Source of the DNA: Escherichia coli | GTDB taxonomy: Bacteria > Pseudomonadota > Gammaproteobacteria > Enterobacterales > Enterobacteriaceae | DNA length: 64,000 nt | Assembly (NCBI RefSeq): GCF_048403405.1 | Contig: NZ_CP183131.1 | Strand: one strand, 5' to 3' | Shown: positions 1-64,000 of the stretch, piece after piece | Position numbering within the stretch: position 1 is the first letter of the stretch | Layout: the number at the start of each line of letters is the position of its first letter | Translations under genes and position numbers: made by a program | The notes under the pieces: generated by a model | Databases searched by the model: none | Told to the model about the DNA's origin: nothing | The model's input: the letters and a program-made list of their open reading frames with translations, nothing else

Positions 1-684
1 ACCTTTTTTCTTGGCGAGGATGAGCTTCCACTCATCATTGGAGAGTTTGTCTGCGGCCTTCCCGGTGTCCGCAATGCGCCTACGCACCGTTACCGGATCA
101 AGTCCATGTGCTCTGGCTATGCTGGCAACGCAGTTGAACTTCCGACCGTCAATCATGACAGTAGGCAAATCACCAGCGGCAGCCTCCTTGAATCGGAAAC
201 CTCTGTAACCTGGTTTGAAGATCCCAGGAGCAAGTTGCTCACGGAACTCGATTGCTTGTTCTGACCTGACAAACTTGCTGTCGATTTTGCCGAGCATGTA
301 CTTAGCCCGAGCGATTACCTGGTAAAGCGTCTTCTCCAGGAGCATGGCGTCAGCAGCTCGACTCGGAAGACCTATGTCGTCTTCTTGCTCGATACCCAAC
401 ATTTCTGCATGGCTGGAGCCTTCTGCATGTCGGAAACAGCCGTCGTACTCAAAAAGAAAGGAGGCCAAACCTCCTCTCAGCTTTGCTTTGAACCGGGTGT
501 TGGCCGCGTTCTCTGGCGCTGGTGCCAGCTCGGACACTTCAAGCCCTAAATTTGCGGCCAACTTCCGCAGGTCTTCCTCTCCAATTCGGCATCCAGGCTG
601 CATAACCTGCGCCAGAGCAGATTCATCAGCACATCCGCGTTCTTTCAGCTCAGCCAAGAGGTAGGGAACTCGTACTACCCCCAT
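1..684 (-). CDS. hypothetical protein, partial (3' end lies beyond nt 1)
   Basis: Not in the ORF track because no stop lies inside the window. Manual minus-strand translation from ATG at 684 (MGVVRVPYLLAELKERGCADES...) stays open for 228 codons to nt 1. It starts 4 nt after the stop of the upstream gene and has an HTH-like stretch ASIARAHGLDPVTVRRRIADTG. Confidence 0.5.
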   Translation of the reverse strand, partial: MGVVRVPYLLAELKERGCADESALAQVMQPGCRIGEEDLRKLAANLGLEVSELAPAPENAANTRFKAKLRGGLASFLFEYDGCFRHAEGSSHAEMLGIEQEDDIGLPSRAADAMLLEKTLYQVIARAKYMLGKIDSKFVRSEQAIEFREQLAPGIFKPGYRGFRFKEAAAGDLPTVMIDGRKFNCVASIARAHGLDPVTVRRRIADTGKAADKLSNDEWKLILAKKKG

Positions 685-688
685 AAGC

Positions 689-982
689 TCAAGCTCCCTG
701 AATCGCGTGGACCACCAGCTCACAGAGTTTCCCGTACACAGGAGCAAGGCAGAGTGAAGCCATCACCATGCCAAAGGCTTTCGATGGAGCCTCTTTGGCG
801 AACTTGGTCAACCACGGCATCATGCCGCACAGAGCAGCAACCATAGCGCCAGCCACCCCCAGGGAAGGGAATGCCATCACTTGGGCCAGAATGAAGAAAC
901 ACTGGGCGTATGCCGCATGGGTCATCGCCTTCTTATCTGCTGCCGTGAACTCCACGGCATCTACGCTTTTGACTTTTTCCAT
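689..982 (-). CDS. small integral membrane protein (about 97 aa)
   Basis: ORF 689..1072. Start moved to ATG 982 (MEKVKSVD...), which has GAGGAC upstream and avoids overlap with the stop of 993..1466. Hydrophobic segments CFFILAQVMAFPSLGVAGAMVAALCGMM and FGMVMASLCLAPV. Confidence 0.45.
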   Translation of the reverse strand: MEKVKSVDAVEFTAADKKAMTHAAYAQCFFILAQVMAFPSLGVAGAMVAALCGMMPWLTKFAKEAPSKAFGMVMASLCLAPVYGKLCELVVHAIQGA

Positions 983-992
983 CACATTGTCC

Positions 993-1466
993 TCATGCAA
1001 CATCAGGTTTTCCGAAAAATTTCTCATACACTTCGAGGTCGAAGGCCAGCATGGTCTTTGCCGCCTTTTCACTAAGCTGGTGGAGGCTAAGCATCTGAAC
1101 CTTGTCAGTGCCGGTCACTTGCAGATCCACCGCGAACCACGTCCCACCTTTGGTCACGGCCAGAACTTGCACCGCCCAGGGCTTATCCAGTCGTTCGGGC
1201 GGAGTGATCATGTTCGACACTTTGGCGACCGTCGCGGTTGAACCTACCCAGTGCTTGTCGAACGCAATGACGTTCAACGCTTCAAACGCATCCTTCGCAG
1301 CTTTAAACCGGCTCCGGACAGCATCTTGTTGCTTCCAAGCCATGAACTGGAGAAGGGTCATTCCACCAGCCATAAGGGTGAGAAAACTCAAGCCATTGGC
1401 GGCAGCTACGACCGTCGCTACCAAGGACCCCAACATGACGAAGCGGTTATGTTTAAGCTGGGCCAC
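993..1466 (-). CDS. hypothetical protein with N-terminal transmembrane anchor
   Basis: 157-aa ORF with N-terminal hydrophobic stretch (MLGSLVATVVAAANGLSFLTLMAGGMTLL), in an operon with its neighbours. A promoter-like GGGGTTGCATTTTT core lies upstream at about 1500-1530. Confidence 0.5.
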   Translation of the reverse strand: MAQLKHNRFVMLGSLVATVVAAANGLSFLTLMAGGMTLLQFMAWKQQDAVRSRFKAAKDAFEALNVIAFDKHWVGSTATVAKVSNMITPPERLDKPWAVQVLAVTKGGTWFAVDLQVTGTDKVQMLSLHQLSEKAAKTMLAFDLEVYEKFFGKPDVA

Positions 1467-1562
1467 TATTCACCTCCTATACCAACCAGCGTACAGGACT
1501 TTTCAAAAATGCAACCCCGCCTAGCTGCCCAATTCGGGCAACCCTGATTCAATCCAGAACTT

Positions 1563-2084
1563 TCACATGTGAAACTTTCCGCCACAGGAACAGGAGGTTT
1601 TTACCTGACCAGAACGGATGGATTGATAGCGGTGCCACAGCTTGACCACTTCTTTTTCGCTGAGAAGGTTTGTCTTGATGTAACGGACTCTATCCCCGTC
1701 CGCTGTCTCAACAACGGTTCGGACATAGCCGTACTTGGCAACGGGTGCCTTGTACTTGTGTGACAGAATTACCCGGTAAACCGAGAGCTGGATAATGTCC
1801 GACTCATAGATGTGGTTTACCTGGCGCAGCTTGGTGTCCAAGGGAATGAGAACCCCATTCTTGGTTTGGTACACCTGATCAACCCTGCCGTGCATGGGCA
1901 CCGGCTGTGTGGTTGATATGTCCTGTTCGGACAAAAACAGAGTGGCCGAGCGCAGCTCATAAGGCATGTTCTCTGATTTCCACCACGCCCAGGTGTCTCC
2001 AATGCCGCGTTTGCGCCATTGGTCCACTTTCGCAATGACGAAAGGGGCGATGATCAGGACGAATATCCAGAGAACTGGCTTCAT
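1563..2084 (-). CDS. membrane-anchored PD-(D/E)XK (RecB/Cas4-like) nuclease
   Basis: 173 aa. N-terminal TM helix (VLWIFVLIIAPFVIA). Motifs in order: GRVDQV, LIPLDTK (D-x-K) and QLSVY (QxxxY), plus a C-terminal Cys cluster CSCGG. This is the canonical RecB/Cas4 nuclease motif order. Confidence 0.55.
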   Translation of the reverse strand: MKPVLWIFVLIIAPFVIAKVDQWRKRGIGDTWAWWKSENMPYELRSATLFLSEQDISTTQPVPMHGRVDQVYQTKNGVLIPLDTKLRQVNHIYESDIIQLSVYRVILSHKYKAPVAKYGYVRTVVETADGDRVRYIKTNLLSEKEVVKLWHRYQSIRSGQVKTSCSCGGKFHM

Positions 2085-2086
2085 GA

Positions 2087-2608
2087 CTACCTCCGGCCCC
2101 TAAACCACTCTGGATGATTGGATACATCCATGCTCTTAACCTGTGATGAGAAGACCAGTAGCTCTTGGGTCGTCAGGACGGTCTCAGGAGCCCGAGCGAT
2201 GAAAGGTCTCAGCAATTCAGAACCCGCATAGATATTGATGACCATATGCAATCGCTCTGTTGCTCCAGAAACTCTCCGCCAGCTCCGGTAGGTTTCTGTT
2301 GATTTGGCATAGCCAACCAAGGCAGGAGCCAGCGTGTCGGACTCCTTCGTATTCAACTTCCCTTTTGCTGCCTTCGATACGAACTCAGCGATCACCGAAG
2401 CCAGCATGTCGGAGGTAAGGTGAAGCGGCAGCTTTATCGTGTCGAAGTCAGCCTGCTTGATGGTGAACAGGCGGATGTGATCGTTGCGGTAGTCACGCAC
2501 ATAGATGACATGACTCTCAAATGGGTTGGAGTGGTTAAAGGCATCCATACCCCAGCCTGCGGCCTCAAGATGTGCGTTTGATACTGACTTGTCGTAATCA
2601 AATTCCAC
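2087..2608 (-). CDS. hypothetical protein
   Basis: 173-aa ORF with a GTG start directly after the stop of 2613..3221 (tight operon packing). No motif recognised. Confidence 0.5.
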   Translation of the reverse strand: MEFDYDKSVSNAHLEAAGWGMDAFNHSNPFESHVIYVRDYRNDHIRLFTIKQADFDTIKLPLHLTSDMLASVIAEFVSKAAKGKLNTKESDTLAPALVGYAKSTETYRSWRRVSGATERLHMVINIYAGSELLRPFIARAPETVLTTQELLVFSSQVKSMDVSNHPEWFRGRR

Positions 2609-2612
2609 GCTA

Positions 2613-3221
2613 TTACTCTCCGTCTTGTCGTTCAGGAACTTTCACATGTGAAAGTTTTCCGTCGGTCATGATGTCCAGGACGGCTTTGCCCAGTCTCATC
2701 CCTTTATGGTTTTGAACCGGGTCTCCCTTGTAGAAAAGTCCTGGCTCGTTATCGGGATGGAATACCCCGTGAGGAATGTTGTCGTGATCGCCCAGCCACA
2801 TGCGTAGCCTCAGATCCACCAGCCACCCATCATCCAGGACAACCCAGAAATGCGGTGTCACGATGTCCTTGGTCTGTTCGTTTCGCACAAAGCCATACAT
2901 GCAGTCATGAGGTACACCCGCTTCATTGAGTAGGTGGCTTACTGCCCATGTCATACCGTCACATTCCATCTGGCAGTCATCCAAGGTCATAAGGACGGCT
3001 TCCAGTTCCCGGTGCCACTCCGTCATTTGCTTGGCCGCAGGTTTTACCACCAGCTCGTTTTTGTTTTCTGCCAAGATGATGTCTTCCTCGTCAATATTGC
3101 ATTCGTCTATCGCTTCCGAACGGATGGATACCGCTTCATCCCAGTCATCGCTCGATCCGAAAATGCTCCAACCCTCAAGACCGTAATTCACCCATACGAT
3201 GAACCGCTTTATCGTTTTCAT
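2613..3221 (-). CDS. hypothetical protein, possible Cys-His-Asp (transglutaminase/papain-like) fold
   Basis: 202 aa, first gene of the minus-strand operon. Candidate triad context CDGMTWAVSHLL ... PHFWVVLDDGWLVDL. Assignment is weak. The 3' end encodes the 20-bp palindrome at 2637-2656. Confidence 0.45.
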   Translation of the reverse strand: MKTIKRFIVWVNYGLEGWSIFGSSDDWDEAVSIRSEAIDECNIDEEDIILAENKNELVVKPAAKQMTEWHRELEAVLMTLDDCQMECDGMTWAVSHLLNEAGVPHDCMYGFVRNEQTKDIVTPHFWVVLDDGWLVDLRLRMWLGDHDNIPHGVFHPDNEPGLFYKGDPVQNHKGMRLGKAVLDIMTDGKLSHVKVPERQDGE

Positions 3222-3238
3222 GTGCGGCCCCCTTTAAC

Positions 3239-3258
3239 CGTGCAACGTTCCCACATAC
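3239..3258 (+). repeat. orphan oriV-type iteron
   Basis: CGTGCAACGTTCCCACATAC matches the iteron consensus of the 5204-5964 array in the same orientation. It sits in the divergent promoter region between 3221(-) and 3490(+). Confidence 0.7.
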
Positions 3259-3489
3259 TCACCCCTTCAAACCGTAACCCCACCAAAAAGCCACTTCTTG
3301 ATGATTTCCAATCAGCAGCGGCAGGTTGCCCCTGAACTAACCTCACCGAAAAACCACCTTTAGATTGCTTTCTGGTGCTTATCAAGTTCTCCTGAGTGAT
3401 TAGTCGTTCTGAAAACTTTACTTTTCACAGTATCATTTTATAATACTGTAAATCATAAAAACAACCCAGTAAAGAAAAAAGAGCGACTT

Positions 3490-4605
3490 ATGTTGAGACG
3501 AGAAAACCAAGGAGATTTGTTCGATGACCAGGTGGTGTTGCCATCACTGGAGTCGGTTCTTACCGGCATATCTTCCAGTCAGCGTTGTGACGATAGAACA
3601 ACGTACTTCTCCGCTCCGGATGTGGACCTGAGTTTGTACGATCACATCATTGTTTGCCTGTCTGGAGGCAAAGACTCGATTGCTGCGTACTTGCGGCTGG
3701 TGGACATGGGTGTTGATAAGTCAAAGGTGGAGTTCTGGCACCATGATGTTGATGGTCAGGAAGGCAGTTCGTTGATGGATTGGGCCTTCATGCGTGATTA
3801 CTGTCGTCAGCTCGGGGAAGAACTGGGTATCCCAATGTACTTCTCGTGGCTTGAGGGCGGCTTTGAGGGCAAAATGCTCAAAGACAATGCCTATAGCCAC
3901 CCCCATCGTGTAGAGACGCCTGAGGGGCTTCTGGTGCTGCCTAGAGACCATAAGCGCTCTAAGCCTGGTACGCGCCTTCGTTTCCCTCAGCAATCGCCAT
4001 CACTCCAAACAAGGTGGTGCTCATCAGCCTTGAAGATCGATGTTGGCCGCAGAGCTCTTAATAACCAGGAGCGCTTCAAGGGGAAGAAGATCCTTTTCAT
4101 CACTGGTGAGCGCCGGGAGGAAAGTGCAAACAGATCCAAGTACAACCAGCTTGAGGCTCATGCCTGTGACAGAAGATATGGGAAGACTGCACGGTTAGTT
4201 GATGCCTGGAGGCCCGTTCTTCATTGGACTGAGGAGGAGGTATGGGAAGTAATCGAGCGTCACCGCATCCTGGCCCCAGTCCCTTATCGCCTTGGCTGGA
4301 GCCGGTCGTCGTGTATGACCTGCATCTACAACTCACAGCGTATCTGGTCCACGATCCGTCACTACTGGCCTGAACGAGCTGGGAAAATTGCTCAGTATGA
4401 ACAAACCTTTGGTGTGACGGTATCAAGAAAAAAAATCGACGTAATAGATTTAGGTTCTGCTGTTGCGCCGATACAGATTAGTGATGTTGAGGCATTGGAG
4501 CAGGTATCCAGAGAAGATTACACGCTCCCGATTTTTGTGCCGGAGGGGCAGAAGTGGGTTCTCCCTGGTGGCGCATTTGGCCGAGAGGCCTGTGGTTCTG
4601 ATTGA
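3490..4605 (+). CDS. PP-loop ATP pyrophosphatase / PAPS-reductase-family protein
   Basis: 371 aa. PP-loop motif VCLSGGKDSIAA. Overall layout resembles phosphoadenosine-phosphosulfate reductase-like (IbrA/DndC-related) proteins. C-terminal CMTC. Confidence 0.7.
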   Translation: MLRRENQGDLFDDQVVLPSLESVLTGISSSQRCDDRTTYFSAPDVDLSLYDHIIVCLSGGKDSIAAYLRLVDMGVDKSKVEFWHHDVDGQEGSSLMDWAFMRDYCRQLGEELGIPMYFSWLEGGFEGKMLKDNAYSHPHRVETPEGLLVLPRDHKRSKPGTRLRFPQQSPSLQTRWCSSALKIDVGRRALNNQERFKGKKILFITGERREESANRSKYNQLEAHACDRRYGKTARLVDAWRPVLHWTEEEVWEVIERHRILAPVPYRLGWSRSSCMTCIYNSQRIWSTIRHYWPERAGKIAQYEQTFGVTVSRKKIDVIDLGSAVAPIQISDVEALEQVSREDYTLPIFVPEGQKWVLPGGAFGREACGSD

Positions 4606-4622
4606 TTTGTGCAGAGGTGGCA

Positions 4623-5057
4623 ATGTTGGATTTTGTTTTTTTGGTGTTTTTGGGGTTGGGCATATCTACGGTGCTGGTGCGTCGGTCTTCCCGTAAGGGG
4701 ATGGATCTTGAGCTGACATGGCTCCAGTCGTTGAAGGTCGTGCTGGTTCGTGGAGCTGTTGCATTGGGCCTGGGTTTTGGCATTGGCAGGCTTGTATTGA
4801 TGGGGATGCAGTATGGTTTCCTGAGTGAGTCTGTCCTGAGGGAACATGCACTTGTCTCCGTAGCGGTGGTTCTGATCTGTGGGCTTGGTTCGTTCGTTGC
4901 GTTTCAGTGGATCATCGGGAGGATCTCTGGAAGATCGATCAGCGTCGTTTCTGTGATCAAAGCTGTGATGTACGAGTCTGGTTACTTTGTGCTGTCGATG
5001 CTTATCTTGTTGGTGATACTCGTCCTGTTCGGCCTTGCATACGAGACTTTTTTCTAA
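4623..5057 (+). CDS. integral membrane protein (about 4 TM)
   Basis: ORF 4602..5057. ATG at 4623 is preceded by GAGGTGG. Four hydrophobic segments. Adjacent to and probably co-transcribed with the PP-loop gene. Confidence 0.5.
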   Translation: MLDFVFLVFLGLGISTVLVRRSSRKGMDLELTWLQSLKVVLVRGAVALGLGFGIGRLVLMGMQYGFLSESVLREHALVSVAVVLICGLGSFVAFQWIIGRISGRSISVVSVIKAVMYESGYFVLSMLILLVILVLFGLAYETFF

Positions 5058-5203
5058 AAAAACAGTGTTGATTATTTTTTGTTCAGTGATCAAAAGGATA
5101 AATATAAAGATCTTTAGATCTTTGTATAAAGGATTAAAAACGGTTAAAGACAGGTTAGGCGTTCTAAATCACCACTCAACACATTGATATTACTGGTGTT
5201 TTC

Positions 5204-5964
5204 ATATTTATTCCGTGCAACAAACCCATAGGTTGCCGTGCAGCGTTCCCATAGGTTGCCGTGCAACGTCCCCACATACCCTTGGATCTTATCCACTGTT
5301 ATCCACACGGAACCCCTCTTTTTTCCACAAAATCCTTACAAAACAGAGCTTTCGTGCAGCGTTCCCACATATCAGATCTGGTGTTCGTGCAGTATTCCCA
5401 CATGTCTAAGGTCATACGTGCAGTCGCCCCATATACAATTTTCTGAACGTGCAACGTACCCACATGTCAATTTTGGTCGTTTTTTGCACCGTGCAGCGTA
5501 CCCACATATGATCGTGCAGCGTTCCCATATACCAAAACCCCGTTTATGCACAGGAAATGTGGATAACTTTTGGCCTCTTTTTGTGTGCGCGTGATCACTT
5601 TATGGACTATTAGAGTCATTTTGACTGCTTTTTTAGGTTTGTCCTGATCTGTCAATCTTTGTTCTGCTTCGTCAATCGTGCAGAGTTCCCATATATCGAG
5701 AGGTTCAGGACCTGCTTTCGTGCAACGTACCCACATATCAAATCTCATAACGTGCAGGTCCCCCACATCCTCACCCTTTAACTATCAATACCTTACGGGA
5801 ACCACTCTACGGGAACCACTGGAGCAGCATGGCACTTATCCTTCGTCGTGGCTTACGCTTGCACGATACTGAGACTCAGCTTGCGACTACCGTGCAGCGA
5901 TCCCATATATAGAGCCCCAGCCCACGCTGCATCTGGGGTCACGTTCGCTCTATCCGTGCAGCTC
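5204..5964 (+). repeat. oriV iteron array (14 direct repeats, IncA/C type)
   Basis: CGTGCA(A/G)NNNNCCCA(C/T)AT-type about 19-bp repeats, all in the same orientation. They start at 5204, 5227, 5250, 5343, 5376, 5407, 5438, 5480, 5503, 5667, 5709, 5741, 5881 and 5945. The array lies downstream of repA, as described for RA1/IncA/C replicons. An AT-rich, GATC-rich stretch at 5090-5200 adjoins it. Confidence 0.85.
5279..5297 (+). promoter_or_regulatory. tandem DnaA boxes in oriV
   Basis: TTATCCACT (5279-5287) and perfect TTATCCACA (5289-5297). A third perfect box lies on the opposite strand at 5548-5556 (TGTGGATAA). Confidence 0.7.
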
Positions 5965-6033
5965 CCCCATATGCGGAGGCATTCCGTTTCCGGTCCTGCC
6001 TGGTGGGCGTACCTTGTGCGCTTTCTTCTGGCA

Positions 6034-6056
6034 TAAAAAAAGGCGCTGACGCGCCT
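6034..6056 (-). terminator. rho-independent terminator after repA
   Basis: Minus strand: AGGCGC-GTCA-GCGCCT hairpin followed by TTTTTTTAT, about 40 nt after the repA stop. Confidence 0.7.
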
Positions 6057-6093
6057 ATCTTTCTTTTCCCTGGGGGGTGGGAGATTCTGGTGG

Positions 6094-7194
6094 CTATCTC
6101 CCCTTACGTTGGGGTTCATCAATGATGTCGTGGTCGATCATGCCGTGCTTGATGGCCCGTAGCTCTGTCTGCTGCTTACGCTTGTTGGACGCCATCACCT
6201 GCTTCACGAAGTTCTCATGAGGCCTTATGACGTACCGCACGTCGATGACTCTGCGGCCATCCTTGATCTGGTTCGCGTCGTAGTCGCTTATGACCTCTTG
6301 TTTGATGAGGGCCTCCAGAGCGAGCTTCATGGCTCTGACGTTCTCCGGCATCCGTGGGCTCAATTCACGAGGGCTCTGGGTCAGGAAGCTGATAAGCGAT
6401 GGCGTGTACGGCGAATCTGGTGATGCTTGAGTCCAGTAGTGGCTCATTCGCTTGTAGATGTACCGTGCAAGAGGGGAGCGGATTTGCATTCCGATTTTGT
6501 AGTTGTACTGACGAAACGACAGATTCATGATCGATTCGTTTACCAGCGGGTTGAACTGCACATAGCACCTGGCGTTCCCGCCTTTCTTGCGAAACTCACC
6601 TCTGGTGGTCAGTCCCACCATCGGGAAGAAGCTGGAGCTGATGAAGGCTTCACCGTCATCACTGATACATTCGAGTGTTGCGCCACGACAAACCTGGATT
6701 GCTTCCTTGATTTCGTTCAGGTTGTACCCGTGACCCATCTTCGAGAGCTCTTTCTGGAGTTCGTACAGAGTGAACATGACTCCAGCCTTGCCCTCGATGA
6801 TATGGCCTTTCCCGTTCACTGCGAGCTTGCGTAGAGCATCCTCAAGGATTTCCTCTCGCTGTCCCGCGTAGATCAGCACGGTTCTTCCGTCATCCTTCTC
6901 GATGATGGCTGGCTTCACCTTCACCGTGAAATGCTGGCCTCTGATGGTGCATTGTCGTGTCACTACAGCGTTGGATAAATCTTCATGCTCACGCTTTTGG
7001 TCCCAAATGTACTTCGGCAGCGCATCGTAGATCTCGATGGTGTTGGAGTAGTCGTCTTTCTTGGCCGGAGATTCAATGATCTCAAACAGGCTCATTTGCG
7101 GTGAGTCTTTGATTACGTCGAGTTTCTCCAGGTCTTTGTCTTTGGTTCTCTTGCTCATGATTGTTCCGTCGATACTTTCTAGCTGGTGGTCCAT
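6094..7194 (-). CDS. repA: replication initiator RepA (IncA/C family)
   Basis: 366-aa ORF (alternative start MSKRTKDKDLEKLDVIK at 7158). The sequence is recognised as IncA/C RepA. It is followed by its own iteron array and DnaA boxes. Confidence 0.9.
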   Translation of the reverse strand: MDHQLESIDGTIMSKRTKDKDLEKLDVIKDSPQMSLFEIIESPAKKDDYSNTIEIYDALPKYIWDQKREHEDLSNAVVTRQCTIRGQHFTVKVKPAIIEKDDGRTVLIYAGQREEILEDALRKLAVNGKGHIIEGKAGVMFTLYELQKELSKMGHGYNLNEIKEAIQVCRGATLECISDDGEAFISSSFFPMVGLTTRGEFRKKGGNARCYVQFNPLVNESIMNLSFRQYNYKIGMQIRSPLARYIYKRMSHYWTQASPDSPYTPSLISFLTQSPRELSPRMPENVRAMKLALEALIKQEVISDYDANQIKDGRRVIDVRYVIRPHENFVKQVMASNKRKQQTELRAIKHGMIDHDIIDEPQRKGR

Positions 7195-7466
7195 GCCGCC
7201 AGCATTGTCAATGCTCCCGCTGCTACCGTCGCTGAAAACACTAGCTGGTAGATGCGACGCTTAGCCCCCGCAGTGCCGCTCATAAAACGCAGGGCTGCCG
7301 CTTCATATCGGAAATGAGCGAACTCACCCCGAAGGGTGCTATCTGTCCCCTGTGGCGATTGTGGGCGCTTTGACAGGGCAGGGCGAGGATGGCTGGCGAC
7401 TTTCTTGATCATCGCTTCACATTTCCCCAGTTTCGCCAATTCAGTGGCCGCTACAGATGCTGTCAT
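7179..7466 (-). CDS. small hypothetical protein (C-terminal TM)
   Basis: 95-aa ORF packed between the 188-aa gene (stop 7471) and repA (16-nt overlap). C-terminal hydrophobic tail IYQLVFSATVAAGALTMLAAW. No homology recognised. Confidence 0.35.
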   Translation of the reverse strand: MTASVAATELAKLGKCEAMIKKVASHPRPALSKRPQSPQGTDSTLRGEFAHFRYEAAALRFMSGTAGAKRRIYQLVFSATVAAGALTMLAAWTTS

Positions 7467-7470
7467 GTTG

Positions 7471-8037
7471 TCACACCTCGTCGCTATGTGTCTTGTTTAG
7501 CTGGCGCTCGTACTCGTTTAGCGCCCGGCGAATTTTTGCTAAGGCAGTGGCGCGTTGTCTTAACACGGCATACCTGGTTTCAACTTGCTGGATCAACTCT
7601 TGTGCCCAGACAGGCTCTTTCTTGAAGTGCGACATGCTGTAGGCATGACCGCGACCCTTCTTGATATGTGTCGATAGAACCCTTTTCTTTTGTCCGGGAA
7701 CTTGTTCGACAAATCTGTTGCGATACCACTCTGCAACGAGTGATACGCCTAGAATGCGAACCCGTGTACCGACACGCCCTTGTTCGTCCTCTGACGCTTC
7801 TTCACGCGCTGATTTGTGCGCGTTCCAGTACATGTCCGCTTCCTGCTGCGCCTCGACAGCAAGAACCGCTAAGGCGTGATCCAGTTTGCTCCGTACCTCT
7901 GCAACAAACTCTCGTCCCTCTGCCTCTAGCAGATCCTCTGTTATCTCGGATCGTTCTTCTTCGAGCTTCGGATCTAGCAGATCTAGCCATCGCTCTGTTG
8001 GTAGACTCACCTCAATACCCTCCCAATTCCTATCCAA
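7471..8037 (-). CDS. hypothetical protein; position fits the oriT-adjacent transfer factor MobI of IncA/C plasmids
   Basis: 188 aa, charged and helical. It is transcribed away from the AT-rich repeat region 8024-8249 and toward repA. The MobI assignment rests only on remembered synteny (oriT immediately upstream of mobI). Confidence 0.45.
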   Translation of the reverse strand: MDRNWEGIEVSLPTERWLDLLDPKLEEERSEITEDLLEAEGREFVAEVRSKLDHALAVLAVEAQQEADMYWNAHKSAREEASEDEQGRVGTRVRILGVSLVAEWYRNRFVEQVPGQKKRVLSTHIKKGRGHAYSMSHFKKEPVWAQELIQQVETRYAVLRQRATALAKIRRALNEYERQLNKTHSDEV

Positions 8038-8249
8038 TTCCTATCCACATAACTATCTATCTGGAATTTAAAGCTGATTATTCCAATACTGGAATCTAGT
8101 TCTGTCACTAGGCTAACCCATCTTTGGAATTTGTCAAATTTCCCTCTATCTATCTGGAATCTTGATGCTCTTATTCTTTCACAGCCTCTTTACATATGAA
8201 TCTATATTTAAAGATTCCAGATATATTGGATATGGCATCAAAGATTCCA
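8024..8249. repeat. AT-rich direct/inverted repeat cluster (candidate oriT / divergent promoters)
   Basis: CCAATTCCTAT x2 (8024-8045). CTATCTATCTGGAAT x2 (8053-8067, 8146-8160). Inverted repeat ATTCCA-ATAC-TGGAAT (8079-8094). AAAGATTCCA x2 (8210-8219, 8240-8249). Confidence 0.5.
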
Positions 8250-8332
8250 AATGCCTCTTTACCACCGTCTCTCGATGCTGGAGGGCAAGCGGTTCTCGAT
8301 GCGAGGGTAAGGTCTGTTTATCTGAGCCTATC

Positions 8333-8351
8333 CGTGCAGCGTTCCCATAGG
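8333..8351 (+). repeat. orphan oriV-type iteron
   Basis: CGTGCAGCGTTCCCATAGG is identical to the iteron at 5227. It lies about 160 bp upstream of stbA. Confidence 0.7.
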
Positions 8352-8508
8352 TTCCCTTACTCAACGATCAAAAAGCCACCGAAAAGCAACCTATATGCCC
8401 CTTTTGGGCAATTACACAGGCCATCTGTCCCCGCTTTTAGCCTTATTCTCTATCCAACACGCGGCAAGCAATCGAAAAGCAATCTAAAAGCAATCTTTGG
8501 AGGATTTC

Positions 8509-9492
8509 ATGAGTCAATTTGTTCTGGGTTTGGATATTGGTTACTCCAACCTGAAAATGGCAATGGGGTATAAAGGTGAGGAAGCTCGCACAGTCGTCAT
8601 GCCGGTGGGGGCAGGTCCATTGGAACTGATGCCACAACAGTTAACTGGCGGTGCAGGGACCTGCATTCAGGTTGTGATTGATGGAGAGAAATGGGTTGCA
8701 GGCGTCGAGCCTGACCGATTGCAAGGATGGGAGCGTGAGCTTCACGGCGACTATCCTTCGACCAATCCATACAAGGCTCTTTTCTACGCTGCACTCCTGA
8801 TGTCCGAGCAGAAGGAGATCGATGTGCTGGTGACTGGCCTGCCTGTTAGTCAGTACATGGACGTAGAGCGCAGAGAGGCGTTGAAATCTCGGCTTGAGGG
8901 TGAACACCAGATCACGCCAAAACGATCGGTAGCGGTTAAGTCTGTCGTGGTTGTACCTCAACCTGCCGGTGCTTACATGGATGTTGTAAGTTCAACCAAA
9001 GATGAAGACCTCCTGGAGATTATCCAGGGAGGAAAAACCGTTGTAATTGACCCTGGGTTCTTTTCTGTAGACTGGGTAGCTCTTGAAGAGGGAGAGGTCC
9101 GCTATCACTCATCTGGCACCAGCCTCAAGGCGATGTCGGTGTTGCTACAGGAAACGGACCGGCTAATTCAGGAAGACCACGGCGGTGCCCCTGGCATCGA
9201 AAAGATCGAGAAAGCTATTCGTGCCGGTAAGGCCGAAATCTTCCTCTACGGTGAAAAGGTATCGATCAAAGACTACTTCAAGAAAGCCTCAACCAAAGTC
9301 GCTCAAAACGCCTTGATCCCTATGCGGAAGTCAATGCGTGAGGACGGGATGGATGCTGACGTAGTTCTGCTGGCTGGCGGCGGTGCCGAGGCTTACCAAG
9401 ATGCGGCCAAGGAGCTTTTCCCTAAGAGCAGGATCGTACTGCCCAACGAATCCGTGGCATCCAATGCCAGGGGCTTCTGGTTCTGCGGCTGA
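8509..9492 (+). CDS. stbA: actin-like plasmid segregation ATPase (ParM/StbA family)
   Basis: ATG 8509 is preceded by GGAGGA. N-terminal phosphate-1 motif LGLDIGYSNLK; size and layout are typical of ParM/StbA. Tandem 11-bp repeats AAAAGCAATCT (8475-8496) abut the SD. Confidence 0.8.
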   Translation: MSQFVLGLDIGYSNLKMAMGYKGEEARTVVMPVGAGPLELMPQQLTGGAGTCIQVVIDGEKWVAGVEPDRLQGWERELHGDYPSTNPYKALFYAALLMSEQKEIDVLVTGLPVSQYMDVERREALKSRLEGEHQITPKRSVAVKSVVVVPQPAGAYMDVVSSTKDEDLLEIIQGGKTVVIDPGFFSVDWVALEEGEVRYHSSGTSLKAMSVLLQETDRLIQEDHGGAPGIEKIEKAIRAGKAEIFLYGEKVSIKDYFKKASTKVAQNALIPMRKSMREDGMDADVVLLAGGGAEAYQDAAKELFPKSRIVLPNESVASNARGFWFCG

Positions 9493-9508
9493 TAGATAGG
9501 AGGTCGTT

Positions 9509-9802
9509 GTGGCTGGTAGCAAATGGGATGGAAAAATATCTAATCTGAACATATCGGAGCAAGCCTTTCCGGAGCTCTATCGTGAACTGTCCCAGATGCA
9601 GCATAAGGCGCGTAGTGATCGGCTCCGCGCCCTTGCTCTATTGGGTCTTTATTCTCTTCGATTTTCTGGCAACATTGGGTCTTTTGAGCAACAGAGTTCA
9701 GAGAGTCAACCTGCACAGCATCAAAATTCGCCAGTGCAGACTGACGCAAAACTGAACTCTCAACGTGATTCACTTAAAGGAAAACTGATGGGCTCCGTAT
9801 GA
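9509..9802 (+). CDS. putative centromere-binding adaptor (ParR/StbB-like)
   Basis: 97-aa ORF (GTG start after GGAGG) immediately downstream of the ParM-like gene. The assignment rests on position and size; no motif is certain. Confidence 0.45.
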   Translation: MAGSKWDGKISNLNISEQAFPELYRELSQMQHKARSDRLRALALLGLYSLRFSGNIGSFEQQSSESQPAQHQNSPVQTDAKLNSQRDSLKGKLMGSV

Positions 9803-9803
9803 C

Positions 9804-10223
9804 ATGAAAGACCACGAGGAGTTCTCTACGCTATCAGCGGCTGAACGTAGAGAGTTAATAATCGCAGAGTTAAAGCGTAAAAGCCGCATTCGCACCCTGT
9901 TGCGAGGACTCCCGTTAGATGAAGTTCGGGAGATCATTGACAGAATGAAGGGCGTTCTCAATGAACTGGAGGAAGAGTACAAAAAGCGAGAAGAAGAAGA
10001 AAAAGAAAAGCGAGCTCAGGCTGAGCGAATAATGAGCGACATGGAATCCTGCGGTGTGGACATCGGCTTGCTCAACGAAATGTTCACGAGCAGATCAGAA
10101 CCTGATAATGCTAAATATTCAAAAGACGGAGTTTCGTGGAGTGGGCAAGGACGTCGCCCGGATGCTTTCAAGGGGTTGGGAGCTGTCGAGCTGGAGCGCT
10201 ACCGTATCCCACAGAAGAAGTAA
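9804..10223 (+). CDS. acr2: H-NS-like DNA-binding protein
   Basis: 139 aa. Coiled-coil N-terminus and a C-terminal H-NS signature SWSGQGRRPDAF (W-x-GQGR-x-P). Its position next to acaC matches the IncC repressor Acr2. Confidence 0.7.
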   Translation: MKDHEEFSTLSAAERRELIIAELKRKSRIRTLLRGLPLDEVREIIDRMKGVLNELEEEYKKREEEEKEKRAQAERIMSDMESCGVDIGLLNEMFTSRSEPDNAKYSKDGVSWSGQGRRPDAFKGLGAVELERYRIPQKK

Positions 10224-10227
10224 AAAA

Positions 10228-10255
10228 ATGAGCGCCGCAAAGTTTGGGCGCTCAT
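10228..10255. terminator. bidirectional rho-independent terminator
   Basis: ATGAGCGCC...GGCGCTCAT 9-bp stem flanked by an A7 run and CTTCTTC, between convergent acr2(+) and acaC(-). Confidence 0.65.
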
Positions 10256-10282
10256 CTTCTGGTCCGAAATGTCATAGTCTAC

Positions 10283-10834
10283 TCAAGCACACTCTTTCTC
10301 CCCACCACCATGCCTTCCTTGTTCTTTGCAGAACGGACATTCAACGCAGGTTCTTTGATTAACAGAGGTGAAGTACGTACACTTGCAGTTGTCGCACACC
10401 TCCAGCATTGCGTCCCCACTTCTCAGCTCCGAAGCAAGACACCAGGCATCAGTAATATCAAACGGAGCCCACCGAGCACCTTTCATTCCGGGCACTTCTT
10501 TGCGGATTGCGTGATACATTCTAAATGCCTTGTTCAAGGCTTTGATGTTCACAGACCGCAACACGGCTTCTCCACCAATGTTGAAGTAGAGCTGCATTAG
10601 AAGAGAGGCCTGTATCTTGGATGTGTGACTATGAATCAGTGTCGCACCACCCCGGAAAGTTCTGGATTTTCGTTCCAGAGTATATCCGTCCCTCTCCAGA
10701 TCCTGGTAAAGCCGTCTGACCTGTTTGTAGGTCAGACCAGTCTCGATCATGATGATTTTTGTGATGTACCCAGCAAGGGCCATGTGTCGAGCTGTAACCC
10801 AGCGACCCAATGTACCAGAGTTGCCAATGTTCAT
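10283..10834 (-). CDS. acaC: FlhC-like subunit of master transfer activator AcaCD
   Basis: FlhC-like architecture with a C-terminal zinc knuckle CDNCKCTYF...CVECPFC. The ATG at 10834 overlaps the acaD stop (ATGA coupling). Confidence 0.75.
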   Translation of the reverse strand: MNIGNSGTLGRWVTARHMALAGYITKIIMIETGLTYKQVRRLYQDLERDGYTLERKSRTFRGGATLIHSHTSKIQASLLMQLYFNIGGEAVLRSVNIKALNKAFRMYHAIRKEVPGMKGARWAPFDITDAWCLASELRSGDAMLEVCDNCKCTYFTSVNQRTCVECPFCKEQGRHGGGEKECA

Positions 10835-11439
10835 CTCCACCTCCCACGTCCCTGTAGAGACTGTTGCAGTTTTTTCAATACCGGGTGTGTTAACTCTTCC
10901 CGGCTGTCATCGAGAATTTCTTCAATGATGCTCGGAGCAAAACGAAGCGTAAAATGCGTAACCGTTGTTCCAGACATGTGGCGCAACTGGCTGTCTGTTG
11001 CCTTAGCCACCAGCTCCGCAAGCTCTCTCGAAACCCCGAAAACTTCCTTTGCCATCTCCGGGTCTCTCGATGCGACGCGGTTAAATAGCAACCAGTAGGC
11101 AGCATCAAATTCATCAACACTATGGTTGATAAAAACTACAGGGTCGTAGTCGCCAGAGAGTCGCGTGATGATGTTCTGCTCTGCTGTTTCGAGTTTGAAA
11201 GAGATCAACACGCCAGAGGCCAGAGCTTCCAATTGGGAAGGTGTTGCCAGTGACAGCTTTTGAACGGTGTCCATGCCCAAAGAAAATTGTGAGGCCGCAT
11301 CATCTGGACGTTCTTTTGCCAGAGTGGATAGCAGGTTCCACAATGTCAGATCGAACTCGTAGACGTTTCTATCAGCTTCTTCTTGATCGAGGTTGACGGC
11401 TCTTGCATCCCACGCACCAATAATATCCAGTTCCAACAT
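10831..11439 (-). CDS. acaD: FlhD-like subunit of master transfer activator AcaCD
   Basis: The track ORF 10831..11658 overlaps the SLT gene. The internal ATG at 11439 (MLELDIIGAWD) follows GAGGGGGG and lies 10 nt after the SLT stop. 202 aa, upstream partner of the FlhC-like gene. Confidence 0.65.
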   Translation of the reverse strand: MLELDIIGAWDARAVNLDQEEADRNVYEFDLTLWNLLSTLAKERPDDAASQFSLGMDTVQKLSLATPSQLEALASGVLISFKLETAEQNIITRLSGDYDPVVFINHSVDEFDAAYWLLFNRVASRDPEMAKEVFGVSRELAELVAKATDSQLRHMSGTTVTHFTLRFAPSIIEEILDDSREELTHPVLKKLQQSLQGRGRWR

Positions 11440-11449
11440 TCCGCCCCCC

Positions 11450-11983
11450 TCACAAATCACGAAGGTTGCGATAGATAGCCAAGACTCGGCTACCATAGTT
11501 TCTGGCTCGGATTTCGTCTTCCCAGGCGTGATAGCGGCCAACGCCAAGCTCCAAGTCATTTGGAGATGACTGAATGGCTTCTGATAGCACCTCTGCCCCA
11601 ACCATGACGTTGGTCTCTGGGTCGAGAAGATCTGCTGGAGAAGAAACTCTATGACCATTCCACCGGATGCTCACTTGCATAAACCCGACATCAATGGCAC
11701 GACCGTACTGCTGCTGAAACTCAGCGAGCTTAGCCTTTGCCTGATCTTCCGACTTAGCATAGAAAGGAAGCCCAGGAACGCGAAGCGTCCAAGGCCAAGG
11801 ACTTATAGAGCCATTACCTCTCCCTGATGCAGATTCGGCCAATGCGACCGAATACACTAGAAGAGGGTCGAGGTTATATGCTTTCGCTGCTTTGTCGAAG
11901 ATGGTTCCGCTCAGGTCAATAGCATTCGCTGTTGATGAAAGGAGAGCCGCAGACAGAACTAGCGCCTTGGCTTTGTTCTTCAT
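11450..11983 (-). CDS. lytic transglycosylase (SLT domain), secreted
   Basis: Signal peptide MKNKAKALVLSAALLSSTANA. Catalytic-Glu context SVALAESASG. 177 aa. Confidence 0.8.
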   Translation of the reverse strand: MKNKAKALVLSAALLSSTANAIDLSGTIFDKAAKAYNLDPLLVYSVALAESASGRGNGSISPWPWTLRVPGLPFYAKSEDQAKAKLAEFQQQYGRAIDVGFMQVSIRWNGHRVSSPADLLDPETNVMVGAEVLSEAIQSSPNDLELGVGRYHAWEDEIRARNYGSRVLAIYRNLRDL

Positions 11984-12255
11984 CAGCTTGCCTCCTTATG
12001 TCTGAGGGGTATTTCGTGTTCTTCGTCGTACCGCTCCGGCCAAATCTCAGACGGCTTCACACCCAAAGCTGTAGCTATCTCATGTTCCCAGCGTGGACTG
12101 GGCTTATAGAGTGCCGTAGACACCACCTGCCGAGATGTTTTGTGTTTTCTGCCCAATGCGGCCAGAGAAAGCCCCTGGATCTTGAGTTTGTACTTGATCC
12201 ACTCACGTTTCTTCTCTGGGTCGCTTGGGATGTCTATCAATTGGCATTTATCCAT
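11983..12255 (-). CDS. acr1: Ner-like HTH repressor
   Basis: 90 aa. Strong resemblance to Mu Ner/Nlp (GLSLAALGRKH...SEIWPERY). First gene of the acr1-slt-acaDC operon, as in IncC. Confidence 0.65.
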   Translation of the reverse strand: MDKCQLIDIPSDPEKKREWIKYKLKIQGLSLAALGRKHKTSRQVVSTALYKPSPRWEHEIATALGVKPSEIWPERYDEEHEIPLRHKEAS

Positions 12256-12824
12256 TGTTTGCCACCCTTTAAACTGCGTTGTTAGCCATACAAAAAGTGC
12301 GTTATTCGATGAACGCTTTTAGAGTTCTTCTATTGTCACAAACTGACACATTTTGCGCCTTTACAAGCCCAAATAATGATGCTGTCAACAATAAAAAACC
12401 TTTAAAAACATACACTTAACTTTGTACCGACGGAACAAAGTTACAATACTTTTAGTAATCAATGGGATACGGATATTTTTGCGATAGTAATGGAAAGTGC
12501 GCCAAAAGAATGGCGGAAATAGCGCACGGGGAGTGCGGTATTTTGTGATATTAAATAGCGTTTAGGTATAAGTGATTTTAGGGATACAGCGAGGGCTGAA
12601 ATTGCGAATACAGCAGGAGCTGAGGAGGGCAGGGAAGGCAAAGGCGCATCCCGACCACACAAGGATGATGGTGTTTACAGAAAGAGATATTTGAGAAAGA
12701 GAACTCTGCGGTGTTGCAGATGGGGACCAAAGCGTTAGCAATGGCCTATTCCATAGTGTATGCGATTTGTTTGACATGTTCAACTATGTAATGCTTTGTC
12801 AATAAACGCCTTGTTCCGTAAGGG

Positions 12825-12848
12825 CAAACTTTCACATGTGAAAGTTTG
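12825..12848. promoter_or_regulatory. 24-bp perfect palindrome (parS-like site)
   Basis: CAAACTTTCACATGTGAAAGTTTG, flanked by AGGGCAAA direct repeats. A half-site AAACTTTCACA lies at 12907-12917. See findings. Confidence 0.6.
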
Positions 12849-12970
12849 AGGGCAAATTCTAATCGAAGAAGTTGCCAATGGAATGGTTGTTTAGCAAAAA
12901 ATAGTCAAACTTTCACAGTTGCATTTTTTGATGCCGTGGTAAACTGGAGGTAAAGAGTAAGGGGGTTGAT

Positions 12971-13333
12971 ATGAAACATGTGGTCAATATTCTTCTGCTG
13001 GGAATGGTGCTTCTGGGAATAGCCATGATGGCTGACACACCTTGGGGACTTGGTGTGGCGCTGGCTCCCTTCGGCGTTTGGGGTGCTCGTTTCCTATTTC
13101 TGGTTCACAAAAGCCTTTGGGCTGCTGTTATCTTTTGGGGAGGGATCGCTTACTTCCAGTGGCAAGTTGCTTTGGTTGTCGGGGCTCTGTTTGGACTAAC
13201 GTGCTTTATCCGCGTTGCGCGGTCAGCATATAAAGAGGCACCACCTACCCGGCGCAGAAAAAAACAAACTGGTGGGTTTCAAGATTCCTATGATTTTGAC
13301 CAGCGCTTCCATATTGGAGCTGGAGACGAATAA
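12971..13333 (+). CDS. inner-membrane protein, candidate entry-exclusion factor (Eex-like)
   Basis: 120 aa, 3-4 TM segments and a charged C-terminal tail. Convergent with traG, where SXT/IncC-type elements encode Eex. The assignment is positional. Confidence 0.45.
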   Translation: MKHVVNILLLGMVLLGIAMMADTPWGLGVALAPFGVWGARFLFLVHKSLWAAVIFWGGIAYFQWQVALVVGALFGLTCFIRVARSAYKEAPPTRRRKKQTGGFQDSYDFDQRFHIGAGDE

Positions 13334-13353
13334 GGGGGCCTGCTGGCCCCCTT
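13332..13353. terminator. bidirectional rho-independent terminator
   Basis: AAGGGGGCC-TGCT-GGCCCCCTT followed by ATTATTT, between the convergent 12971-13333(+) gene and traG(-). Confidence 0.7.
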
Positions 13354-13370
13354 ATTATTTGGTTGGTCTT

Positions 13371-16300
13371 TTAGAACCTTTGATTTGCTATGTTGTACCC
13401 CCTGACGGCAGTCAAATAGCTACCTGAACGGTCTCCAGCTTCCGTCGAGTTCTGCAATACGTTTACCAGCTTGTCCGTAAACTCTTCGTTTTGCTGAGAA
13501 AGAACAGGCTGACCTCCTTGCATCATCGGTGAGCCATCCGGGTTACGTTCTGCATACTCCATTTTCAGATTCTGAACAGCCTGGTTCATGCGACCTTCGT
13601 TTGTGTCAAACGATTCGGCATAAACAGCGGCTTGGGATTCAGTCAGCCCATAACGGCTTTGAGCGATAGACTGCATCGTTTCTTTGAACTCATCACCGTA
13701 CTGGTTCATAAACTGCTGCGCGGCTCCACCACCAGCTTCTGCGGCAGAGGATAGCGCTGCTGCATAGAACGCGCCGCGTTCCTCAATGCTCATCCCTTTA
13801 GCGGCTTCCGATAGATCAGATTTACCAGTTAACCACTCCTTCGCTGCATCATAGCCGCTTGCAGCAGCTCCCATGACGTTGCGGCCAAGTTTAGCCATAC
13901 CGACCATCGCATCACCGGCCCAGCCAAACTCCTCTTGCACGGCCTGGTCGCCGCGTTGAGTGGCCGCGATGAATTGGTCGCGTTGTTCAGGTGTCATCGT
14001 TCTCATTTGATCCATCGCTCTTGAGAACGCATCAGCGCCAGCTTGACCACCAGCAATGAGAGCTCCACCTGCTTGTTCAGCTCTGCGGCCCATCCAATCA
14101 CTGGAGTTGTCCCACGCTCCCCACGCCGAAGCGCTCCAAGACATTTCCGGAAGCGAGTTCATAAGGTTATCTTGGGCTTTTTTCAGTTCAGGAGCAGATA
14201 CATTTCGCTCTGTTTGCTGTGCTTGGTTATGAAGAGCTGACGTACCGGCTGCATGTTCATTTTGAACAAGGGGGCTATTCGTTGGTAACTGCCCAGCTTC
14301 TGATGCCGGATTAGTTCCAGCCATCCCAGCCACATTCTCCCGGAATCCGGTTGGGATGTTAGGTCCACTGCCTACAGCCCCTTGAACCTGACCTGGTAGG
14401 CCTTGAACATTCGGGCCTTCAATGCCGTTATTTCCGTAAGCATCACCACTAAATGCTCCGTTGCGACCGGACGCGGTATTGATCGCCTGTAGTGCGGCTT
14501 GATACCCGCCAAGCTCCTTACCCTGTTCGTAATTTTTGGAGTTGGTCATTGCTGTCATTCGCGCTGCTGCCTGGGCCACTTGAGGAGACATTCCGTAGGC
14601 TTGGTATCTTTGCTGTAGTGAAGCCGCCTCGTCTTTAACCGATTGCGGCGCGGCATTTCGGAAATAGTCATTCAGTTGGTTCATGGCCGCAGGGGTTTGT
14701 GCTACTGCACCACCGAGAGTTTTAAAGTCGGTATTAGTCATGGAGCCCATTTGGTTTTGGAGCTGACTCATTGTTGTGAAGGTGTCCGATGCAGACACCA
14801 GTTCAGAAGCGGACTTGGATAGGTTCTGGGATAAGCTATCGCCCCAGGTTTGCTTGAATGACTCGCTTCCAGAACGGCTGAAACCCTGCGCTAATTGATT
14901 TGTCAACGCCTGGCTATCGGTTTGCGAATAGCTCACACCCTTCATGAACTGGGACACATCACTCGCTGACCAGCTTGAAGAGTCTTGAGTTGATGACTCT
15001 GTTGCTCCCTTCGCTTGCGCTTTGATGTCCAGGACATCACTGCCGCCGCCTGATTCGCCATTACCACCAGCAGGAACTAGGGCTGTACTGTTTGATTTCA
15101 CACCAGCAGCGGCCTTCATTGCTGCCCTGGCCTTGCCAACCATAGGCATAAGCATGGACGCAGCTTCGTCAACATCGAGTGTGCCCATAGCCTGCATGGC
15201 AAAAGCACCTTTGACAGCATCAGAGTGGCTATCATCCACCTGGAACTTATCCATGAAGTTCTTGGCTTGCTGGTTGATCAATTGGCTTTGAGCTGTGTTT
15301 TGCGACGAAACGTTGCGCCCGACATTGGAGAGTCTTGAATAGGCTTGATCCTGACTTACTCCATCAGAAAAACCTCGACCAAGAGTGCTTTGGAAAGCCT
15401 CCGATTTCTGACTTTGTAATGCCTGTGCGGAGCTCACGCCTGATGCCAAGGTGGAGCCAAGCGAGAAGGTACTGATCATGCTTTCTGCGCCGTTTGCAAT
15501 CGCACCACTGAACTGGTTGTGATTGTACGCTGGCTGACTTTGCATAACCGGACCTTGCTTGAGTAGATCTGGCGTTTGCATCTTTTCGTCAACGTGGTCA
15601 GAACCACTTATTCTCGATGCCAAGCTGGTGAAGGCGTAGGTGCTACCTGTGACGATAAACAGGGAAATCACCGGAGTGGCCGCAGCCAACATGCCGCCGG
15701 TTGCAATCCAGTGTTGCAGAACATCTCCAGTTGAGGAAAGAGCGTACATGGAGTTGAGACCACCAGCACTGAGGCTAGACATCTCATTTGACGCGGCGGT
15801 ATGAACAAACAGGTTTATAATTGAGAGGACTGGCATCCATAGCTGAATCCAGAGGATGGTTTGTACATATTTCCCGGCTAACTGGAGGCCGAAGCTGCCC
15901 ATCACGATAATAAAAGCAATGATCGGGGTTATAGCATAAATAAAGCCTTCAAAGAACGTCAGCATTGGTCGGACGACGGTCATGAACATCGACTGCTCTG
16001 CGGCCCACTGTGTGTTCCGTTGCTGAATAGCCTGGTTGACCATCAATGCAGAGCCATAATCCTGGAGGTCCTGATAACGTCCTGCTGCGGCTTCATAATA
16101 GAGGGGCTCCAGAACGGCGGCTTTCAGATAGTCGATTGATGACGTAGTTGTGGCACCCATCGCTTGAAGCGAATCGGTCAGCTTCGTTAGAGCGTTGTCT
16201 CCAGTTGACGTGTCAATACCCAGTAGGCTGTTAAGAGCATCAACAACAACCGGGCTGCTTAGGTTGGCGGTTGCAGTGCTAATAGCCACCCATCCGTCAG

Positions 16301-16985
16301 TACATGTGTAGTCAGCGCCGTCAGGGTTTGCTGTAGACAAATACAACCTAGTTCCGTAGAGCTGTGAGTTGAATCGCAAAGCTGAGTCAGTTGAACGGTT
16401 CATCAACTCATCAAGGGACATTAGGTTGAGATCGACTTTGGTTAACGTGCATTCCCGAATGTAATTGTTCCAGGAACGCCTCACGTCAACATAGCCGCCT
16501 CCATTTGCTGAGTTAAGCGCAGTAAAAACTCCTGTGTCATAGGCTCGCCGTCTGACGTCATTCAACAGTTTCAGTGTTTCGGAAAAGTGGCTTTCCGTGA
16601 CATTGGGTACGATTACCCCATATCCAGTTTCAAACAAATTGGTGATGGTGTATCCCACGTTGGATATGACACCTCCAGCAAAGCCTACCCCAATAGGGAC
16701 ATTGGCGACGACTCGAACCTGCCCTGTATAAGCGTCCTCGATAGTCACAGTTGTGGTTGGGCCGAAGAAACAGGCATATAGAATCCAACCTACCAGCACT
16801 TGCTGGAGGTTGATTTGCTTTGCGCCCTGAAAGACGGACTGAATACAGATCATCAAGACCCCAAGAAGCAGGCCAATACTGACCATCTTCTCGAAATCCC
16901 CGGTGCCGGTGATCATTGATACTGCAATCAGGATTTGCTCCAGAAAAGCAGAGTCACCGATAGAGTGGATTGAAAAAGATCCCAT
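13371..16985 (-). CDS. traG: F-type/MPF-F mating-pair stabilisation and pilus assembly protein TraG
   Basis: 1204 aa. Polytopic N-terminal half (TraG_N-like), then a long low-complexity Q/A/S-rich periplasmic C-terminal half. traF-traH-traG order as in IncC and SXT/R391. Confidence 0.9.
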   Translation of the reverse strand: MGSFSIHSIGDSAFLEQILIAVSMITGTGDFEKMVSIGLLLGVLMICIQSVFQGAKQINLQQVLVGWILYACFFGPTTTVTIEDAYTGQVRVVANVPIGVGFAGGVISNVGYTITNLFETGYGVIVPNVTESHFSETLKLLNDVRRRAYDTGVFTALNSANGGGYVDVRRSWNNYIRECTLTKVDLNLMSLDELMNRSTDSALRFNSQLYGTRLYLSTANPDGADYTCTDGWVAISTATANLSSPVVVDALNSLLGIDTSTGDNALTKLTDSLQAMGATTTSSIDYLKAAVLEPLYYEAAAGRYQDLQDYGSALMVNQAIQQRNTQWAAEQSMFMTVVRPMLTFFEGFIYAITPIIAFIIVMGSFGLQLAGKYVQTILWIQLWMPVLSIINLFVHTAASNEMSSLSAGGLNSMYALSSTGDVLQHWIATGGMLAAATPVISLFIVTGSTYAFTSLASRISGSDHVDEKMQTPDLLKQGPVMQSQPAYNHNQFSGAIANGAESMISTFSLGSTLASGVSSAQALQSQKSEAFQSTLGRGFSDGVSQDQAYSRLSNVGRNVSSQNTAQSQLINQQAKNFMDKFQVDDSHSDAVKGAFAMQAMGTLDVDEAASMLMPMVGKARAAMKAAAGVKSNSTALVPAGGNGESGGGSDVLDIKAQAKGATESSTQDSSSWSASDVSQFMKGVSYSQTDSQALTNQLAQGFSRSGSESFKQTWGDSLSQNLSKSASELVSASDTFTTMSQLQNQMGSMTNTDFKTLGGAVAQTPAAMNQLNDYFRNAAPQSVKDEAASLQQRYQAYGMSPQVAQAAARMTAMTNSKNYEQGKELGGYQAALQAINTASGRNGAFSGDAYGNNGIEGPNVQGLPGQVQGAVGSGPNIPTGFRENVAGMAGTNPASEAGQLPTNSPLVQNEHAAGTSALHNQAQQTERNVSAPELKKAQDNLMNSLPEMSWSASAWGAWDNSSDWMGRRAEQAGGALIAGGQAGADAFSRAMDQMRTMTPEQRDQFIAATQRGDQAVQEEFGWAGDAMVGMAKLGRNVMGAAASGYDAAKEWLTGKSDLSEAAKGMSIEERGAFYAAALSSAAEAGGGAAQQFMNQYGDEFKETMQSIAQSRYGLTESQAAVYAESFDTNEGRMNQAVQNLKMEYAERNPDGSPMMQGGQPVLSQQNEEFTDKLVNVLQNSTEAGDRSGSYLTAVRGYNIANQRF

Positions 16986-16997
16986 TCCAATAGCTCC

Positions 16998-18431
16998 TTA
17001 GTTCGTGCTAGGAGGATTGGACAAAGTTGCCAGCATGTATTTTTGCTTGCGGATGTTGTCCAGTAGGTTGTTGTATTTCTCAATTTGGCTTGCCAGATCG
17101 CCGTATTGAGAGGACAGGATTGTGTATTCAGCACGGATTTGCTGTTGCGATTGCGCGAGAAGCTCTAGTGCCTCTTTCTTGTAGGGTGATTTGCTGTTAG
17201 CCATCGCAATGCGAGCTGCGCGGAAGAACTCTTCCGAGAAGCTATACATCATGGTCAGGGCTATCGCTCCTGATGACTCTGTTGCGAACAGGTTAGCGCC
17301 GTCCTGTGAAAGGACAGACAAGTTACGAACAATGGTGCCAATCCCTCCGGGGAGGTTAGAAACAAAGGCCTTTTCTGGGTCGGTTAAGGTTCCAGAGTTC
17401 GTTGCGTATTTGTAGATCACACCAGGTGTAGAGCTTGTTCCTAACAGCATATCGGTGATCTGGTTCTTGATACCTTTGAGCACGACAGTTTTATTGCTGG
17501 AGCCAGCACTCAGGCAGTTGGTCGTATCAGAATCACAGGAATAGATCTCAACAGAACCGCCTGAAATCAGGTCTGACAAGGTGATCTTGTTACCTGGTAG
17601 GGTCGTCAGAGGGGTTGTTTTCGCACCAGTGCCGGTTGAGTTCGGGTCGTTTACCAGATCACCAATGATGACTGTGCCGGTTAAAGACATGATCGCTTCA
17701 AGAAGGGTGTTATCCCCGTACTGGAACCAGGTGTTGGCGTTGTTGCTCTTGAGTTGCTTCCAGACGATGTTGCCAATCATCTTGTTGTATTCGTCAGGTT
17801 TGTTGGCTTTCAGTTCTTCCAGAGGACTCTTGCCGCTGGTTTCCTGCTTGGACCCGAAGAAGTCTTCATACAGGCCGGAAGTTGTCGCGGTTATAGAAGC
17901 ATCAGTTTTGTGTTTAAGGTCCATGCCGCTGGTTAGGTCGTTCACGAAACCTTGAGCGAGCTGGCAGGAGTTGCCCAGATGTTGGTTGAGCGCTTGCACT
18001 TTCTTCTGGAAGTTCTCTATCCACTTCGCTCCGTCCGGGAAAACGTTATCGAGCGCAAGCTGGAAGGCATAGCCCTTGGCGTTGGCTGCTACAGCCCGAA
18101 GGAGTTGGACAATTTGATCCGCGTTAATGAAGGAAAGCGAACCGCCGAACAGATCTACACCACCGCAACCAGCTTTCCATGATGGAGGGGCAAAGCTCAC
18201 CAGGTTCTCGTCGAAGATTCGTGTCTTTGCAGTGAACCGGCCACCAGCTAAAACGCCACGTCGTTGGCTTTCATAAACCCCAGGTGGTGTTGTGTTGCTC
18301 ATTTCATTGAAGAGTTTGTCCATCTGTGATTGGAGGCCGTTAGCGGCTATCGCCCCTGTCGGTGCCATGACGAGACTGGCCGCCACACTCAGGGCAAGCA
18401 GGCTCCTTTTTAATGTCTTGTGCGTGACCAT
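16998..18431 (-). CDS. traH: conjugative pilus assembly protein TraH
   Basis: 477 aa. Signal peptide (LLALSVAASLVMAPTGAIA). TraH-family sequence and synteny. Confidence 0.9.
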   Translation of the reverse strand: MVTHKTLKRSLLALSVAASLVMAPTGAIAANGLQSQMDKLFNEMSNTTPPGVYESQRRGVLAGGRFTAKTRIFDENLVSFAPPSWKAGCGGVDLFGGSLSFINADQIVQLLRAVAANAKGYAFQLALDNVFPDGAKWIENFQKKVQALNQHLGNSCQLAQGFVNDLTSGMDLKHKTDASITATTSGLYEDFFGSKQETSGKSPLEELKANKPDEYNKMIGNIVWKQLKSNNANTWFQYGDNTLLEAIMSLTGTVIIGDLVNDPNSTGTGAKTTPLTTLPGNKITLSDLISGGSVEIYSCDSDTTNCLSAGSSNKTVVLKGIKNQITDMLLGTSSTPGVIYKYATNSGTLTDPEKAFVSNLPGGIGTIVRNLSVLSQDGANLFATESSGAIALTMMYSFSEEFFRAARIAMANSKSPYKKEALELLAQSQQQIRAEYTILSSQYGDLASQIEKYNNLLDNIRKQKYMLATLSNPPSTN

Positions 18432-18432
18432 C

Positions 18433-19449
18433 TTAGTTCTCCTGTAATTTGTCCCGGATGTACTTCATGAGTTGTTCCGGTGGCACAAAGTTGTCTTTAT
18501 CACCGCTCGCTTGAGATAGCTGTTTGAGGTCAGAGCCCAGCTCTGGTGAGGCCAAGCGTTCGGCTATGTTGTTTTCCAGGTTGAGTACCGGACGTGTACG
18601 GTTAAACTCTTCGTCTGTGACCCAACCATTGCGTTTTGCTGCGACCAAAATCCTGTGATTCAGCTCAGGAAGAGACATTGGCCCTTGTCCTATAGGAGCG
18701 AACTGACCGTCTGGAGATGCGAGGTAAACAGCAGGGAAAGTTACGATACCAAGTTGTTTGGCATGGCCTTCATCGGTTTTGTAATGGGGGAAAAGCCCAC
18801 TGGGGAGTGGTTTGCCGTCCATAGATACAGGAATGATCGAGAATCCTTCTCCTTGTTCCAACATCTTGATGAGCGGTGCTTGCAAGTCACTGTAGTCATC
18901 GTCGGACTTGTAGAAGAAGAATATCCCTACGCGTTCGGCTACGCTTTTGAGTAGCATGTTTTTGGCGTTACCAGCGTCACGATCAACTTGTTGTGAGGCA
19001 AACGTGGCAGCAGGACGTCGAGTAATTTCATCCAAGAAAGGATCACCTACGACCGCCAGCTCTGTAGCATCGGAAAATTGTTCAGAGCGATCTATCGCAA
19101 ATCGTTGCAAGTAGAGAAACGTCCTGACGTTTTCAACGGTAGGATTGTTCCAAGCAAGGTCTTTGTACTTGGGTAAGTTTTCCCGGAACCATTCCGCTGA
19201 GAACATTTCTGGGCCGCTCGGAAGCGGAGCAGCAGGCTTAGGCTGTGTAGGCTTCGCTTCTGCCACAGGCTTTGGTTTGGGCTTTTCGGGTTTTTTCTCT
19301 GGTTCTTTGGGCTCTTCCTTGTACCAGAACCAACCCTCTTCCTTTCGCTCATAAAAACCAGGTCTTGTGCCATCTTGAGCCCAAGCCTGGTGTGATGCCC
19401 CCAGCGTGAGCGCTGCAAGGAGCAGTAAATTCAAAGGTGATTTTTTCAT
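18433..19449 (-). CDS. traF: conjugative pilus assembly protein TraF (thioredoxin-fold)
   Basis: Start taken at MKKSPLNLLLLAALTLGASHQAWA (signal peptide). PEKKPEKPKPKP linker. TraF family and synteny. Confidence 0.85.
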   Translation of the reverse strand: MKKSPLNLLLLAALTLGASHQAWAQDGTRPGFYERKEEGWFWYKEEPKEPEKKPEKPKPKPVAEAKPTQPKPAAPLPSGPEMFSAEWFRENLPKYKDLAWNNPTVENVRTFLYLQRFAIDRSEQFSDATELAVVGDPFLDEITRRPAATFASQQVDRDAGNAKNMLLKSVAERVGIFFFYKSDDDYSDLQAPLIKMLEQGEGFSIIPVSMDGKPLPSGLFPHYKTDEGHAKQLGIVTFPAVYLASPDGQFAPIGQGPMSLPELNHRILVAAKRNGWVTDEEFNRTRPVLNLENNIAERLASPELGSDLKQLSQASGDKDNFVPPEQLMKYIRDKLQEN

Positions 19450-19516
19450 AGTCTCACGCACGTATTTTCCCATGCTCGATATGGTAGAGGTGGGAGGCGT
19501 GAAATTAGGCAGGTGT

Positions 19517-19537
19517 AAGCGCCCATTTAGGGCGCTT
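19517..19537 (-). terminator. hairpin between helicase operon and traF (weak terminator)
   Basis: AAGCGCCC-ATTTA-GGGCGCTT 8-bp stem. There is no clear U-tract on the minus strand, so function is uncertain. Confidence 0.35.
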
Positions 19538-19556
19538 AGAGCGTTTTATTTGTCAA

Positions 19557-19572
19557 CTTTCACATGTGAAAG
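19557..19572. promoter_or_regulatory. 16-bp perfect palindrome (parS-like site)
   Basis: CTTTCACATGTGAAAG with outer GTCAA...TTGAC, in the gap between the helicase stop (19584) and the traF start. Confidence 0.6.
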
Positions 19573-19583
19573 AATTGACCAAA

Positions 19584-21095
19584 CTATTTGGTCGTGTCCT
19601 CTTCAACTTCTGTCGCTTCTGCGGCCATCTTCATCTGCTTCTCGACCATGCGTTTTTGGGTGATGTAGCGGATAACCATCTCGACAGCGCTGTTCAACGC
19701 AAGGATTCGCATCGCTCTGGTGGATGCAACGTAGAGCAGGTTTATTTCATCGTCACGGGCCATTGGGTCGAGCTCTGGGTCCAGGACATCCGGAAAGTCG
19801 TCATAGAGCTGAACAAAGTCCCACTCCAACCCTTTGCACCGATGAGCTGTTGAGACCGTAATGTCAGCCCCAAACTCTTCTTTGACTGTATTGCGTCGTA
19901 GAGTGGTGAGTCGTTCAGGGATTTCATCGTAGCTGTTGATGATCTTGACAGCCCTCATCATCTCAGGGTCTTTGGTCGCCTTCGCTACTTCTTGATACTC
20001 GAAGTAGTCTTCATACTCATCAAGCAGTTTCTTATTCTTTACCCGGTCTGGCTCTGCCATCGAAAACCAGTACAAATCCTGGAGCTCATTGATCTGGTAA
20101 GCGTCGATTCCACCGACCCAGAATACCTGCGCTCCGGATTCGGTCGCAGAGAGCGCCGTCTCTATAACCCCCATGACGGTTCGGTGAAGTATTGCGCGGT
20201 GGCCCACGTCACCTGGTAAAAACATGAGTACCTGATCTGCTGGTCCCCGGCCAACAACAGGTCGTGTTTCACCTTTGAGTTCAAGAAGGGCGTTTGCCAC
20301 CAGCGAAACGTTGGGGCCAAAGCGGAAGCTATGAGTGAGATAGAGTTGGTCGGCGTTCATGAGCTCTTTGCTATCAAGGGCGTTGTTTGCGCCTCTGAAC
20401 CTATAGATCTGCTGGTGGCGATCTCCAACCAGGATTACCTTGCAGTTCTGCTGTAGGACGATGCTACTTGTTACGGGGTTAGCGTCTTGTGCTTCATCAA
20501 AAAGAATGGTGGTGTACCGGCGAGACAGATTCGGCATCCCGAGCTGATACTGTTTGAGGTAGCAATCGTGTACGGTCGGGAACGGATCTTGAACGTTTGT
20601 CATCCGTTTCCATATGAGCTCAGCACCTTCGACCACCTGGATTTGGTATCTCTCCTGTTTGGACGTAAGCACTTTACCCGTATCGGCGCGAGCAAAATGC
20701 GTATAAAGAATCCGCATGTCTGCACTACACATAAAGGCGTTGAGCGTATCGAGAATATCTTTGGCAAACGTCCAGTTCTTGGTATTCACCGCTTGGGCAA
20801 TATCGGTGAGCCTTAGGTTGCCGGAGAGTTTGTGCTGGTAGCCCCTTCCTATAGTGGCGTAGGCAAGCTGGTGGGACGTTTTGCAGTCTACGTTTGCAGG
20901 AAACTTTTCTCTTGCCTCGTCGCGGATAGCCCTGTTGTATGCCAAGTAGAGGATACGTGAATCGAGGTTGTTGTGGGCGTACTTCACCAGTGTCGTGGTT
21001 TTACCCGTTCCAGCGTAGGCCTTAACGACAAGGCGAGGCCCTTTGTACTGAGTGATCAGTGATTGTTCTGGTGTGTCAGGAGGAAGTTGTTTCAT
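19584..21095 (-). CDS. UvrD/REP-type superfamily-1 DNA helicase
   Basis: Walker A AYAGTGKTTTL and Walker B ILFDEAQD. C-terminal TAHRCKGLEWD and LLYVASTRA motifs. Start MKQLPP at 21095 lies after GGGGGCC and after the upstream stop. Confidence 0.8.
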   Translation of the reverse strand: MKQLPPDTPEQSLITQYKGPRLVVKAYAGTGKTTTLVKYAHNNLDSRILYLAYNRAIRDEAREKFPANVDCKTSHQLAYATIGRGYQHKLSGNLRLTDIAQAVNTKNWTFAKDILDTLNAFMCSADMRILYTHFARADTGKVLTSKQERYQIQVVEGAELIWKRMTNVQDPFPTVHDCYLKQYQLGMPNLSRRYTTILFDEAQDANPVTSSIVLQQNCKVILVGDRHQQIYRFRGANNALDSKELMNADQLYLTHSFRFGPNVSLVANALLELKGETRPVVGRGPADQVLMFLPGDVGHRAILHRTVMGVIETALSATESGAQVFWVGGIDAYQINELQDLYWFSMAEPDRVKNKKLLDEYEDYFEYQEVAKATKDPEMMRAVKIINSYDEIPERLTTLRRNTVKEEFGADITVSTAHRCKGLEWDFVQLYDDFPDVLDPELDPMARDDEINLLYVASTRAMRILALNSAVEMVIRYITQKRMVEKQMKMAAEATEVEEDTTK

Positions 21096-21103
21096 GAGGC
21101 CCC

Positions 21104-21382
21104 CTACGACAAACACATCTGGAGAGTGATGCGCTTCTTTTGTGTCGAGAGGAACGTACTGATCCGCTTTTCTTCTCGGGGGAGGGATACTTCACAATCC
21201 AGATCTGTCCACCAGTCTGGGGCTTTACCTTGAGCCACCTCCGTAACCCAACTATGGAGACGGTGTAACCAGCGATAGTCGCCAATAGATGAGGTGGCTA
21301 GTGTCATAGCCTCCTCAATCTTGGTTTGAAGAGCCGCAGCTCTGTGTCGCCACTCTTCTGAATATTTAGCCTTTCGCGCCAT
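21104..21382 (-). CDS. hypothetical protein
   Basis: 92-aa ORF, overlapping the kfrA-like stop by 1 nt. No motif recognised. Confidence 0.5.
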   Translation of the reverse strand: MARKAKYSEEWRHRAAALQTKIEEAMTLATSSIGDYRWLHRLHSWVTEVAQGKAPDWWTDLDCEVSLPREEKRISTFLSTQKKRITLQMCLS

Positions 21383-22422
21383 CAGTTTTCCTCTTTCTTT
21401 TTCCCTCCCTTACCAGCTTTAGCGAGCTCTTGCTCCAACCCAGAAATTTTGGTCAGTGCATCATTGAGTCTTTGTTCGAGGCTCTTGGCCTGCTGGTCTT
21501 TTTCCTGCAACTGACCAGCCATCATGCCTTTGTCTTGAACAAGAGCGCGAGCTTCTGCTTCGGCGCTGGATAATTTGGCGTCCAGCTTTTCTACCTCTCC
21601 AGATAGGCGCTGGCACTCTCGTTCAGCGGATTCGCCATGAGCTTTGGCTGTGGCAAGGGAGTCCTGTGATTGGGCCAGTTTGGCCTGTACATTTTCGAGC
21701 TGCTCTTTCAACGATGTTTTTTGTTCCTGAGCGGCCCGGAGCTTTTCTGTCTGCTCTATACTCTTGCCTTTTTGCTCCTCCAACTCACCCTCTGTAGTTG
21801 CCAATTTTTGGCTCAAAGAGCGATTTTCGCTTTTAGCTTGCTCCAGGTGATCCTGTGCTCGGGTCAGATCTGCGGCTTTCGCCTCCAGCTTGCCCTCCAA
21901 CTCAACGATCCGCTTTTCCAGCTTATCAATGTCAGCCAGTGAGCGTTCTAGCTCCGCAGACTTGAGGGATAGCGAGTTTTCTGCCTTACCAAGGGCCGCA
22001 TCGAGCTCTGATTTTTTGTTGGTGAGAGCTTCAAGTTGTTCCTCCAGTAGCTCAGCCCGTTCGGTGGCATCATTTGCCATGTCCACGGCTTGCTGCATAT
22101 CTTCCTGGTACTCAATTTCTTTCTGTCGTAGCAGTTCACGCTCGCGCTCAAGCTGTTCATCGGCGCTTGCTTTGGCTACCGTATAGATCTTCTGTAGGAA
22201 GAGCTCAGCATCGCTCATAACCGATTCTGGAAGGACTACCTCTACCAGCTCTTCATCGAGGGAGTGTTCCTCTGACCACTGTTTGAGATACGTTGAAATG
22301 GTGGTAAAGCTCCCCTTGCCAATGATGTCTCTGATAGCGATGACCGTTGGGCGTTTACCGGCGTCCTTGAGCTTTTGGGCCGCAGCCGCTACATCGTCAA
22401 ACTCAACCAATTTTCTTGCCAT
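21382..22422 (-). CDS. kfrA: KfrA-like DNA-binding coiled-coil protein
   Basis: N-terminus FDDVAAAAQKLKDAGKRPTVIAIRDIIGKGSFTTISTYLKQW resembles the KfrA_N HTH. The remaining about 280 aa are E/K/L/A-rich coiled coil. Confidence 0.7.
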   Translation of the reverse strand: MARKLVEFDDVAAAAQKLKDAGKRPTVIAIRDIIGKGSFTTISTYLKQWSEEHSLDEELVEVVLPESVMSDAELFLQKIYTVAKASADEQLERERELLRQKEIEYQEDMQQAVDMANDATERAELLEEQLEALTNKKSELDAALGKAENSLSLKSAELERSLADIDKLEKRIVELEGKLEAKAADLTRAQDHLEQAKSENRSLSQKLATTEGELEEQKGKSIEQTEKLRAAQEQKTSLKEQLENVQAKLAQSQDSLATAKAHGESAERECQRLSGEVEKLDAKLSSAEAEARALVQDKGMMAGQLQEKDQQAKSLEQRLNDALTKISGLEQELAKAGKGGKKKEEN

Positions 22423-22451
22423 GAGAACGTTCCTTTTAATTTGTAATGTTT

Positions 22452-22513
22452 ACGATAATTACGATAATTACGATAATTACGATAATTACGATAATACGGT
22501 AATTATCATAATT
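22452..22513 (+). repeat. tandem 9-bp repeats upstream of kfrA (candidate operator/centromere-like array)
   Basis: ACGATAATT x4, then ACGATAAT, ACGGTAATT, ATCATAATT. Contains the palindrome TAATTATCATAATTA. Starts 30 bp upstream of the kfrA start. Confidence 0.8.
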
Positions 22514-22642
22514 ATATATCATGCTGCTGTCGATTGGAATTGTTTGTGTGGGACAAAGCCCTTCCGGCTGCGGAAAAGCCTTGTTACGCGGTCACGCTGA
22601 TTCATCCAGGGGGAGCCCGCAGAATTCGGAAAAAATCGTACG

Positions 22643-24159
22643 CTAAGGTTTTCCGGGCATCCGTAAGGGCCGAAACTTCCCGTCTTCCAGTCTGCGGCTC
22701 TGCCGCCAGACGTAATCGCCGGTTAGGTTGATGTGCTCCCAGCCCAGCGGCGACAGGAATTGCAGCAGCTCGCCGTCCACCGGCTTGCCGGCCTCGACCA
22801 ACCCCTGGGTGGCGCGTTCCAGGTACACCGTGTTCCACAGCACGATAGCCGCCGTCACCAGGTTGAGGCCGCTGGCCCGGTAGCGCTGCTGCTCGAAGCT
22901 CCGATCCCTGATTTCCCCAAGGCGGTTGAAGAACACCGCCCTGGCCAGCGAGTTGCGCGCCTCACCTTTGTTCAGGCCGGCATGCACGCGGCGGCGCAGT
23001 TCAACACTTTGCAGCCAGTCCAGGATGAACAGCGTGCGCTCGATCCGGCCCAGCTCGCGCAGGGCCACGGCCAGTCCGTTCTGGCGCGGGTAGCTGCCGA
23101 GCTTGCGCAGCATCAGCGAGGCGGTGACGGTGCCCTGCTTGATCGAGCTGGCCAGGCGCAGGATGTCGTCCCAGTGGGCACGCACGTGCTTGATGTTCAG
23201 GGTGCCGCCGATCAGCGGGCGCAACGTCGGGTAGGCTTGCACGCCCTGCGGCACGTACAGCTTGGTTTCGCCGAGGTCGCGGATGCGCGGCGCGAAGCGG
23301 AAGCCTAGCAGGTGCATCAGGGCAAAGACGTGATCGGTGAAGCCGGCCGTGTCGGTGTAGTGCTCCTCGATCCGCAGGTCGGACTCGTGGTACAGCAGGC
23401 CGTCGAGCACATAGGTGGAATCGCGGACGCCGACATTCACCACGCGGGTGCTGAACGGCGCGTACTGGTCGGAGATATGGGTATAGAACAGCCGTCCCGG
23501 CTCGCTACCGTACTTCGGGTTGACGTGCCCGGTGCTCTCGCCCCGGCCACCCGCGCGGAAGCGCTGGCCATCGGAGGATGAGGTCGTGCCGTCGCCCCAG
23601 TGGGCGGCAAAGGCGTGGCGATACTGGTGGTTGACCAGCTCGGCCAAGGCCGCCGAATAGGTTTCGTCGCGGATGTGCCAGGCTTGCAGCCAGGACAGCT
23701 TGGCGTAGGTCAGGCCGGGGCTCGACTCGGCCATCTTGGTCAGCCCGAGGTTGATCGCATCACCGAGGATTGCGGACAGCAGCAACGTCCTGTCTTTGGC
23801 CTCGGCCCCGTCCTTCAAGTGGGTGAAGTGGCGGCTGAAGCCCGTCCAGTCGTCCACGTCCATCAGCAGTTCGGTGATCTTGATGCGCGGCAGTAACTGG
23901 CTGGTTTGGTCGATCAGCGCCTGCGCCCGATCCGGCACCGCCGCATCCAGCGGGGTGATTTTCAGCCCTGACTCGGTGAGGATGGCATCGGGCAGCTCGT
24001 TGTCCTTGGCCAGGCGGGTGACGGTGGCCAACTGCTCGTCCAGCAGCTGCAAACGCTCTTCCAGGTACTGGTCGCTGTTCGGGTTGATCGCCAGGGGCAG
24101 GGCCTGCTCGCGCTTGAGTGCGGCGAACTTCTCGGCCGGCAGCAGGTAGTCGTCGAAGT
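22643..24159 (-). pseudogene. tnpA: Tn3-family transposase tnpA, 5'-truncated by IS26
   Basis: About 505 C-terminal codons of a Tn21/Tn1721-subgroup TnpA, ending inside the IR as is typical. The N-terminal half is replaced by IS26 at 24160. Confidence 0.85.
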
Positions 24160-24979
24160 GGCACTGTTGCAAATAGTCGGTGGTGATAAACTTATCATCC
24201 CCTTTTGCTGATGGAGCTGCACATGAACCCATTCAAAGGCCGGCATTTTCAGCGTGACATCATTCTGTGGGCCGTACGCTGGTACTGCAAATACGGCATC
24301 AGTTACCGTGAGCTGCAGGAGATGCTTGCTGAACGCGGAGTGAATGTCGATCACTCCACGATTTACCGCTGGGTTCAGCGTTATGCGCCTGAAATGGAAA
24401 AACGGCTGCGCTGGTACTGGCGTAACCCTTCCGATCTTTGCCCGTGGCACATGGATGAAACCTACGTGAAGGTCAATGGCCGCTGGGCGTATCTGTACCG
24501 GGCCGTCGACAGCCGGGGCCGCACTGTCGATTTTTATCTCTCCTCCCGTCGTAACAGCAAAGCTGCATACCGGTTTCTGGGTAAAATCCTCAACAACGTG
24601 AAGAAGTGGCAGATCCCGCGATTCATCAACACGGATAAAGCGCCCGCCTATGGTCGCGCGCTTGCTCTGCTCAAACGCGAAGGCCGGTGCCCGTCTGACG
24701 TTGAACACCGACAGATTAAGTACCGGAACAACGTGATTGAATGCGATCATAGCAAACTGAAACGGATAATCGGCGCCACGCTGGGATTTAAATCCATGAA
24801 GACGGCTTACGCCACCATCAAAGGTATTGAGGTGATGCGTGCACTACGCAAAGGCCAGGCCTCAGCATTTTATTATGGTGATCCCCTGGGCGAAATGCGC
24901 CTGGTAAGCAGAGTTTTTGAAATGTAAGGCCTTTGAATAAGACAAAAGGCTGCCTCATCGCTAACTTTGCAACAGTGCC
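24160..24979 (+). mobile_element. IS26 (copy 1)
   Basis: 820 bp with 14-bp IRs GGCACTGTTGCAAA / TTTGCAACAGTGCC. tnp26 at 24223..24927 (234 aa). One nt differs from copies 2 and 3 (AGC vs GGC, giving ...CDHSKLK vs CDHGKLK). Confidence 0.95.
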
Positions 24980-25025
24980 TTTAAGCGTGCATAATAAGCC
25001 CTACACAAATTGGGAGTTAGACATC

Positions 25026-25625
25026 ATGAGCAACGCAAAAACAAAGTTAGGCATCACAAAGTACAGCATCGTGACCAACAGCAACGATTCCGTCACACTG
25101 CGCCTCATGACTGAGCATGACCTTGCGATGCTCTATGAGTGGCTAAATCGATCTCATATCGTCGAGTGGTGGGGCGGAGAAGAAGCACGCCCGACACTTG
25201 CTGACGTACAGGAACAGTACTTGCCAAGCGTTTTAGCGCAAGAGTCCGTCACTCCATACATTGCAATGCTGAATGGAGAGCCGATTGGGTATGCCCAGTC
25301 GTACGTTGCTCTTGGAAGCGGGGACGGACGGTGGGAAGAAGAAACCGATCCAGGAGTACGCGGAATAGACCAGTTACTGGCGAATGCATCACAACTGGGC
25401 AAAGGCTTGGGAACCAAGCTGGTTCGAGCTCTGGTTGAGTTGCTGTTCAATGATCCCGAGGTCACCAAGATCCAAACGGACCCGTCGCCGAGCAACTTGC
25501 GAGCGATCCGATGCTACGAGAAAGCGGGGTTTGAGAGGCAAGGTACCGTAACCACCCCATATGGTCCAGCCGTGTACATGGTTCAAACACGCCAGGCATT
25601 CGAGCGAACACGCAGTGATGCCTAA
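25026..25625 (+). CDS. aac(6')-Ib-cr: aminoglycoside/fluoroquinolone acetyltransferase AAC(6')-Ib-cr
   Basis: 199 aa, recognised sequence. Carries both cr substitutions: GDGRWEEE (Trp102Arg) and TTPYGPAV (Asp179Tyr). Confidence 0.9.
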
Positions 25626-25691
25626 CCCTTCCATCGAGGGGGACGTCCAAGGGCTGGCGCCCTTGGCCGCCCCTCATGTCAAACGTTGGGC
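25620..25691 (+). other. attC (59-be) of the aacA4 cassette
   Basis: GCCTAAC ... GTTGGGC inverse core/core sites with internal symmetry, 72 bp. Similar attC elements follow blaOXA-1 (about 26608-26695) and catB3 (about 27350-27415). Confidence 0.7.
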
Positions 25692-25755
25692 GAACCCGGA
25701 GCCTCATTAATTGTTAGCCGTTAAAATTAAGCCCTTTACCAAACCAATACTTATT

Positions 25756-26586
25756 ATGAAAAACACAATACATATCAACTTCGCTATTTTTTTAATAATT
25801 GCAAATATTATCTACAGCAGCGCCAGTGCATCAACAGATATCTCTACTGTTGCATCTCCATTATTTGAAGGAACTGAAGGTTGTTTTTTACTTTACGATG
25901 CATCCACAAACGCTGAAATTGCTCAATTCAATAAAGCAAAGTGTGCAACGCAAATGGCACCAGATTCAACTTTCAAGATCGCATTATCACTTATGGCATT
26001 TGATGCGGAAATAATAGATCAGAAAACCATATTCAAATGGGATAAAACCCCCAAAGGAATGGAGATCTGGAACAGCAATCATACACCAAAGACGTGGATG
26101 CAATTTTCTGTTGTTTGGGTTTCGCAAGAAATAACCCAAAAAATTGGATTAAATAAAATCAAGAATTATCTCAAAGATTTTGATTATGGAAATCAAGACT
26201 TCTCTGGAGATAAAGAAAGAAACAACGGATTAACAGAAGCATGGCTCGAAAGTAGCTTAAAAATTTCACCAGAAGAACAAATTCAATTCCTGCGTAAAAT
26301 TATTAATCACAATCTCCCAGTTAAAAACTCAGCCATAGAAAACACCATAGAGAACATGTATCTACAAGATCTGGATAATAGTACAAAACTGTATGGGAAA
26401 ACTGGTGCAGGATTCACAGCAAATAGAACCTTACAAAACGGATGGTTTGAAGGGTTTATTATAAGCAAATCAGGACATAAATATGTTTTTGTGTCCGCAC
26501 TTACAGGAAACTTGGGGTCGAATTTAACATCAAGCATAAAAGCCAAGAAAAATGCGATCACCATTCTAAACACACTAAATTTATAA
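25756..26586 (+). CDS. blaOXA-1: class D beta-lactamase OXA-1
   Basis: 276 aa starting MKNTIHINFAIFLIIANIIYSSASA. STFK and KTG motifs. Sequence recognised as OXA-1. Confidence 0.9.
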   Translation: MKNTIHINFAIFLIIANIIYSSASASTDISTVASPLFEGTEGCFLLYDASTNAEIAQFNKAKCATQMAPDSTFKIALSLMAFDAEIIDQKTIFKWDKTPKGMEIWNSNHTPKTWMQFSVVWVSQEITQKIGLNKIKNYLKDFDYGNQDFSGDKERNNGLTEAWLESSLKISPEEQIQFLRKIINHNLPVKNSAIENTIENMYLQDLDNSTKLYGKTGAGFTANRTLQNGWFEGFIISKSGHKYVFVSALTGNLGSNLTSSIKAKKNAITILNTLNL

Positions 26587-26723
26587 AAAATCTAATGGCA
26601 AAATCGCCCAACCCTTCAATCAAGTCGGGACGGCCAAAAGCAAGCTTTTGGCTCCCCTCGCTGGCGCTCGGCGCCCCTTATTTCAAACGTTAGACGGCAA
26701 AGTCACAGACCGCGGGATCTCTT

Positions 26724-27356
26724 ATGACCAACTACTTTGATAGCCCCTTCAAAGGCAAGCTGCTTTCTGAGCAAGTGAAGAACCCCAATATCAAAGTTGG
26801 GCGGTACAGCTATTACTCTGGCTACTATCATGGGCACTCATTCGATGACTGCGCACGGTATCTGTTTCCGGACCGTGATGACGTTGATAAGTTGATCATC
26901 GGTAGTTTCTGCTCTATCGGGAGTGGGGCTTCCTTTATCATGGCTGGCAATCAGGGGCATCGGTACGACTGGGCATCATCTTTCCCGTTCTTTTATATGC
27001 AGGAAGAACCTGCATTCTCAAGCGCACTCGATGCCTTCCAAAAAGCAGGTAATACTGTCATTGGCAATGACGTTTGGATCGGCTCTGAGGCAATGGTCAT
27101 GCCCGGAATCAAGATCGGGCACGGTGCGGTGATAGGCAGCCGCTCGTTGGTGACAAAAGATGTGGAGCCTTACGCTATCGTTGGCGGCAATCCCGCTAAG
27201 AAGATTAAGAAACGCTTCACCGATGAGGAAATTTCATTGCTTCTGGAGATGGAGTGGTGGAATTGGTCACTGGAGAAGATCAAAGCGGCAATGCCCATGC
27301 TGTGCTCGTCTAATATTGTTGGCCTGCACAAGTATTGGCTCGAGTTTGCCGTCTAA
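26724..27356 (+). CDS. catB3: xenobiotic (chloramphenicol) acetyltransferase CatB3, full length
   Basis: 210 aa, hexapeptide-repeat acetyltransferase, recognised as CatB3. It is not IS26-truncated here. Confidence 0.9.
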
Positions 27357-27440
27357 CAATTCAATCAAGCCGATGCCGCTTCGCGGCACGGCTTATTTCA
27401 GGCGTTATGCAGCCAAATCCCAACAATTAAGGGTCTTAAA

Positions 27441-27587
27441 ATGGTAAAAGATTGGATTCCCATCTCTCATGATAATTACAAGCAGGTGCAAGGACCGTTC
27501 TATCATGGAACCAAAGCCAATTTGGCGATTGGTGACTTGCTAACCACAGGGTTCATCTCTCATTTCGAGGACGGTCGTATTCTTAAG
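27441..27587 (+). pseudogene. arr-3: rifampicin ADP-ribosyltransferase arr-3, 3'-truncated by IS26
   Basis: First 49 codons (MVKDWIPISHDNYKQVQGPFYHGTKANL...) run directly into the IS26 IR at 27588. Confidence 0.8.
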
Positions 27588-28407
27588 GGCACTGTTGCAA
27601 AGTTAGCGATGAGGCAGCCTTTTGTCTTATTCAAAGGCCTTACATTTCAAAAACTCTGCTTACCAGGCGCATTTCGCCCAGGGGATCACCATAATAAAAT
27701 GCTGAGGCCTGGCCTTTGCGTAGTGCACGCATCACCTCAATACCTTTGATGGTGGCGTAAGCCGTCTTCATGGATTTAAATCCCAGCGTGGCGCCGATTA
27801 TCCGTTTCAGTTTGCCATGATCGCATTCAATCACGTTGTTCCGGTACTTAATCTGTCGGTGTTCAACGTCAGACGGGCACCGGCCTTCGCGTTTGAGCAG
27901 AGCAAGCGCGCGACCATAGGCGGGCGCTTTATCCGTGTTGATGAATCGCGGGATCTGCCACTTCTTCACGTTGTTGAGGATTTTACCCAGAAACCGGTAT
28001 GCAGCTTTGCTGTTACGACGGGAGGAGAGATAAAAATCGACAGTGCGGCCCCGGCTGTCGACGGCCCGGTACAGATACGCCCAGCGGCCATTGACCTTCA
28101 CGTAGGTTTCATCCATGTGCCACGGGCAAAGATCGGAAGGGTTACGCCAGTACCAGCGCAGCCGTTTTTCCATTTCAGGCGCATAACGCTGAACCCAGCG
28201 GTAAATCGTGGAGTGATCGACATTCACTCCGCGTTCAGCAAGCATCTCCTGCAGCTCACGGTAACTGATGCCGTATTTGCAGTACCAGCGTACGGCCCAC
28301 AGAATGATGTCACGCTGAAAATGCCGGCCTTTGAATGGGTTCATGTGCAGCTCCATCAGCAAAAGGGGATGATAAGTTTATCACCACCGACTATTTGCAA
28401 CAGTGCC
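27588..28407 (-). mobile_element. IS26 (copy 2)
   Basis: 820 bp, perfect 14-bp IRs. tnp26 at 27640..28344 on the minus strand. Inverted relative to copy 1, direct relative to copy 3. Confidence 0.95.
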
Positions 28408-28729
28408 GTAATTATTTAGGATATAGCTCTGTGATTTAGTCTTTTTAGGGCGTTTATTTATGTCTTTATGCTGTAATGTCGGTGCTGATTTGGTCTTCAA
28501 TAAGGCGATTTTTAGCCCGCTTTTTCCGGGGGGATGAAATGTTATTGGATTGCTAAATGATTTCAAAAAAGGGGTAACATAGAGCGGGGATTAGTGTGGC
28601 GAGGCGCAGGTTTCCGATGGCAGGCTAAACGCAAAAAATGCGCTTTTTAGCCGGTGATGAGGTGAGGCCGGGAGGGGATGCGTCGCCGATCACAGTTTAC
28701 AACAGGGTTTGATAACGGGAGGAAAAGTC

Positions 28730-29146
28730 ATGCTGCAGGGATTGAATCATCTGACGCTGGCGGTCAGCGATCTGGCGTCAAGCCTGGCATTTTATCAGCA
28801 GTTACCTGGAATGCGCCTGCACGCCAGCTGGGATAGCGGAGCCTATCTCTCCTGTGGGGCGCTGTGGCTGTGCTTGTCGCTGGATGAGCAGCGGCGTAAA
28901 ACGCCCCCTCAGGAAAGCGACTATACCCACTACGCCTTCAGCGTGGCGGAAGAAGAGTTTGCCGGGGTGGTGGCTCTGCTGGCGCAGGCGGGGGCTGAGG
29001 TATGGAAAGATAACCGCAGTGAAGGGGCGTCTTACTATTTTCTCGACCCTGACGGCCATAAGCTGGAGCTGCATGTGGGGAATCTGGCGCAGCGGCTGGC
29101 CGCCTGTCGCGAACGCCCCTACAAGGGGATGGTCTTTTTTGATTGA
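28730..29146 (+). CDS. fosA3: fosfomycin glutathione S-transferase FosA3
   Basis: 138 aa ([34 protein letters not shown]...). Recognised as FosA3, in the usual IS26-bounded context with Kluyvera-derived orf1, orf2 and truncated orf3. Confidence 0.9.
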
Positions 29147-29150
29147 CGGG

Positions 29151-29669
29151 TTAGTTCAGCTTACTGCCGGATTTCAACGTGCAGATCCACAGCGGTGAAT
29201 TGATAGAGCTGAGCAAGATAGCCTTTTCGTTGAGCTTCTGAGCGTTGAGAAACAGCCCGTCGTGGCTGTCGGACATCTCGCGCATAAAGTAGTCGAAAAT
29301 CACGTTCGGCGATTCATCAATCGAGGAGGCGCTCGATTCCCACTGATTGATGCGGTAATGACGCTCGGTGGCCGAGATGCGTTTGCTGCTGTAGGTAAAC
29401 TTCACGTAGCGTTGCAGGTAGAGCCAGCCGGCGGCGGAGTCGGTGTAACCTTCGACCACCATCGAGCCCTTACCCTGCGCGCCAAAATTGAAGTGAATAT
29501 TGCCGTTAACGTTCTCTTTGTCCATGTTCTCAAAGCGCATGATGCCCTTAGTGGAACAGCTCATGACACCCGCGTTGTCGGCAGGCAGCAGCCGCCAGGC
29601 GCTAAACGCGGCGGCGGCAATAAATACCAGAACGCAGAGGGCAAAGAACGGACGCGGCGCGAGTCTCAT
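29151..29669 (-). CDS. hypothetical secreted/membrane-anchored protein (fosA3-module orf1)
   Basis: 172 aa with an N-terminal hydrophobic signal/anchor (FFALCVLVFIAAAAF). Fixed partner of fosA3 modules. Confidence 0.6.
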   Translation of the reverse strand: MRLAPRPFFALCVLVFIAAAAFSAWRLLPADNAGVMSCSTKGIMRFENMDKENVNGNIHFNFGAQGKGSMVVEGYTDSAAGWLYLQRYVKFTYSSKRISATERHYRINQWESSASSIDESPNVIFDYFMREMSDSHDGLFLNAQKLNEKAILLSSINSPLWICTLKSGSKLN

Positions 29670-30457
29670 TACGGCTTCCAGGAGTAGTAAAAGTAGTTAT
29701 CGCAATAGCTGAACGGGTTATCTTCATGCATGGCGCAGTGGGCAAGGAACACGCGCCCCAGCCCGTTGGTTTCGAGCCGATCGCCGTAGAAGAAAAGAAA
29801 ACGTTCACCGGGTTTACAGGCAATATTCAGCCGCTGGCGTACCTCATCGAAGTTTTTGCCGTAGGACTCTTCACTGACCGAACGTCGCATTTCATCGCTG
29901 GCCAGCAGTTCGCACTGGCTATGGCTGAGGCGGGTCAGCGCGATAGGCTGGGATTCACTGATGCCGACCAGACTGAAGGCAACCAGAAGCAGGGCAATGG
30001 TGAGCAAGCAGGCTCCGGCCATGTACCAGCACATCCCGCGAGCATGTGCGGAGCGCGGTGCGTCTGGCGTTGTCGTAACGGGCGGCGGTTCGGCAGGCGT
30101 CTGTTGTGGTGAAACCGGCGGCGCGTCGTCCAGCGCTTCGATAATGACCTCGGGATTAAGCTGCAAATAGCCGCGCGAGACGGTGACGATGATGTTATCG
30201 ACGCCGTAATGGCGAAAGGTCTTCCGCAGCATGCTGAGATACTGATTCAGATTGCTGTTGGATGAGGTTAATCCATTGTCATCCCAGACTTTTTTCAGAA
30301 CATCTTCCCGGCTGACAATCTCGGTATGGCGCAGAAAATAGTTAAACAGGGCGCTGGCGGTGAGGGATAGCTGGCTGTCCGGTTCATCGCTTTGCGGCAG
30401 CGTCAGGGTTCCGTCGGTGGCGTCGTAGATAAAACGGGCATTGATGTTGTAGCGCAT
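29669..30457 (-). CDS. CadC/ToxR-like membrane-bound winged-helix regulator (fosA3-module orf2)
   Basis: 262 aa. N-terminal OmpR/PhoB-type winged helix (LTASALFNYFLRHTEIVSREDVLKKVWDD...VSRGYLQL), a central TM helix, and a periplasmic C-terminus. Confidence 0.65.
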   Translation of the reverse strand: MRYNINARFIYDATDGTLTLPQSDEPDSQLSLTASALFNYFLRHTEIVSREDVLKKVWDDNGLTSSNSNLNQYLSMLRKTFRHYGVDNIIVTVSRGYLQLNPEVIIEALDDAPPVSPQQTPAEPPPVTTTPDAPRSAHARGMCWYMAGACLLTIALLLVAFSLVGISESQPIALTRLSHSQCELLASDEMRRSVSEESYGKNFDEVRQRLNIACKPGERFLFFYGDRLETNGLGRVFLAHCAMHEDNPFSYCDNYFYYSWKP

Positions 30458-30476
30458 CGCGGCCTCAGTCTGTGCT

Positions 30477-30904
30477 TCACGCGGGAAGCGTCATTTTATT
30501 CAGGGAGTCAACCAGCGCGCGACGGTGGTCGGCGCTCATGGTGATCCCTTCCGTCAACTCCGAAAGCCAGATGCCGTCAGCGGCGTAGCGCACCAGCGTG
30601 CCGGTTGGGCTGTTATCCAGCTCATCGCCCTGCGCCAGTTTCTCCAGCATCCAGTCGCGCCAGCATTTGCGCAGCACCGGTTCATCGGGCATTGCCAGCG
30701 ACAAAACCATAAGCTGGCGGCTTTCATGGGTGTCCGTGAGATCCGCCAGATAGTTCAGATAGGCGCGGGTAAACCGGCCATAGCTCACGCCATCCTGTTG
30801 CATCAGCGCGGTAATCGCTTCTTCCATGATTGCCAGCAGACGCGCGAACAGGGCGAATATTAGCGCCTGCTTGTTCGGGAAATGGTGGATAAGGCCGCCT
30901 TTAC
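30477..30904 (-). pseudogene. TetR-family regulator, 5'-truncated by IS26 (fosA3-module orf3 remnant)
   Basis: Only the C-terminal ligand-binding part plus the tail of the HTH (HHFPNKQALIFALF) remains. The apparent N-terminus of the track ORF is IS26 IR sequence. Confidence 0.7.
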
Positions 30905-31724
30905 GGCACTGTTGCAAAGTTAGCGATGAGGCAGCCTTTTGTCTTATTCAAAGGCCTTACATTTCAAAAACTCTGCTTACCAGGCGCATTTCGCCCAGGG
31001 GATCACCATAATAAAATGCTGAGGCCTGGCCTTTGCGTAGTGCACGCATCACCTCAATACCTTTGATGGTGGCGTAAGCCGTCTTCATGGATTTAAATCC
31101 CAGCGTGGCGCCGATTATCCGTTTCAGTTTGCCATGATCGCATTCAATCACGTTGTTCCGGTACTTAATCTGTCGGTGTTCAACGTCAGACGGGCACCGG
31201 CCTTCGCGTTTGAGCAGAGCAAGCGCGCGACCATAGGCGGGCGCTTTATCCGTGTTGATGAATCGCGGGATCTGCCACTTCTTCACGTTGTTGAGGATTT
31301 TACCCAGAAACCGGTATGCAGCTTTGCTGTTACGACGGGAGGAGAGATAAAAATCGACAGTGCGGCCCCGGCTGTCGACGGCCCGGTACAGATACGCCCA
31401 GCGGCCATTGACCTTCACGTAGGTTTCATCCATGTGCCACGGGCAAAGATCGGAAGGGTTACGCCAGTACCAGCGCAGCCGTTTTTCCATTTCAGGCGCA
31501 TAACGCTGAACCCAGCGGTAAATCGTGGAGTGATCGACATTCACTCCGCGTTCAGCCAGCATCTCCTGCAGCTCACGGTAACTGATGCCGTATTTGCAGT
31601 ACCAGCGTACGGCCCACAGAATGATGTCACGCTGAAAATGCCGGCCTTTGAATGGGTTCATGTGCAGCTCCATCAGCAAAAGGGGATGATAAGTTTATCA
31701 CCACCGACTATTTGCAACAGTGCC
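30905..31724 (-). mobile_element. IS26 (copy 3)
   Basis: 820 bp, perfect IRs. tnp26 at 30957..31661. Flanks (GCCTTTAC / AAATGCTC) are not a target duplication. Confidence 0.95.
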
Positions 31725-32005
31725 AAATGCTCCTTAAGGAACTCGATGCGTACGCCGCGCTGGGTGAGGCCCTGCACCAGGCGGCGCAGGTCGTCGAGGT
31801 TGCGCGCCAGACGATCCATGCTGTGCACCACGACCGTGTCGCCTTCGCGCACGAAGGCGAGCAGCCGTTCCAGTTCGGGCCGCCGTGTGTCCTTGCCCGA
31901 CGCCTTGTCGGTGAACACTTTATCCACCTGGATCTGTTCGAGCTGCCGTTCTGGGTTCTGGTCGAAGCTGCTGACGCGGACGTAACCGATGCGCTGACCG
32001 TGCAA
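31725..32005 (-). pseudogene. tnpR: serine resolvase tnpR, 3'-truncated by IS26
   Basis: TTG start after AGGAGG. About 93 N-terminal codons with the catalytic GYVRVSSFDQ motif, cut by IS26. Confidence 0.8.
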
Positions 32006-32269
32006 GGTATCCTCCTGAGGGAAATGTGTCAGGAAGAAATCTATGACCCTTGACGGCGTATGTCAATCAATTCGGAAGGCAACTCTATTCTGACGATTTA
32101 GCGCCGGATGGTCTGACGCCAAGTTAGGGTATAGCCTAGATTGACATGCGCGATGCAACCCTTAACTTGCTTGCACCTATCGTTTCCATGCTAGCTTTAT
32201 CGTAACGCTCAAGAAATTGGGCTTAATGCCGAAAACAATAAAATAAAACAGCCAACCCTTGAGGTTCTT
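32006..32269. promoter_or_regulatory. res / divergent promoter region of the Tn1721-like element
   Basis: Intergenic region between divergent tnpR and mcp, where Tn21-subgroup res sites lie. Individual subsites were not resolved by eye. Confidence 0.5.
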
Positions 32270-32876
32270 ATGCGCCAGAATTTACCAGTGACGGGTCGAA
32301 ACTTAGAACTCCCAAAAGATGCCAATATTCTTTCGACTACCTCCCCTCAAAGCCATATCACGTACGTTAATCCTGACTTCATTAAAATCAGTGGTTTCAC
32401 TGAGGAAGAACTATTAGGCCAGCCTCACAACATCGTAAGACACCCAGATATGCCGCCTGCTGCATTTGAGCATATGTGGAGTACATTAAAATCTGGCCGC
32501 TCATGGATGGGGCTAGTAAAAAATCGCTGTAAAAATGGCGACCACTATTGGGTAAGTGCTTATGTAACGCCAATAGCTAAGAATGGTTCGATTGTTGAAT
32601 ACCAGTCTGTAAGGACCAAGCCTGAACCTGAGCAGGTTTTGGCTGCGGAAAAATTATATGCTCAATTGAGAAGCGGGAAGGCCGCGAGGCCGAAATTGGC
32701 TGCTAGCTTTTCCGTGAAAATACTCTTGCTCATATGGGGTAGTATTATATCAAGCGCAATGGCTGCCGGCATGCTTACTGATACATCAATAAGCAGCTTA
32801 TTGTTACCAGGAATCAACGCCTTTACCCGCTGCCGGAGCCTCACCTCAATAGCACTCTCCGGCAGCCGTATTGTTA
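32270..32876 (+). pseudogene. mcp: methyl-accepting chemotaxis protein (Tn1721 orfI-like), 5' part
   Basis: N-terminal PAS domain (FIKISGFTEEELLGQPHNIVRHPDMP...GDHYWVSAYVTPI) and first TM helix. Interrupted after 32876 by the ISEcp1 unit. Confidence 0.75.
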
Positions 32877-33971
32877 CAGCGAATCAAACTGATAGCTGAC
32901 CGATAGCCCAACGCCATAGTTACGGCCCGGCGCCGGTTCATAATAGCGTCCGTTGCTCTCGTTGACGATAACAGAGCCGACGTAGCGCTTATCAAACAGG
33001 TTATCAACGCGCGTATAGAGGTCGACGGTCCAGTTATCTAGCACATATTTATAGCCGGTATTCAGTGCCGTCACCGTATAGGCTGGAGCCTGCTCGCTAT
33101 TGGCATCGTTGACCTGAATATCGCTCATATAGCGGACTTCAGCGCCAGCGTACCATCCCTCTTCCGGCACCCAGCCAAAGGAGGCATAGGCGCTATTACG
33201 TGCAATCCCCGGGATCCGATTGCCGCTCTGAATAGCATCGCCGGCGTTTTCACGGTAGGTCGCATCCAGCAGCGTCCACGCCAGTTTGGCGCGCCAGGCG
33301 GGCGCAAATTGCTGATCCCATCCCAGTTCGACCCCGCGGCGGCGCGTCTTGCCCGCGTTCTGATAGGACGTACGGCCATTGTCGCTGGCGGCAACGACAA
33401 TTTCATTTTTCGTGTCCGTATTGAAGACGCTCAGGCTCGCCATCCCGGTGCCCACCTGCCATTTACTGCCTGCTTCAACGGTGGTGTTAGTGGCCGGTTG
33501 CAGAGCAAAGTTAAGCCCGGACTGACCATCGGGACGATAGGACAGCTCGTTAATGGTCGGCGTTTCAAATCCCCTCCCGGCAGAGAGGTAAACGTTCCAC
33601 TGCGGCGTCATGGCATACTTCAGCGCTGCCGCCGGAAGCCACTTGTGATAGCTCGCTTCGCCGCTATCATCACCATTTTTACCTACAACATAACGATCGT
33701 TGGAATCAAACCATACCGAGCTATAGCGCGCCCCGGCGTCCAGCCCCAGGGCTGAGGTGAGCTGCCAGTGCGTTTGAATGTAGGGATCGAGGTTCCACAT
33801 CAGGTTACGTTCGTTACGTCGCATATCACCTTTGGTGCCGAGATCGTAAACGCCGTTCTGATAAACAAAGTTCTCATAGCCTTTGCGCTGTTCGGTCATC
33901 GCCTCGTAATCAAGGCCGGTGGTGATGGCGTAAGGGATAAAACCGCTGTCATCGTGGTGTGTCCAGCGCGT
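32877..33971 (-). pseudogene. TonB-dependent outer-membrane siderophore receptor, C-terminal fragment (iroN-like)
   Basis: About 365 C-terminal codons of a beta-barrel receptor ending ...GVGLSVSYQF-DSL. The N-terminal part is removed by IS903 at 33972. Passenger DNA of the ISEcp1 unit. Confidence 0.75.
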
Positions 33972-35028
33972 GGCTTTGTTGAATAAATCAGATTTCGGGT
34001 AAGTCTCCCCCGTAGCGGGTTGTGTTTTCAGGCAATACGCACGCTTTCAGGCATACCTGCTTTCGTCATTTTGTTCAGCGCTCGTACCAGGGCCATAGCC
34101 TCCGCAACCTGACCATCGTAGTCACGCAGCGTCAGTGAACCCCCGAACAGCTGTTTTACCCGGTACATCGCCGTTTCCGCTATCGAGCGACGGTTGTAAT
34201 CTGTTGTCCATTTCCACCGCGCATTACTCCCGGTCATTCGCTGATTAGCCACTGCACGGTTACGGTCTGCATATTCACCGGGCCAGTAACCCGCACCTTT
34301 TCGGGGCGGGATAAGCGCGCTGATTTTCTTACGCCGCAGTTCATCGTGACAGAGCCGGGTATCGTAAGCTCCATCGGCGGCGGCTGACCTGATTTTCCGG
34401 TGGGTTTGCCGGATTAACCCGGGGAAGGCCTCTGAGTCCGTAACGTTGTTCAGCGACAGGTCAGCGCAGATGATTTCATGTGTTTTACTGTCAACTGCCA
34501 GATGCAGCTTACGCCATATACGACGGCGTTCCTGGCCATGCTTTTTGACTTTCCACTCGCCTTCACCGAAGACCTTCAGCCCGGTGGAATCAATTACCAG
34601 GTGTGCGATTTCACCCCGGGTGGGCGTTTTGAAACTGATATTAACCGACTTTGCCCGCCTGCTGACACAGCTGTAATCCGGGCAGCGTAGCGGAACGTTC
34701 ATCAGAGAAAAAATGGAATCAATAAAGCCCTGCGCAGCGCGCAGGGTCAGCCTGAATACGCGTTTAATGACCAGCACAGTCGTGATGGCAAGGTCAGAAT
34801 AGCGCTGAGGTCTGCCTCGTGAAGAAGGTGTTGCTGACTCATACCAGGCCTGAATAGCTTCATCATCCAGCCAGAAAGTTATGGAGCCACGGTTGATGAG
34901 GGCTTTATTGTAGGTGGGCCAGTTGGTGATTTTGAACTTTTGCTTTGCCACGGAACGGTCTGCGTTGTCGGGAAGATACGTGATCTGATCCTTCAACTCA
35001 GCAAAAGTTCGATTTATTCAACAAAACC
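33972..35028 (-). mobile_element. IS903-group element (IS5 family), 1057 bp
   Basis: Terminal IRs GGCTTTGTTGAATAAATCAG (33972-) and the reverse complement of GGTTTTGTTGAATAAATCGA (-35028). Transposase ORF 34028..34996 recognised as IS903/IS102-like. Confidence 0.9.
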
Positions 35029-36072
35029 TTTTTCTGGTTTCAGTACGCGAGATACGACAAATCTTCTGTCTTTTTCCCATTTAACTAATTTTGTATACAG
35101 TTCTGTAGTTTCTCTACCTTCTTCTCCTTTAACGAATACAATTGATGAATTCGTTGCTTGTGAGGTGAGTGTAGAATAACTTTTGGCTTTAATTAAATAT
35201 TTGCATCCAAGAGATTCTATCGTTTCGATAATTTTTTCATCAAAGTAGCCACTATCCATTCGAAATAAAATTTCTAAATCGTCTGATTTGATGTTAGCAA
35301 CAATTTCTTTGATCATTTCCGCAGCACCGTTTGCAGTGTAAGTATTGCCACTTCTTACAAATCCGGTAACATATGCTTTTAATTCGTCGCAAAATGCAAA
35401 TTGGATATTGTAGCATCGGTTTCCCAGTTTCTTAGGATTATATCCTTTTGACGCACCTTCTTGATGACCTTCTACGTTAATTACACTACTATCAATATCA
35501 ATCGTAATGGATGTCAATTTACTTTTAGTGAGCAGTTTTTTAAAGACTTTAAAATTAATGTCTCTAAACATTTGGGTTGTCTTGAAGTTGAAGTTTCCTA
35601 GAAACCGTGACACTGTTTCAGGTTCTTTTACGGAAATATCAAACTCGTTGACGAGGGGATCATTTTGAAGTAGCTTTAGACGTTCTAACTTATCAATGCC
35701 AATGAAGTGACCGCAGAGCATGGTCTTTATATGATTCATCTTGATTTTATTTGTTGAGTCATTATCAAATACGAGGTCATTTTCAATAAAATCAAAAATC
35801 CCATTGCTTTTTGCATTCTCAAGGAGCAGAAAAAGACCTGCATTTGATGTTAGATTCTTAGCTTTGAAATCAATTTTATTAATCATAATTAGAACCCCTT
35901 TTTACTACTTTTCTTACTATTATTTTACCATATATCGAGTCATAAAAGCTGATAATTTAACATATTTTTGAGCACTTTTCTTTCACCCAATGGGTGAAAG
36001 CTGAATTTCGAAGGAATGCATATTTATCAAGGCTTTGATTATGCTTTTTGAAGTACTGACGTAGAATCTAGG
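35029..36072 (-). mobile_element. ISEcp1 (IS1380 family), 3'-truncated by IS903
   Basis: IRL CCTAGATTCTACGTCAGTACTTCAAAAAGC ends at 36072. The transposase ORF (35014..35886, start at 35886) matches ISEcp1 Tnp (MINKIDFKAKNLTSNAGLFLLLENAK...) for about 286 of 420 codons, to the IS903 end at 35028/35029. Confidence 0.9.
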
Positions 36073-37118
36073 TGTTAGCCACTTTAATGTCAGGAAGCTT
36101 AAGCTCTGTTAGTGTTTTGGCTATTCTCTCTCCTCTTGGAAGACTGGTTGAAAGAGCCAGGAATATTTCCAATAACCCATTAAGTCAATCCCTCTACACT
36201 GGGCGCACCGATGAGTTTGGCCAAATAGAGTTTGCTTTACGAATGATGCAAGCTGAAACAGGCGCCATAGTAGGTCGCATAGGTGATGCATCAAATCGGC
36301 TTAGCGAACACACCCGAGGCCTACTAAAGGATATTGAGTCAAGCAATGTACTTACAGTTGAGCAGCAGGCAGAGACAGATCAAATAGCAACGGCAGTAAA
36401 CCAAATGGTGGCAAGCATTCAAGAGGTTGCGAGCAATGCACAGCATGCTGCAGATGCGGCCGGAAGAGCAGACACTGAGACGGCATCTGGCCAGCGTCTG
36501 GTAGCCCACACAAGCCAGTCAATCACTGCCCTTGAAGGTGAAATTAGGCAAGCCACTCAGGTTATTCATGAGCTTGAAGGTCAAAGTAACGAGATATCAA
36601 AAGTTCTTGACGTTATACGAGGGATCGCCGAGCAAACGAATTTGTTGGCACTCAACGCAGCAATTGAGGCCGCGCGTGCTGGTGAGCAGGGGCGTGGTTT
36701 TGCTGTTGTCGCCGATGAGGTTCGCAGTCTTGCTGCTCGCACACAGCAATCGACAACGGATATTCAAAGCATGATCAGCGCTCTACAAGAGCGAGCGCAA
36801 TCCGCTGTTACAGTCATGGAGCAAAGTAGTCGGCAAGCGCACACGAGTGTAGCTCACGCAGAGGAAGCAGCTACAGCTCTTGATGGAATTGGCCAACGCG
36901 TTAACGAAATTACCGACATGAACGCGCAAATAGCGACTGCGGTCGAGCAGCAGGGAGCAGTAAGTGAAGACATAAACCGCAGTATTATCAATATACGCGA
37001 TGCTGCTGATACCAATGTACAGACCGGGCAGAATAATTTGCAAAGTGCGAAATCTGTCGCTCAGTTAACTAGCGCTCTGAGCGAACTGGCAAAACAGTTT
37101 TGGGAAAAACGAGGATAA
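36073..37118 (+). pseudogene. mcp: methyl-accepting chemotaxis protein, 3' part
   Basis: TM2/HAMP and the highly conserved MCP signalling domain ([37 protein letters not shown]). The apparent GTG start of the track ORF is created by the ISEcp1 junction. Confidence 0.8.
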
Positions 37119-37265
37119 CGCTTTTCAGTATCTCGACAGGGATAACTTACTTTACCATCGGTTATCCCTTTTAGCCGCACAAATTTTAGCCATGGCTTTT
37201 CAGGAAGTCAGGGCTATCAGAATGGCCTTAGAAAGCCTAGTCAAAGAGCTGTCACGAGAACACCG

Positions 37266-38180
37266 TTAGCTTAGCGTACGATTTTTTCCGAATTCTGCGG
37301 TTCCCCCTCCAGGGAAGGATTCGATAGTGACTCCACCGAAGGTGCCAAGGATTTCCGATGCCGCTTTATCAGATCGAGTTTTGCGTTGTTCTGAGGCGTC
37401 AAAGTTACGAAGCAATTTGAGCTGAACATCCTTATCCTGGAGCACGATCAGGGGCATTGGCGCGGTAACGGTTTTGAGTACCCCTGCGGCCATGACGTTT
37501 GCCACCGGTTGAACCTTTACTTCCCTTCGCTCCCGGAGATAAGGCTCCGGGGTGCTGGCGATCTTCTGGATAAGCTGCTCCAGGGGAAGTTGATAGTCTG
37601 GCCCAGATCGCTCCAGCTCCTCTCTGATGCGTTGCAAAAGCTCCTCTTTTACGGGCTTCTTCAAGGAGTCCTTCCGTTGCCAGGTGAAGCGGATAGAGTC
37701 GATGTCGCCATTGGTATAGCACCGAATTTGTCTGTAAAGGTGGAGAGTCATGACACCAGGGCAGTCCGCTCGAAGTGCTTCAAACCTCTCTTGCCTGGTG
37801 GGGTACGTCGAGATAATGAACTCCTCGATACCAGCTTTGGCCGCGTTGATGCGTTCAACCGTCGCCGCAATTTCGTCAGCTACACCAATCCTGGAAGGGG
37901 AGAACCAGAGTACCCCCACGGTGCGCCTGGCAGACTTCTGCGAATAGTCTGGGTTGATGTGAAGATCTCTGTAGCTGTGCGCTGCCAGCTCAAGAGCTTC
38001 GCGCCCAGTTTGTTCAGTTACGACAATCTTGTTGACGGGCTCGTTCTCCATTCCTTTTCCGGTAGGAGGGATGGCCGCAACTTTTGCGTACCGTGGCGGT
38101 AGTCGTTTGATAAGAGAGGACAGGTTCGTTAAGTCGCGGCACATGGCCGAGAATTGTTCTGATATGAAGTTTTTAGCCAT
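37266..38180 (-). CDS. Tus-family replication terminus-binding protein, C-terminus altered by transposon insertion
   Basis: Blocks align to E. coli Tus: RRTVGVLWF vs VRLPGVLCY, CPGVMTLHLYRQ vs LPGLITLNAYRT, VKVQPVANV vs VKVQPIARV, APMPLIVL vs CPTPLIAL. The last 13 codons (GGTAEFGKNRTLS) are read from the Tn IR. Confidence 0.75.
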   Translation of the reverse strand: MAKNFISEQFSAMCRDLTNLSSLIKRLPPRYAKVAAIPPTGKGMENEPVNKIVVTEQTGREALELAAHSYRDLHINPDYSQKSARRTVGVLWFSPSRIGVADEIAATVERINAAKAGIEEFIISTYPTRQERFEALRADCPGVMTLHLYRQIRCYTNGDIDSIRFTWQRKDSLKKPVKEELLQRIREELERSGPDYQLPLEQLIQKIASTPEPYLRERREVKVQPVANVMAAGVLKTVTAPMPLIVLQDKDVQLKLLRNFDASEQRKTRSDKAASEILGTFGGVTIESFPGGGTAEFGKNRTLS

Positions 38181-38237
38181 GCTGCCGCCTATGTGTGGGT
38201 TTGTTCTAACAGTTCATTGGTTACATAGTAGACAGAT

Positions 38238-38459
38238 TTAGACCATCATGCAACGAGGGGGAGGGGCAAGAATACGCCTCCGCTTCGCGTCGGCGGGTGC
38301 CCTGTTTGACCTTCGTGTGTGAGATTAGATTGAGAAAGAGAGAGAAAGAGAGAAAAAGAGAGAAAGAAGAAAAGCGCGGGGCAAGCCAGAAATGTGGCTG
38401 AGGGGGACTGCTGGGGTGGGGCTGGCACCCTCTATACCCCACTTTGCATGATGGTCTAA
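38238..38459. repeat. 16-bp perfect inverted repeats enclosing G-rich and polypurine tracts
   Basis: TTAGACCATCATGCAA (38238-38253) and TTGCATGATGGTCTAA (38444-38459). Interior has GAGGGGGAGGGG, a polypurine run of about 55 nt (38321-38375, GAGAAAGAGAGAGAAAGAGAGAAAAAGAGAGAAAGAAGAAAAG) and GGGGTGGGGCTGG. Confidence 0.8.
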
Positions 38460-38504
38460 CTTTGTGGTTATAGGACGACTTTTAGAGTGCCTAGATTTGC
38501 TCGA

Positions 38505-38996
38505 TTAGGACAAATTTCGGTCCATCCACGCTGATTGGCGTAGCAGCGCGATGGCATCAGAAGGGGTAACTTTCCATGCGTTGGAAAGCTGGCGAACTGC
38601 GAAGACTGCGAGCTCCATTCGGTCGTCATCATTGATGAAATTCTGGAGCTGGTTTCCTCGCTCACTAAGGATGATCGCAACACCGGCCTTGCCGTTGTTG
38701 TAAACCGCAAAGCTCTTATTCTTCGCGTCGCCGTGATAGGAACCCTCAGCCTTGCTACGCAAACCAAAGAGAACGCTGCAAAACGCCGTCAGTTCGCCGC
38801 GAGTGAGCTGCACCGTGATCTTGCTTTTCCAGTCTGGGCTGGACCCCGATGCCCTGATCGGCGCAATCTCGATGCTGACCGTAGGATATTCACCTCTGGT
38901 TAGCGTGTGTTGCACATTCAGGCCGGTGCGTTTCGCGGGGTCCTTCTGCCAGTCTGAGAAAAATTTGAGACTTTCGCCGTAGGATTGTTCTGTCAT
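38505..38996 (-). CDS. hypothetical protein
   Basis: 163-aa ORF overlapping the exonuclease stop by 4 nt. No motif recognised. Confidence 0.5.
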   Translation of the reverse strand: MTEQSYGESLKFFSDWQKDPAKRTGLNVQHTLTRGEYPTVSIEIAPIRASGSSPDWKSKITVQLTRGELTAFCSVLFGLRSKAEGSYHGDAKNKSFAVYNNGKAGVAIILSERGNQLQNFINDDDRMELAVFAVRQLSNAWKVTPSDAIALLRQSAWMDRNLS

Positions 38997-39862
38997 TCCA
39001 AATTACCTTTGCTTTGAAGCTCCTGGAGCTGGACCACGAGGTCACGTTGGACTTTGGCTATCTCTGTCACCAAGTCGGCGGTGGCAATAGCGTCGGTCGC
39101 TGCTGAATGGGCTCGACCTTTCCAGCTCACACCTGCCTCGCAGGTGGCATCCGCAAGTGAGATTGTGCCGTGCCGGTTGGTTGAGCCAAAGGCATCAGCC
39201 GCCAGCTTCATCGCGCACAGACAGTTCTGCTCTTGCCACCAAGAGAGTTGGTCTCCAAATGCACTGGCTGTTTGCCTCAACATCCTACTGTCGAAACTGG
39301 AGTTAAATATCACCAGATGACGGCCCGACAAAAGCCGGGCGAGAGCTGGCGCAACTTGAGTCCACGTAGGCTCATTCGACAGCTCAGTCTCGGTGATGCC
39401 ATGAACACCCATTGCCTGAGGGTCTATTTCCACGGTTGGCCGTAATCTGGTGCAGAGGAGAACCGCGCCTCTGATGTCAGTAACAGCCAGCTCGATCACC
39501 TGGTCTCTTTCACCAAGTCCGGTCGTCTCGGTATCGAGAACCAGAGGTTCCAGAGCGACCCACCTTTGTGCCATGACAGAGGCCTTTGCCAGGTTGCTAC
39601 GCATTCTTGCCTTGACCGAAAGGATGGATTGCGCCCTTATTTGCTTTTGTGATGCCGGTGAACAACCCCTTCTCCGCATTGGTTGGCAATCTGCTATCCG
39701 GTACACTCCAAATTGGCCACCATACCCGTTTTTGTAGAACGAAACTGGCTCTACTCCTGGCTTAGGCTTCATCCGAAATTCGTCCCTGAGCCGTCCTTTT
39801 GAAAAGCACCTATCGGCTTTCATGGCTTCGGCTCTGGCAAGTTCGAGTTCTTCATCATTCAT
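38993..39862 (-). CDS. DEDDh 3'-5' exonuclease (DnaQ/epsilon-like) with N-terminal extension
   Basis: ExoI LVLDTETTGL, ExoII-like FNSSFDSRML and ExoIII HSAATDAIATADL motifs. 289 aa. Confidence 0.75.
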   Translation of the reverse strand: MNDEELELARAEAMKADRCFSKGRLRDEFRMKPKPGVEPVSFYKNGYGGQFGVYRIADCQPMRRRGCSPASQKQIRAQSILSVKARMRSNLAKASVMAQRWVALEPLVLDTETTGLGERDQVIELAVTDIRGAVLLCTRLRPTVEIDPQAMGVHGITETELSNEPTWTQVAPALARLLSGRHLVIFNSSFDSRMLRQTASAFGDQLSWWQEQNCLCAMKLAADAFGSTNRHGTISLADATCEAGVSWKGRAHSAATDAIATADLVTEIAKVQRDLVVQLQELQSKGNLE

Positions 39863-39866
39863 GCTG

Positions 39867-40877
39867 TTAATCCGCTATATCGAGGCGTTGGCTCGCTCTC
39901 TTCAAACGCTCATCGCCGCGTCTGTCATATTTCTGGGTAGTTGCAATGCTTGAGTGGCCCATTGCGTCCTTCACGGTCACAATATCCTCACCGTTATCCA
40001 GCATCGAGGAGGCAAAGGTGCGTCGCAGGTCATGGGGCGCAAACATCTCCAGACCGGCTTCAACTCTTCTGGTCTCCAAGATGTGGTAGATGGCCTGATC
40101 CGACATCCGCTCTCCAGTCACATCATCAAACCGCCTGATCCTCGGGAATAAAGGCCCTTCATGCGTTCCTCGAACCTCTTCAACCCACTTATCCAGTCTT
40201 TTCCATGCGCCACCAGGCACATACGCCATTCTCTCTTTGTTGCCCTTGCCAAGAACCTTGAGAGCGCGGTCCTTGTAGATCATGCTTCCCATGTCCAGCG
40301 CAACGATTTCCGAGCGGCGCAAGCCACACCCGAGGAGCACCCCGAGAATGGCCGCATCCCGAAGCCCTTTGGCGCTTGAATCACTTTCACATGTGAAAAA
40401 GAGGCTGCGAATCTCATGGCGTTCAAGTGCCCGCCCTTTAGGAAGTCGAGATCCACGTACTGAACGGACTTGCTTAATGTGCTGGAAGCTATCCGTATCA
40501 ATTTGCTTCATCGTCCAGGCTTCAAGAGCCACCCCTTTGAGCGCTGACAGGTAGGTGTTGATCGTTGCCGGAGCCTTCCCTGCATCCCCCAGCATTTCCA
40601 GCACCGCCAATATGTGGTGCCGCCTCATTGAGCTCCATGCACAGTCACGAAGGTTCTGAAACCCGATCATCTTGGCGACAATGTTGAGGAATGAGCTCAT
40701 GGTCTGCCTGCTTCGCTTTGACCCGAGGCTCACCAGATAGGCGACGGCGGGGTTGTCCTGGATGTTCCGGAGCGAGCTCGATGACGGCAACAGTTCACCG
40801 CGAATGCTTTGTTCTGCCGGAACATTTACTTTCGCATGTGAAACTAGCTCTTCCTTGTCATTGTTTGTGTCGTGCAA
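39867..40877 (-). CDS. int: tyrosine site-specific recombinase (XerC/D-like integrase)
   Basis: 336 aa. Catalytic region GLRRSE..., HDLRRTFAS and GHSSIATTQKYDRR (R-H-R-Y). Contains two copies of the parS-like palindrome in its coding sequence (40385-40398, 40840-40853). Confidence 0.8.
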   Translation of the reverse strand: MHDTNNDKEELVSHAKVNVPAEQSIRGELLPSSSSLRNIQDNPAVAYLVSLGSKRSRQTMSSFLNIVAKMIGFQNLRDCAWSSMRRHHILAVLEMLGDAGKAPATINTYLSALKGVALEAWTMKQIDTDSFQHIKQVRSVRGSRLPKGRALERHEIRSLFFTCESDSSAKGLRDAAILGVLLGCGLRRSEIVALDMGSMIYKDRALKVLGKGNKERMAYVPGGAWKRLDKWVEEVRGTHEGPLFPRIRRFDDVTGERMSDQAIYHILETRRVEAGLEMFAPHDLRRTFASSMLDNGEDIVTVKDAMGHSSIATTQKYDRRGDERLKRASQRLDIAD

Positions 40878-40879
40878 AG

Positions 40880-41416
40880 TTACCTCCTAAGCCCGACCGC
40901 AACGAGAAGAAAATCCCATATTTTGAGGTGAAGAGGTAGTTCCTCCTCCATATGTTGCGTTTCGTAGCTTTGCATCAGTGGTTCAAACTTGGTTGGATTG
41001 CACAGCAATTCGTAAACTGTTCGGTTGGGCTTGGTGATCGGCTTATTCGGAGTGAATCCATGTTTGTTCTGGAGGTACAGCGCTACCGCGCCACTTCTGG
41101 ATTCTCCGTAATAGCAATGAACGAAGATCTGATCGATACCGCTACCAACCAATCCATCCAGGAAGGTGGACAGCTTTTCAGCCTGGGATGAGTCAATGTA
41201 AGAGGCGTAATTCATCCGGAACGCTGCCTTCATCGTGTGGATGGTGTTCTCAGAATAGCCGCCGTCATAGAAGCTATCGCGGTACAACTGCCCCCACTGT
41301 CCGAGAGCGGCAGGGGACTTGTCTGGGTCAGTTATGGAGATCATGGCCGCACCGGGAACCGGCTCCAGTCTTTCGGCCTCCGCTTGACTAATGAAAAAGA
41401 CTTTTTTGCTAAGCAT
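40880..41416 (-). CDS. predicted CX5R phosphatase (tyrosine/dual-specificity phosphatase-like)
   Basis: 178 aa. Active-site-like VHCYYGESRSGAVAL (H-C-x5-R-S). Confidence 0.55.
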   Translation of the reverse strand: MLSKKVFFISQAEAERLEPVPGAAMISITDPDKSPAALGQWGQLYRDSFYDGGYSENTIHTMKAAFRMNYASYIDSSQAEKLSTFLDGLVGSGIDQIFVHCYYGESRSGAVALYLQNKHGFTPNKPITKPNRTVYELLCNPTKFEPLMQSYETQHMEEELPLHLKIWDFLLVAVGLRR

Positions 41417-41696
41417 GTCCCATCATCCCCTTACAAGGATGTGTTGCGAGTAGCTCACGCGCCTGACTTTGCCCCTCTTGAGTATCTACAGGAGCGGTCG
41501 TATACACACCTCCATGCCGCAAGTCCACAATACTGGTCCGACAGCAAGAACCTACGTTCTGAACTTTATTGTCCGAATCCAAACCAGCAAAAGTATGGCA
41601 CGGTCCAGGGAATGGTTTCCTGCAAATAGAGCAGCGCTCAAAGTTCTTATCGAGGATTCTCTTTAAAACTTTCTCAAATTTGTTTTTGTTTAACAT
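41409..41696 (-). CDS. small Cys-rich (zinc-finger-like) protein
   Basis: ATG 41696 follows GGAGAA. CSICRKPFPGPCH ... GSCCRTS cysteine pairs. 8-nt overlap with the downstream gene. Confidence 0.45.
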   Translation of the reverse strand: MLNKNKFEKVLKRILDKNFERCSICRKPFPGPCHTFAGLDSDNKVQNVGSCCRTSIVDLRHGGVYTTAPVDTQEGQSQARELLATHPCKGMMGHA

Positions 41697-41714
41697 CGAG
41701 TTCTCCACACAAAG

Positions 41715-42035
41715 TTACTGGCCGAGCATCCCAGCCAAGGTGGTCTGCTGGCCTTCGCTACAAGGTGCAAATCCGGCAAAAGCACCGGCATTAACCTTGA
41801 GCTCATCAAAGCGTCCATCGGTGTCCCGGTAGTACACCTTACGTTTTCCAATTCCACCTTCGAGGTTTGCGGCCAACCAGGCGATCACTGCATCAGCATC
41901 GTTCGTAACTGATGCTCCCTGATCCAGATCGATAAGTACCAGGTGGGTGTCCGTCTGGAGTGCCACTTCAAAGGTCGCTCTTACATCAAAAATCACTGGT
42001 CGCGCTCCTTGTAAAAAGTGGGCATTCAGCACCAC
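41715..42035 (-). CDS. hypothetical protein
   Basis: 106-aa ORF (GTG start in the track; true start uncertain). First gene after the divergent promoter region 42036-42257. Confidence 0.4.
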   Translation of the reverse strand: MVLNAHFLQGARPVIFDVRATFEVALQTDTHLVLIDLDQGASVTNDADAVIAWLAANLEGGIGKRKVYYRDTDGRFDELKVNAGAFAGFAPCSEGQQTTLAGMLGQ

Positions 42036-42116
42036 CTATCCTATTCCAAAAACTCTACTTTTTCAAAGATACATTTTAATAAGTAGAACAACAGCAAGAG
42101 GAACTCAAATTTATTT

Positions 42117-42151
42117 ACCGTAATTATCATAATTACGGTAATACGGTAATT
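42117..42151 (+). repeat. 9-bp repeat cluster related to the kfrA-upstream array
   Basis: ACCGTAATT ATCATAATT ACGGTAAT ACGGTAATT. Includes the 21-bp perfect palindrome CCGTAATTATCATAATTACGG (42118-42138). Lies in the divergent promoter region. Confidence 0.75.
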
Positions 42152-42257
42152 TTACAGATTTGGATGGAATGGTATAAGATGTCTCGCTGGAACATACTTG
42201 CTGAAAAAACGCTTAACAACGATAGTGAAAACATCATGTACAGGTGCGAGAGATAAT

Positions 42258-42860
42258 ATGTATAAGAGCCTTGAAGATCTGATGGCGGGTATTTACGAGA
42301 TGGCAGCGCCAGATGGCATCATCTGTAACGAGGTTTCCAAATTCCTTGCGGCCAACCAGGTCAAGCCGGAAGACATAAGCTCTGGGATCTGGTTTTTCCT
42401 GTGGCTGAAATCAGCTCCCAAGGATGCGAAGCCAATCCAAAAAGAAATCCCCGGATTTGGAGTTGTTCTCAACATGCCGACTTATGGCGGAACGCTCAAC
42501 GAAGCAATCACAGGGTTGATCGAGAACGAGTGCCGTCAAATAGAGCTCGCTGAGGGACATCCGAGCCTTGAGGCTTGGGTTGAATCAGTATTAGCCGGTC
42601 GAGATGACGGAGAGGAAAATGAAGCTGCGGCCAATATCGTGGATCTGCTTAATGGGTGTCACGACCTACTGGATACAGCAATAATCAATTACCTTTTTAA
42701 GGTGGGAAAAATCAACGAGCAAGAGATTTTGTCGCTCATCTATTATGGAGAGCTATGTGACCACTCTCTTGTCGGTACGCCTTTTTCAACGTTACATATC
42801 CCGAGTGAAAATAACGTCCACGAACGTAACATCATCCCCATTAAAAAAGGAGCCAGTTAG
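42258..42860 (+). CDS. hypothetical acidic protein
   Basis: Start taken at MYKSLEDLMAG (42258) after GAGAG. 200 aa. No motif recognised. Confidence 0.5.
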   Translation: MYKSLEDLMAGIYEMAAPDGIICNEVSKFLAANQVKPEDISSGIWFFLWLKSAPKDAKPIQKEIPGFGVVLNMPTYGGTLNEAITGLIENECRQIELAEGHPSLEAWVESVLAGRDDGEENEAAANIVDLLNGCHDLLDTAIINYLFKVGKINEQEILSLIYYGELCDHSLVGTPFSTLHIPSENNVHERNIIPIKKGAS

Positions 42861-42871
42861 GCTCCTTTTTG
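42843..42871. terminator. bidirectional rho-independent terminator
   Basis: AAAAAAGGAGCC-AGTTA-GGCTCCTTTTTG between convergent genes 42258-42860(+) and 42876-43328(-). Confidence 0.7.
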
Positions 42872-42875
42872 TTAC

Positions 42876-43328
42876 TCAGGGTTTGCTTTGAGAAACAACT
42901 TCATTCCAAGTATGCAGCACCTTCGATAGGTGCTGATGCTTTCTGGTGAAGTCCTTATCATCCAAGAGTGCTTTAAATGGCGCGTTCAGGTCACTGCATG
43001 TGACGTTCTTGCCGATCACAGACAGGGTATCCTGGAGTGATCCACCAGCAGCATCAAGCCCCATTCTATCGACGGTCTCACTACTCACCATTGCCTGGAC
43101 AACATTGGTGAATGCCTTTGAGTTGAGCTGCTCAACGCTCAGGGCTGTATTGCATTTCTGCTCAACCGCTTGCTTGTACTGGATGGTGTACTTTGCAGTG
43201 ATAGGTGACATGGTGTTCATCGCAAGTATGTATGCGTCTACCTCACTGGTCGGTAATGTCGCGGCATAGACTGACGAGCATGATGCGGCTGCGGCCATTA
43301 TCAAAGTTATTACCTTCTTATTCTTCAT
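42876..43328 (-). CDS. secreted protein / possible lipoprotein
   Basis: 150 aa. Signal sequence MKNKKVITLIMAAAASCSSVYA with a lipobox-like AASC. Confidence 0.55.
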   Translation of the reverse strand: MKNKKVITLIMAAAASCSSVYAATLPTSEVDAYILAMNTMSPITAKYTIQYKQAVEQKCNTALSVEQLNSKAFTNVVQAMVSSETVDRMGLDAAGGSLQDTLSVIGKNVTCSDLNAPFKALLDDKDFTRKHQHLSKVLHTWNEVVSQSKP

Positions 43329-43494
43329 TTCTCTGAAATCCCCCTTTAAAATATGGAGCTACAACTCATTTGTACCAATCATAATACTATTGATTTCCAA
43401 AAGTATCTCTCTCTACTGACTCTATGATGGCTCGCCTTCCAAACACTTGGCCGCTGGCGGCGGCTGGGCCAACGCCAGAGCCTGATCCACACTA

Positions 43495-43794
43495 TCATCC
43501 GCCTGAAAAAAATCTCATTACCTCTGACGGATAAAGAAACAGATTTCCCCCTTTGGCAAAAAACAGATACCAAACAGAAAAAGCCACAGAAAAAACACCT
43601 GCAACACACACTTCAAATCTATTTCTTGCAGAGAAATACTTGTAGTGCTTTTTTTCGTATCTCGGGGCTCTCATTTTGACTAGATTTTTCAATGTCAACC
43701 AAAGAAAGATAACCCCAGTAGGAAGGATAACTATCACAACCCCAAAGAAATAAATTGTGTATATAATAAAATCAAACCAGTTATTGATTTCCAT
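43495..43794 (-). CDS. small membrane protein (possible orphan immunity protein)
   Basis: Start taken at MEINNWFDF (43794). 3 hydrophobic segments. Visibly AT-rich DNA downstream of the Rhs immunity region. Confidence 0.4.
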   Translation of the reverse strand: MEINNWFDFIIYTIYFFGVVIVILPTGVIFLWLTLKNLVKMRAPRYEKKHYKYFSARNRFEVCVAGVFSVAFSVWYLFFAKGGNLFLYPSEVMRFFSGG

Positions 43795-43841
43795 AAGCCG
43801 TCCCCAATGCTGCGCCAATAGCAGAACCATGTGAGCCGTAT

Positions 43842-45283
<1,442 letters not shown>

Positions 45284-45287
45284 CTTA

Positions 45288-45560
45288 TTATTTATCTATA
45301 TGTTTTGAAATCTTATCTACAATGGATGTAGTATCCATATTCATTATCCTCCCTGCTTTTTCAATCAGAAACTCAGCTTCATTTGTTATGTTCTTTGACT
45401 CTTCATTAATAATGTCAATGATAGTTTCTAGTGCGATTCCATACTCACCCACATCAATAAATTCTTGCACTTCTATACTTTCAGATTCAGAAAACGAATC
45501 AGACAGCACCATAAGCAAAAGATCTAGCGTGGATTCAATTTCTCTATATTCATTTTTCAT
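45288..45560 (-). CDS. putative Rhs immunity protein
   Basis: 90-aa acidic protein whose ATG overlaps the rhs stop (ATGA). AT-rich like the rhs toxin tip. Assignment is positional. Confidence 0.6.
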   Translation of the reverse strand: MKNEYREIESTLDLLLMVLSDSFSESESIEVQEFIDVGEYGIALETIIDIINEESKNITNEAEFLIEKAGRIMNMDTTSIVDKISKHIDK

Positions 45561-48500
45561 TTTGGATTCCTTGGTACGTTTGTTGGAAAACCTGAAACAA
45601 TATCACCATTAGATTCTTGTATTACACGAACATTAATACCTTCTTTAACTGCCTCTGCAATAGTCCTACCACCGCGCCCAGCCTTTCGAGAAACATTTGG
45701 ATCGGTAGCTATATCGGAAATGACGTGCATAATTTTTTCATCAGACCAACTTTGAGGAAACTCACTTTTTCCAGGCTTGCCTGTTCCTGCTCGATGCCCT
45801 CCACCAGTGGCGTCACCATCAAGAATATGCTTACGTCTCTGGGAACTGGCTAGGTCTACAAAATCATCAGCCGTATTTTTAAAAGCGCGTTCCGCAACAT
45901 TCCCTAGCGCCTTATAGTTGCCAGGCAGGATAATCCCAGCAGCAAAAAGCCCCCCGGAAATCCACTTTTCTCTTGAGGTCGCACAATCACTGGTGATGGT
46001 CTTGAAGGTGTCATAGGCGTCCCAAGCGCTCAAGGCAAAGTCTATGGCAACATAAGCCCCCAGAAGAAGCGGCACAAACTCCCCTGTTGGATCTGCATTG
46101 CCTATCGGGTTGCTCAGCGCATAGGCATAGGTGTTAATCCCACCAGCCAGCCCAATCGGGTCACTGGTGATGTAACGCCCGGTATTCGGGTCGTAGTAAC
46201 GCCGCCAGTTGTAGTGGAGCCCGGTCTCCGCGTCGTAATACTGTCCTGGGAACCGCAAATTGAAGGTCGGCCCCTGAGTGGTGATGCTGGCCTTACCGAA
46301 CGGGCTGTAGCTCGCCTTCCAAACCACTTGGCCGCTGGCGTCGGTTAGCGCCTTCGGGGTGCCCAGATGATCGACGTGGACTTGATAGGTCTGTCCTGAC
46401 TGAGCAAAGCTCAAGGGGGTGCCATCGAGCCAGATATACTCCGCCAGCACGTCTCCAGTGGCTGCGTCCAGCTCCTCGATGAGGTTTCCTGCCAAGCCGT
46501 AAATCAGTAGGCGGGTCTGGCCGTTTAGGGTCTTAGTTACACGCTGATCCAGATGGTTGTAGGTGTAAGCTGCTGTCACTCCAGCGACCGTTGCGGCCAC
46601 CAGCCGGTTCTGGCTGTCATAGGTGAAGGTATCCGCCCCCTGCTTCGTCAGGTTGCCATTGGCGTCATAGCTTCTGGAGGTTTGCCCAGTCTTCACCAGC
46701 CAGTTGTTCATGTAGTTGATGGTGTAGCTTTGGCTCAGGCCATCGGTCGTGATCGAGGTCCTGTTGCCGGTGGCGTCATAGCCATAGCCCAAAACGCCAT
46801 AGAGCCCCTCAGCAGAGGTGATGCGGCCAACCGCGTCATAACCGAGTGACTGATTGACTGATGAGCTGAGATTGTCGTCTATGGCTGAAATCAACGAGTC
46901 TGGCGTGTACCGATAGACCAGCGAATGCACTCTAGTAGCGTCGATGCCGGTGACTCGGTAATTGAGATCCAAAGAGCGACTTTCTGAAATGCCGTTCCAT
47001 CTGACCATACTGGTGACGGGGCCAAAGGGCGCTCGCTCGATCTGGCTTGCCAGGCTTGTTGTGGTGCCTGCTTGTGTCGTTGCCACCTCGATGACGTCAC
47101 CGGCTAAATCACGGGTGTAGGAAACCTCACGACCACTGGGATACGTGATCTTCGTGATGAGGCCTGCACCATCGTATTGGTACTGGGTAGTAAGGCTCTG
47201 CCCGTGGGTTTCCCAGGTCTCGTAAGCCAACCATCCTTCGGGTGTATAGCCATATCTCCGGACACCGTTGCCATCATCGACTGAGGTCAAGCGGCCCATG
47301 CCGTATGGTGAGGTTGCTTCGTCGTACCCGTACAGAATTGGCGATTCGCCAGCGACACCGCTGGATGCCTCGATGATCCGGTTCAGCGCGTCGTAGCTGT
47401 AGCTTGTGGTTTGTCCCTTGGCCGTCTTGCGCGTTGCCACGTTACCGGCTTCGTCATAGGTAATGTCGGTGGTGCCGGTGTCCGGGCTCCGGACCTGAGT
47501 CACTTCGCCAAAGCCGTTGTAGCTGTAGTAGGTCAGGCGCGAACGAGGGTCGGAGACACGGTAAACATCGCCGGTATCCTTGTAGAGCACCTGCGTGACC
47601 TTCCCGAGTGGATCGGTCGTTTGTGTCCGGTGATGGAAGCCGTCGTACTTGTAGGAGTGTGTGTTACCAGAGGGACTGGTCTCCTGTATCAGGTTTGCCA
47701 CCACATCGTAGGAAAACGATGACTGATTGCTATAGGCGTCGGAGACACTGGAGAGCCAGCCGATTTCGTTGAAGATCCGGCGCTCTATCCAACGGGTCTG
47801 GCCCAGCGCATCGAGCAGTCGCTCTTCTACTGGGTTCCCGAGGTCATTGAGCTCAAGCTCGCGCCGGTTGCCCTGTGCATCTGTTTCCGCCACCAGCCGA
47901 TGTGCAGCGTCGTACTCATAGCTGACGGTTGCACCATTTGGCTTAGTCAGCGAGCTCAGGAGGCCCACAGCATCATAGTTGTAGGCCGTGGTTCCTTCTG
48001 GTCCAGTGGAGCTGACAAGTCTTCCTCTGGCGTCATAGGTGAGGGTTTGGGTTACACCGTTGACGCCCTGAATGGTCCCGGCGCGACCGTTCGCGTCGTA
48101 GTCACCAAACTGCATCACCTGCCCCAGCGCGTTTGTTGTCCGGATCAGGTTGCCCTGGTCATCGTAGTCAAATGTCGTAACATCGCTGACGTCGGTGCGC
48201 GGACCATCAACCGAGGCCAACAGGCTCGGCTTTCCTGTACCAACAGGGGCATAGGTGTAGGTCCATGTCCGGGAAGCGCCCGAGCTGCGATCTGTGACCT
48301 TGCGGCTTATCACCCGGAGATGAGTGTCGTAGGTAAGCTCAGTGATCCTGGTTGGTTCCGTGATTTTTGCAGGGAGCGACTTGGAAGGAAGCCAGTCGGT
48401 CGTAACCTTGCCCCCATCCTGGTCTATCTGGGTGGTTTCCAATCCCCGGTCGTTATGGGTGAACGTGCGCTTCTGTCCAGCACGATCTGTAATGCTGGAG

Positions 48501-49819
48501 ACGAGGCCTTTGCTGTCGTAGACGTAGGTTTCCTTGCCTCCCACAAAGCCGGTACACGGCGCACCCTCAACAACATCAGGCTTGAGCATCCCGTTGTGAC
48601 GGCTGTAGGTATATCGCTGAACGTGGCCGAGGGCGTTGGTGACAGAGACGCTTCCGTCAGCGTTGTAGCTTACCTGAGTCTTCTCTGCGCCCCCGGCGTG
48701 TTCACTTAGAACTGCCATCCCCTGAGCATCATATCCCCATGTGGCGAAACGGTTGCCGTTCTCGTCCACCAGCCCAGAGAGCAAACCCGGTGCATTCGGG
48801 TCATCGTAGAGATAGCTGCGGCTCGTATTGTCCTGGTAGATCACTTCCGCCAGCTTGCCAGCGCTGTTGTACTGGTACTGAATACTGCCACCAGCAGGAT
48901 CGGTGACACTGACCATGCGGCCATCTTGATGCTGGAACTGGATGTTGCGGCCAAAGCCGTCAGTGATCGAGGATAGCTCTCCGTTCAGATAGCTCAGGGT
49001 GATGTGATTGCCGTTGGGCTTCTCGATGCCGGTCAGTCGTCCGGTTTCATCATAGGCCTCGACTACCCCGTCAGATTGAGTGTAACGCCAGCCGGTAGCA
49101 TCCTTCGTCAAGGTATCATCGGTTTTCCATGTTGGCACCCAGACAGAGGACGAGTTGTAGAACGCGAGTTGTTGCCCTTCTGGCCGGTGCAGGACAACCA
49201 TGTTCTCACCGTACTTCGAGGCGTTGACCTCGACGCTCCGCGAGTAGGTATGCCGCCAGCCGCCGAGCTCTTCATCAGGAAGGTGGCTATTGTAGTATCT
49301 GGTGAATGTGAAAGGGTCGGAGCCTCCGCTTTGATAATCCAGTTCAGCCTGGAACTTGTTGCCGGTGCCAAGATGGATAGGGTTCCCTACACACATGGTC
49401 GTTGTTGGTAAGCCGAGATCCCTGTCCAGGAACGGTGTTTTATCCATCTCACCCGGCAGAACATAGGTTGAGCGCCAGTAGACCGTAGCTGGGTCGCCAG
49501 TGCAGGTAGTGGGGTCATAATCGCCAGTAGCACCTAGATACTTAAAACAGATCCTGGAGACATAACGGCCATCACCATAACTGGCAACCGGATAAAGCGC
49601 ATCCCCAACTGGCGTTCCCTTCCCTTGCTCCTCACCAGAGCGATAATTCTTCATGAAGGAATGCGCGTCTATGATGGTGTTGAAGCGCATTTTGTCTACT
49701 TCGGTGCTCACGGCTACAACCCGCCATTGTGCAAAAGCAACGCATGGCAAAGTTGCGAGCACCACAACGGCCAATGACCGCAGGTTTCGCATCAGTAAAA
49801 GGGAAGGTCTCGATCTCAT
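45557..49819 (-). CDS. rhs: Rhs/YD-repeat polymorphic toxin with EndoU-like C-terminal domain
   Basis: 1420 aa. Signal peptide, dozens of YD repeats, and the core-ending motif [28 protein letters not shown]. The variable tip has [13 protein letters not shown]...[14 protein letters not shown], reminiscent of bacterial EndoU nucleases. Confidence 0.85.
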   Translation of the reverse strand: [1420 protein letters not shown]

Positions 49820-49951
49820 TTACAGCTCCAGTTTTTATGCTGGAGCTATTTTCAGGTGGGAGAGTCGTTATCAACGACTGCGTTTTTGCCCTTTTAGGGT
49901 ATGAATACGTGATTTGGAGAGGTTGTGTATTCAGAACAAATGAGAAGCAGG

Positions 49952-50677
49952 TTACTCATTTCGCTCAAACACTGTGACAAGAACACGTTTTTGGTTGTCG
50001 TCGTTGATCACCATCAGGTACTTGAACTTGGAATCTCTATGGCCCCAGACTTCCACGTTATCTACGCGGCCATACTTTCTGGCTTTATGGCGAGCCACTT
50101 TCTCGTCAAAGGGTTGAACCTGTAACTCTGGATGCTGGAGGCGACCAACGAGTGAGGCCCACGGTTTTTTAGGGTCTCCAGAGGTTATCCGGGCCTGATA
50201 CTGATCGATGGCATGTTGAGTAACAAGGACGGGACCAATGGCCGGTGTAGAGATTTCGTCATGGGTTTGAGTATAGGCTTGCTTGTCCACATCGAGGAGC
50301 TCAACGTTGCCCTCACCCGGCTCATCCATAAACTCCATGCTCTGCGAAACTTCAATAGTAGCGCCCTTTAAACGTCCAGTGAGGCAAGCCGCAAACTTGA
50401 ATGCAAACTCCTTGGTGGATTTGCCCAGCGCCAGCTTTTTAATCGCACCTTTGGATACCACCAGCTTGTAACCAGCACCAGCACCTGGCTCTCTGCAAAA
50501 AACCTGTTTGTCCAGCGCCAGATAGCGAATGGCTACGAGCTCAGCCAAAAGATCTGCCTCCTCGTTGTCAAAATCAATACGAACATCAAGGATGCCTTTC
50601 CGTTTTGTACCAACGCGCCAGAATACAAGGGCTGAATTATTAGAAGTTTTCTTCGAGACAGTAGTCAGTGTCATCAT
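49952..50677 (-). CDS. hypothetical protein
   Basis: 241-aa ORF with GGAGAAATAGACC before the ATG. Promoter-like GGGGTTGCATTTTTAAAA core upstream (50763-50780). Confidence 0.5.
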   Translation of the reverse strand: MMTLTTVSKKTSNNSALVFWRVGTKRKGILDVRIDFDNEEADLLAELVAIRYLALDKQVFCREPGAGAGYKLVVSKGAIKKLALGKSTKEFAFKFAACLTGRLKGATIEVSQSMEFMDEPGEGNVELLDVDKQAYTQTHDEISTPAIGPVLVTQHAIDQYQARITSGDPKKPWASLVGRLQHPELQVQPFDEKVARHKARKYGRVDNVEVWGHRDSKFKYLMVINDDNQKRVLVTVFERNE

Positions 50678-50790
50678 GGTCTATTTCTCCATTATCGGGA
50701 TAATGGTCGGCATCGCCGCCAGCACCCCTATTCGTTAGGGTTCATTTAGATGCTACCACGGGTTTTAAAAATGCAACCCCTAGTGCCACT

Positions 50791-51192
50791 CTATTTGTGG
50801 TCCCAAGTATTTTTATAAGCTCGGGCTAGGCGTTTCTCTATCACTTCTGACAAATTGCAACCATCGACTTCTGCCAACCGCTTCAAAATCCTGTGGGCTT
50901 TATCGCTTATAGTTATGCTTTTACCAACACCATATCCCCTTCTGCGACGTTGCCTAATTGATGTCCCGAGTTTATTGATTTGCTCTGCTGTCAGATATTT
51001 ATTAATCCATTCAGTGAGTTCTGATGGTGATCGCCCCATGCTGTTCAGGCTGTCCACGGCTTCAAGTTTCTTATCGAATGGGACGTCACGCCAGAAAGCT
51101 GGGCGCGAAGCAGCTCTGAGGAGATAGATCGCCGTAGCCTGAGCATCTTCATTGGATACTTTCAAAAAAACACCTTTACCGTTACATGTCAC
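50791..51192 (-). CDS. putative ribbon-helix-helix/CopG-like DNA-binding protein
   Basis: 133 aa (GTG start, uncertain). C-terminal ITISDKAHRILKRLAEVDGCNLSEVIEKRLARAY resembles an RHH module. The start is embedded in a 12-bp perfect inverted repeat. Confidence 0.45.
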   Translation of the reverse strand: MTCNGKGVFLKVSNEDAQATAIYLLRAASRPAFWRDVPFDKKLEAVDSLNSMGRSPSELTEWINKYLTAEQINKLGTSIRQRRRRGYGVGKSITISDKAHRILKRLAEVDGCNLSEVIEKRLARAYKNTWDHK

Positions 51193-51216
51193 ACCAACTT
51201 CATCGTGACATGTAAC
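51181..51216. promoter_or_regulatory. 12-bp perfect inverted repeat over the start of the RHH-like gene
   Basis: GTTACATGTCAC (51181-51192), 12-nt spacer, GTGACATGTAAC (51205-51216). Candidate auto-operator. Confidence 0.5.
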
Positions 51217-51411
51217 ACTTCAAACTGCAAGTATAAAAAAAGGCCAGCTATTGCTGGCCTTTACGTTCATTATCGCAGTTACTCTTTAGGCGTTGTGATG
51301 CTTTTTTTCCTTCTGTTTCTCATGGTAGAGATACAGACTGCCGCCAGTGACGACAGTGAAAAAAATGAGCAACCCCAACATGCCTAATGTGAAAGCGTCC
51401 ATTTGACCCCC

Positions 51412-51651
51412 TTAGGAATTGCTGACCTTGGTTAAGATTATACCATAGATCCACAGGATAACCCCAATGACCAACACCAAACCGGCTTCTTTGACGGTTA
51501 TAGTGTCCCCAGATACAGCCAATCCTACAATACCGACACCGATGGCTGTTACGGCGACCTTACGCAGGTCTTCACCGATAGCTCCCAGAGTCTTCTTGTC
51601 AGGAGAGAAAAGACGCACAAACCACGTCTTAATACGCAAAAACTTTTTCAT
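51412..51651 (-). CDS. small membrane protein
   Basis: Start MKKFLRIKTW at 51651 after GGAGGTAATC. Two TM segments. Last gene of the long minus-strand block. Confidence 0.5.
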   Translation of the reverse strand: MKKFLRIKTWFVRLFSPDKKTLGAIGEDLRKVAVTAIGVGIVGLAVSGDTITVKEAGLVLVIGVILWIYGIILTKVSNS

Positions 51652-51723
51652 GATTACCTCCATAGTTGAAGAGGAGGCGAATCATGCCCGAGAGGGCATG
51701 AACACCCCCTCAGGGTTAAAGTT
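51652..51723 (-). promoter_or_regulatory. structured leader, instance 1 (TAACCC box + SD-sequestering stem)
   Basis: Minus strand: TAA-AACTT-TAACCCTGAGGGGG, CATGCCC-TCTC-GGGCATG hairpin, then CCTCC...GGAGG pairing the SD. Confidence 0.5.
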
Positions 51724-52002
51724 TTAGGCAGACAAAGCTGTTGGCTTCGCCTTGTTCATCTTCATTGAGTTAATGATCTTCGTCGCTTCATCAGCAAACG
51801 GGCCAGTAACTTGGATAGGCTCCCTTCTTGCGAAGGAGGCTGTCACCATCATTCTCTGGCCGTGCATCAGATGACGATACCGAGACCGCATAAGCTCAAC
51901 GTAGGCCGCAGAGTCCCCCTCCCACCCCTCAGGGGGAGAAAAGGGGCACACCGCGTCGTTACCAGGCGTTGTATCAACCTTCGAGACATCAATGACGGCC
52001 AT
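51724..52002 (-). CDS. hypothetical protein
   Basis: Start taken at MAVIDVSKVDT (52002), 14-nt overlap with the primase stop. 92 aa. Confidence 0.45.
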   Translation of the reverse strand: MAVIDVSKVDTTPGNDAVCPFSPPEGWEGDSAAYVELMRSRYRHLMHGQRMMVTASFARREPIQVTGPFADEATKIINSMKMNKAKPTALSA

Positions 52003-53716
52003 ACTCAGCTCTCCTTCTCGCAATGAAATCGCGCAGGTAGCGAGCATTCGGGAAACCGAGGCTTCCCTGACTCATCAGGACATCGTTCCAGTCAATCCCT
52101 TTCGCTCTGGGCGGGATCGGGAGTTTAGGCAGCAGGACGTACACACGAATGCCGCGCTTCTCCAGCTTGGCTTTCAGCACGTTCGCTGACTTCTCACCAG
52201 TCACAGACTTATCTTTGTCAGCCCAGATCAGTACGGTGTGAACACCTTCTGGAACCTCGAAGGACTCCATCAGGGTCGCATTGACCGTTGACCAAACCGG
52301 GATTTGAGTGACTCGATAAGCTGACAGGGCTGTTTCCAGCCCTTCTGCAACACCCAGGATACCCTCAGTCGGTTCACCGAGGCGGATGGCCGCGCCATTG
52401 ACATCCAAACCGTCAGGAATGGGCATCATCTTCTTGGCGTTGCCGACCTTGGCTTTTTTACCGTTTTGGGTGAGATAGGTGCGGTGGAGCGTTACCAGGT
52501 TGCCTTCCACATCTCGGATAGCGCAGACGATAGCCGGGAATTTCCCAACTTCATTGCCATCTTCGTCGTAGTAGGCCATAGCCGGATTGAACCGCAGACA
52601 GTCTGTTTTTTCTACTTCATCAACCTTGAACAGAAGCTCGCGGTTTTTGAAGTACAGACGCATTGGCTCAGTCACATGACTGGAGAACGGCAAACACTCG
52701 TTCCATACCTTCTCGATTTTCTCACGGAGACGAGCACTGTAAGCGCGTTCGCGCTCCATTCTCTTCTCCATTTCTTCTTGGAGCTCAAGCAGCCAAGGCT
52801 TAGGTTGTTCACGAAACATCGGAACAACTTTCGGCTTGTTTTCGCTGCTTTGCTCTTCCGGTTGTGTGGCCGCATGTTGTACTTGCGGTGCCGGAGCTTC
52901 TACCGTGCGGTTGACCACAGGGGCCGACTCAACATGGTGACTCACCGGCTCAACACCACCGTTCGAGCGAGCGCGGAACTGCGTTACCGTAGCGCCGCGA
53001 CGTTCCACCAGCCAGGTGTTGCGATGCGTTTGCATAGGTTGTTCTCTCACAACATTCCCCTGCTCGTCCTTAACTTCAACGACGACAGTTACAGGCTCGC
53101 GCCCGAGGTTTGTCATGACGATCTCATCCCCATACTTGGCTTCACTTTCACCAATGGCTCTTTCAAGATCCACGCCCCAGATGGTGCGTTCCAAACCGCT
53201 CTTGTCACGGATGAAGGCAAAGTAGCTGAGCTCGTTGTCTTCGTTATGCTCATAAGGAGCTTTACCGTGGGCAATCAGAGTACCGGCAATGGATTTTTTA
53301 CGATTCTTGGAATCGAGAACCTTGTTATTCACCTTCATAGGCTCTTGCTGAACAGGCGCTTTGGCCTGGACAGGAGCTCGTGTCGGTGCAGCGGCTTGTT
53401 GATACTGGGGTTGCTCTTTCTCAACGCCCAGATAATCACCAACCTCGCTCAGGCACTGTTTAAAGTCCCAGTTATTGAGCCACATCAGCAGCTCAAAACC
53501 ATCATGATTGGCACCGCATGTATTGCATACGCCGCCACCAGTCAGGTGGGCATCCTTGAACAGTCGGAAGCCATCTTTCCCGCCGTGGATAGGACAAGAA
53601 ACATGACGACCAGGTTTACGGAGAGCTGGTTCAAGATGGGGCGCTAGGGCCGCCAGGATGAATAGCCAGTTTCCGTTTGCAGCTTCACGAACGGTGTCAG
53701 CTTTGTAGTAAGACAT
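51989..53716 (-). CDS. pri: DNA primase (zinc-ribbon + Toprim)
   Basis: Start MSYYKAD at 53716 after AAGGAGAAAACCT. P4-type primase zinc ribbon HVSCPIHGGKDGFRLF...GGVCNTCG. C-terminal Toprim GVAEGLETALS...LIWADKDKS. Confidence 0.75.
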   Translation of the reverse strand: MSYYKADTVREAANGNWLFILAALAPHLEPALRKPGRHVSCPIHGGKDGFRLFKDAHLTGGGVCNTCGANHDGFELLMWLNNWDFKQCLSEVGDYLGVEKEQPQYQQAAAPTRAPVQAKAPVQQEPMKVNNKVLDSKNRKKSIAGTLIAHGKAPYEHNEDNELSYFAFIRDKSGLERTIWGVDLERAIGESEAKYGDEIVMTNLGREPVTVVVEVKDEQGNVVREQPMQTHRNTWLVERRGATVTQFRARSNGGVEPVSHHVESAPVVNRTVEAPAPQVQHAATQPEEQSSENKPKVVPMFREQPKPWLLELQEEMEKRMERERAYSARLREKIEKVWNECLPFSSHVTEPMRLYFKNRELLFKVDEVEKTDCLRFNPAMAYYDEDGNEVGKFPAIVCAIRDVEGNLVTLHRTYLTQNGKKAKVGNAKKMMPIPDGLDVNGAAIRLGEPTEGILGVAEGLETALSAYRVTQIPVWSTVNATLMESFEVPEGVHTVLIWADKDKSVTGEKSANVLKAKLEKRGIRVYVLLPKLPIPPRAKGIDWNDVLMSQGSLGFPNARYLRDFIARRRAEYGRH

Positions 53717-53893
53717 AGGTTTTCTCCTTAGCGTGAACCCCAGCATCGAGGCTTCCTTAAACCCCCGTCGCCAGGGTTTTAAGGAAACCCCGACACCGGG
53801 AGAATGTGCCAAGGAGGCTCCCCAGCCGGGGAGAACTCCCCGGCGAGGGGTTTAAAAAGGTCGCCCCCGAAACGGAGGCGAATTTTGTGAATA
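53717..53893 (-). promoter_or_regulatory. structured leader, instance 2 (double box, preceded by terminator-like hairpin)
   Basis: Minus strand: CGCCTCCG-TTT-CGGGGGCG + CCTTTTTAAA, then TTTAAACCCCTCGCCGGGG and TTAAAACCCTGGCGACGGGGG boxes. Confidence 0.45.
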
Positions 53894-54280
53894 TCACAAG
53901 CACAAATGAGTGCCATCTTCCGAGGCCATCATGATTGTGACATCTGCGGTTACAGGATCTGACTTAATCACAACCTCAGTGGGTTTGAAAAAGCCATCTA
54001 CAGTGGGCATGGGGTAATAAAGACGAATCTTTCCCCAATTCTTGTTGTCGGTAAAAGCGACCTTTGTTTGAGCAACACAAAGCTGCAAAAACATGAAAAG
54101 GAAGTCTTCTACCGAGTGCTTACCATCTGCACCAAATACTCCATCGACAATTGCCGGGGTCACTGCCACATTGGTCAGGAAACCAGCTTGTTTACCGATG
54201 GAAGATTGGTCCACCAGCAGACCATCATTGATGGCTTGTTGACGGATTTGGGCGAGGTCCAATTTAGCTACTTGGTTCAT
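53894..54280 (-). CDS. hypothetical protein
   Basis: 128-aa ORF preceded by structured leader instance 3. No motif recognised. Confidence 0.5.
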   Translation of the reverse strand: MNQVAKLDLAQIRQQAINDGLLVDQSSIGKQAGFLTNVAVTPAIVDGVFGADGKHSVEDFLFMFLQLCVAQTKVAFTDNKNWGKIRLYYPMPTVDGFFKPTEVVIKSDPVTADVTIMMASEDGTHLCL

Positions 54281-54386
54281 AAGGTGTACTCCAAAGTTAA
54301 TGGGTACACCTACCCCGTGCGGGGAAGTGTACCCGCATGGGTTATTGAAAGGTCACGGCCAAAGCCGAGCTTTAAGGTTCCGAGTT
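54281..54386 (-). promoter_or_regulatory. structured leader, instance 3
   Basis: ATAACCCATGCGGG. Alternative stems TGCGGG/CCCGCA, GGGTACAC/GTGTACCC, and GGTGTAC.../...GTACACC (covers the SD GGAG). Confidence 0.5.
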
Positions 54387-54533
54387 TTACGCTGGCTGAA
54401 TGCGCCAAAGAACGGTCGGAGGAAACGAGTCAGCGACACGCTTCACATTCGCGTAAAGAGTGTCCTTAAAGACACGCTCTAAGCGACGACCACCTTGACG
54501 ATAAACCAACTTAAAGTCTTGGAATTTGTTCAT
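54387..54533 (-). CDS. small basic hypothetical protein (48 aa, below ORF-track cutoff)
   Basis: Manual translation MNKFQDFKLVYRQGGRRLERVFKDTLYANVKRVADSFPPTVLWRIQPA*. The ATG is preceded by GGAGGTATCC and a full structured leader. Confidence 0.4.
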   Translation of the reverse strand: MNKFQDFKLVYRQGGRRLERVFKDTLYANVKRVADSFPPTVLWRIQPA

Positions 54534-54737
54534 GGATACCTCCAGAAATAACGGGAGGTATCTCCAGCAGGAGATAGACTCCCGCAGGGATTAATAAATT
54601 AACGTTAATTTGCTGTTTGTTTTTGGCGACCAGCTATCGCACGCTTTCGCCCTCAGGGAGGACAAAATCTGCTTACTGATGGCTTAACCATGAGTAAGAA
54701 GACTTGGGAAGTAAAGCAGGGGTTTCCCCCTGCCTTG
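54534..54737 (-). promoter_or_regulatory. structured leader, instance 4, plus promoter-like box and terminator-like hairpin
   Basis: Minus strand order: GCAGGGGGAAACCCCTGC-TTTACTT (54716-54733), GTGCGATAGCTGGTCGCCAAAAACAAACAGCAAATT (54607-54642), TTAATCCCTGCGGG, then GATACCTCC/GGAGGTATC SD stem. Confidence 0.5.
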
Positions 54738-55589
54738 TTATGCCGCTTTGAGGTGGCGAGAGAAAAAGTCCCTGGTTTGCTGGATAGCGCCCCGGAGAAG
54801 TTCTCGTCTGTAGCCAGCGTAGCTCTTGTCATCACTGGCAACGGTCAAGCCGTGCAGACTCTCTTCACCCAGGACAATCTCGTTTTCACGAGAGAGTACC
54901 TCAACACGTAGGCCAAGCACTCGCTCTTTCCCTTCCAGGATAGAACAAATTGTTTGGTCTCTTACTTCGTCATCCCAGTGGCCCATATCGAAATCCCGCT
55001 CAGGGAGTTCAGTAACACGCACCAGGTAGTTTTCAGTGGCCCGTTCCCAAACCACTTCATCTTCGCATGGAGAGGCCTCGATCAGCGAGTACCCGTCCGC
55101 TTCGAGCTTCTTGGAAAGACTTTTTACATCATCCGCCAGCTCCAGCACAAAGCGTTCCCAGAGGTCTTGCCAGCGCTCGACCATATCCTGGTTAATCCCT
55201 TCAATGCCGGTGCCAATCATGGAATCATCATCAGGGAAGATCCCTGTGAAGTCCACGTTGTCGTCGATGTTCATGCAGTTCCAATGGCTGTAGTGATGCC
55301 CGTGACTATTCCGAGTAATGGACAGGTCACAGGAACCATATTCGCGGAGGACAGAAAGCATATTCTCAATGTCTTTCTGTGCCATCAGGTTCTTCACGCG
55401 GCTGACAGCATCCACTTGGCCGGGCTCAGTGCTGAATAGGCGATTCATGAGAGCTTTGACGTCATCAACGCTCAAATCCCCGTAGAAGGCTACGCCATCC
55501 CCCTGGCAGTATCCGAGACTGTACTCAATCGTCAGATCATCCGGGTATCCACACTTAACCAGTTCGTTTTGAAAATGCTGTTTAATCAT
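54738..55589 (-). CDS. hypothetical acidic protein
   Basis: Start MIKQHFQNELVK at 55589 after AAGGAGATACCA. 283 aa. No motif recognised. Confidence 0.5.
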   Translation of the reverse strand: MIKQHFQNELVKCGYPDDLTIEYSLGYCQGDGVAFYGDLSVDDVKALMNRLFSTEPGQVDAVSRVKNLMAQKDIENMLSVLREYGSCDLSITRNSHGHHYSHWNCMNIDDNVDFTGIFPDDDSMIGTGIEGINQDMVERWQDLWERFVLELADDVKSLSKKLEADGYSLIEASPCEDEVVWERATENYLVRVTELPERDFDMGHWDDEVRDQTICSILEGKERVLGLRVEVLSRENEIVLGEESLHGLTVASDDKSYAGYRRELLRGAIQQTRDFFSRHLKAA

Positions 55590-55663
55590 TGGTATCTCCT
55601 TAATTTCAGAGGGAGACACCATCCCCTCAGGGACCGATGTCCCCCGTGGGGTTAATGTTTGGG
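55590..55663 (-). promoter_or_regulatory. structured leader, instance 5
   Basis: TTAACCCCACGGGGGACATCGGTCCCTGAGGGG hairpin. GGGGGACA/TGTCTCCC alternative. GGTGTCTCC/GGAGATACC SD stem. Confidence 0.5.
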
Positions 55664-56221
55664 TTAAGAAGCCTTGCGGTTTAATTCAGTATCAAATCGA
55701 GGACCTTTGAGAACCGCAGTTTTCATAACCTCGAAGTTTCTTGGGTAACGCAGCTTTGAAACTGCGCCAGCTCGGATGTCGGCAGCCTCACTTGGAGAGA
55801 CTAGCCTTAACCCTTCGCTGGTTTCAGCGTAGAACCAACCGGCATAACGCTCATAGGCATTCTGCTGGTACTGTTCAGTCGCCATATTCTTCCGGATCGC
55901 CTCTGTTAAGGCCTCAACAACACCGTCATCTTTCGTGATGATGTTGAAAACATGAGAGACGGTCAGGAAGTTCCCAAAGAAGCAGGCTGCCCCAAGCCAA
56001 GGCTGGAACATTTCGCCATTTCGCCCCGTCCTCACCATTGGTTCAAACGGGTATGGGCGATAACAGTGATACTGCTCAAACATCGGGTCAAGAACGTTGT
56101 CACCCAGGACATCCAGTAAAGTCTGAATGCTGTCCGGGTCTTGGCCTGCCCACTTACTCCCATTGCTGAGAATCAGTGTTTTACCGTCAGTACGCTCCAG
56201 AGCTTGTTCAAAGTTAGACAT
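55664..56221 (-). CDS. hypothetical protein
   Basis: Start MSNFEQALERTDGK at 56221 after AAGGAATGCACT. The longer track ORF reads through the leader. 185 aa. Confidence 0.5.
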   Translation of the reverse strand: MSNFEQALERTDGKTLILSNGSKWAGQDPDSIQTLLDVLGDNVLDPMFEQYHCYRPYPFEPMVRTGRNGEMFQPWLGAACFFGNFLTVSHVFNIITKDDGVVEALTEAIRKNMATEQYQQNAYERYAGWFYAETSEGLRLVSPSEAADIRAGAVSKLRYPRNFEVMKTAVLKGPRFDTELNRKAS

Positions 56222-56294
56222 AGTGCATTCCTTTTGGTTAGGACGCACCACACCCTCTCGGGATGATGCGCCCGAGTGGGTTAGTTGAGAAGGC
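56222..56294 (-). promoter_or_regulatory. structured leader, instance 6
   Basis: CTAACCCAC-TCGGG-CGCATCAT-CCCGA-GAGGG hairpin. GGGCGCA/TGCGTCC alternative. GTGCGTCCT/AGGAATGCAC SD stem. Confidence 0.5.
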
Positions 56295-56513
56295 TTAGCC
56301 GTCAAGTCCGTAAATTACGGCGGAGCCGGGCTCCATCTCGACAACTTGTGCGCTTCCTTCTTCTATCAGCTCCTGCATGTAACCAGACTCAGCATCCGGA
56401 TTACGTTCGCAGTGTTCGTCCCAGCGTTTCAAAAGCCCTTCTGTGGCTTGTCCGTGGGTCTCACCAAGGCCGATAAACTCATAGTGTCCTGTGTTTACGA
56501 TGATCACCACCAT
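56295..56513 (-). CDS. small hypothetical protein
   Basis: Start MVVIIVNTGHYEF at 56513 after AGGAGAGCACTAGCT, downstream of the stop at 56527. 72 aa. Confidence 0.45.
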   Translation of the reverse strand: MVVIIVNTGHYEFIGLGETHGQATEGLLKRWDEHCERNPDAESGYMQELIEEGSAQVVEMEPGSAVIYGLDG

Positions 56514-56526
56514 AGCTAGTGCTCTC

Positions 56527-56796
56527 CTACAGGTCACTTGGTACATACAGGTCATCTTTGATGGCAGAAAAATCGACAGGAGACTGGTCCCCATAGGTTC
56601 GATTCACGCCACCAGCATCATCGACACTGACAAAAACCGTGCGGAGTAAACCGCTGGGCTTTGCAGGGTAAACGATGCTGACATGCTGACCTTTGTACTG
56701 TTCTGACAAAGTGCTTTGAAGCTCATCAACCGAACGGAATTTCCGGTCGCGGCCAAAGTCCTTAATCTTGATGTCGCCAGGGATTGGATTAGTCAT
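56527..56796 (-). CDS. hypothetical protein
   Basis: 89-aa ORF overlapping the HD-domain gene stop by 8 nt. Confidence 0.5.
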   Translation of the reverse strand: MTNPIPGDIKIKDFGRDRKFRSVDELQSTLSEQYKGQHVSIVYPAKPSGLLRTVFVSVDDAGGVNRTYGDQSPVDFSAIKDDLYVPSDL

Positions 56797-57394
56797 CGTT
56801 ACCCCCTGCCAGCAGTTTATCTACTGAATGGCCGAGTCCGTTACCAAACCATTTGTCCAGAGCGTCGATTTCCGGGAAGTCCGATTTCACCTGAGCAACA
56901 ACACGTTCCATTTTGCTGAGAGCATCCTGGAACTCAAGGCCATTACCTGCGGCCACCTCAAGTTTGCACTTGATGTAAGCGGAGTAGGTATCACAGGCCT
57001 TAACCAGTGATTGTTCATAGCCACCGGGAGCGAAGGCTATGGCGACTGCATCCTGGAGTTCTTCGGGAAGAGTCTGGATGAGTTTGTCCTCTGCGGCCTT
57101 TTCCAGTCGTTCAAACTCACGCTGCAAAACAGCGTTTGCTTTCTTGACCGGTGTTACAACATCCGAACAGAGAACCTCGGCTGCATCATGCAACGAAGCA
57201 TGAGCAAGCATGACTGCCAGATCCACCGACTTCCCTTGCTGAATGGCAATATTGCCAGCCAGGTAGGAAAGCAGGGTAACAACAGCGCTGTGTTCCAACA
57301 CAGACTCCGGTTGAACAGAGTGCATCAGTGACCAGCGTTTGATCAGGCGTTGGCGCAAGGCCAGAGCTAGAAAGCCGAAATTTGAATTAGACAT
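56789..57394 (-). CDS. HD-domain phosphohydrolase (YfbR-like 5'-nucleotidase family)
   Basis: 201 aa. H...HD...E/D pattern: VLEHSAVVTLL, MLAHASLHDAAEVLCSDVVTPVKK. Confidence 0.7.
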   Translation of the reverse strand: MSNSNFGFLALALRQRLIKRWSLMHSVQPESVLEHSAVVTLLSYLAGNIAIQQGKSVDLAVMLAHASLHDAAEVLCSDVVTPVKKANAVLQREFERLEKAAEDKLIQTLPEELQDAVAIAFAPGGYEQSLVKACDTYSAYIKCKLEVAAGNGLEFQDALSKMERVVAQVKSDFPEIDALDKWFGNGLGHSVDKLLAGGNDD

Positions 57395-57465
57395 AGTGCC
57401 TCCAAAATTGGTTGGAGGTACACCAAAGCCGACCGGGCCTTGGTGTACCCGGTTGGGTTACTTAG
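57395..57465 (-). promoter_or_regulatory. structured leader, instance 7
   Basis: GTAACCCAACCGGG. ACCGGG/CCCGGT, GGTACACCAA/TTGGTGTACC and CCTCCAA/TTGGAGG (SD) stems. Confidence 0.5.
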
Positions 57466-57669
57466 TTATCTCGGGTCAAGCTGCTTAGCTATAGCGAGTA
57501 AAAACGGATGGAATGGATGATCTTGCGGGACACCCCCAACAAGCTCACGGGCTAAACCGACTGAGTTTGTAGCCAACACCTCTTTGACGGCCAGAATGAT
57601 TTCATTGTCGATTTCATCCTGGGTCTTTCGTTGTTGGTCCACCAGCCGACTTAACTTGTCTAGGCTCAT
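57466..57669 (-). CDS. small hypothetical protein
   Basis: 67-aa ORF preceded by a leader with the perfect 8-bp SD stem TTCTCTCC/GGAGAGAA. Confidence 0.5.
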   Translation of the reverse strand: MSLDKLSRLVDQQRKTQDEIDNEIILAVKEVLATNSVGLARELVGGVPQDHPFHPFLLAIAKQLDPR

Positions 57670-57840
57670 GCTTCTCTCCTTTGTTTGTGGGAGAGAACCC
57701 AGGAGGGGTTTCCTCCCGAGGGGTTAGGTTATTGCTGTTTTGGGCCAGCTACCGTTATAGCCAGCAAGCGCTGACAATGAACAAAGAGTATGACAGCCAC
57801 CTAAAAGGGTAAAACGCTGTAATTGCCCTTTTGGGGTGCA
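57670..57840 (-). promoter_or_regulatory. structured leader, instance 8, plus promoter-like box
   Basis: After the terminator at 57841-57870: CGGTAGCTGGCCCAAAACAGCAAT (57731-57754), CTAACCCCTCGGGAGGAAACCCCTCC, then the SD stem. Confidence 0.5.
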
Positions 57841-57870
57841 AAAGAAAAAGCCCTCCCGAAGGAGGGCTTT
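57841..57870 (-). terminator. rho-independent terminator after the DndC-like gene
   Basis: Minus strand: TAA-AAAAGCCCTCC-TTCG-GGAGGGCTTTTTCTTTT. Confidence 0.8.
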
Positions 57871-60324
57871 TTATGCGGCCAAGGACAAGCCTTGCTGTCC
57901 TCTTTGCAACTCTGTGTCGTCGCGGCGATGTAAGCGTTGAACCGCCTTGATCATCGTTCTGACATGTCGCTCCAAAGAGGCTGGATGGCGTTTTGACAGT
58001 AGGTTGATCCAGTCGAGATAGATAGCAAGCGCGGAACCTTCGGTTAGGGCTGCCTGTATCGCCTCATACTGCCCTACGGCACTCTGGACCACATCATTCA
58101 CCCACTGGGCGTCAGTATTGTCCAAGAGCTCGCAGAGGGCCGTATAAGCCTTCCTTCTGGTCGCGGCCATGTAACGACGAATGTTGGCGTTTCCGCTCCC
58201 CTCTCGCCCTTCCATGACGCTCATACAGAATGCGCTGGAGTAACAAAGCATCGCGTCAGTCACGTAGTTAAACCATCGCTCCTGATGCCGTTTCTGTTCT
58301 TCCATTGCTTCCTGGTCAAGTTGCTTCTCGATGAACAACCCCGTCGGAGTACGGTGGTGCAGATGGTACTTGAACGTTAAGTGCAAGTTGACCCACCAGC
58401 GTACCGTTGCCAGTCTTCCCTTGATTTTTCGCTTCACCAGATCTTTGTACTTAGCATCGCTAAGCACTTTGACATCCTTGCGCTGTTGGATTCCTTCCAT
58501 CGTCTGTAGCCCTGTAAGGCCCATCTGGTGGTAGGTTTGACCTCTTTGCATCATACGGTGATACAAAGCGCCTTTTCCTTTCGCAAGCTGGATTGCTCCG
58601 AACCGAAGGTAGAACTGCGCTGCACTACCGGGCGTATAATGTCCCTTTAGTACAGACTCCCTTAGTCGCGGGTATTCGTTCCAGATGATGAACGCAGCGG
58701 AGTCGGGATCGACTTTCACTTCATCATCTTCTGCGAAGCAAACCACCCTTCTCTTTCCGTCTGCGGTATTGATCACTTGCGCTGCCAACGGGTCATCCCC
58801 GCCGTCAAAGTAAGCCATTTCCGCTAACGGATCGGCCAAGCCATCAGAAAGCGAACCATCGCCCCAGCGACCAACCTTCAACCACAATGGCTTCGGAATT
58901 GGTGACTGAGGAACGGTTTCACACTGCGGCTCGTCTTCCAGCAAGTCCAGATCACCCATCGACCAAACCCTGTGGTAAATCTCCAGGGCATGGAAAGGCT
59001 TATCATTGAAATGATGGAAGGCCCACATGAAGTCGATATGGACTAAAGCCTCTTCCGATATGATCCGGAATTGTGGCTCTGCCATTCGACGGTTCCAGTC
59101 GTTATCCTCTGCTTGACCAGTAGCCAGCTTGTATGCCAGCTCATCAGCTCTCTTTTGCTCCATGTAGTCCATGCTGCAACAGACATGAAGCAATCGTTCT
59201 AGGAAAACAGGACTGTAAACGTCCGGCTGTATTTTGATGTATCCGCCCTCGTAAATCGTTCGACCTACGGGATGGCGGTCTTCCCATGCGTACCGGCGTT
59301 TTGCCAAGTAGCGCTGGATGCGGTTCAGCCCCGACATATAGCCATGCCTTTCAGGGTCCGTGGCAAGCAACGTCTCCATTGACTTATCCAACCCAACAGC
59401 CTGGCAAGCCCAGCAACCGAAGCGAGCGCCACAGGCGTCACTGGCCTTCTTCTCTGTTGCCGACCACACGCACTCCCCTGTTGCCGCCTTGTAAAGCTCT
59501 GCCGTAGTGACATTGCTCTCCAAGTAACTTGGCAGAGGATATGCTGAGCCCATGCCAGCGGATAGTAAGAACTCCCAGACATCACTCGCCAACCAGTTTT
59601 TCACCACATACAGCTCACCCCCATCTTTCGTCTTAATGACGCGATCTGAGCTTCCTCGCTGTTTTGCAATGTTGGCCGCACGAATAGTGCTTTCAGCATC
59701 ACGACTGCCCAGCAAAAGGCAGACTTTCTGTCGAACCTCTTTGGGAAGCTCTCGCATATAAGCTGCCTTCGCTCTTTTGGCAGAGGTGATTTTTAAATCC
59801 TGGCTACACTGGCGGGCCGTGGAGTTGGAAAACGTAGGCAACCCCCTCCCAGTAAGGATTCGGCCCGTCCAACTCTGCGAGATCCCAGGCTTTGCTAGAA
59901 CGATGGTCAGAGGAAGGTTTTCCTTCGCAATGAAACGCTCCAGCTCGGCCAGTTTCTGATCCGCCAGCCACCTTACCTCTGGGCTTTCGATCAGTGTGTC
60001 AGTGTGCAAGATGAAGTGGTGCTGGCTGATGGTCGCCCCACTCCTTACAGCCCGGATCAGGGCCATCAGGAACAGGTGCAAGACCGTTTCAGAATCTTTA
60101 CCACTGGAATAGCCGATCATCATGGTCCACCCATCAATTAAGGCCGTGTGAATGGACTCAACCGATGACGTGATCAACGATGACAGACTGGTTCCTCTAC
60201 TGGCATCAACGAAGTTCAAATCCTCGTTATCAGTCAGTTCTGACCAAACAGAATCCCACTTATCCCCACGCAAAAGCACTGGGATGGGTTGTTCTGATAG
60301 ATCAAAGTTTAATGTTTGTTGCAT
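57871..60324 (-). CDS. large DndC-like PP-loop/PAPS-reductase-family protein
   Basis: 817 aa. PP-loop GYSSGKDSE near residue 70. Cys motif CGARFGCWACQAVGLDKSMETLL as remembered for DndC-type sulfurtransferases. The about 450-aa C-terminal extension has no recognised domain. Confidence 0.65.
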   Translation of the reverse strand: MQQTLNFDLSEQPIPVLLRGDKWDSVWSELTDNEDLNFVDASRGTSLSSLITSSVESIHTALIDGWTMMIGYSSGKDSETVLHLFLMALIRAVRSGATISQHHFILHTDTLIESPEVRWLADQKLAELERFIAKENLPLTIVLAKPGISQSWTGRILTGRGLPTFSNSTARQCSQDLKITSAKRAKAAYMRELPKEVRQKVCLLLGSRDAESTIRAANIAKQRGSSDRVIKTKDGGELYVVKNWLASDVWEFLLSAGMGSAYPLPSYLESNVTTAELYKAATGECVWSATEKKASDACGARFGCWACQAVGLDKSMETLLATDPERHGYMSGLNRIQRYLAKRRYAWEDRHPVGRTIYEGGYIKIQPDVYSPVFLERLLHVCCSMDYMEQKRADELAYKLATGQAEDNDWNRRMAEPQFRIISEEALVHIDFMWAFHHFNDKPFHALEIYHRVWSMGDLDLLEDEPQCETVPQSPIPKPLWLKVGRWGDGSLSDGLADPLAEMAYFDGGDDPLAAQVINTADGKRRVVCFAEDDEVKVDPDSAAFIIWNEYPRLRESVLKGHYTPGSAAQFYLRFGAIQLAKGKGALYHRMMQRGQTYHQMGLTGLQTMEGIQQRKDVKVLSDAKYKDLVKRKIKGRLATVRWWVNLHLTFKYHLHHRTPTGLFIEKQLDQEAMEEQKRHQERWFNYVTDAMLCYSSAFCMSVMEGREGSGNANIRRYMAATRRKAYTALCELLDNTDAQWVNDVVQSAVGQYEAIQAALTEGSALAIYLDWINLLSKRHPASLERHVRTMIKAVQRLHRRDDTELQRGQQGLSLAA

Positions 60325-60411
60325 AGGGCCTCCTGGATTAGCAGGGTGCCCATCCCTTCCGGGAAAGCACCCCGGTAGGGTTAAAATTGAATCCTGGCTA
60401 TCAGACCTGAA
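60325..60411 (-). promoter_or_regulatory. structured leader, instance 9 (cut from its upstream gene by the IS3-family element)
   Basis: TTAACCCTACCGGGGTGCTTTCCCGGAAGGG hairpin. GGGTGC/GCACCC alternative. GGGCACCCTG/CAGGAGGCCC SD stem. Confidence 0.5.
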
Positions 60412-61640
60412 TGAATCGCCACGGGTTTAACAGACACCTCAGAGTCATTTAAGATGGCTTAAAGAGAGGTGCCCATGAGCGGTAAGCGTTATCCCGAAGA
60501 GTTTAAAATTGAAGCAGTCAAACAGGTTGTTGATCGCGGTTATTCTGTTGCCAGCGTTGCAACACGTCTCGATATCACCACCCACAGCCTTTACGCCTGG
60601 ATAAAGAAGTACGGTCCGGATTCTTCCACTAATAAAGAACAGTCAGATGCTCAGGCCGAGATCCGCCGTCTCCAGAAAGAGCTGAAGCGGGTTACCGACG
60701 AACGGGACATATTAAAAAAAGCCGCGGCGTACTTCGCAAAGCTGTCCGACTGAGGTACGCCTTTATCCGTGACAACACCTGTTGCTGGCCTGTTCGCCTG
60801 CTCTGTCGGGTGCTGGATGTTCATCCCAGTGGTTTTTACGCCTGGCTTCAGCAGCCGCATTCACAACGCCATCAGGCAGACCTAAGACTGACAGGACAGA
60901 TTAAACAGTTCTGGCTGGAATCGGGATGCATCTATGGTTATCGCAAAATCCATCTGGATCTGCGGGACAGCGGGCAACAGTGCGGAGTGAACAGAGTCTG
61001 GCGACTGATGAAACGTGTCGGGATAAAGGCTCAGGTTGGATACCGGAGCCCGCGAGCACGTAAAGGCGAAGCCAGTATCGTGTCGCCCAACAGGCTCCAG
61101 CGACAGTTCAATCCGGATGCTCCGGATGAGCGTTGGGTAACGGACATAACCTACATCAGGACCCACGAAGGCTGGCTGTATCTTGCCGTGGTTGTTGATC
61201 TGTTCTCACGCAAAATTATCGGCTGGTCCATGCAATCCCGGATGACAAAGGACATTGTCCTGAACGCACTGCTGATGGCTGTATGGCGGCGTAATCCCCA
61301 AAAACAGGTGCTGGTTCATTCGGATCAGGGCAGTCAATACACAAGCCATGAGTGGCAGTCGTTCCTGAAATCACACGGCCTGGAGGGCAGCATGAGCCGT
61401 CGCGGTAACTGCCATGATAATGCGGTTGCAGAAAGCTTTTTCCAGTTGTTGAAACGCGAACGGATAAAGAAAAAGCTCTACGGAACGCGGGAAGAAGCCC
61501 GCAGCGATATTTTTGATTACATCGAAATGTTTTATAACAGTAAGCGTCGGCATGGTTCTAGCGATCAGATGTCACCGACAGAATATGAAAACCAGTATTA
61601 TCAACGGCTCGGAAGTGTCTAGATTATCCGTGGCGATTCA
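60412..61640 (+). mobile_element. IS3-family insertion sequence, 1229 bp
   Basis: IRs TGAATCGCCACGG... at both ends. orfA 60475..60753 (HTH). A7G slippery site at 60714-60721. orfB in the -1 frame to 61622 (DDE: WVTDITY, HSDQGSQY). 3-bp target duplication GAA (60409-60411, 61641-61643). Confidence 0.85.
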
Positions 61641-61643
61641 GAA

Positions 61644-62030
61644 CTAGCTGCTACTCGACATCTGGTTGTCTTCGTATTGCTGCTTGGCCTGTTTCACCAG
61701 ATCAATGTCACCGTCTTGCAGCTTTTGAATATCAAGCTGTAGACGAGCCTTGTGTTTCAACAGTTCAGCGACCGCATTATCAATGTGATCAATGAGCGAT
61801 TGGTTTTTTTGGATGGTGTAACTGTTGAGTTCATCGAGCAGGGGCCATGCAACACTCGAATGAGTGTTGAGCAATGGGTACTCTGCTTCGATCTCACAAA
61901 CCACACCGTTTGCTCCTTCTCTGTAATGAGGGAACCCGACACGCAGACCGATACGACGATCCAGCGCTGCATTTACAGTACATTCCAAAGAAGTTCGGTT
62001 TGAAAAAACATCGTTGACGTTTTTAGACAT
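61644..62030 (-). CDS. hypothetical protein
   Basis: 128-aa ORF with a C-terminal coiled-coil-like segment. Preceded by leader instance 10. Confidence 0.5.
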   Translation of the reverse strand: MSKNVNDVFSNRTSLECTVNAALDRRIGLRVGFPHYREGANGVVCEIEAEYPLLNTHSSVAWPLLDELNSYTIQKNQSLIDHIDNAVAELLKHKARLQLDIQKLQDGDIDLVKQAKQQYEDNQMSSSS

Positions 62031-62262
62031 GCTATATCTCCGTTCAGTTTATGACGGAGCCCCCCTAACAGGAGGTGCTCCCGTCAGGGTTGATAATTTG
62101 CTGTTTGTTTTTGGCAGCCAGCTACCGCACTTGAGCGCCTAAGGCACTTTCCGAAGCACCCTGGGAAACCGAGATGCTTGGGAAAGCGCGGGGTTTCCCC
62201 CTGCGCTGATTACCCTTTTTAAGGGGCCGGTACGCCGATTTCTCGGCGCACTCAGGTTGAAG
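62031..62262 (-). promoter_or_regulatory. structured leader, instance 10, plus promoter-like box and terminator-like hairpins
   Basis: GCGCAGGGGGAAACCCCGCGC-TTTCCC (62186-62206), GTGCGGTAGCTGGCTGCCAAAAACAAACAGCAAATT (62095-62130), TCAACCCTGACGGG, then CTCCGT/ACGGAG SD stem. Confidence 0.5.
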
Positions 62263-62817
62263 CTACACAGTCAAGAACCAACGTTTCATAGGGACGGTGA
62301 TGTCTATCATCCCGTTTCCACATGGATTCTGGCCCCAGAATCTGTAGGTCGTCTCATAGAAGTCAAACTCAGACAAGGACTGAATCTGCGCTTCTGAGAT
62401 CGGCTCAAATGGTCCACCGCAACCGATGTGCATATTGAGCCCATAATCTCGAAGCTCTAGCTCTCCGAGATTTAGCGTCTTCCCGCCCACACAAGCAACC
62501 AAGTTCTGGTTTCTGACGTCGCCTTCTTTGAACAGCAAAGCTGACTCATCGTAGCTCCCATATTGGTTGGTAAACTTCACAATATGCCCGTGCTTAGGTG
62601 AGGTTTGTTCCGACAACTCTTTCAGTAATCGCTTTACGCTTTGAAATCTCGCGTACAGAGCTGGCGTAAACTGCCCAGAGTAGTTCAAGTTTGGGCAGAT
62701 CATTTCAAGCATCTCATCAGGTACAGATTCAAGCCCCATTTGCGCGGCCAATGGCTTCGCCTTTTTCAGACCTTCCTCAAGCACTCTCTGATTTACAAGT
62801 TGTTCTAATGTGTTCAT
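62263..62817 (-). CDS. hypothetical protein
   Basis: Start MNTLEQLVNQ at 62817 after GGAGAGTCAA. 184 aa. Confidence 0.5.
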   Translation of the reverse strand: MNTLEQLVNQRVLEEGLKKAKPLAAQMGLESVPDEMLEMICPNLNYSGQFTPALYARFQSVKRLLKELSEQTSPKHGHIVKFTNQYGSYDESALLFKEGDVRNQNLVACVGGKTLNLGELELRDYGLNMHIGCGGPFEPISEAQIQSLSEFDFYETTYRFWGQNPCGNGMIDITVPMKRWFLTV

Positions 62818-62890
62818 TTGACTCTCCACTTTCGAGAGAGCAATGCAAGCCGTCTCCGGACTTACATTGCCCGTTAACGGCTTTATTGGT
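62818..62890 (-). promoter_or_regulatory. structured leader, degenerate instance 11
   Basis: GTTAACGGGCAATGTAAGTCCGGAGACGGCTTGCATTGC hairpins. CTCTC/GAGAG pairing over the SD. The box is degenerate. Confidence 0.35.
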
Positions 62891-63322
62891 TTATCCCAAG
62901 AGGTACGGAGCTACGCCAGTCAGGAAGCCCATGACTCCCAACACAGCGCCAACCACGCCCAATTTGATTGACAGTTGGACACTTTGATCCGGATGGTTCC
63001 AGAACCACTGCCAGACTTCCCAGCGCCTGGCTCTGCGAACCTCAAGATTTACAGTGTCTTTAAAACGAACACCCAGAGCATCTACCGCATCGTAATCCAG
63101 CGCGACCGCCAGCTTTGTGATGGATAAATTCCCAGGGTTGCCCATCGCATACCGGAGAACCTTTGCTTTGGTCTCTGGGTTTACGATCATAACCGGCTCC
63201 CTCCTGAAAAAACGGGTCTTGTCTTTTCGCTTGGAATCCATGTTGCGGTTATGGAACCTGGCAATGCAGTGTTGAAGGCCTGAATCCTCGGGAGGTAAAG
63301 GCACAACAGTTTCGATTTTCAT
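62891..63322 (-). CDS. hypothetical protein with C-terminal TM helix
   Basis: Start MKIETVVPLPPED at 63322 after AAGGAGAGTAATC. C-terminal LGVVGAVLGVMGFLTGVAPYLL. Confidence 0.5.
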   Translation of the reverse strand: MKIETVVPLPPEDSGLQHCIARFHNRNMDSKRKDKTRFFRREPVMIVNPETKAKVLRYAMGNPGNLSITKLAVALDYDAVDALGVRFKDTVNLEVRRARRWEVWQWFWNHPDQSVQLSIKLGVVGAVLGVMGFLTGVAPYLLG

Positions 63323-63382
63323 GATTACTCTCCTTTCGGATAGGCCGGAGCAAAGGCCTTTCGGCATTGCCCCGGTGAGTTA
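63323..63382 (-). promoter_or_regulatory. structured leader, degenerate instance 12
   Basis: GTAACTCACCGGGGCAATGCCGAAAGGCCTTTGCTCCGG. CTCC...GGAG pairing over the SD. Confidence 0.35.
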
Positions 63383-64000
63383 CTAATGAACCAAAGATGA
63401 AGTGACCATGATTGCGTCTCCGGACATCATTACCGGGAGATATTCGCAAGGCTCATGGCCGCAGCTCTTTTTAGTTCCGTTAGGTGAATAGACAGCCAAT
63501 TGACCATCCATAATGTTGAAGGGCATCCCCTGTTTTTTCGCTGCCGGTGACAGCTTGAGAGTGCCCTTTGCGTCAACCAATGCCGTTGCCCAATGGAAGT
63601 CTTCACCACCGATCACCGGCTGTGATTCATCCACGACTTCGACCATGATTGGCATCATTCCAACCCAGCTCCACAGGCTGTTCCCTAATGCGAGGGCTAA
63701 AGCCTCGAACGCGGGAAAGACTACCGATTGCCCGAGAATCTGGTGGGCAATAGTGTCCGACAGACCTTGGATGAGTTCCTCTGGTATCCCTTTCACTCGA
63801 CAATGTTCTGTCGGTGTAAAGATGCGAGACAACTCCGGCTGTTCTGGATGAACAATGAAAGGTTCGGTACTTCTGCATTTTGCATAGTCCTTACCTATGG
63901 TGCCGCAAAACTCATCGTCGCCAGTCAGAAGCTGGCGAGAGAACCCCTTGCCAGCAGCTTTGTCTCTCAACTCCTTCTCAGCCAGATAGTCAAATGACTT
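63383..64000 (-). CDS. DNA (cytosine-5)-methyltransferase-like protein, partial (5' end beyond window)
   Basis: Reading frame open to the window edge. C-terminal MTase-like motifs RIFTPTEHCRVKGIPEELI (motif IX-like) and HQILGQSVVFPAFEAL (motif X-like, GQSV instead of GNAV), followed by an extra domain of about 100 aa. Confidence 0.5.
   Translation of the reverse strand, partial: KSFDYLAEKELRDKAAGKGFSRQLLTGDDEFCGTIGKDYAKCRSTEPFIVHPEQPELSRIFTPTEHCRVKGIPEELIQGLSDTIAHQILGQSVVFPAFEALALALGNSLWSWVGMMPIMVEVVDESQPVIGGEDFHWATALVDAKGTLKLSPAAKKQGMPFNIMDGQLAVYSPNGTKKSCGHEPCEYLPVMMSGDAIMVTSSLVH

Follow-up and report, generated by a model that had tools for sequence, protein, structure and literature searches.

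The window analysed here, a single stretch of 64,000 nucleotides, is backbone sequence of a conjugative plasmid of type IncC (IncA/C2). A gap of 324 bp (38181-38504) separates the stop codon of a 163-aa ORF from the ATG of a gene for a Tus-family protein, both genes being on the minus strand. Two 16-bp arms lie in this gap, TTAGACCATCATGCAA (38238-38253) being the exact reverse complement of TTGCATGATGGTCTAA (38444-38459), with 190 bp between them. The features of the region are as follows:

37266..38180, minus strand: tus (annotated 'ter'), encoding a Tus-family replication terminus site-binding protein of 304 aa
38225..38253, minus strand: putative sigma-70 promoter of tus, with -35 TTGCAT (38253-38248), a 17-nt promoter spacer, and -10 TACTAT (38230-38225)
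38238..38253, minus strand: proximal Ter-like site, 5'-TTGCATGATGGTCTAA-3' on the tus-sense strand, its end 57 nt before the tus ATG
38254..38443, unstranded: spacer, the interior of the proposed trap, 190 bp; plus-strand composition G 71, A 52, C 37, T 30
38321..38334, plus strand: conserved block GAGATTAGATTGAG (CTCAATCTAATCTC on the tus-sense strand) in a MAFFT alignment of 11 lineages, adjoining the purine tract
38332..38374, plus strand: pure purine (GA) tract, 43 nt, in units of ~10 bp
38444..38459, plus strand: distal Ter-like site, the exact inverted copy, 5'-TTGCATGATGGTCTAA-3' on the plus strand
38505-38996, minus strand: hypothetical protein, 163 aa
38993-39862, minus strand: 3'-5' exonuclease
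39867-40877, minus strand: tyrosine recombinase, 1.4 kb away from the element

Inverted repeat and its setting

The coordinates and the exact complementarity of the arms bear out the initial annotation, which had described 16-bp perfect inverted repeats enclosing 190 bp in an intergenic gap upstream of the Tus-family gene; the G-runs that it quoted are also found in the sequence. Pairing between the arms stretches to 29 nt at 86 %. No other perfect inverted repeat in the window is 14 bp or longer with its arms at most 500 bp apart, and block-shuffled, composition-preserving control sequence gave a mean of 0.125 seeds. The flanks of the element are ACAGAT and CTTTGT, and there is no direct repeat at its ends. 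Two ORFs within the segment (73 and 60 aa, minus strand) had been dismissed as artefacts, and are indeed non-coding, given the 8-40 bp indels that occur within them among IncC variants.

Over the arm region, the window is 100 % identical to the Klebsiella plasmid pKP22-5. The 324-bp gap was found in ~970 PLSDB plasmids and is annotated in none of these. The element is present in essentially all IncA/IncC plasmids, its position never varying.

Tus homologue and putative promoter

Judged from its sequence matches, the gene at 37266-38180 is a genuine Tus homologue. The phmmer comparison with E. coli Tus (1ECR/2I06) gives E = 2.6e-21 over residues 10-252, and the Pfam Ter family (PF05472) is matched at E = 3.4e-46, with 158 bits against a cutoff of 22. 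The canonical protein of 291 aa is lengthened here by 13 codons, because the backbone ends at ~37308. In the phmmer alignment, E49, I79, K89, F140, G149, R198, and the R232-x-V-K235-V-Q237-P strand are conserved with respect to E. coli Tus, and several of these are invariant in the alignment of Tus homologues. The same residues, including the RxVKVQP strand, are reported to be DNA- or lock-contact residues of Tus (Kamada 1996; Mulcair 2006). His144 of the E. coli cytosine pocket is replaced by Arg in the plasmid Tus.

The proximal arm overlaps the putative -35 element and the promoter spacer of tus. A consensus promoter and terminator scan of the region called nothing at its threshold of 9/12, the putative tus promoter scoring 8/12. 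A hexamer resembling a -10 element is present 16-18 nt after T/CTGCAT in all of the lineages that have two arms, reading TACTAT, TATAAT, TAAAAT, TATTAT, TATAAG, or TATTAA according to the lineage.

Conserved motif upstream of tus homologues

A search of one genome per species with the Tus-homologue alignment, supplemented by single contigs, yielded 37 tus loci (plasmid, genomic, and metagenomic) with protein identities of 36-99 %. In 32 of the 37, NATGWTGRTYTA is present on the tus-sense strand, 26-106 nt upstream of the start, where the chance expectation is ~3e-4 per locus. The association reaches down to ~41 % protein identity and persists beside tus in unrelated contexts in which all of the neighbouring genes differ. 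The 15-nt consensus of the motif is TGYATGATGGTYTAA; the TG that precedes it is kept in 27-28 of 29 distinct sites and the flanks are unconserved. Numbered along TTGCATGATGGTCTAA, the invariant positions are A4, T5, G6, T8, G9, G10, T11, T13, and A14.

Chromosomal-looking loci, in Moritella, Thiopseudomonas, Denitrificimonas, and Marinomonas, have one site only. An inverted second copy, ~90-270 bp farther upstream, is seen in a clade with ~55 % identity or more, made up of IncC, IncA, Edwardsiella, Photorhabdus, Xenorhabdus, Marinobacterium, Alcanivorax, and Pseudoalteromonas elements. This second copy and a conserved CT/GA tract are found only in the mobile clade. Aliagarivorans has one inverted copy and two tandem copies.

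Across the two-armed lineages the distal arm is invariant while its flanks diverge. In IncA and in a distant Edwardsiella plasmid, both arms are perfect and the interior is 69-78 % identical to that of IncC, with large indels. Similarity to IncC stops ~6 bp past the distal arm in IncA, Edwardsiella, and other lineages, with unrelated genes beyond. Because the interior drifts, the arms are perfect, and similarity ends at the distal arm, the conserved module is tus together with its upstream sequence through the distal arm.

A GC hairpin upstream of the proximal arm was also considered as a shared feature and rejected. About half of ten folded lineages have it, and its z-scores (-2.7 to +1.4) in most cases do not improve on shuffled sequence.

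Relation to E. coli Ter

In 5,423 E. coli genomes, TerB (AATAAGTATGTTGTAACTAAAGT) shares its strand with tus and is followed by 10 nt and then the tus ATG. The orientation of the plasmid motif upstream of tus is that of TerB upstream of E. coli tus. Both share the 5' half G-Y-A-T-G-W-T-G and a 3' CTAA(A). When TGYATGATGGTYTAA is aligned to A-G-T-A-T-G-T-T-G-T-A-A-C-T-A-A, a 1-bp gap is needed and core positions 14-16 differ (GT-C versus TAAC). The G equivalent to G6, of the lock pair G-C(6), is present in 28 of 29 distinct sites.

A variant of the pair is found in Moellerella (locus L038), where the inverted copies are TAGACCAACATACTA and TAGTATGTTGGTCTA, both arms having changed together. Its 5' half matches TerB positions 5-13 at 9/9 positions and its 3' half is that of the IncC motif. 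At the level of sequence, this variant bridges the IncC motif and the E. coli Ter core, and supports their homology.

Vicinal Ter sites upstream of tus have been used to define the Ter of a species and to find the rest of its fork trap (PMC8707476). The fork halted by TerB is the clockwise one, which comes from the side upstream of tus and meets the site at its position-1/6 end (PMC8707476), and the location of a Ter site in the E. coli tus promoter results in autoregulation (PMC10331603).

Position on the plasmid and GC skew

The window has no further site with two or fewer mismatches, and neither has a whole IncC plasmid of 116.8 kb or a whole IncA plasmid of 126.9 kb. The sequence TTGCCTGAGGGTCTAT (39412-39427, three mismatches) was considered as an extra Ter-like site and rejected; it breaks invariant positions, and 0.57 such matches are expected by chance per window.

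In these plasmids of 117-127 kb, 16-17 kb separate the pair of arms from repA, in the direction taken by the counter-clockwise fork. The cumulative GC skew of the IncC plasmid NZ_CP050162.1 has its minimum at 3.7 kb, next to repA, and its maximum at 100,085, the distal arm being at 100,282. In the window the cumulative maximum is at 38,652, a local peak that comes partly from the G/C asymmetry of the element itself. In the IncA backbone without its resistance island, the skew climbs from 3.7 kb through the antipode of the origin to a maximum at 104-110 kb, limited as a landmark by being a 6-kb plateau, and drops after the pair at 110,286-110,568. The IncA skew averages +0.074 ahead of the pair and -0.016 beyond it, with genes on both sides on the same strand; tus-kfrA-uvrD-traFHG, past the pair, share their strand with most genes. 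What lies downstream of tus may have a separate history, which would affect how the skew is read. The pattern, a modest signal, agrees with two replichores of unequal length, one long and one short, that converge on the pair.

Around 88 % of IncA genes point clockwise, so a terminus at the pair would keep most replication co-directional with transcription.

Spacer and purine tract

Strong strand asymmetry is seen throughout the spacer. The initial annotation had reported an uninterrupted polypurine tract of about 55 nt at 38321-38375; the tract is real, but its pure run is 43 nt. Interruptions are present at 38325, 38326, 38330, and 38331 (T) and at 38375 (C), the run being preceded by GAGATTAGATT, with four T inside. 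This 43-nt run is the longest in the window, the runners-up being 26 and 23 nt. It contains a 25-nt perfect mirror repeat, AGAAAGAGAGAAAAAGAGAGAAAGA, which makes H-DNA possible there. A canonical G-quadruplex, taken as four runs of at least three G with loops of up to 12 nt, is absent from both strands of the IncC sequence.

In the alignment of 11 lineages, the best-conserved part of the spacer is the pyrimidine tract together with CTCAATCTAATCTC, as read on the tus-sense strand. Within IncC the length of the gap is 306-346 bp, and this variation is entirely due to the copy number of the ~10-bp GA unit. More extensive changes are seen in Xenorhabdus. In X. hominickii the entire interior has been inverted with respect to the arms and tus, and is fixed in this state, its alignment score being 65 flipped against 14 in the same orientation (shuffle maximum 20). 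In X. bovienii the interior has been replaced by ~90 unrelated nt, and in X. thailandensis the distal arm has been lost.

Proposed fork trap and tus operator

Tus/Ter is the textbook polar barrier to replication forks. It is probable, from the comparisons above, that the arms are the cognate Ter sites of the plasmid Tus and that with tus they form a self-contained cassette, in the order Ter (inverted)-spacer-Ter-tus, which would serve as a minimal fork trap of ~200 bp and as the tus operator. We infer binding, polarity, and arrest at the arms from comparative sequence and skew. A Tus monomer would bind each arm and, if TerB is a guide, TTGCAT would mark the non-permissive, C-flipping face of the arm. 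Both of these TTGCAT (position-6) ends face the spacer. If they are non-permissive, a fork from either side would pass the first site that it meets and stop at the second.

Since the pair is ~16-17 kb counter-clockwise of repA/oriV, the fork on the short arm would arrive first, cross tus and the proximal site, and park at the distal site. The fork on the long arm would replicate the remaining ~85-90 % of the plasmid, moving in the direction of transcription of ~88 % of the genes, before fusing with the parked fork at the distal site. A two-sided trap 16 kb from the origin presupposes bidirectional initiation in IncA/C plasmids. The proximal site would be the equivalent of TerB, both operator and fork barrier; because it overlaps the -35 element and the promoter spacer, Tus would repress its own synthesis, as at TerB.

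An H-DNA- or G4-prone region of replication pausing or termination beside the Tus homologue had been among the initial suggestions for this segment. The direction of this suggestion was right, since the arms themselves are Ter-like, but the H-DNA/G4 mechanism is unsupported, there being no canonical G4. More tentatively, and in our estimation doubtfully, the conserved spacer, with its CT/GA tract and CTCAATCTAATCTC, may be a functional element of the termination zone where forks fuse, the cassette being a portable ancestral Tus/Ter system that was later domesticated by chromosomes through moving the second Ter away. Rather than being filler, such a spacer could work by forming H-DNA or a triplex, or by binding a further factor.

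Alternative explanations

The arms might bind Tus, or Tus with a partner, purely to regulate tus and stop no forks, in which case the distal copy would add to the repression, for instance through a DNA loop or by blocking transcription that reads through from the int-exo operon. The location of the proximal arm on the putative -35 element and spacer, the retention of just the proximal site in chromosomal homologues, and the established autoregulation of E. coli tus by its promoter Ter (PMC10331603) would all agree with this. It is nevertheless unlikely, since the GC skew turns over at the pair in two plasmid lineages, the inward, opposed TTGCAT ends have the geometry of a trap, and the lock and DNA-contact residues are conserved. 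In addition, Tus binds Ter as a monomer and is not known to loop DNA, which does not favour a purely regulatory pair. Operators of some other plasmid regulator, controlling tus and its neighbours, would be very unlikely; perfect spaced inverted repeats are typical of repressor sites, but the motif tracks tus where all neighbouring genes differ, it is like E. coli Ter in sequence, position, and orientation, and each arm is asymmetric, with no palindromic pair of half-sites. There is similarly little prospect that the element is a structured RNA, whether an sRNA or a long hairpin as had been raised from the sequence, with the arms as its closing stem. The whole element does fold better than expected (z = -4.6 on the plus strand and -4.8 on the minus strand), and both arms have changed together in the Moellerella locus. 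This fold signal is, however, from the arms alone, the interior having z = -0.9 against shuffled sequence, and no Rfam 15 match at E <= 1 was obtained for 37000-40000 on either strand. The promoter and terminator scan called nothing, the purine-only tract is unable to pair within a G/A-rich strand, the interior tolerates 40-bp changes in length, inversion, and replacement, and most tus homologues have one arm without a partner.

A recombination or resolution site for the tyrosine recombinase was another early suggestion; crossovers at the arms would flip a promoter-bearing segment of 190 bp or resolve multimers. The architecture is fimS-like, with inverted repeats around ~200 bp upstream of a gene and a recombinase 1.4 kb off, and the interior in X. 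hominickii is flipped relative to the arms and tus. Against these likenesses, a synthetic flipped query found the flipped configuration across the junctions in 0 of 995 IncA/IncC plasmid assemblies, the promoter elements of tus are in or downstream of the proximal arm and so outside the segment, and the arms are kept in lineages without a nearby int; a role in recombination is thus highly improbable. The IncA/C recombination hot spot RecHS has been mapped experimentally to a 56-bp fragment between divergent ORFs (Hegyi 2017, PMC5587640), and its architecture (a 14-bp inverted repeat with a 6-bp spacer) is located at 42054-42087 and 42115-42141, not at the arms. Both are conserved inverted repeats in a non-coding gap of the same backbone block, but RecHS has another sequence and another spacing, and is 3.6 kb away. 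A MITE-like insertion, for which perfect 16-bp terminal inverted repeats around a short non-coding segment could be taken as evidence, can be given almost no credence. The element is in single copy in the window and in whole plasmids, with one copy per genome, all of them plasmid-borne, none on 5,426 E. coli chromosomes, and none in phages; it has no target-site duplication and never occurs apart from tus. The presence/absence polymorphism among IncA/C plasmids that had been put forward as the sign of a MITE is not seen, as the element is essentially universal in IncA/IncC plasmids and in a constant place.

Comparison with known systems

The proposed trap is of an already known kind, having precedents in Tus/Ter, in the inverted Ter pair of R6K, and in TerB autoregulation. 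What appears to be new is the divergent site, the compact two-site cassette that encodes its own Tus, and the conserved spacer. As in the E. coli TerB-tus arrangement, there is an asymmetric, promoter-overlapping site of the same strand and orientation directly before the Tus gene. The plasmid core, however, is one base shorter and changed at positions 14-16, the site is 57 nt from the ATG rather than 10 nt, the Tus is distant (E = 2.6e-21; H144 to R), and the distance to the partner site is 190 bp, against hundreds of kb in E. coli.

The terminus of R6K reportedly has two nearby Ter sites in inverted orientation (Horiuchi & Hidaka 1988). R6K is also a conjugative plasmid with two close, opposed Ter sites and a trap that is asymmetric to the origin. 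Whereas R6K depends on host Tus and E. coli-type Ter, IncC has its own Tus and a divergent site, and in IncC one site would double as the tus operator and a conserved purine/pyrimidine spacer is present. The R6K terminus is mentioned in a recent review (PMC10331603).

Near-origin traps that result in quasi-unidirectional replication are described for R1/IncFII, with terRL-terRR, and for Pseudoalteromonas chromids, with tus by ori2 (PMC10331603, PMC7858055). The IncA/C terminus would likewise be at a short distance to one side of the origin, 16-17 kb in plasmids of 117-127 kb, and the IncA/C skew similarly fits one long and one short replichore. The R1 sites differ in that they use host Tus and are within the origin region, and the ter sequence of the chromids has not been identified. 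The Type I chromosomal traps of Edwardsiella tarda and Dickeya (Toft 2021, PMC8707476) also have only two Ter sites, one of them vicinal to tus; these traps span 18-56 kb or more, opposite oriC, and have E. coli-like Ter with 74-83 % identity to TerB, whereas the plasmid trap would be ~0.2 kb.

Implications for plasmid-borne tus

Mobile, plasmid-borne tus genes have been noted before and their domestication proposed, the main text being without plasmid Ter sites (Galli 2019). A search with the E. coli consensus failed to find ter in Pseudoalteromonas (Xie 2021), and a 2023 review marks the Ter sites of mobile Tus with a question mark (PMC10331603). In the openly accessible literature, no description of IncA/C or plasmid-Tus Ter sites was found, and the paper on the AcaCD regulon does not mention the plasmid tus gene.

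The 15-nt motif and the 200-bp two-site cassette make the plasmid-domestication hypothesis directly testable, and offer a natural minimal trap and a motif with which to locate Ter sites in other tus-bearing replicons. IncA/C plasmids are major vectors of multidrug resistance. If the arms are indeed Ter sites, replication of these plasmids would be strongly asymmetric and co-oriented with ~88 % of their genes, and tus and its sites would have effects like those of Tus/Ter in R1, on the control of copy number, on the formation of multimers, or on stability. A Tus/Ter pair that is orthogonal to that of E. coli could also serve as a site-specific fork barrier.

With regard to the chromid ter2 question, the Pseudoalteromonas locus in our set (L014) was considered as a resident chromid tus. 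Its surroundings hold toxin-antitoxin and ABC-transporter genes, with no repA or parAB, and given these neighbours it is probably not one. Some of the two-armed cassettes are on large contigs, of 413 and 326 kb, from Marinobacterium; should these contigs be chromosomal, one would expect a complete trap on them to do harm.

Variation of the arms and spacer

The segment between the two putative Ter-like arms differs among tus-bearing loci of the genus Xenorhabdus. In Xenorhabdus hominickii (locus L009, approximately 2269-2447), the inter-arm segment is reversed relative to the arms and tus, and aligns with that of the IncC plasmids only if flipped (score 65 vs 14). The reversal is evolutionary, an inversion across the 15-bp inverted repeat. 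Upstream of tus in X. bovienii (L047), the distal arm is partly kept (TTAGACCATCATGg) and the interior, of approximately 90 nt, is unrelated and has no GA tract. Upstream of tus in X. thailandensis (L049), the proximal site alone is retained.

Three Ter-like sites, one distal inverted and two tandem proximal (TTGCATGATGGTTTAA and TGGCATGATGGTTTAA, 25 nt apart), lie at approximately 2120-2400 in the Aliagarivorans taiwanensis locus (L034), with the same pyrimidine tract between them. Within the exonuclease gene of the window, TTGCCTGAGGGTCTAT (39412-39427, + strand) is a copy of the arm with three mismatches, which occurs in another IncC plasmid as well. It was rejected as a further Ter-like site, since motif-invariant positions are altered and the chance expectation of 0.57 per window covers such a match.

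In Marinobacterium aestuariivivens, a single 413-kb contig contains two copies of the two-armed cassette with tus (L010 and L011), in direct orientation and approximately 356 kb apart. They may reflect duplication of the element, terminal redundancy in the assembly of a megaplasmid, or a location on the chromosome. An IncA-type spacer relic, lacking both arms and tus, was observed in E. coli plasmid NZ_CP100990.1 (L055, approximately 1370-1545); it retains the GC hairpin, GAGATTAGATTGAG, and the GA tract, and is flanked by IS421 and IS26.

Plasmid context

Because the backbone homology breaks at approximately 37308, exactly where the canonical tus stop codon lies, the tus ORF in the window is 13 codons longer, at 304 aa vs the canonical 291 aa, with the added codons coming from foreign DNA (37266-37308). 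Past tus, this foreign DNA contains a fragment of a methyl-accepting chemotaxis gene (HAMP and MCPsignal; 36072-37118) and, farther along, IS903B and blaCTX-M-14. The usual continuation beside tus, kfrA-uvrD-traFHG, is absent from that position in this plasmid.

RecHS, a hot spot of recombination already published for IncA/C plasmids, is upstream of the int operon, 3.6 kb from the arm pair, and is flanked by divergent ORFs:

42054-42087 and 42115-42141, RecHS
41715-42035, - strand, flanking ORF
42198-42860, + strand, flanking ORF

Across the whole record of IncA plasmid NZ_LR890183.1 (L052-L054), the repA strand carries approximately 88 % of the annotated genes and the cumulative GC skew rises near-monotonically from 3.7 kb to approximately 105 kb, suggesting that replication is strongly asymmetric and co-oriented with transcription.

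Follow-up and report, generated by a model that had tools for sequence, protein, structure and literature searches.

In a 64,000-nt stretch of Escherichia coli DNA (NCBI RefSeq assembly GCF_048403405.1, contig NZ_CP183131.1; hereafter the window), a gene encoding a large Rhs protein is followed by a small acidic open reading frame (ORF), an insertion-split membrane ORF and a further membrane ORF (Table 1). This is the long-known rhs1 typing marker of type 1 IncC (IncA/C2) plasmids, the same gene that has been described as region R2 and, in pVCR94, as vcrx128-vcrx129 plus VR7. In the typing literature, rhs1 versus rhs2 and the variable region downstream separate type 1 from type 2 plasmids. The presence of an EndoU_bacteria domain in the 1.5-kb VR7 of pVCR94 was noted in 2014, and a secreted toxin was predicted (PMC3915882). 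Within the searchable literature we found no paper linking Rhs, an EndoU tip, MafI immunity and the AcaCD regulon, no description of the orphan relics and cassette boundaries of the locus, and no toxicity, RNase, immunity or secretion experiment on the rhs1 protein.

Table 1. Features of the rhs1 locus, in window coordinates
Feature	Coordinates	Strand	Remarks
AcaCD activator box (ATTCATACCCTAAAAGGGCAAAAACGCAG)	49878..49906	-	mapped from pVCR94deltaX 94587-94615 (PMC4207636, Table S3)
AcaCD-dependent transcription start	49841..49842	-	5'-RACE 94651-94652 (PMC4207636, Table S3); 22 nt upstream of the ATG at 49819
rhs1 CDS (vcrx128 of pVCR94)	45557..49819	-	1420 aa
Predicted Sec-type signal peptide, aa 1-30	49730..49819	-	basic N-region, hydrophobic stretch, cleavage motif AFA/Q
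Lineage-restricted N-terminal domain, aa 31-144	49388..49729	-	Cys91 and Cys106 invariant in alignment
DUF6531, aa 145-220	49160..49387	-	Pfam PF20148, 50.7 bits; N-terminal edge of Rhs shell
YD-repeat shell, aa 221-1170	46310..49159	-	Pfam RHS_repeat and TIGR01643
RHS-associated core, aa 1171-1247	46079..46309	-	TIGR03696, 89.5 bits; ends DPIGL...DPTGE; left boundary of exchangeable cassette
Pre-toxin module, aa 1248-1313	45881..46078	-	66 aa; two hydrophobic stretches
Predicted EndoU-family (BECR-fold) RNase domain, aa 1326-1420	45560..45844	-	95 aa; candidate catalytic H1331, H1342, K1351
mafI-family predicted immunity gene (vcrx129)	45288..45560	-	90 aa, pI 4.2; start overlaps rhs1 stop as ATGA
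80-aa two-helix membrane ORF (WP_000750746), 5' part	45229..45283	-	includes one CTAA copy
ISKpn26 (IS5 family)	44034..45228	+	1195 bp; transposase 44102-45082(+), PF01609 (DDE_Tnp_1)
80-aa membrane ORF, 3' part	43842..44033	-	rejoins 5' part after IS removal
Relic, last 19 codons of displaced glycine-rich Rhs toxin tip (YGSHGSAIGAALGTAYGNQ, then stop)	43781..43840	-	overlaps 99-aa ORF start
99-aa membrane ORF (WP_011872911)	43495..43794	-	orphan immunity gene of displaced glycine-rich tip, from sequence comparison
Frameshifted Rhs-core relic (ASGQV-WKAS)	43429..43463	-	right boundary of type 1/type 2 variable cassette, from alignments

Judged by its predicted domains, the 1420-aa product is a complete Rhs protein, with a signal peptide, a lineage-specific N-terminal domain, DUF6531, a YD-repeat shell and an RHS core. 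The signal peptide, the YD repeats and the DPxGL-type core end had already been recognized in the initial annotation. Pfam RHS_repeat (PF05593) matches 13 stretches of the protein (E 2.7e-79) and NCBIfam TIGR01643 matches eight, while TIGR03696 spans residues 1171-1246 and the motif DPIGLAGG...DPTGE lies at residues 1220-1247, with the variable C-terminal domain after it. Solved Rhs cores matching that of Rhs1 include, among others, 7q97 and 8h8a. Near the N-terminus, a hydrophobic segment (aa 12-37) overlaps the putative signal peptide, and both an A-x-A/QWR motif and an equivalent hydrophobic stretch are retained in homologues of 47-85% identity. The NCBI pipeline PGAP places the start 36 codons downstream, yielding a 1384-aa protein that would lose the signal peptide. 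The long ORF, which has a GGAG Shine-Dalgarno sequence 6 nt before its ATG, is favoured because of the published transcription start and of the conservation among homologues.

The domain following the signal peptide (aa 31-144) matched no family in a Pfam search, and a search of 1.84 billion representative proteins gave only 12 hits at E<=0.001, including three low-identity matches over the full domain, each at the N-terminus of a protein of 313-1404 aa. A Pfam scan of the protein identified no PAAR domain at E<=0.1 and no VgrG-binding, SpvB or TcdB domain. Copies of rhs1 at 99-100% protein identity are present in about 370 plasmid records, and comparison of the rhs1 and rhs2 cores gives a dN/dS of 0.16, a value that indicates purifying selection acting on this part of the gene.

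The tip that follows the core comprises 173 residues (1248-1420), shorter than the approximately 220 residues first estimated for it, and GC content falls to 0.33-0.41 over the tip and the small-ORF region. Its assignment as EndoU-like was supported by several lines of evidence. The EndoU_bacteria profile (PF14436) scores 36.2 bits against a cut-off of 25.3 over residues 1344-1413, with only positions 63-128 of its 129 aligned. The two motifs that had prompted the assignment are located at residues 1331-1343 and 1350-1363, and the residues H1331, H1342, K1351 and S1352 are conserved in at least 90% of 55 aligned sequences. A homologue search found 204 sequences, and among the 120 matches listed PF14436 was detected in 117, the remaining three matching the pre-toxin module only. 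Finally, a model of the nuclease domain found its best structural matches in RNase toxins of the BECR fold, one of them the EndoU toxin 5hkq. Taken together, the profile, the alignment and the model support the prediction of an EndoU-family RNase, putatively of the BECR fold, that retains the His/His/Lys residues.

Preceding the nuclease domain, the pre-toxin module (aa 1248-1313) matched no Pfam family. It includes a hydrophobic segment at residues 1248-1266, is predicted to be helical in a low-confidence model, and is 82% identical to the corresponding stretch of an Aeromonas Rhs fragment carrying a Tox-SHH toxin. It is a separate hydrophobic unit common to Rhs proteins with other toxins.

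The acidic ORF overlapping the rhs1 stop codon had been put forward as the likely immunity gene, and this proposal is supported by its match to the NCBIfam MafI family (NF033691; 64.5 bits over all 67 profile positions, the cut-off being 31). In addition, at all three loci with divergent EndoU tips (in Salmonella, Massilia and Methylicorpusculum) a gene encoding an NF033691 member of 89-91 aa lies directly 3' of the tip. These data support the prediction that the 90-aa protein is the MafI-family immunity partner of the EndoU tip, and indicate that the EndoU-MafI pairing is conserved in distant bacteria. Some database records carry the name "putative insecticidal toxin complex", and the RHS core of Rhs1 resembles TcC/YenC2 cores in sequence, which would fit a TcC-like subunit of an insecticidal ABC complex. 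We consider this extremely unlikely, given that the tip is a predicted bacterial RNase with a dedicated immunity gene, that no SpvB, TcdB (TcdB_toxin_midN) or TcA domains are found in Rhs1 or its neighbours, and that the plasmid hosts are mainly enteric and aquatic bacteria.

The next ORF begins 4 nt after the mafI stop. It had been described as an 81-aa gene with two transmembrane segments starting 5 nt downstream of the immunity gene; the two-helix membrane architecture stands, while its length is 80 aa and the gap one nucleotide shorter. As had been noted, the gene is split by an insertion sequence (IS) and its halves rejoin in frame: in silico removal of the element and one CTAA copy yields a 243-nt ORF with no mismatches to the intact gene of plasmid pT212. 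The element was rightly placed in the IS5 family with a CTAA duplication (44030-44033 and 45229-45232), and can be identified more exactly as ISKpn26, being 100% identical to annotated copies of ISKpn26, whereas its identity to an IS5 copy is only 92%. It has the features of the family, namely a length of about 1.2 kb, terminal inverted repeats, a DDE_Tnp_1 transposase and a 4-bp YTAR target duplication; its terminal 12 bp (GGAAGGTGCGAA) form an exact inverted match, and over the outer 40 bp there are 22 matches. The junction between ISKpn26 and the 80-aa ORF was not found in 72,556 plasmid records (PLSDB). The split is recent, and leaves rhs and mafI untouched. In plasmid pCR14_2, ISKpn13 is inserted at the same CTAA site.

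The initial annotation had also suggested that the small membrane ORFs could be orphan immunity genes or what remains of displaced tips. Homologues of the 80-aa ORF occur in Rhs orphan arrays lacking EndoU and MafI, and it is probably an immunity gene left from an earlier tip, a status that remains circumstantial because no toxin relic was found for it. The case for the 99-aa ORF, which lies in AT-rich DNA as first reported, is direct. The ORF is bracketed by a relic of a toxin 3' end in front and an Rhs-core relic behind, and translation and DNA alignment show the former to be comparable to the YGSAIGSAGGTTIGNQ sequence, followed by a stop, that ends a Vibrio alginolyticus plasmid Rhs. A Vibrio plasmid carries a copy of the ORF with 80% identity, although the Rhs proteins of the two plasmids share only 48%. 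Its paralogues are found at the immunity position in plasmids of Vibrio and Shewanella, one of them overlapping the stop codon of that 48%-identical Rhs, and more copies lie inside Rhs orphan arrays. Sequence comparison thus directly identifies the 99-aa ORF as an orphan immunity gene left from a displaced tip.

Comparison of rhs tips of type 1 with those of type 2 IncC plasmids, as had been proposed in the initial annotation, showed that the two types differ by the replacement of exactly this tip-immunity cassette, with the core on its left and the core relic on its right. The rhs2 product is 95.6% identical to Rhs1 up to residue ~1263, and an ungapped comparison places the break right after DPTGEF, at residue 1248; nucleotide differences between the two genes are concentrated at the 3' end of the core. 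Beyond the break, rhs2 presents a different tip and a 140-aa ORF, and lacks mafI and the 80-aa and 99-aa ORFs. From the Rhs-core relic onward, type 1 and type 2 sequences are identical. The exchange of tips, each with its own immunity gene, together with the orphan arrays, constitutes a signature of selection on toxin-immunity specificity.

The locus might nonetheless be a decaying passenger without function, a recombination and insertion hotspot hitch-hiking on the plasmid backbone. IS elements and resistance islands often insert in this region, the ISKpn26 and ISKpn13 insertions share their site, and the relics of older cassettes reveal ongoing erosion. Still, the 4.3-kb ORF is intact and nearly invariant across its plasmid records, the low dN/dS of the core, the catalytic residues and the translational coupling to the immunity gene speak for retained function, and relatives with an Rhs of only ~46-48% identity conserve a promoter that depends on the activator. 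We therefore regard this reading as very unlikely.

The evidence for that promoter comes from work on pVCR94deltaX rather than on this plasmid, in which vcrx128 showed a ChIP-exo peak, an AcaCD box and a mapped start site, its expression rose from 0 to 349 with AcaCD in RNA-seq data with very noisy replicate counts, and vcrx128-vcrx129 was called an AcaCD-activated operon (PMC4207636). The pVCR94deltaX coordinates were transferred to the window via two anchors, the vcrx127 and vcrx128 stop codons, and the sequence was scored with a position weight matrix derived from five published boxes of other elements. The rhs1 box scored 17.2 bits, and all five published sites in this stretch were recovered at the right spacing. 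The box lies 64 nt upstream of the rhs1 transcription start, the promoter-proximal position of a class II activator. It is kept upstream of Rhs genes in type 2 IncC plasmids, Photorhabdus and Shewanella (17-19 bits), is weaker, at 13.6 bits, in four out of a set of five Vibrio and Shewanella relatives, and scores 4.6 bits in Vibrio mytili, where it carries a one-base deletion. The published data hence show the rhs1-mafI operon to be part of the AcaCD conjugation regulon, silent without AcaCD, the master activator of conjugation, and strengthen the link to conjugation that had been proposed from the sequence.

Such regulation could also mean that Rhs1 mainly serves conjugation, as a YD-repeat adhesin of the envelope or surface, or as a stabiliser of mating pairs, in which the tip is incidental. 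Direct activation by AcaCD together with the tra operons, the predicted signal peptide, the purifying selection on the core and the maintenance of an Rhs gene and its upstream activator box at this position in related MOBH/MPF_F plasmids with very different tips would all be in line with this role. We find it improbable, since rhs is dispensable for transfer, as evidenced by a plasmid with a 122-kb insertion in rhs that still conjugates, and many interrupted copies are on record in the literature; moreover, the tips are actively exchanged, each with its own immunity gene and with orphan arrays, and the catalytic residues are intact.

A further alternative is that Rhs1 is a conventional type VI secretion system (T6SS) effector, a plasmid-encoded cargo fired by a T6SS on the host chromosome. 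Of the antibacterial Rhs toxins characterised in Gram-negative bacteria, most are T6SS effectors, the solved Rhs cores closest to Rhs1 are all T6SS-associated, and a T6SS is present in many IncC hosts (Vibrio, Klebsiella, Proteus). Against this, Rhs1 lacks PAAR or any other T6SS-adaptor domain, and, in agreement with the initial report of no T6SS genes, no VgrG, Hcp or Eag was found in the rhs1 flanks and no T6SS family in a scan covering 24 of the 34 window ORFs with a length of 230 aa or more. Both the conserved cysteines and the conserved, cleavable-looking Sec signal peptide suggest a periplasmic location, and would hence fit poorly with loading on a cytoplasmic spike; the N-terminal domain is limited to this plasmid lineage, and rhs1 expression is tied to the conjugation activator. 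On balance, a T6SS cargo role appears unlikely.

We consider it probable that rhs1 is a polymorphic-toxin locus of the type 1 IncC conjugative plasmid, acting through the following steps of export, delivery and poisoning. Sec would export Rhs1 into the donor periplasm or envelope as the mating apparatus is built, and the Rhs cage, in which the DPxG motif is present, would cleave and hold the tip. The tip could then be let out into a neighbouring cell by a T6SS-independent route, with the hydrophobic pre-toxin module possibly aiding its passage across the target inner membrane. There, the RNase would cut target RNA unless MafI is present, so that cells bearing or acquiring the plasmid would be protected and plasmid-free neighbours harmed. 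Points against this reading are the dispensability of rhs for transfer, the truncation or interruption of roughly a quarter of the rhs copies of IncC plasmids in PLSDB, and the later start annotated by PGAP. In a more specific form, which we put forward tentatively and hold to be rather unlikely as stated, the toxin would be a weapon coupled to conjugation: AcaCD would have Rhs1 made with the mating apparatus, and following Sec export the toxin would enter at or through the mating junction by means of its N-terminal domain, not a T6SS. Recipients gaining mafI would survive, and partners that reject, restrict or exclude the plasmid would be poisoned, as would plasmid-free bystanders. If so, a toxin would enforce a reward for acquiring the plasmid, and Rhs proteins of Gram-negative bacteria would have a new route of delivery.

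IncC plasmids rank among the main vehicles of resistance genes, those for carbapenemases included. After a decade as a typing marker, their rhs gene can now be framed as a testable hypothesis, that of an intact RNase toxin-immunity operon expressed only with transfer-gene activation, its toxin being exported independently of a T6SS. An active toxin may shape survival beside donors, the coexistence of plasmid types and persistence without antibiotics, and would show delivery of a signal-peptide Rhs by a Gram-negative cell. Should the toxin be inactive, the locus stays a typing marker and an insertion hotspot.

The rhs1 locus shares features with several known toxin systems. Compared with the known type 1 IncC locus, the copy analysed here carries ISKpn26 in the 80-aa ORF. 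With T6SS-associated Rhs effectors (such as PDB 7q97, 8h8a, Tse5 and Tse15), Rhs1 has in common a YD shell, an N-terminal domain at the shell edge, a DPxG...DPxG core, a variable toxin at the C-terminus, an immunity gene downstream of it and orphan arrays; it differs from them in having no PAAR or VgrG linkage, and in its conserved putative Sec signal peptide, its lineage-restricted N-terminal domain and its control by a conjugation activator. The best matches to the modelled nuclease domain are the BECR-fold RNase toxins of CdiA-CT proteins (6cp9, 8ey4, 7m5f and 5hkq, the E. coli STEC_O31 EndoU toxin) and the colicin D tRNase, each of which has its own dedicated small immunity protein, as is predicted for the rhs1 locus. 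Export of an Rhs-repeat toxin via the general secretory pathway rather than the T6SS has parallels in WapA of Bacillus subtilis and Streptococcus and in the signal-peptide ("T2SS") Rhs class (Zhang et al. 2012), although WapA is Gram-positive and wall-anchored, whereas a Gram-negative producer of Rhs1 would need an additional outer-membrane step. Lastly, the Neisseria toxin MafB MGI-1 (strain NEM8013) is secreted by means of a Sec signal, ends in a C-terminal EndoU RNase and is neutralised by a small downstream MafI (PMC4287609). The rhs1 locus resembles it in its predicted signal peptide, predicted EndoU RNase end and downstream MafI, the MafI proteins being likened by name and position, but the N-terminal domain of MafB is DUF1020, and MafB lacks an Rhs cage.

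The gene encoding the Rhs protein is rhs1 of the IncC literature, in which rhs1 and the downstream variable region "R2" separate type 1 from type 2 IncC plasmids. With the insertion sequence set aside, the region is 100% identical to that of many IncC plasmids from Klebsiella, Escherichia, Vibrio, Proteus, Photobacterium and other genera, and a copy of the Rhs protein at 99-100% identity was found in ~370 plasmid records. In PLSDB, 708 records, of ~915 at >=90% identity, cover at least 80% of the protein, so that about three quarters of the IncC rhs copies in this collection are near full length. A plasmid with 122 kb inserted in rhs still conjugates, and rhs is therefore dispensable for transfer.

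In Pfam searches the protein matched RHS_repeat in 13 stretches, DUF6531 at aa 145-220 and the RHS core motif, and it exceeded the gathering score of EndoU_bacteria (36.2 versus 25.3 bits); NCBIfam models identified YD_repeat_2x and the RHS-associated core at aa 1171-1246. The motifs quoted in the initial annotation, which had described an EndoU-tipped Rhs toxin, map to aa 1220-1247, 1331-1343 and 1350-1363. A tip does follow the core, and it spans 173 aa instead of the ~220 aa proposed. The observation as a whole was confirmed with minor corrections, the ORFs, the domains, the IS with its CTAA duplication and the rejoined ORF all being present, and the interpretation placed on the locus was supported overall.

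Features of the rhs1 region and of its surroundings, in window positions unless marked aa
Feature	Position	Strand	Remark
rhs1 ORF	45557..49819	(-)	1420 aa; ORF list
AcaCD box of rhs1	49878-49906	(-)	mapped from published coordinates
rhs1 transcription start	49841-49842		22 nt before M1; mapped from published coordinates
GTG codon of V37	49709-49711		PGAP start
Segment excluded by later starts	49709-49819	(-)	conserved signal peptide
Pre-toxin module	aa 1248-1313		two hydrophobic stretches; no Pfam family
Nuclease domain	aa 1326-1420		homologue search and alignment
mafI	45288..45560	(-)	90 aa, pI 4.2; begins inside rhs stop as ATGA
80-aa ORF, two halves	45283..45233 and 44033..43842		split by ISKpn26
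ISKpn26	44034..45228		1195 bp; CTAA at 44030-44033 and 45229-45232
ISKpn26 transposase	44102..45082	(+)	
Toxin-end relic	43781-43840		19 codons
99-aa ORF	43495..43794	(-)	
Rhs-core relic	43429-43463		35 nt
150-aa ORF (vcrx130)	42876-43328	(-)	WP_000791469
241-aa ORF (vcrx127)	49952-50677	(-)	
AcaCD matrix site, vcrx152 box	8387-8419		
AcaCD matrix site, traF box	19511-19543		
AcaCD matrix site, vcrx140 box	21790-21817	(-)	
AcaCD matrix site, vcrx114 box	57815-57842	(-)	
Extra AcaCD matrix site	1915-1942	(+)	beyond published boxes
Resistance or accessory island	22600-36000		between kfrA and ter
Beta-lactamase-like ORF	25711-26586		Transpeptidase domain
240-aa island ORF, three copies	24205-24927, 27640-28362, 30957-31679		

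The rhs1 tip consists of two parts, a pre-toxin module and a nuclease domain. The former is 82% identical to the same position of an Aeromonas Rhs fragment with a Tox-SHH toxin, and its association with a different toxin class thus identifies it as a separable module. Searches with the nuclease domain returned 204 relatives; among the matches listed, 117 of 120 contained PF14436, located on Rhs cores, on PT-HINT domains or in standalone orphans. An alignment of 55 of these relatives showed conservation of at least 90% at H1331, H1342, K1351 and S1352. The modelled domain matched the CdiA-CT RNases 6cp9 and 8ey4 (score of 7.6), colicin D (6.5), BrnT (6.2), the EndoU toxin CdiA-CT of STEC_O31 (5hkq; 5.6) and Nsp15 (5.1), with 5hkq presenting the highest sequence identity (23%) among the top ten structural matches. 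Sequence searches of the tip against solved structures matched only the Rhs core part. It is safe to state that the tip is a predicted BECR-fold RNase toxin, with a sequence profile that points to the EndoU family.

The product of the gene overlapping the rhs1 stop codon scored 64.5 bits against the MafI family immunity model NF033691 (cut-off of 31), and presented no significant sequence match to solved structures. Genomic context was retrieved for divergent homologues of the tip in Salmonella, Massilia and Methylicorpusculum (54-61% identity). In all three loci the next gene encodes an NF033691 member of 89-91 aa that is 35-40% identical to the window MafI, and the consistent pairing of the EndoU tip with an NF033691 gene therefore defines a conserved cassette.

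Comparison with type 2 plasmids located the boundaries of the variable segment. Their counterpart gene, rhs2, is 95.6% identical to rhs1 up to ~aa 1263, and an ungapped comparison places the break right after DPTGEF, at aa 1248. Beyond it, rhs2 encodes an unrelated tip followed by a 140-aa ORF, and mafI, the 80-aa ORF and the 99-aa ORF are all absent from the type 2 rhs2 region. Alignment of the downstream sequences revealed that both types become identical again from an Rhs-core relic, CCG(C/A)CGCCAGCGGCCAAGT-GTTTGGAAGGCGAGCC. The fact that the types rejoin at this relic indicates that they differ by the replacement of a toxin-immunity cassette, with edges at the Rhs core on the left and at the core relic on the right. 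Nucleotide differences between rhs1 and rhs2 amount to 55 in the last 122 core codons, versus 0-20 per 125 codons elsewhere, and the overall dN/dS is 0.16. This pattern is as would be expected if the tip and some adjoining core had been imported into a gene under purifying selection.

The rhs2 tip (positions 8700-9666 of the retrieved type 2 locus, L003) presents two glycine-zipper-like hydrophobic stretches followed by ELHHW...HPWN...IHQNIH. No Pfam or NCBIfam match was obtained for either this tip or its 140-aa partner, and a sequence search of solved structures yielded no significant match to a natural protein for the tip. The match to one designed protein (E 2e-08), in which no single stretch passes alone, was not considered credible. 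The ELHHW...H pattern leads us to suspect an HNH-type nuclease, and the tip and the 140-aa ORF are an uncharacterised putative toxin-immunity pair of type 2 plasmids.

The initial annotation had also suggested that the small membrane ORFs within the type 1 cassette could be orphan immunity genes or remnants of displaced toxin tips. In a Vibrio alginolyticus MOBH/MPF_F plasmid, a 48%-identical Rhs protein carries a glycine-rich hydrophobic tip ending in ...YGSAIGSAGGTTIGNQ and a stop codon that is overlapped, in the immunity position, by a paralogue of the 99-aa ORF (MEINNW...). Three more paralogues follow, one of them 80% identical to the IncC ORF and two of them preceded by fused Rhs-core scraps. 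In the window, the frame just 5' of the 99-aa ORF reads ...YGSHGSAIGAALGTAYGNQ up to a stop, which corresponds to the last 19 codons of a V. alginolyticus-like glycine-rich tip. Shewanella profunda, in turn, has a 92%-identical Rhs with an orphan array behind it, in which the 99-aa ORF recurs at 90% identity and again precedes the core relic. The toxin-end relic, the paralogues in the immunity position and the Shewanella array together identify the 99-aa ORF as an orphan immunity gene, upholding the earlier suggestion for this ORF, and its displaced tip was probably membrane-acting.

Related Vibrio and Shewanella MOBH/MPF_F plasmids or elements encode a homologous signal-peptide Rhs, behind which orphan tips and small membrane ORFs form long arrays. 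These contain up to four paralogues of the 99-aa family (L004, NZ_CP014052.1, 8007-15620; L007, Shewanella profunda, 9971-19200; L008-L011), some of them fused to Rhs-core scraps (DVLYLYGLDGELLARLWG-MEINNW). A Vibrio orphan tip and its 94-aa partner were considered as EndoU/MafI relatives and rejected.

The evidence for the 80-aa ORF is of a different nature. Removal of the IS and one CTAA copy rejoins its two halves in frame, as previously claimed, into a 243-nt ORF that is identical throughout to the uninterrupted gene carried by plasmid pT212. The split gene is hence confirmed, with a length of 80 aa instead of 81, and it does closely follow the immunity gene, starting 4 nt, not five, past mafI. 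An 85%-identical copy was detected in metagenomic Rhs orphan arrays, beside another orphan tip and a Cys_rich_CPCC gene, and a 26%-identical relative in the Shewanella array. The notion of an obligate EndoU/MafI partner was rejected, given that the metagenomic arrays contain neither EndoU nor MafI. The same arrays favor an orphan immunity gene, a reading against which stands the absence of any toxin relic in front of the ORF; we regard it as likely but circumstantial.

The IS shows full (100%) identity to annotated ISKpn26 copies, compared with 92% to an IS5 copy. Its junction is absent from 72,556 plasmid records in PLSDB, and an insertion shared with other plasmids was discarded, the sole partial match being to the IncC plasmid pCR14_2, which carries a different element. 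The insertion is recent. In pCR14_2 (L005, NZ_CP015394.1, 3001-4100), ISKpn13, also of the IS5 family, occupies the same CTAA site in the 80-aa ORF, and the rhs side appears to have been lost. This CTAA is a recurrent IS5-family target.

In both IncC types, 1 and 2, the Rhs region ends on the right with the 150-aa ORF, which has a signal-peptide-like start (MKNKKVITLIMAAAASCSSVYA). The same holds, at 59-61% identity, for four of the five relatives examined from Vibrio and Shewanella; in the retrieved flanks of Vibrio mytili (L010) and of the closer relatives L006 and L007 the ORF was not found. On the opposite side, the 241-aa ORF directly upstream of rhs matched no family. Photorhabdus carries it at 97.5% identity, and in two of the Vibrio relatives a copy of ~60% identity lies elsewhere with respect to Rhs. 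Elsewhere in the window, the accessory island also contains a Tn3-family transposase, fragments of a TonB receptor and of a methyl-accepting chemotaxis protein, and further DDE transposases; the three copies of a 240-aa ORF were taken to be IS26.

The sequence upstream of rhs resembles published boxes for AcaCD, the master activator of IncC conjugation. In pVCR94, vcrx127 (726 nt), vcrx128 (94839-98936, with a late start annotated), vcrx129 (98933-99205; 273 nt, with a 4-nt overlap with vcrx128) and vcrx130 (453 nt) (PMC4207636, Dataset S1) exactly match the 241-aa ORF, rhs, mafI and the 150-aa ORF of the window. For vcrx128, the same study reports a ChIP-exo peak with an AcaCD motif at 94587-94615 (p 2.5e-9), a 5'-RACE start site at 94651-94652 and an expression of 349 on induction versus 0 in the acaCD deletion, and calls a vcrx128-vcrx129 operon (PMC4207636, Table S3). 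In the published data vcrx127 is not AcaCD-induced, and vcrx130 expression increases ~tenfold on acaCD deletion. The pVCR94 coordinates were mapped onto the window using two stop codons as anchors.

A weight matrix built exclusively from five published boxes of SGI1 and MGIVmi1 assigned 17.2 bits to the rhs1 box, and its matches reproduced all five published sites of the stretch (vcrx114, vcrx128, vcrx140, traF and vcrx152) with their published spacing. The Rhs genes of type 2 IncC plasmids (18.8 bits), Photorhabdus (17.2 bits) and Shewanella profunda (19.3 bits) are preceded by an equivalent box at an unchanged distance. Of the five Vibrio and Shewanella relatives examined, four have a weaker box (13.6 bits), and the fifth, Vibrio mytili, has lost one base, which reduces the score to 4.6 bits. 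This Rhs lineage seems to have conserved its co-expression with transfer genes. A sigma-70 promoter scan of 43300-50100 detected no more sites than in shuffled sequence, which fits an activator-dependent promoter and adds nothing further.

The location of the published start site upstream of M1 also supports the long rhs ORF, with GGAG 6 nt before its ATG. PGAP sets the start 36 codons later (1384 aa), and the pVCR94 annotation later still; both exclude the conserved signal peptide. A basic N-region, a hydrophobic stretch and A-x-A|QWR are kept in homologues of 47-85% identity, and this conservation, together with the start site, indicates that the long ORF is the real one. Cys91 and Cys106 are invariant in the homologue alignment, which fits an exported protein. 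An exhaustive search of 1.84 billion representative proteins with the domain between signal peptide and DUF6531 (aa 32-144) returned 12 relatives at E<=0.001, three of which match the full domain at low identity and constitute the N-termini of proteins of 313-1404 aa, confirming a domain almost unique to this lineage. A word-indexed search with aa 1-262 yielded only 7 fragments and no architectural insight, and the AlphaFold model of aa 31-262, based on a 5-sequence alignment (mean pLDDT of 39.7), was unusable. Pfam detected no PAAR, SpvB or TcdB domain in the Rhs protein, and no T6SS family was found in the flanks or in the 24 scanned of the window's 34 ORFs of at least 230 aa, which include AcaD-like, TraG, TraH, TraF, KfrA and Ter proteins and the resistance island. 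We infer Sec export and a T6SS-independent route.

The locus as such was already known, and parts of it had been interpreted: rhs1 is in standard use for plasmid typing, the immunity gene is already named by PGAP, an EndoU_bacteria protein and predicted secreted toxin has been reported from the 1.5-kb VR7 of pVCR94 (PMC3915882), and the AcaCD dependence of vcrx128-vcrx129 is contained in a published supplementary table (PMC4207636). In the searchable literature we found no functional study of an IncC Rhs, and no report that explicitly ties the toxin-immunity operon to the conjugation regulon, defines the cassette boundaries or uses relics as evidence of orphan immunity genes. What is still of interest is whether and how a putative Rhs RNase, exported by Sec and produced only while the plasmid conjugates, would act on neighbour or recipient cells.

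The locus combines every defining sequence feature of an Rhs polymorphic toxin system. It differs from T6SS Rhs effectors, which are defined by a PAAR or VgrG linkage that was not found here, and from TcC subunits, whose defining feature it also lacks. Rhs toxins with signal peptides have been catalogued as a class by comparative genomics (PMC3482391). The MafB protein of MGI-1 in Neisseria NEM8013 is an EndoU RNase whose secretion depends on its signal peptide and which is neutralised by the protein published as its MafI (PMC4287609). By analogy, MafB/MafI provides an experimental precedent for the EndoU toxin-immunity pairing proposed here.

Follow-up and report, generated by a model that had tools for sequence, protein, structure and literature searches.

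In this work, we have analysed by computation the part from 51412 to 64000 of a 64,000-nucleotide stretch of Escherichia coli DNA (the window). Our results show that it is the conserved, well-known vcrx109-vcrx124 part of the IncC multidrug-resistance plasmid backbone: an IncC plasmid backbone is 100% identical to it, on the minus strand, its genes match vcrx109 to vcrx124 of pVCR94 in a gene-by-gene comparison of coordinates, and 642 records span at least 80% of the query in the database comparison with IncC plasmids. Inside this known element there are an unstudied enzyme variant, vcrx113, and an undescribed family of structured leaders.

Every gene that the initial annotation had listed was found in place on the minus strand, namely dcm1, vcrx113 (817 aa), a YfbR-type HD nucleotidase, a zinc-ribbon/Toprim primase and 12 small ORFs without domains. 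The genes are co-oriented as had been claimed, but they are not a single closed block, as an IS3-family insertion sequence of 1229 bp (60412-61640, plus strand; 38-nt imperfect terminal inverted repeats, 3-bp GAA target duplication) interrupts them and the array continues well past the window end. They form about five transcription units, bounded by terminators. The IS3-family element is inserted 3 nt past the vcrx112 stop codon, a site where pVCR94 has only 87 nt, and its junction is present in 68 PLSDB records. It cuts vcrx113 off from the gene and promoter upstream, with the vcrx113 leader intact 21 nt from the IS end; since this split is found in 68 plasmids, vcrx113 is dispensable at least in the IS-bearing lineages.

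The expression of the block is tied to transfer, as had been supposed. Published data matched by coordinates show that AcaCD, the master activator of conjugation, induces it jointly with the transfer genes: in the ΔacaCD mutant the RNA-seq signal of nearly all block genes is near zero, and an AcaCD box, a TSS and an AcaCD ChIP-exo site lie upstream of vcrx114 (Carraro 2014). Mapped from Table S3 of that paper, the box in the vcrx114 promoter is at 57815-57843 (minus strand; TTTTGCACCCCAAAAGGGCAATTACAGCG, extracted there) and the TSS near 57779 (minus strand). An intrinsic terminator after vcrx113, recognised by reading the sequence, is at 57845-57870 (minus strand; AAAGCCCTCCTTCGGGAGGGCTTTTT) and has a weak Rfam ctRNA/terminator-like match. 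Sigma-70-like promoters are depleted (2 found versus 9.5 ± 3.3 expected). The initial annotation had taken the uniform leaders as a sign of coordinated expression; AcaCD accounts for this coordination, and the leaders would act at the level of translation and not as a shared transcriptional signal.

The anti-restriction role that had been proposed for the block holds in part. The block sits downstream of the hde operon (vcrx087-094), which has proven anti-restriction and CRISPR evasion functions acting in recipients (Roy 2020), and dcm1 has been tied experimentally to methylome changes and transfer (Wang 2019); but TnSeq into V. cholerae O395 flagged only five hde genes, and its authors considered no dcm gene essential to escape restriction (Roy 2020). 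The block does not appear to adjoin oriT, so its status as a leading region is putative. The window holds the C-terminal 205 aa (63383-64000, minus strand) of dcm1 (vcrx109), a 541-aa orphan C5 DNA methyltransferase whose gene runs past the window end and whose full sequence was drawn from the identical plasmid L001. The full protein matches PF00145 with 101 bits (residues 127-441), shows the motifs PCT206, ENV251 and GQSV426, and has an N-terminal extension of ~125 aa and a C-terminal one of ~100 aa, which agrees with the Dcm-like enzyme with a GQSV motif and an extra C-terminal domain described before. It is the dcm1 (WP_000201432.1) of Wang 2019, where joint deletion of dcm1-3 abolished pVC211 transfer, and deletion of dcm1 alone raised only plasmid loss during mutant construction.

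vcrx113 (57871-60324, minus strand) had been singled out for its PP-loop and its DndC-type cysteines. SSGKDS and RFGCWACQ...DKSM are indeed present and the top HMM matches are DndC models (PADLOC 1.4e-41; TIGR03183 1.3e-34), but the protein fails the DndC family cut-off (119.8 bits versus 290.4; a true DndC reaches 619), and its identity to true DndC is 26%, over no more than ~260 aa. All DndC catalytic motifs are retained, and in an alignment that takes in homologues down to 27% identity, SGKDS is invariant and conservation reaches at least 90% at C173, C285, C298, C304 and C307. In an AF2 model (pLDDT 86) the PP-loop domain resembles PAPS-reductase-fold and Fe-S thiolase structures (TtuA, NcsA), but the family-specific C-terminal half, with ~350 extra residues, matched no known fold in the structure comparison. 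The absence of dnd partners was borne out, as tblastn with DndB, DndD and DndE gave no match in the window or in L001, and no P-loop NTPase partner is linked to vcrx113. Our literature search found no paper on the function of this DndC-like protein, in agreement with the claim that a role outside a dnd operon is unreported.

Homologues of vcrx113 are present in 2644 plasmids, mostly conjugative, and the six family contexts that were typed are mostly MOBH. They are solo in every context examined, and no neighbour is conserved next to the DndC-like homologues of other plasmid families. The neighbourhoods of the family include orphan MTases, many small ORFs, JAB and a DGQHR (DndB-like) protein, and a full dndBCDE cluster is situated 5 kb from one relative. 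No close phage homologue was found, the best having ~30% identity in the PP-loop only. The window contains a second PAPS_reduct ORF at 3490-4605.

What could vcrx113 do? We tentatively put forward, as a possible function, that it has a DndC-type cysteine (Fe-S) site, is active as a PP-loop ATP pyrophosphatase, and would adenylate a nucleic-acid substrate and then transfer sulfur onto it. The likeliest target would be DNA, on which it would leave a phosphorothioate-like "self" mark, or it would oppose the Dnd/Ssp/BREX-4-type systems of new hosts in some other way, and the C-terminal half may stand in for the missing DndD/DndE partners. The score below the DndC cut-off, the lack of a linked NTPase, DndB, DndD or DndE, the silence of the TnSeq and the dispensability of vcrx113 in the IS-bearing lineages count against this proposal, as do the solo PAPS genes of gut isolates, which give no phosphorothioation; in all known phosphorothioation both a PAPS-domain protein and a P-loop NTPase are needed (PMC12914056). 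As no NTPase partner is present, a complete phosphorothioate synthesis pathway is missing, and this incompleteness fits a doubtful alternative in which vcrx113 would leave the plasmid unmodified and act as a decoy or competitor against phosphorothioate-based or other host defences, e.g. by titrating IscS/DndA persulfide, DndD/E or phosphorothioate-sensing nucleases. The relative close to dndBCDE speaks for it too, and so does a phage PAPS-domain protein that confers anti-Dnd activity (bioRxiv 10.1101/2021.05.05.442762). Since the PP-loop is invariant and the cysteines nearly so, even with homologues of 27% identity, catalysis rather than mere binding is favoured. The phage protein counts in favour of our own proposal as well, as do the PAPS reductases contained in anti-CRISPR-associated operons.

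It is improbable, in our opinion, that RNA or a small molecule is the substrate of vcrx113 (tRNA thiolation as by TtcA/TtuA/NcsA, or sulfur/cofactor metabolism) and that the block is host-adaptation cargo unrelated to defence. Its structural neighbours do include tRNA thiolases and FAD synthase/PAPS reductases, the second PAPS_reduct ORF of the window would fit this reading, and the published TnSeq gave no defence-related phenotype; but DndC models are by far the best matches by sequence (1e-41 versus 0.0035 for CysD), the DndC-specific RFGCWxC...DKS motif is retained, and the family resides mainly on conjugative elements, with expression tied to transfer.

The YfbR-like HD phosphohydrolase of the initial annotation is vcrx115 (56789-57394, minus strand), which scores 128.5 bits with NF003009 against a cut-off of 122 and also matches PF12917 (8e-38) and PDB 2PAQ (1.6e-26); as the YfbR equivalog cut-off is passed, an ordinary dNMP nucleotidase is indicated. 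The primase is vcrx122 (pri; 51989-53716, minus strand), a 575-aa protein with Zn_Ribbon_Prim, DUF7146 and Toprim_3 domains (Pfam) that matches phrog_510 DNA primase (2.1e-57) and has no solved relative by sequence search. Instead of about ten domain-less small proteins, 12 were found, all on the minus strand, with no Pfam, NCBIfam or PADLOC match. They are vcrx110 (62891-63322; 143 aa, basic), vcrx111 (62263-62817; 184 aa), whose deletion leaves exclusion unaffected (PMC11493245), vcrx112 (61644-62030; 128 aa), the first gene of the vcrx112-113 unit, vcrx114 (57466-57669; 67 aa), vcrx116 (56527-56796; 89 aa), which overlaps vcrx115 by 8 nt, vcrx117 (56295-56513; 72 aa, very acidic, net -11), vcrx118 (55664-56221; 185 aa), vcrx119 (54738-55589; 283 aa, pI 4.6, net -26), vcrx120 (54387-54533; 48 aa), vcrx121 (53894-54280; 128 aa), vcrx123 (51724-52002; 92 aa), which overlaps pri by 14 nt, and vcrx124 (51412-51651; 79 aa), a small hydrophobic protein. 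vcrx119, "NgrC" in NCBI, has a fold without solved relative, and its sole match is a PHROG of unknown function. vcrx118 is called "pyruvate dehydrogenase" in the database, a name that has no support.

The initial annotation had joined the PP-loop enzyme, the HD phosphohydrolase and the methyltransferase into one DNA (hyper)modification toolkit. The three genes are co-oriented, close and co-induced by AcaCD, and the HD protein also matches a phage "dATP triphosphohydrolase" PHROG (5.2e-17); enzymes of this type accompany base replacement in some phages. We consider such cooperation in one pathway very improbable, and the interpretation only partly supported, because the genes lie in different units (of about five) with terminators between them, the closest relative, an 81% identical Aeromonas element, has kept dcm1, the DndC-like gene and the primase but lacks the HD gene, no HD or Dcm gene adjoins the vcrx113 homologues of IncHI2, Providencia, Photobacterium, Burkholderia and Pseudomonas plasmids, and no P-loop NTPase partner is present. 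The HD protein looks, moreover, like an ordinary dNMP nucleotidase. A pool-level change would presumably also hit the host chromosome, and since plasmid and host draw on one dNTP pool, hypermodification through the nucleotide pool is unlikely. On balance we lean slightly towards the block being a mosaic of establishment and counter-defence genes that act independently, rather than one biosynthetic pathway: dcm1 would protect plasmid DNA from restriction by methylating cytosines, the zinc-ribbon/Toprim protein would prime complementary-strand synthesis, and the YfbR-like HD enzyme would dephosphorylate dNMPs.

The most striking feature of the block is its structured leaders, and the claim that they are uniform and real is confirmed. 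Nearly every block gene is preceded by a similar leader of ~65 nt with two hairpins that sequesters the SD. In a scan of the whole window, 15 of 102 SD-plus-start sites had a leader that folds strongly and pairs the SD, and 14 of the 15 fall within 51651-63322 on the minus strand. By folding, they were located (minus strand) before vcrx110 (63323-63382), vcrx111 (62818-62883), vcrx112 (62031-62096), vcrx113 (60325-60390), vcrx114 (57670-57735), vcrx115 (57395-57460), vcrx118 (56222-56287), vcrx119 (55590-55655), vcrx120 (54534-54599), vcrx121 (54281-54346) and vcrx124 (51652-51717). Across 24 leaders the mean folding z is -4.1, and almost none leaves its SD unpaired. Hairpin 2 holds the SD with a constant spacing to the start codon, and also the AUG in about one third of the leaders; the top of hairpin 1 is complementary to the anti-SD strand, a third element that is specific for its cognate (cognate duplexes mean -10.6 kcal/mol versus -5.7 for non-cognate, p < 5e-5; -7.8 versus -4.2, p < 5e-5, in three related elements). 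The stability of hairpin 2 correlates with the strength of this release element (Spearman rho 0.72). Operon-first leaders lack the third element and still have a paired SD.

We propose, with confidence evenly poised, that the leaders use an ermC-like attenuation logic as a relay coupling between genes. Each leader would gate its gene at translation, hairpin 2 closing the SD and often the AUG, and the top of hairpin 1 would alternatively pair with the anti-SD strand. Hairpin 1 starts 0-13 nt past the stop codon of the gene before it, and a ribosome that ends translation of gene n would thus open it and free the SD of gene n+1. Two points count against the relay: the unwinding by a terminating ribosome extends only ~6-10 nt beyond the stop codon, so that at gaps of 12-13 nt no more than the base of hairpin 1 would be reached, and operon-first leaders pair their SD without the third element. 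The leaders might otherwise serve in RNA processing or stability (as 5' hairpins that shield each cistron once RNase E has cut at the A-rich AACCC site) or be DNA hairpins on the transferred strand, e.g. priming sites, and the single-stranded AACCC motif before the GC-rich hairpin in most copies, the location of all copies on one strand and the plasmid primase encoded within the block would suit such roles. We regard them as unlikely, since hairpin 2 always includes the SD, in about one third of cases also the AUG, at a fixed start-codon distance, and the strength of the third complementarity tracks the stability of the SD hairpin, which neither a stability nor a priming role predicts.

How does the block compare with known systems? 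Like the hde operon and leading-region orphan MTases, it is driven by AcaCD, lies on the same strand and plasmid and would act on entry into a new host, the orphan MTases being anti-restriction factors; in contrast, vcrx110-124 have no published phenotype in the literature, and profile searches detected no known anti-defence family in the block. vcrx115 corresponds to E. coli YfbR in its score and in its alignment with PDB 2PAQ, and vcrx122 shares zinc-ribbon and Toprim domains with plasmid primases of the Sog/TraC kind but differs from them in DUF7146 and in having no solved relative; their roles on the plasmid are putative.

With DndC of the DndABCDE system (TIGR03183), vcrx113 shares the PP-loop SGxKDS, the RxC[ST], GxC and RFGCWxC...DKS motifs and the PAPS-reductase fold; it differs in its score, its low identity and its C-terminal residues, and in being plasmid-borne and solo. 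SspD and BrxP (Ssp, BREX type 4) are also ATP pyrophosphatases with a PAPS-reductase domain, which they use for DNA sulfur modification, but they are always paired with an adjacent P-loop NTPase (SspC/BrxC). The Vibrio phage PAPS-domain/Dam fusion (Piel et al.; bioRxiv 10.1101/2021.05.05.442762) is similar in its DndC-related PAPS domain, its location on a mobile element without the rest of Dnd, its adjoining or fused methylases and the use of the PAPS domain as counter-defence, but it is a Dam-fused protein of 479 aa, whereas vcrx113 is not closely related to any phage protein found and its function is putative.

The leaders resemble ermC/cat translational attenuation, the IncI-alpha/IncB repZ pseudoknot activator and MS2 coat-replicase coupling in that the SD is in a hairpin, an upstream element pairs with the anti-SD strand and, as proposed here, release depends on a ribosome in the reading frame upstream. 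The IncC leaders differ from these systems in that the motif, which is not found in Rfam, has at least 24 copies along one plasmid and recurs in Aeromonas, metagenomic and Burkholderia relatives, and in that no dedicated leader peptide is used: the upstream gene itself would be the sensor.

In this analysis, we have combined profile, structure, plasmid-database and RNA-folding searches to examine the block at window positions 51412-64000, in which every gene lies on the minus strand. IncC plasmids, whose host range is very broad, are major vehicles of resistance genes, those for carbapenemases included. Our results show that the block is 100% identical to many conjugative plasmids of this group (IncA/C2); 3571 PLSDB records match it, 642 of them over at least 80% of its length, and an annotated twin, pIMP69_000369, is typed as IncC, MOBH and MPF_F. 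By gene lengths, gene order and one protein accession (WP_000201432.1, the methyltransferase dcm1), the block is vcrx109 to vcrx124 in the gene names of the IncC plasmid pVCR94, a known element with published transcriptional control. Hundreds of sequenced plasmids conserve it, yet a function is known for only a minority of its genes. Upstream, past the window end, the co-oriented array goes on to include dcm3 and, from the hde (host-defence-evasion) operon, ssb-bet-exo; on the downstream side it extends to an Rhs toxin gene (45557-49819, minus strand, 1420 aa). Just downstream of the block, a long perfect hairpin precedes a gene (50791-51165, minus strand) for a basic protein of 124 aa with a match to the MatP N-terminal domain (PF06303, 5.5e-07).

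The initial annotation proposed the block as a candidate toolkit for DNA modification or anti-restriction, expressed early after transfer; as a reading of one single toolkit, this is not supported. Published Rockhopper operons and terminators in the sequence divide it into five units (vcrx107-111, 112-113, 114-119, 120-121 and 122-125). In an Aeromonas veronii relative, in which vcrx113 is 81% identical, dcm1, the DndC-like gene and the primase are kept and the HD gene is absent, and in other plasmid families the DndC-like gene is kept alone. Anti-defence islands of plasmid leading regions are defined by a place among the first ORFs past oriT on the transferred strand and by ssDNA promoters (Samuel et al. 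2024). By pVCR94 coordinates, oriT is near vcrx001, at least ~27 kb from the block. No block protein had an HMM or fold match to known anti-defence families (the PADLOC set and ArdA/Ocr-like DNA mimics). In the TnSeq experiments of Roy et al., only the hde genes were necessary, and the authors state that the dcm genes could all be dispensed with.

The block belongs to the AcaCD regulon of IncC plasmids, AcaCD being their master activator of conjugation. The AcaCD box of vcrx114, mapped from ChIP-exo Table S3, is at 57815-57843 on the minus strand, with a transcription start near 57779; AcaCD also binds 5' of vcrx087, vcrx098 and vcrx128 (Carraro 2014), and almost all of these genes drop to near-zero expression in a ΔacaCD mutant (Carraro 2014, Dataset S1). 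The coordinated expression that had been tied to the uniform leaders is explained by the published AcaCD control; the leaders would act on translation and not as a common signal for transcription. Matches to σ70-like promoters are depleted between 50600 and 64000: 2 were found where 9.5 ± 3.3 would be expected, each of them within the IS3-family element described below.

Several other intergenic signals were noted. The published vcrx128 position corresponds to an AcaCD box, ATTCATACCCTAAAAGGGCAAAAACGCAG, at 49878-49906 on the minus strand, directly upstream of the Rhs toxin gene, and a looser look-alike, CCCCTTAAAAAGGGTAATCAGCGCAG, is found at about 62201-62226, 5' of vcrx112. A 37-nt intergenic segment is repeated with 92% identity at 54606-54642 and 62094-62130 (minus strand, GTGCG(A/G)TAGCTGG..GCCAAAAACAAACAGCAAATTA), with a second pair at 54719-54758 and 62190-62229 and a related stretch near 57726-57750. 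It sits just 5' of the vcrx120 and vcrx112 leaders and, more loosely, of the vcrx114 leader; an AcaCD ChIP peak is not reported there, although the genes downstream are AcaCD-dependent. A σ54 reading of the repeated CTGG..CCAAAA..GCAA motif was rejected because, by eye, its spacing does not fit.

The uniform structured leaders were correctly recognized at the outset and merit more weight than they were given. At least 24 intergenic leaders of ~60-75 nt follow one design from vcrx093 to vcrx124 (window 51652-63382, minus strand, and 12241-35909 of L001, an identical plasmid). Each consists of an A-rich stretch, often with UAACCC, a GC-rich hairpin 1 and a hairpin 2 that pairs the Shine-Dalgarno (SD) sequence and, in about a third of the leaders, the AUG too. 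Their minimum free energies lie between -24.6 and -38.8 kcal/mol, and their z scores against dinucleotide shuffles average -4.1. The SD is hardly ever unpaired in the ensembles, and of the 15 leaders in the whole window that fold strongly and pair the SD, 14 lie in the block on its strand. A third element is a complementarity within the same leader, where the anti-SD strand of hairpin 2 can also pair with the top of hairpin 1. Duplexes between these two segments average -10.6 kcal/mol when cognate and -5.7 when non-cognate (none of 20000 permutations was as extreme), and in 14 leaders the cognate partner is the best or second best of the 24. The more stable the SD hairpin, the stronger this third element (Spearman 0.72, p 2.5e-4), and the operon-first leaders of vcrx114 and vcrx112 are devoid of it. 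By computation, the leaders are of the attenuation type, with a sequestered SD and a mutually exclusive upstream partner for the anti-SD strand.

Hairpin 1 begins 0-13 nt past the upstream stop codon. From this spacing and from the arrangement of the elements, we infer that termination on one gene would open hairpin 1, and that the opened hairpin would free the SD of the following gene, so that translation could be coupled in a relay. Three related elements, namely a Burkholderia gladioli MOBH plasmid, a relative from a metagenome and an Aeromonas plasmid, show the same three-part logic with other sequences (-7.8 for cognate and -4.2 for non-cognate duplexes, p < 5e-5), whereas IncHI2 and four other plasmids with vcrx113 homologues lack it. 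Rfam (E <= 1) returned only sub-threshold, terminator-like matches and no such family. When 26 leaders were aligned with MAFFT, stems of unequal length were misaligned, and RNAalifold therefore predicted no structure; the evidence comes from per-sequence folding, shuffles and the cognate versus non-cognate tests, and not from a covariance model. Roy et al. note a single structure that sequesters an RBS, located ahead of vcrx089, and our targeted literature search found no description of a repeated leader family. This attenuator-like family is new and testable, directly so by reporter fusions, and if confirmed it would represent a compact, reusable RNA device for the ordered and limited translation of transfer-induced genes.

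The individual proteins proposed in the initial annotation were borne out. Only the last 205 residues of dcm1 are within the window; the full protein (541 aa) scores 101.3 bits against PF00145 (cut-off 22, residues 127-441) and 94.4 bits against TIGR00675, slightly under the cut-off of 100.65. It retains the catalytic Pro-Cys of motif IV (PCT206) and ENV251 of motif VI, has FHGGG130-134 where motif I is canonically FxGxG, and bears N- and C-terminal extensions; as noted from the start, this Dcm-like protein has an additional C-terminal region and an unusual motif X (GQSV426, where GNxVP is canonical). Its methylation activity has been reported at the plasmid level only; joint deletion of dcm1-3 abolished transfer of pVC211, while deletion of dcm1 singly merely increased plasmid loss during construction of the mutant (Wang 2019). 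The HD protein vcrx115 is indeed YfbR-like, with 128.5 bits against the equivalog NF003009 (cut-off 122) and an alignment to E. coli YfbR (PDB 2PAQ) that includes the metal ligands (EHS, HDAAE and a later Asp). The predicted zinc-ribbon/Toprim primase corresponds to vcrx122, a primase-like protein by its domains: Zn_Ribbon_Prim (PF08273, 51 bits), Toprim_3 (PF13362, 65 bits) and DUF7146 (PF23639, 73 bits), with a match to phrog_510 DNA primase at 2.1e-57. About ten small proteins devoid of domains had been counted, and profile searches assigned no family to 12 small or medium ORFs of the block. Two proteins are strongly acidic: vcrx119 (54738-55589; 'NgrC' in NCBI; net charge -26), whose confident structure model has no solved structural relative, and vcrx117 (56295-56513; 72 aa; net charge -11).

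The 817-aa protein vcrx113 (57871-60324, minus strand) has DndC models as its top matches (PADLOC, 1.4e-41; TIGR03183, 1.3e-34, residues 66-441). Its 119.8 bits on TIGR03183 are far under the curated equivalog cut-off of 290.4 bits, while the DndC of a real dndBCDE cluster scores 619.3 bits, and vcrx113 is 26% identical to that DndC over ~260 residues only. The motifs that define DndC (PP-loop SGGxDS; cysteine motifs RxC[ST], GxC and RFGCWxC...DKS) are nevertheless all kept, as SSGKDS73-78, RQC173S, GEC285, RFGC304WAC307 and DKS, so that the PP-loop and the RFGCWACQ...DKSM motif first noticed in the sequence are both present. In 28 homologues, the most distant ~27% identical, the PP-loop is invariant and the cysteines are at least 90% conserved. 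These motifs and the predicted fold are those of a putative [4Fe-4S] ATP pyrophosphatase. The C-terminal half (residues 440-817) has just 79 representatives among 1.84 billion proteins, and in full-length matches it always stands behind a PP-loop domain. The reported absence of dnd partners held: tblastn (E <= 1) with DndB, DndD and DndE found none in the window or in L001 (adjacent 36 kb).

Homologues of vcrx113 occur in 2644 plasmid records, mostly conjugative: in IncHI2 (47% identity), Providencia and Citrobacter plasmids (59%), Vibrio and Photobacterium PRTRC elements (44-47%), Burkholderia (30%) and Pseudomonas megaplasmids (23%). No close phage homologue was found. The gene is solo in all contexts examined, in the company of small ORFs, orphan methylases, a DGQHR protein and JAB, and nine other contexts had no dnd neighbours. 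One metagenomic contig (L012, 13884-18885) has, 5 kb away from its homologue of 62% identity, a complete dndBCDE on the opposite strand, with an IS21-type element between the two. In Enterobacter hormaechei pEh6_1, a DGQHR (DndB-like) gene is two genes upstream of the homologue, and another repeated leader motif (ACGGACACCCGCCG-N-CGGGA-GGA) precedes many surrounding genes (5120, 6971, 10493, 11115, 13688 and 15432). The window has a second PP-loop/PAPS_reduct-domain ORF far from the block (3490-4605, plus strand, 371 aa; SGGKDS, TRWCSS; PF01507, 3.2e-08); the twin record lists different genes there, so the window may differ from the twin at this place.

What is the role of vcrx113? An IS3-family element of 1229 bp (60412-61640, GAA target duplication), inserted 3 nt past the vcrx112 stop codon, separates it from its upstream gene and promoter. 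This insertion, whose junction is shared by 68 PLSDB records, counts against an essential role. Because its catalytic residues are strongly conserved, vcrx113 is more probably an active enzyme than a decoy. The family closest to it suggests sulfur chemistry on nucleic acids, and its genomic company and transfer-coupled expression would fit establishment or counter-defence. A Vibrio phage PAPS-domain/Dam fusion gives anti-Dnd activity (Piel et al., bioRxiv 10.1101/2021.05.05.442762), and PAPS reductases are recurrent, suspected anti-defence genes in anti-CRISPR-associated operons. Our literature search found nothing on IncC plasmids with DndC or PAPS reductase; none of the papers covered has vcrx113 in its main text or discusses its function, and its one appearance is in an expression table, Dataset S1 of Carraro 2014. 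This agrees with the early remark that, to the annotator's knowledge, a DndC-like protein outside a dnd operon has no known function. DNA modification specifically is possible, with a rather low probability. We consider it improbable that the family is a self-sufficient, single-polypeptide DNA sulfur-modification enzyme, its C-terminal half replacing DndD/DndE, which would provide 'modification-only' counter-defence to conjugative plasmids and be expressed via an undescribed relay of attenuator-like leaders coupling translation of each gene to termination on the previous one. If the solo enzyme has a counter-defence or DNA-marking activity, this would help to explain the host range, and phosphorothioate-type chemistry would gain a new branch that consists of a single protein and is present in more than 2600 plasmids. 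The family is new and testable as a separate branch of DndC-like enzymes that is widespread, solo and carried by plasmids.

Every characterized phosphorothioation system requires a PAPS-domain enzyme and a P-loop NTPase, and isolates carrying solo PAPS genes had no phosphorothioation (PMC12914056). DndC is normally linked to dndD and dndE, usually also to dndB and dndA/iscS, whereas vcrx113 stands outside this linkage. In the Dnd, Ssp and BREX type 4 systems the PAPS-domain protein has an adjacent P-loop NTPase; in contrast, profile searches and tblastn detected no such NTPase (DndD/SspC/BrxC) in the vcrx113 block. The leaders, for their part, have the same arrangement as translational attenuators, in which 1:2/3:4 pairing alternates with 2:3 pairing.
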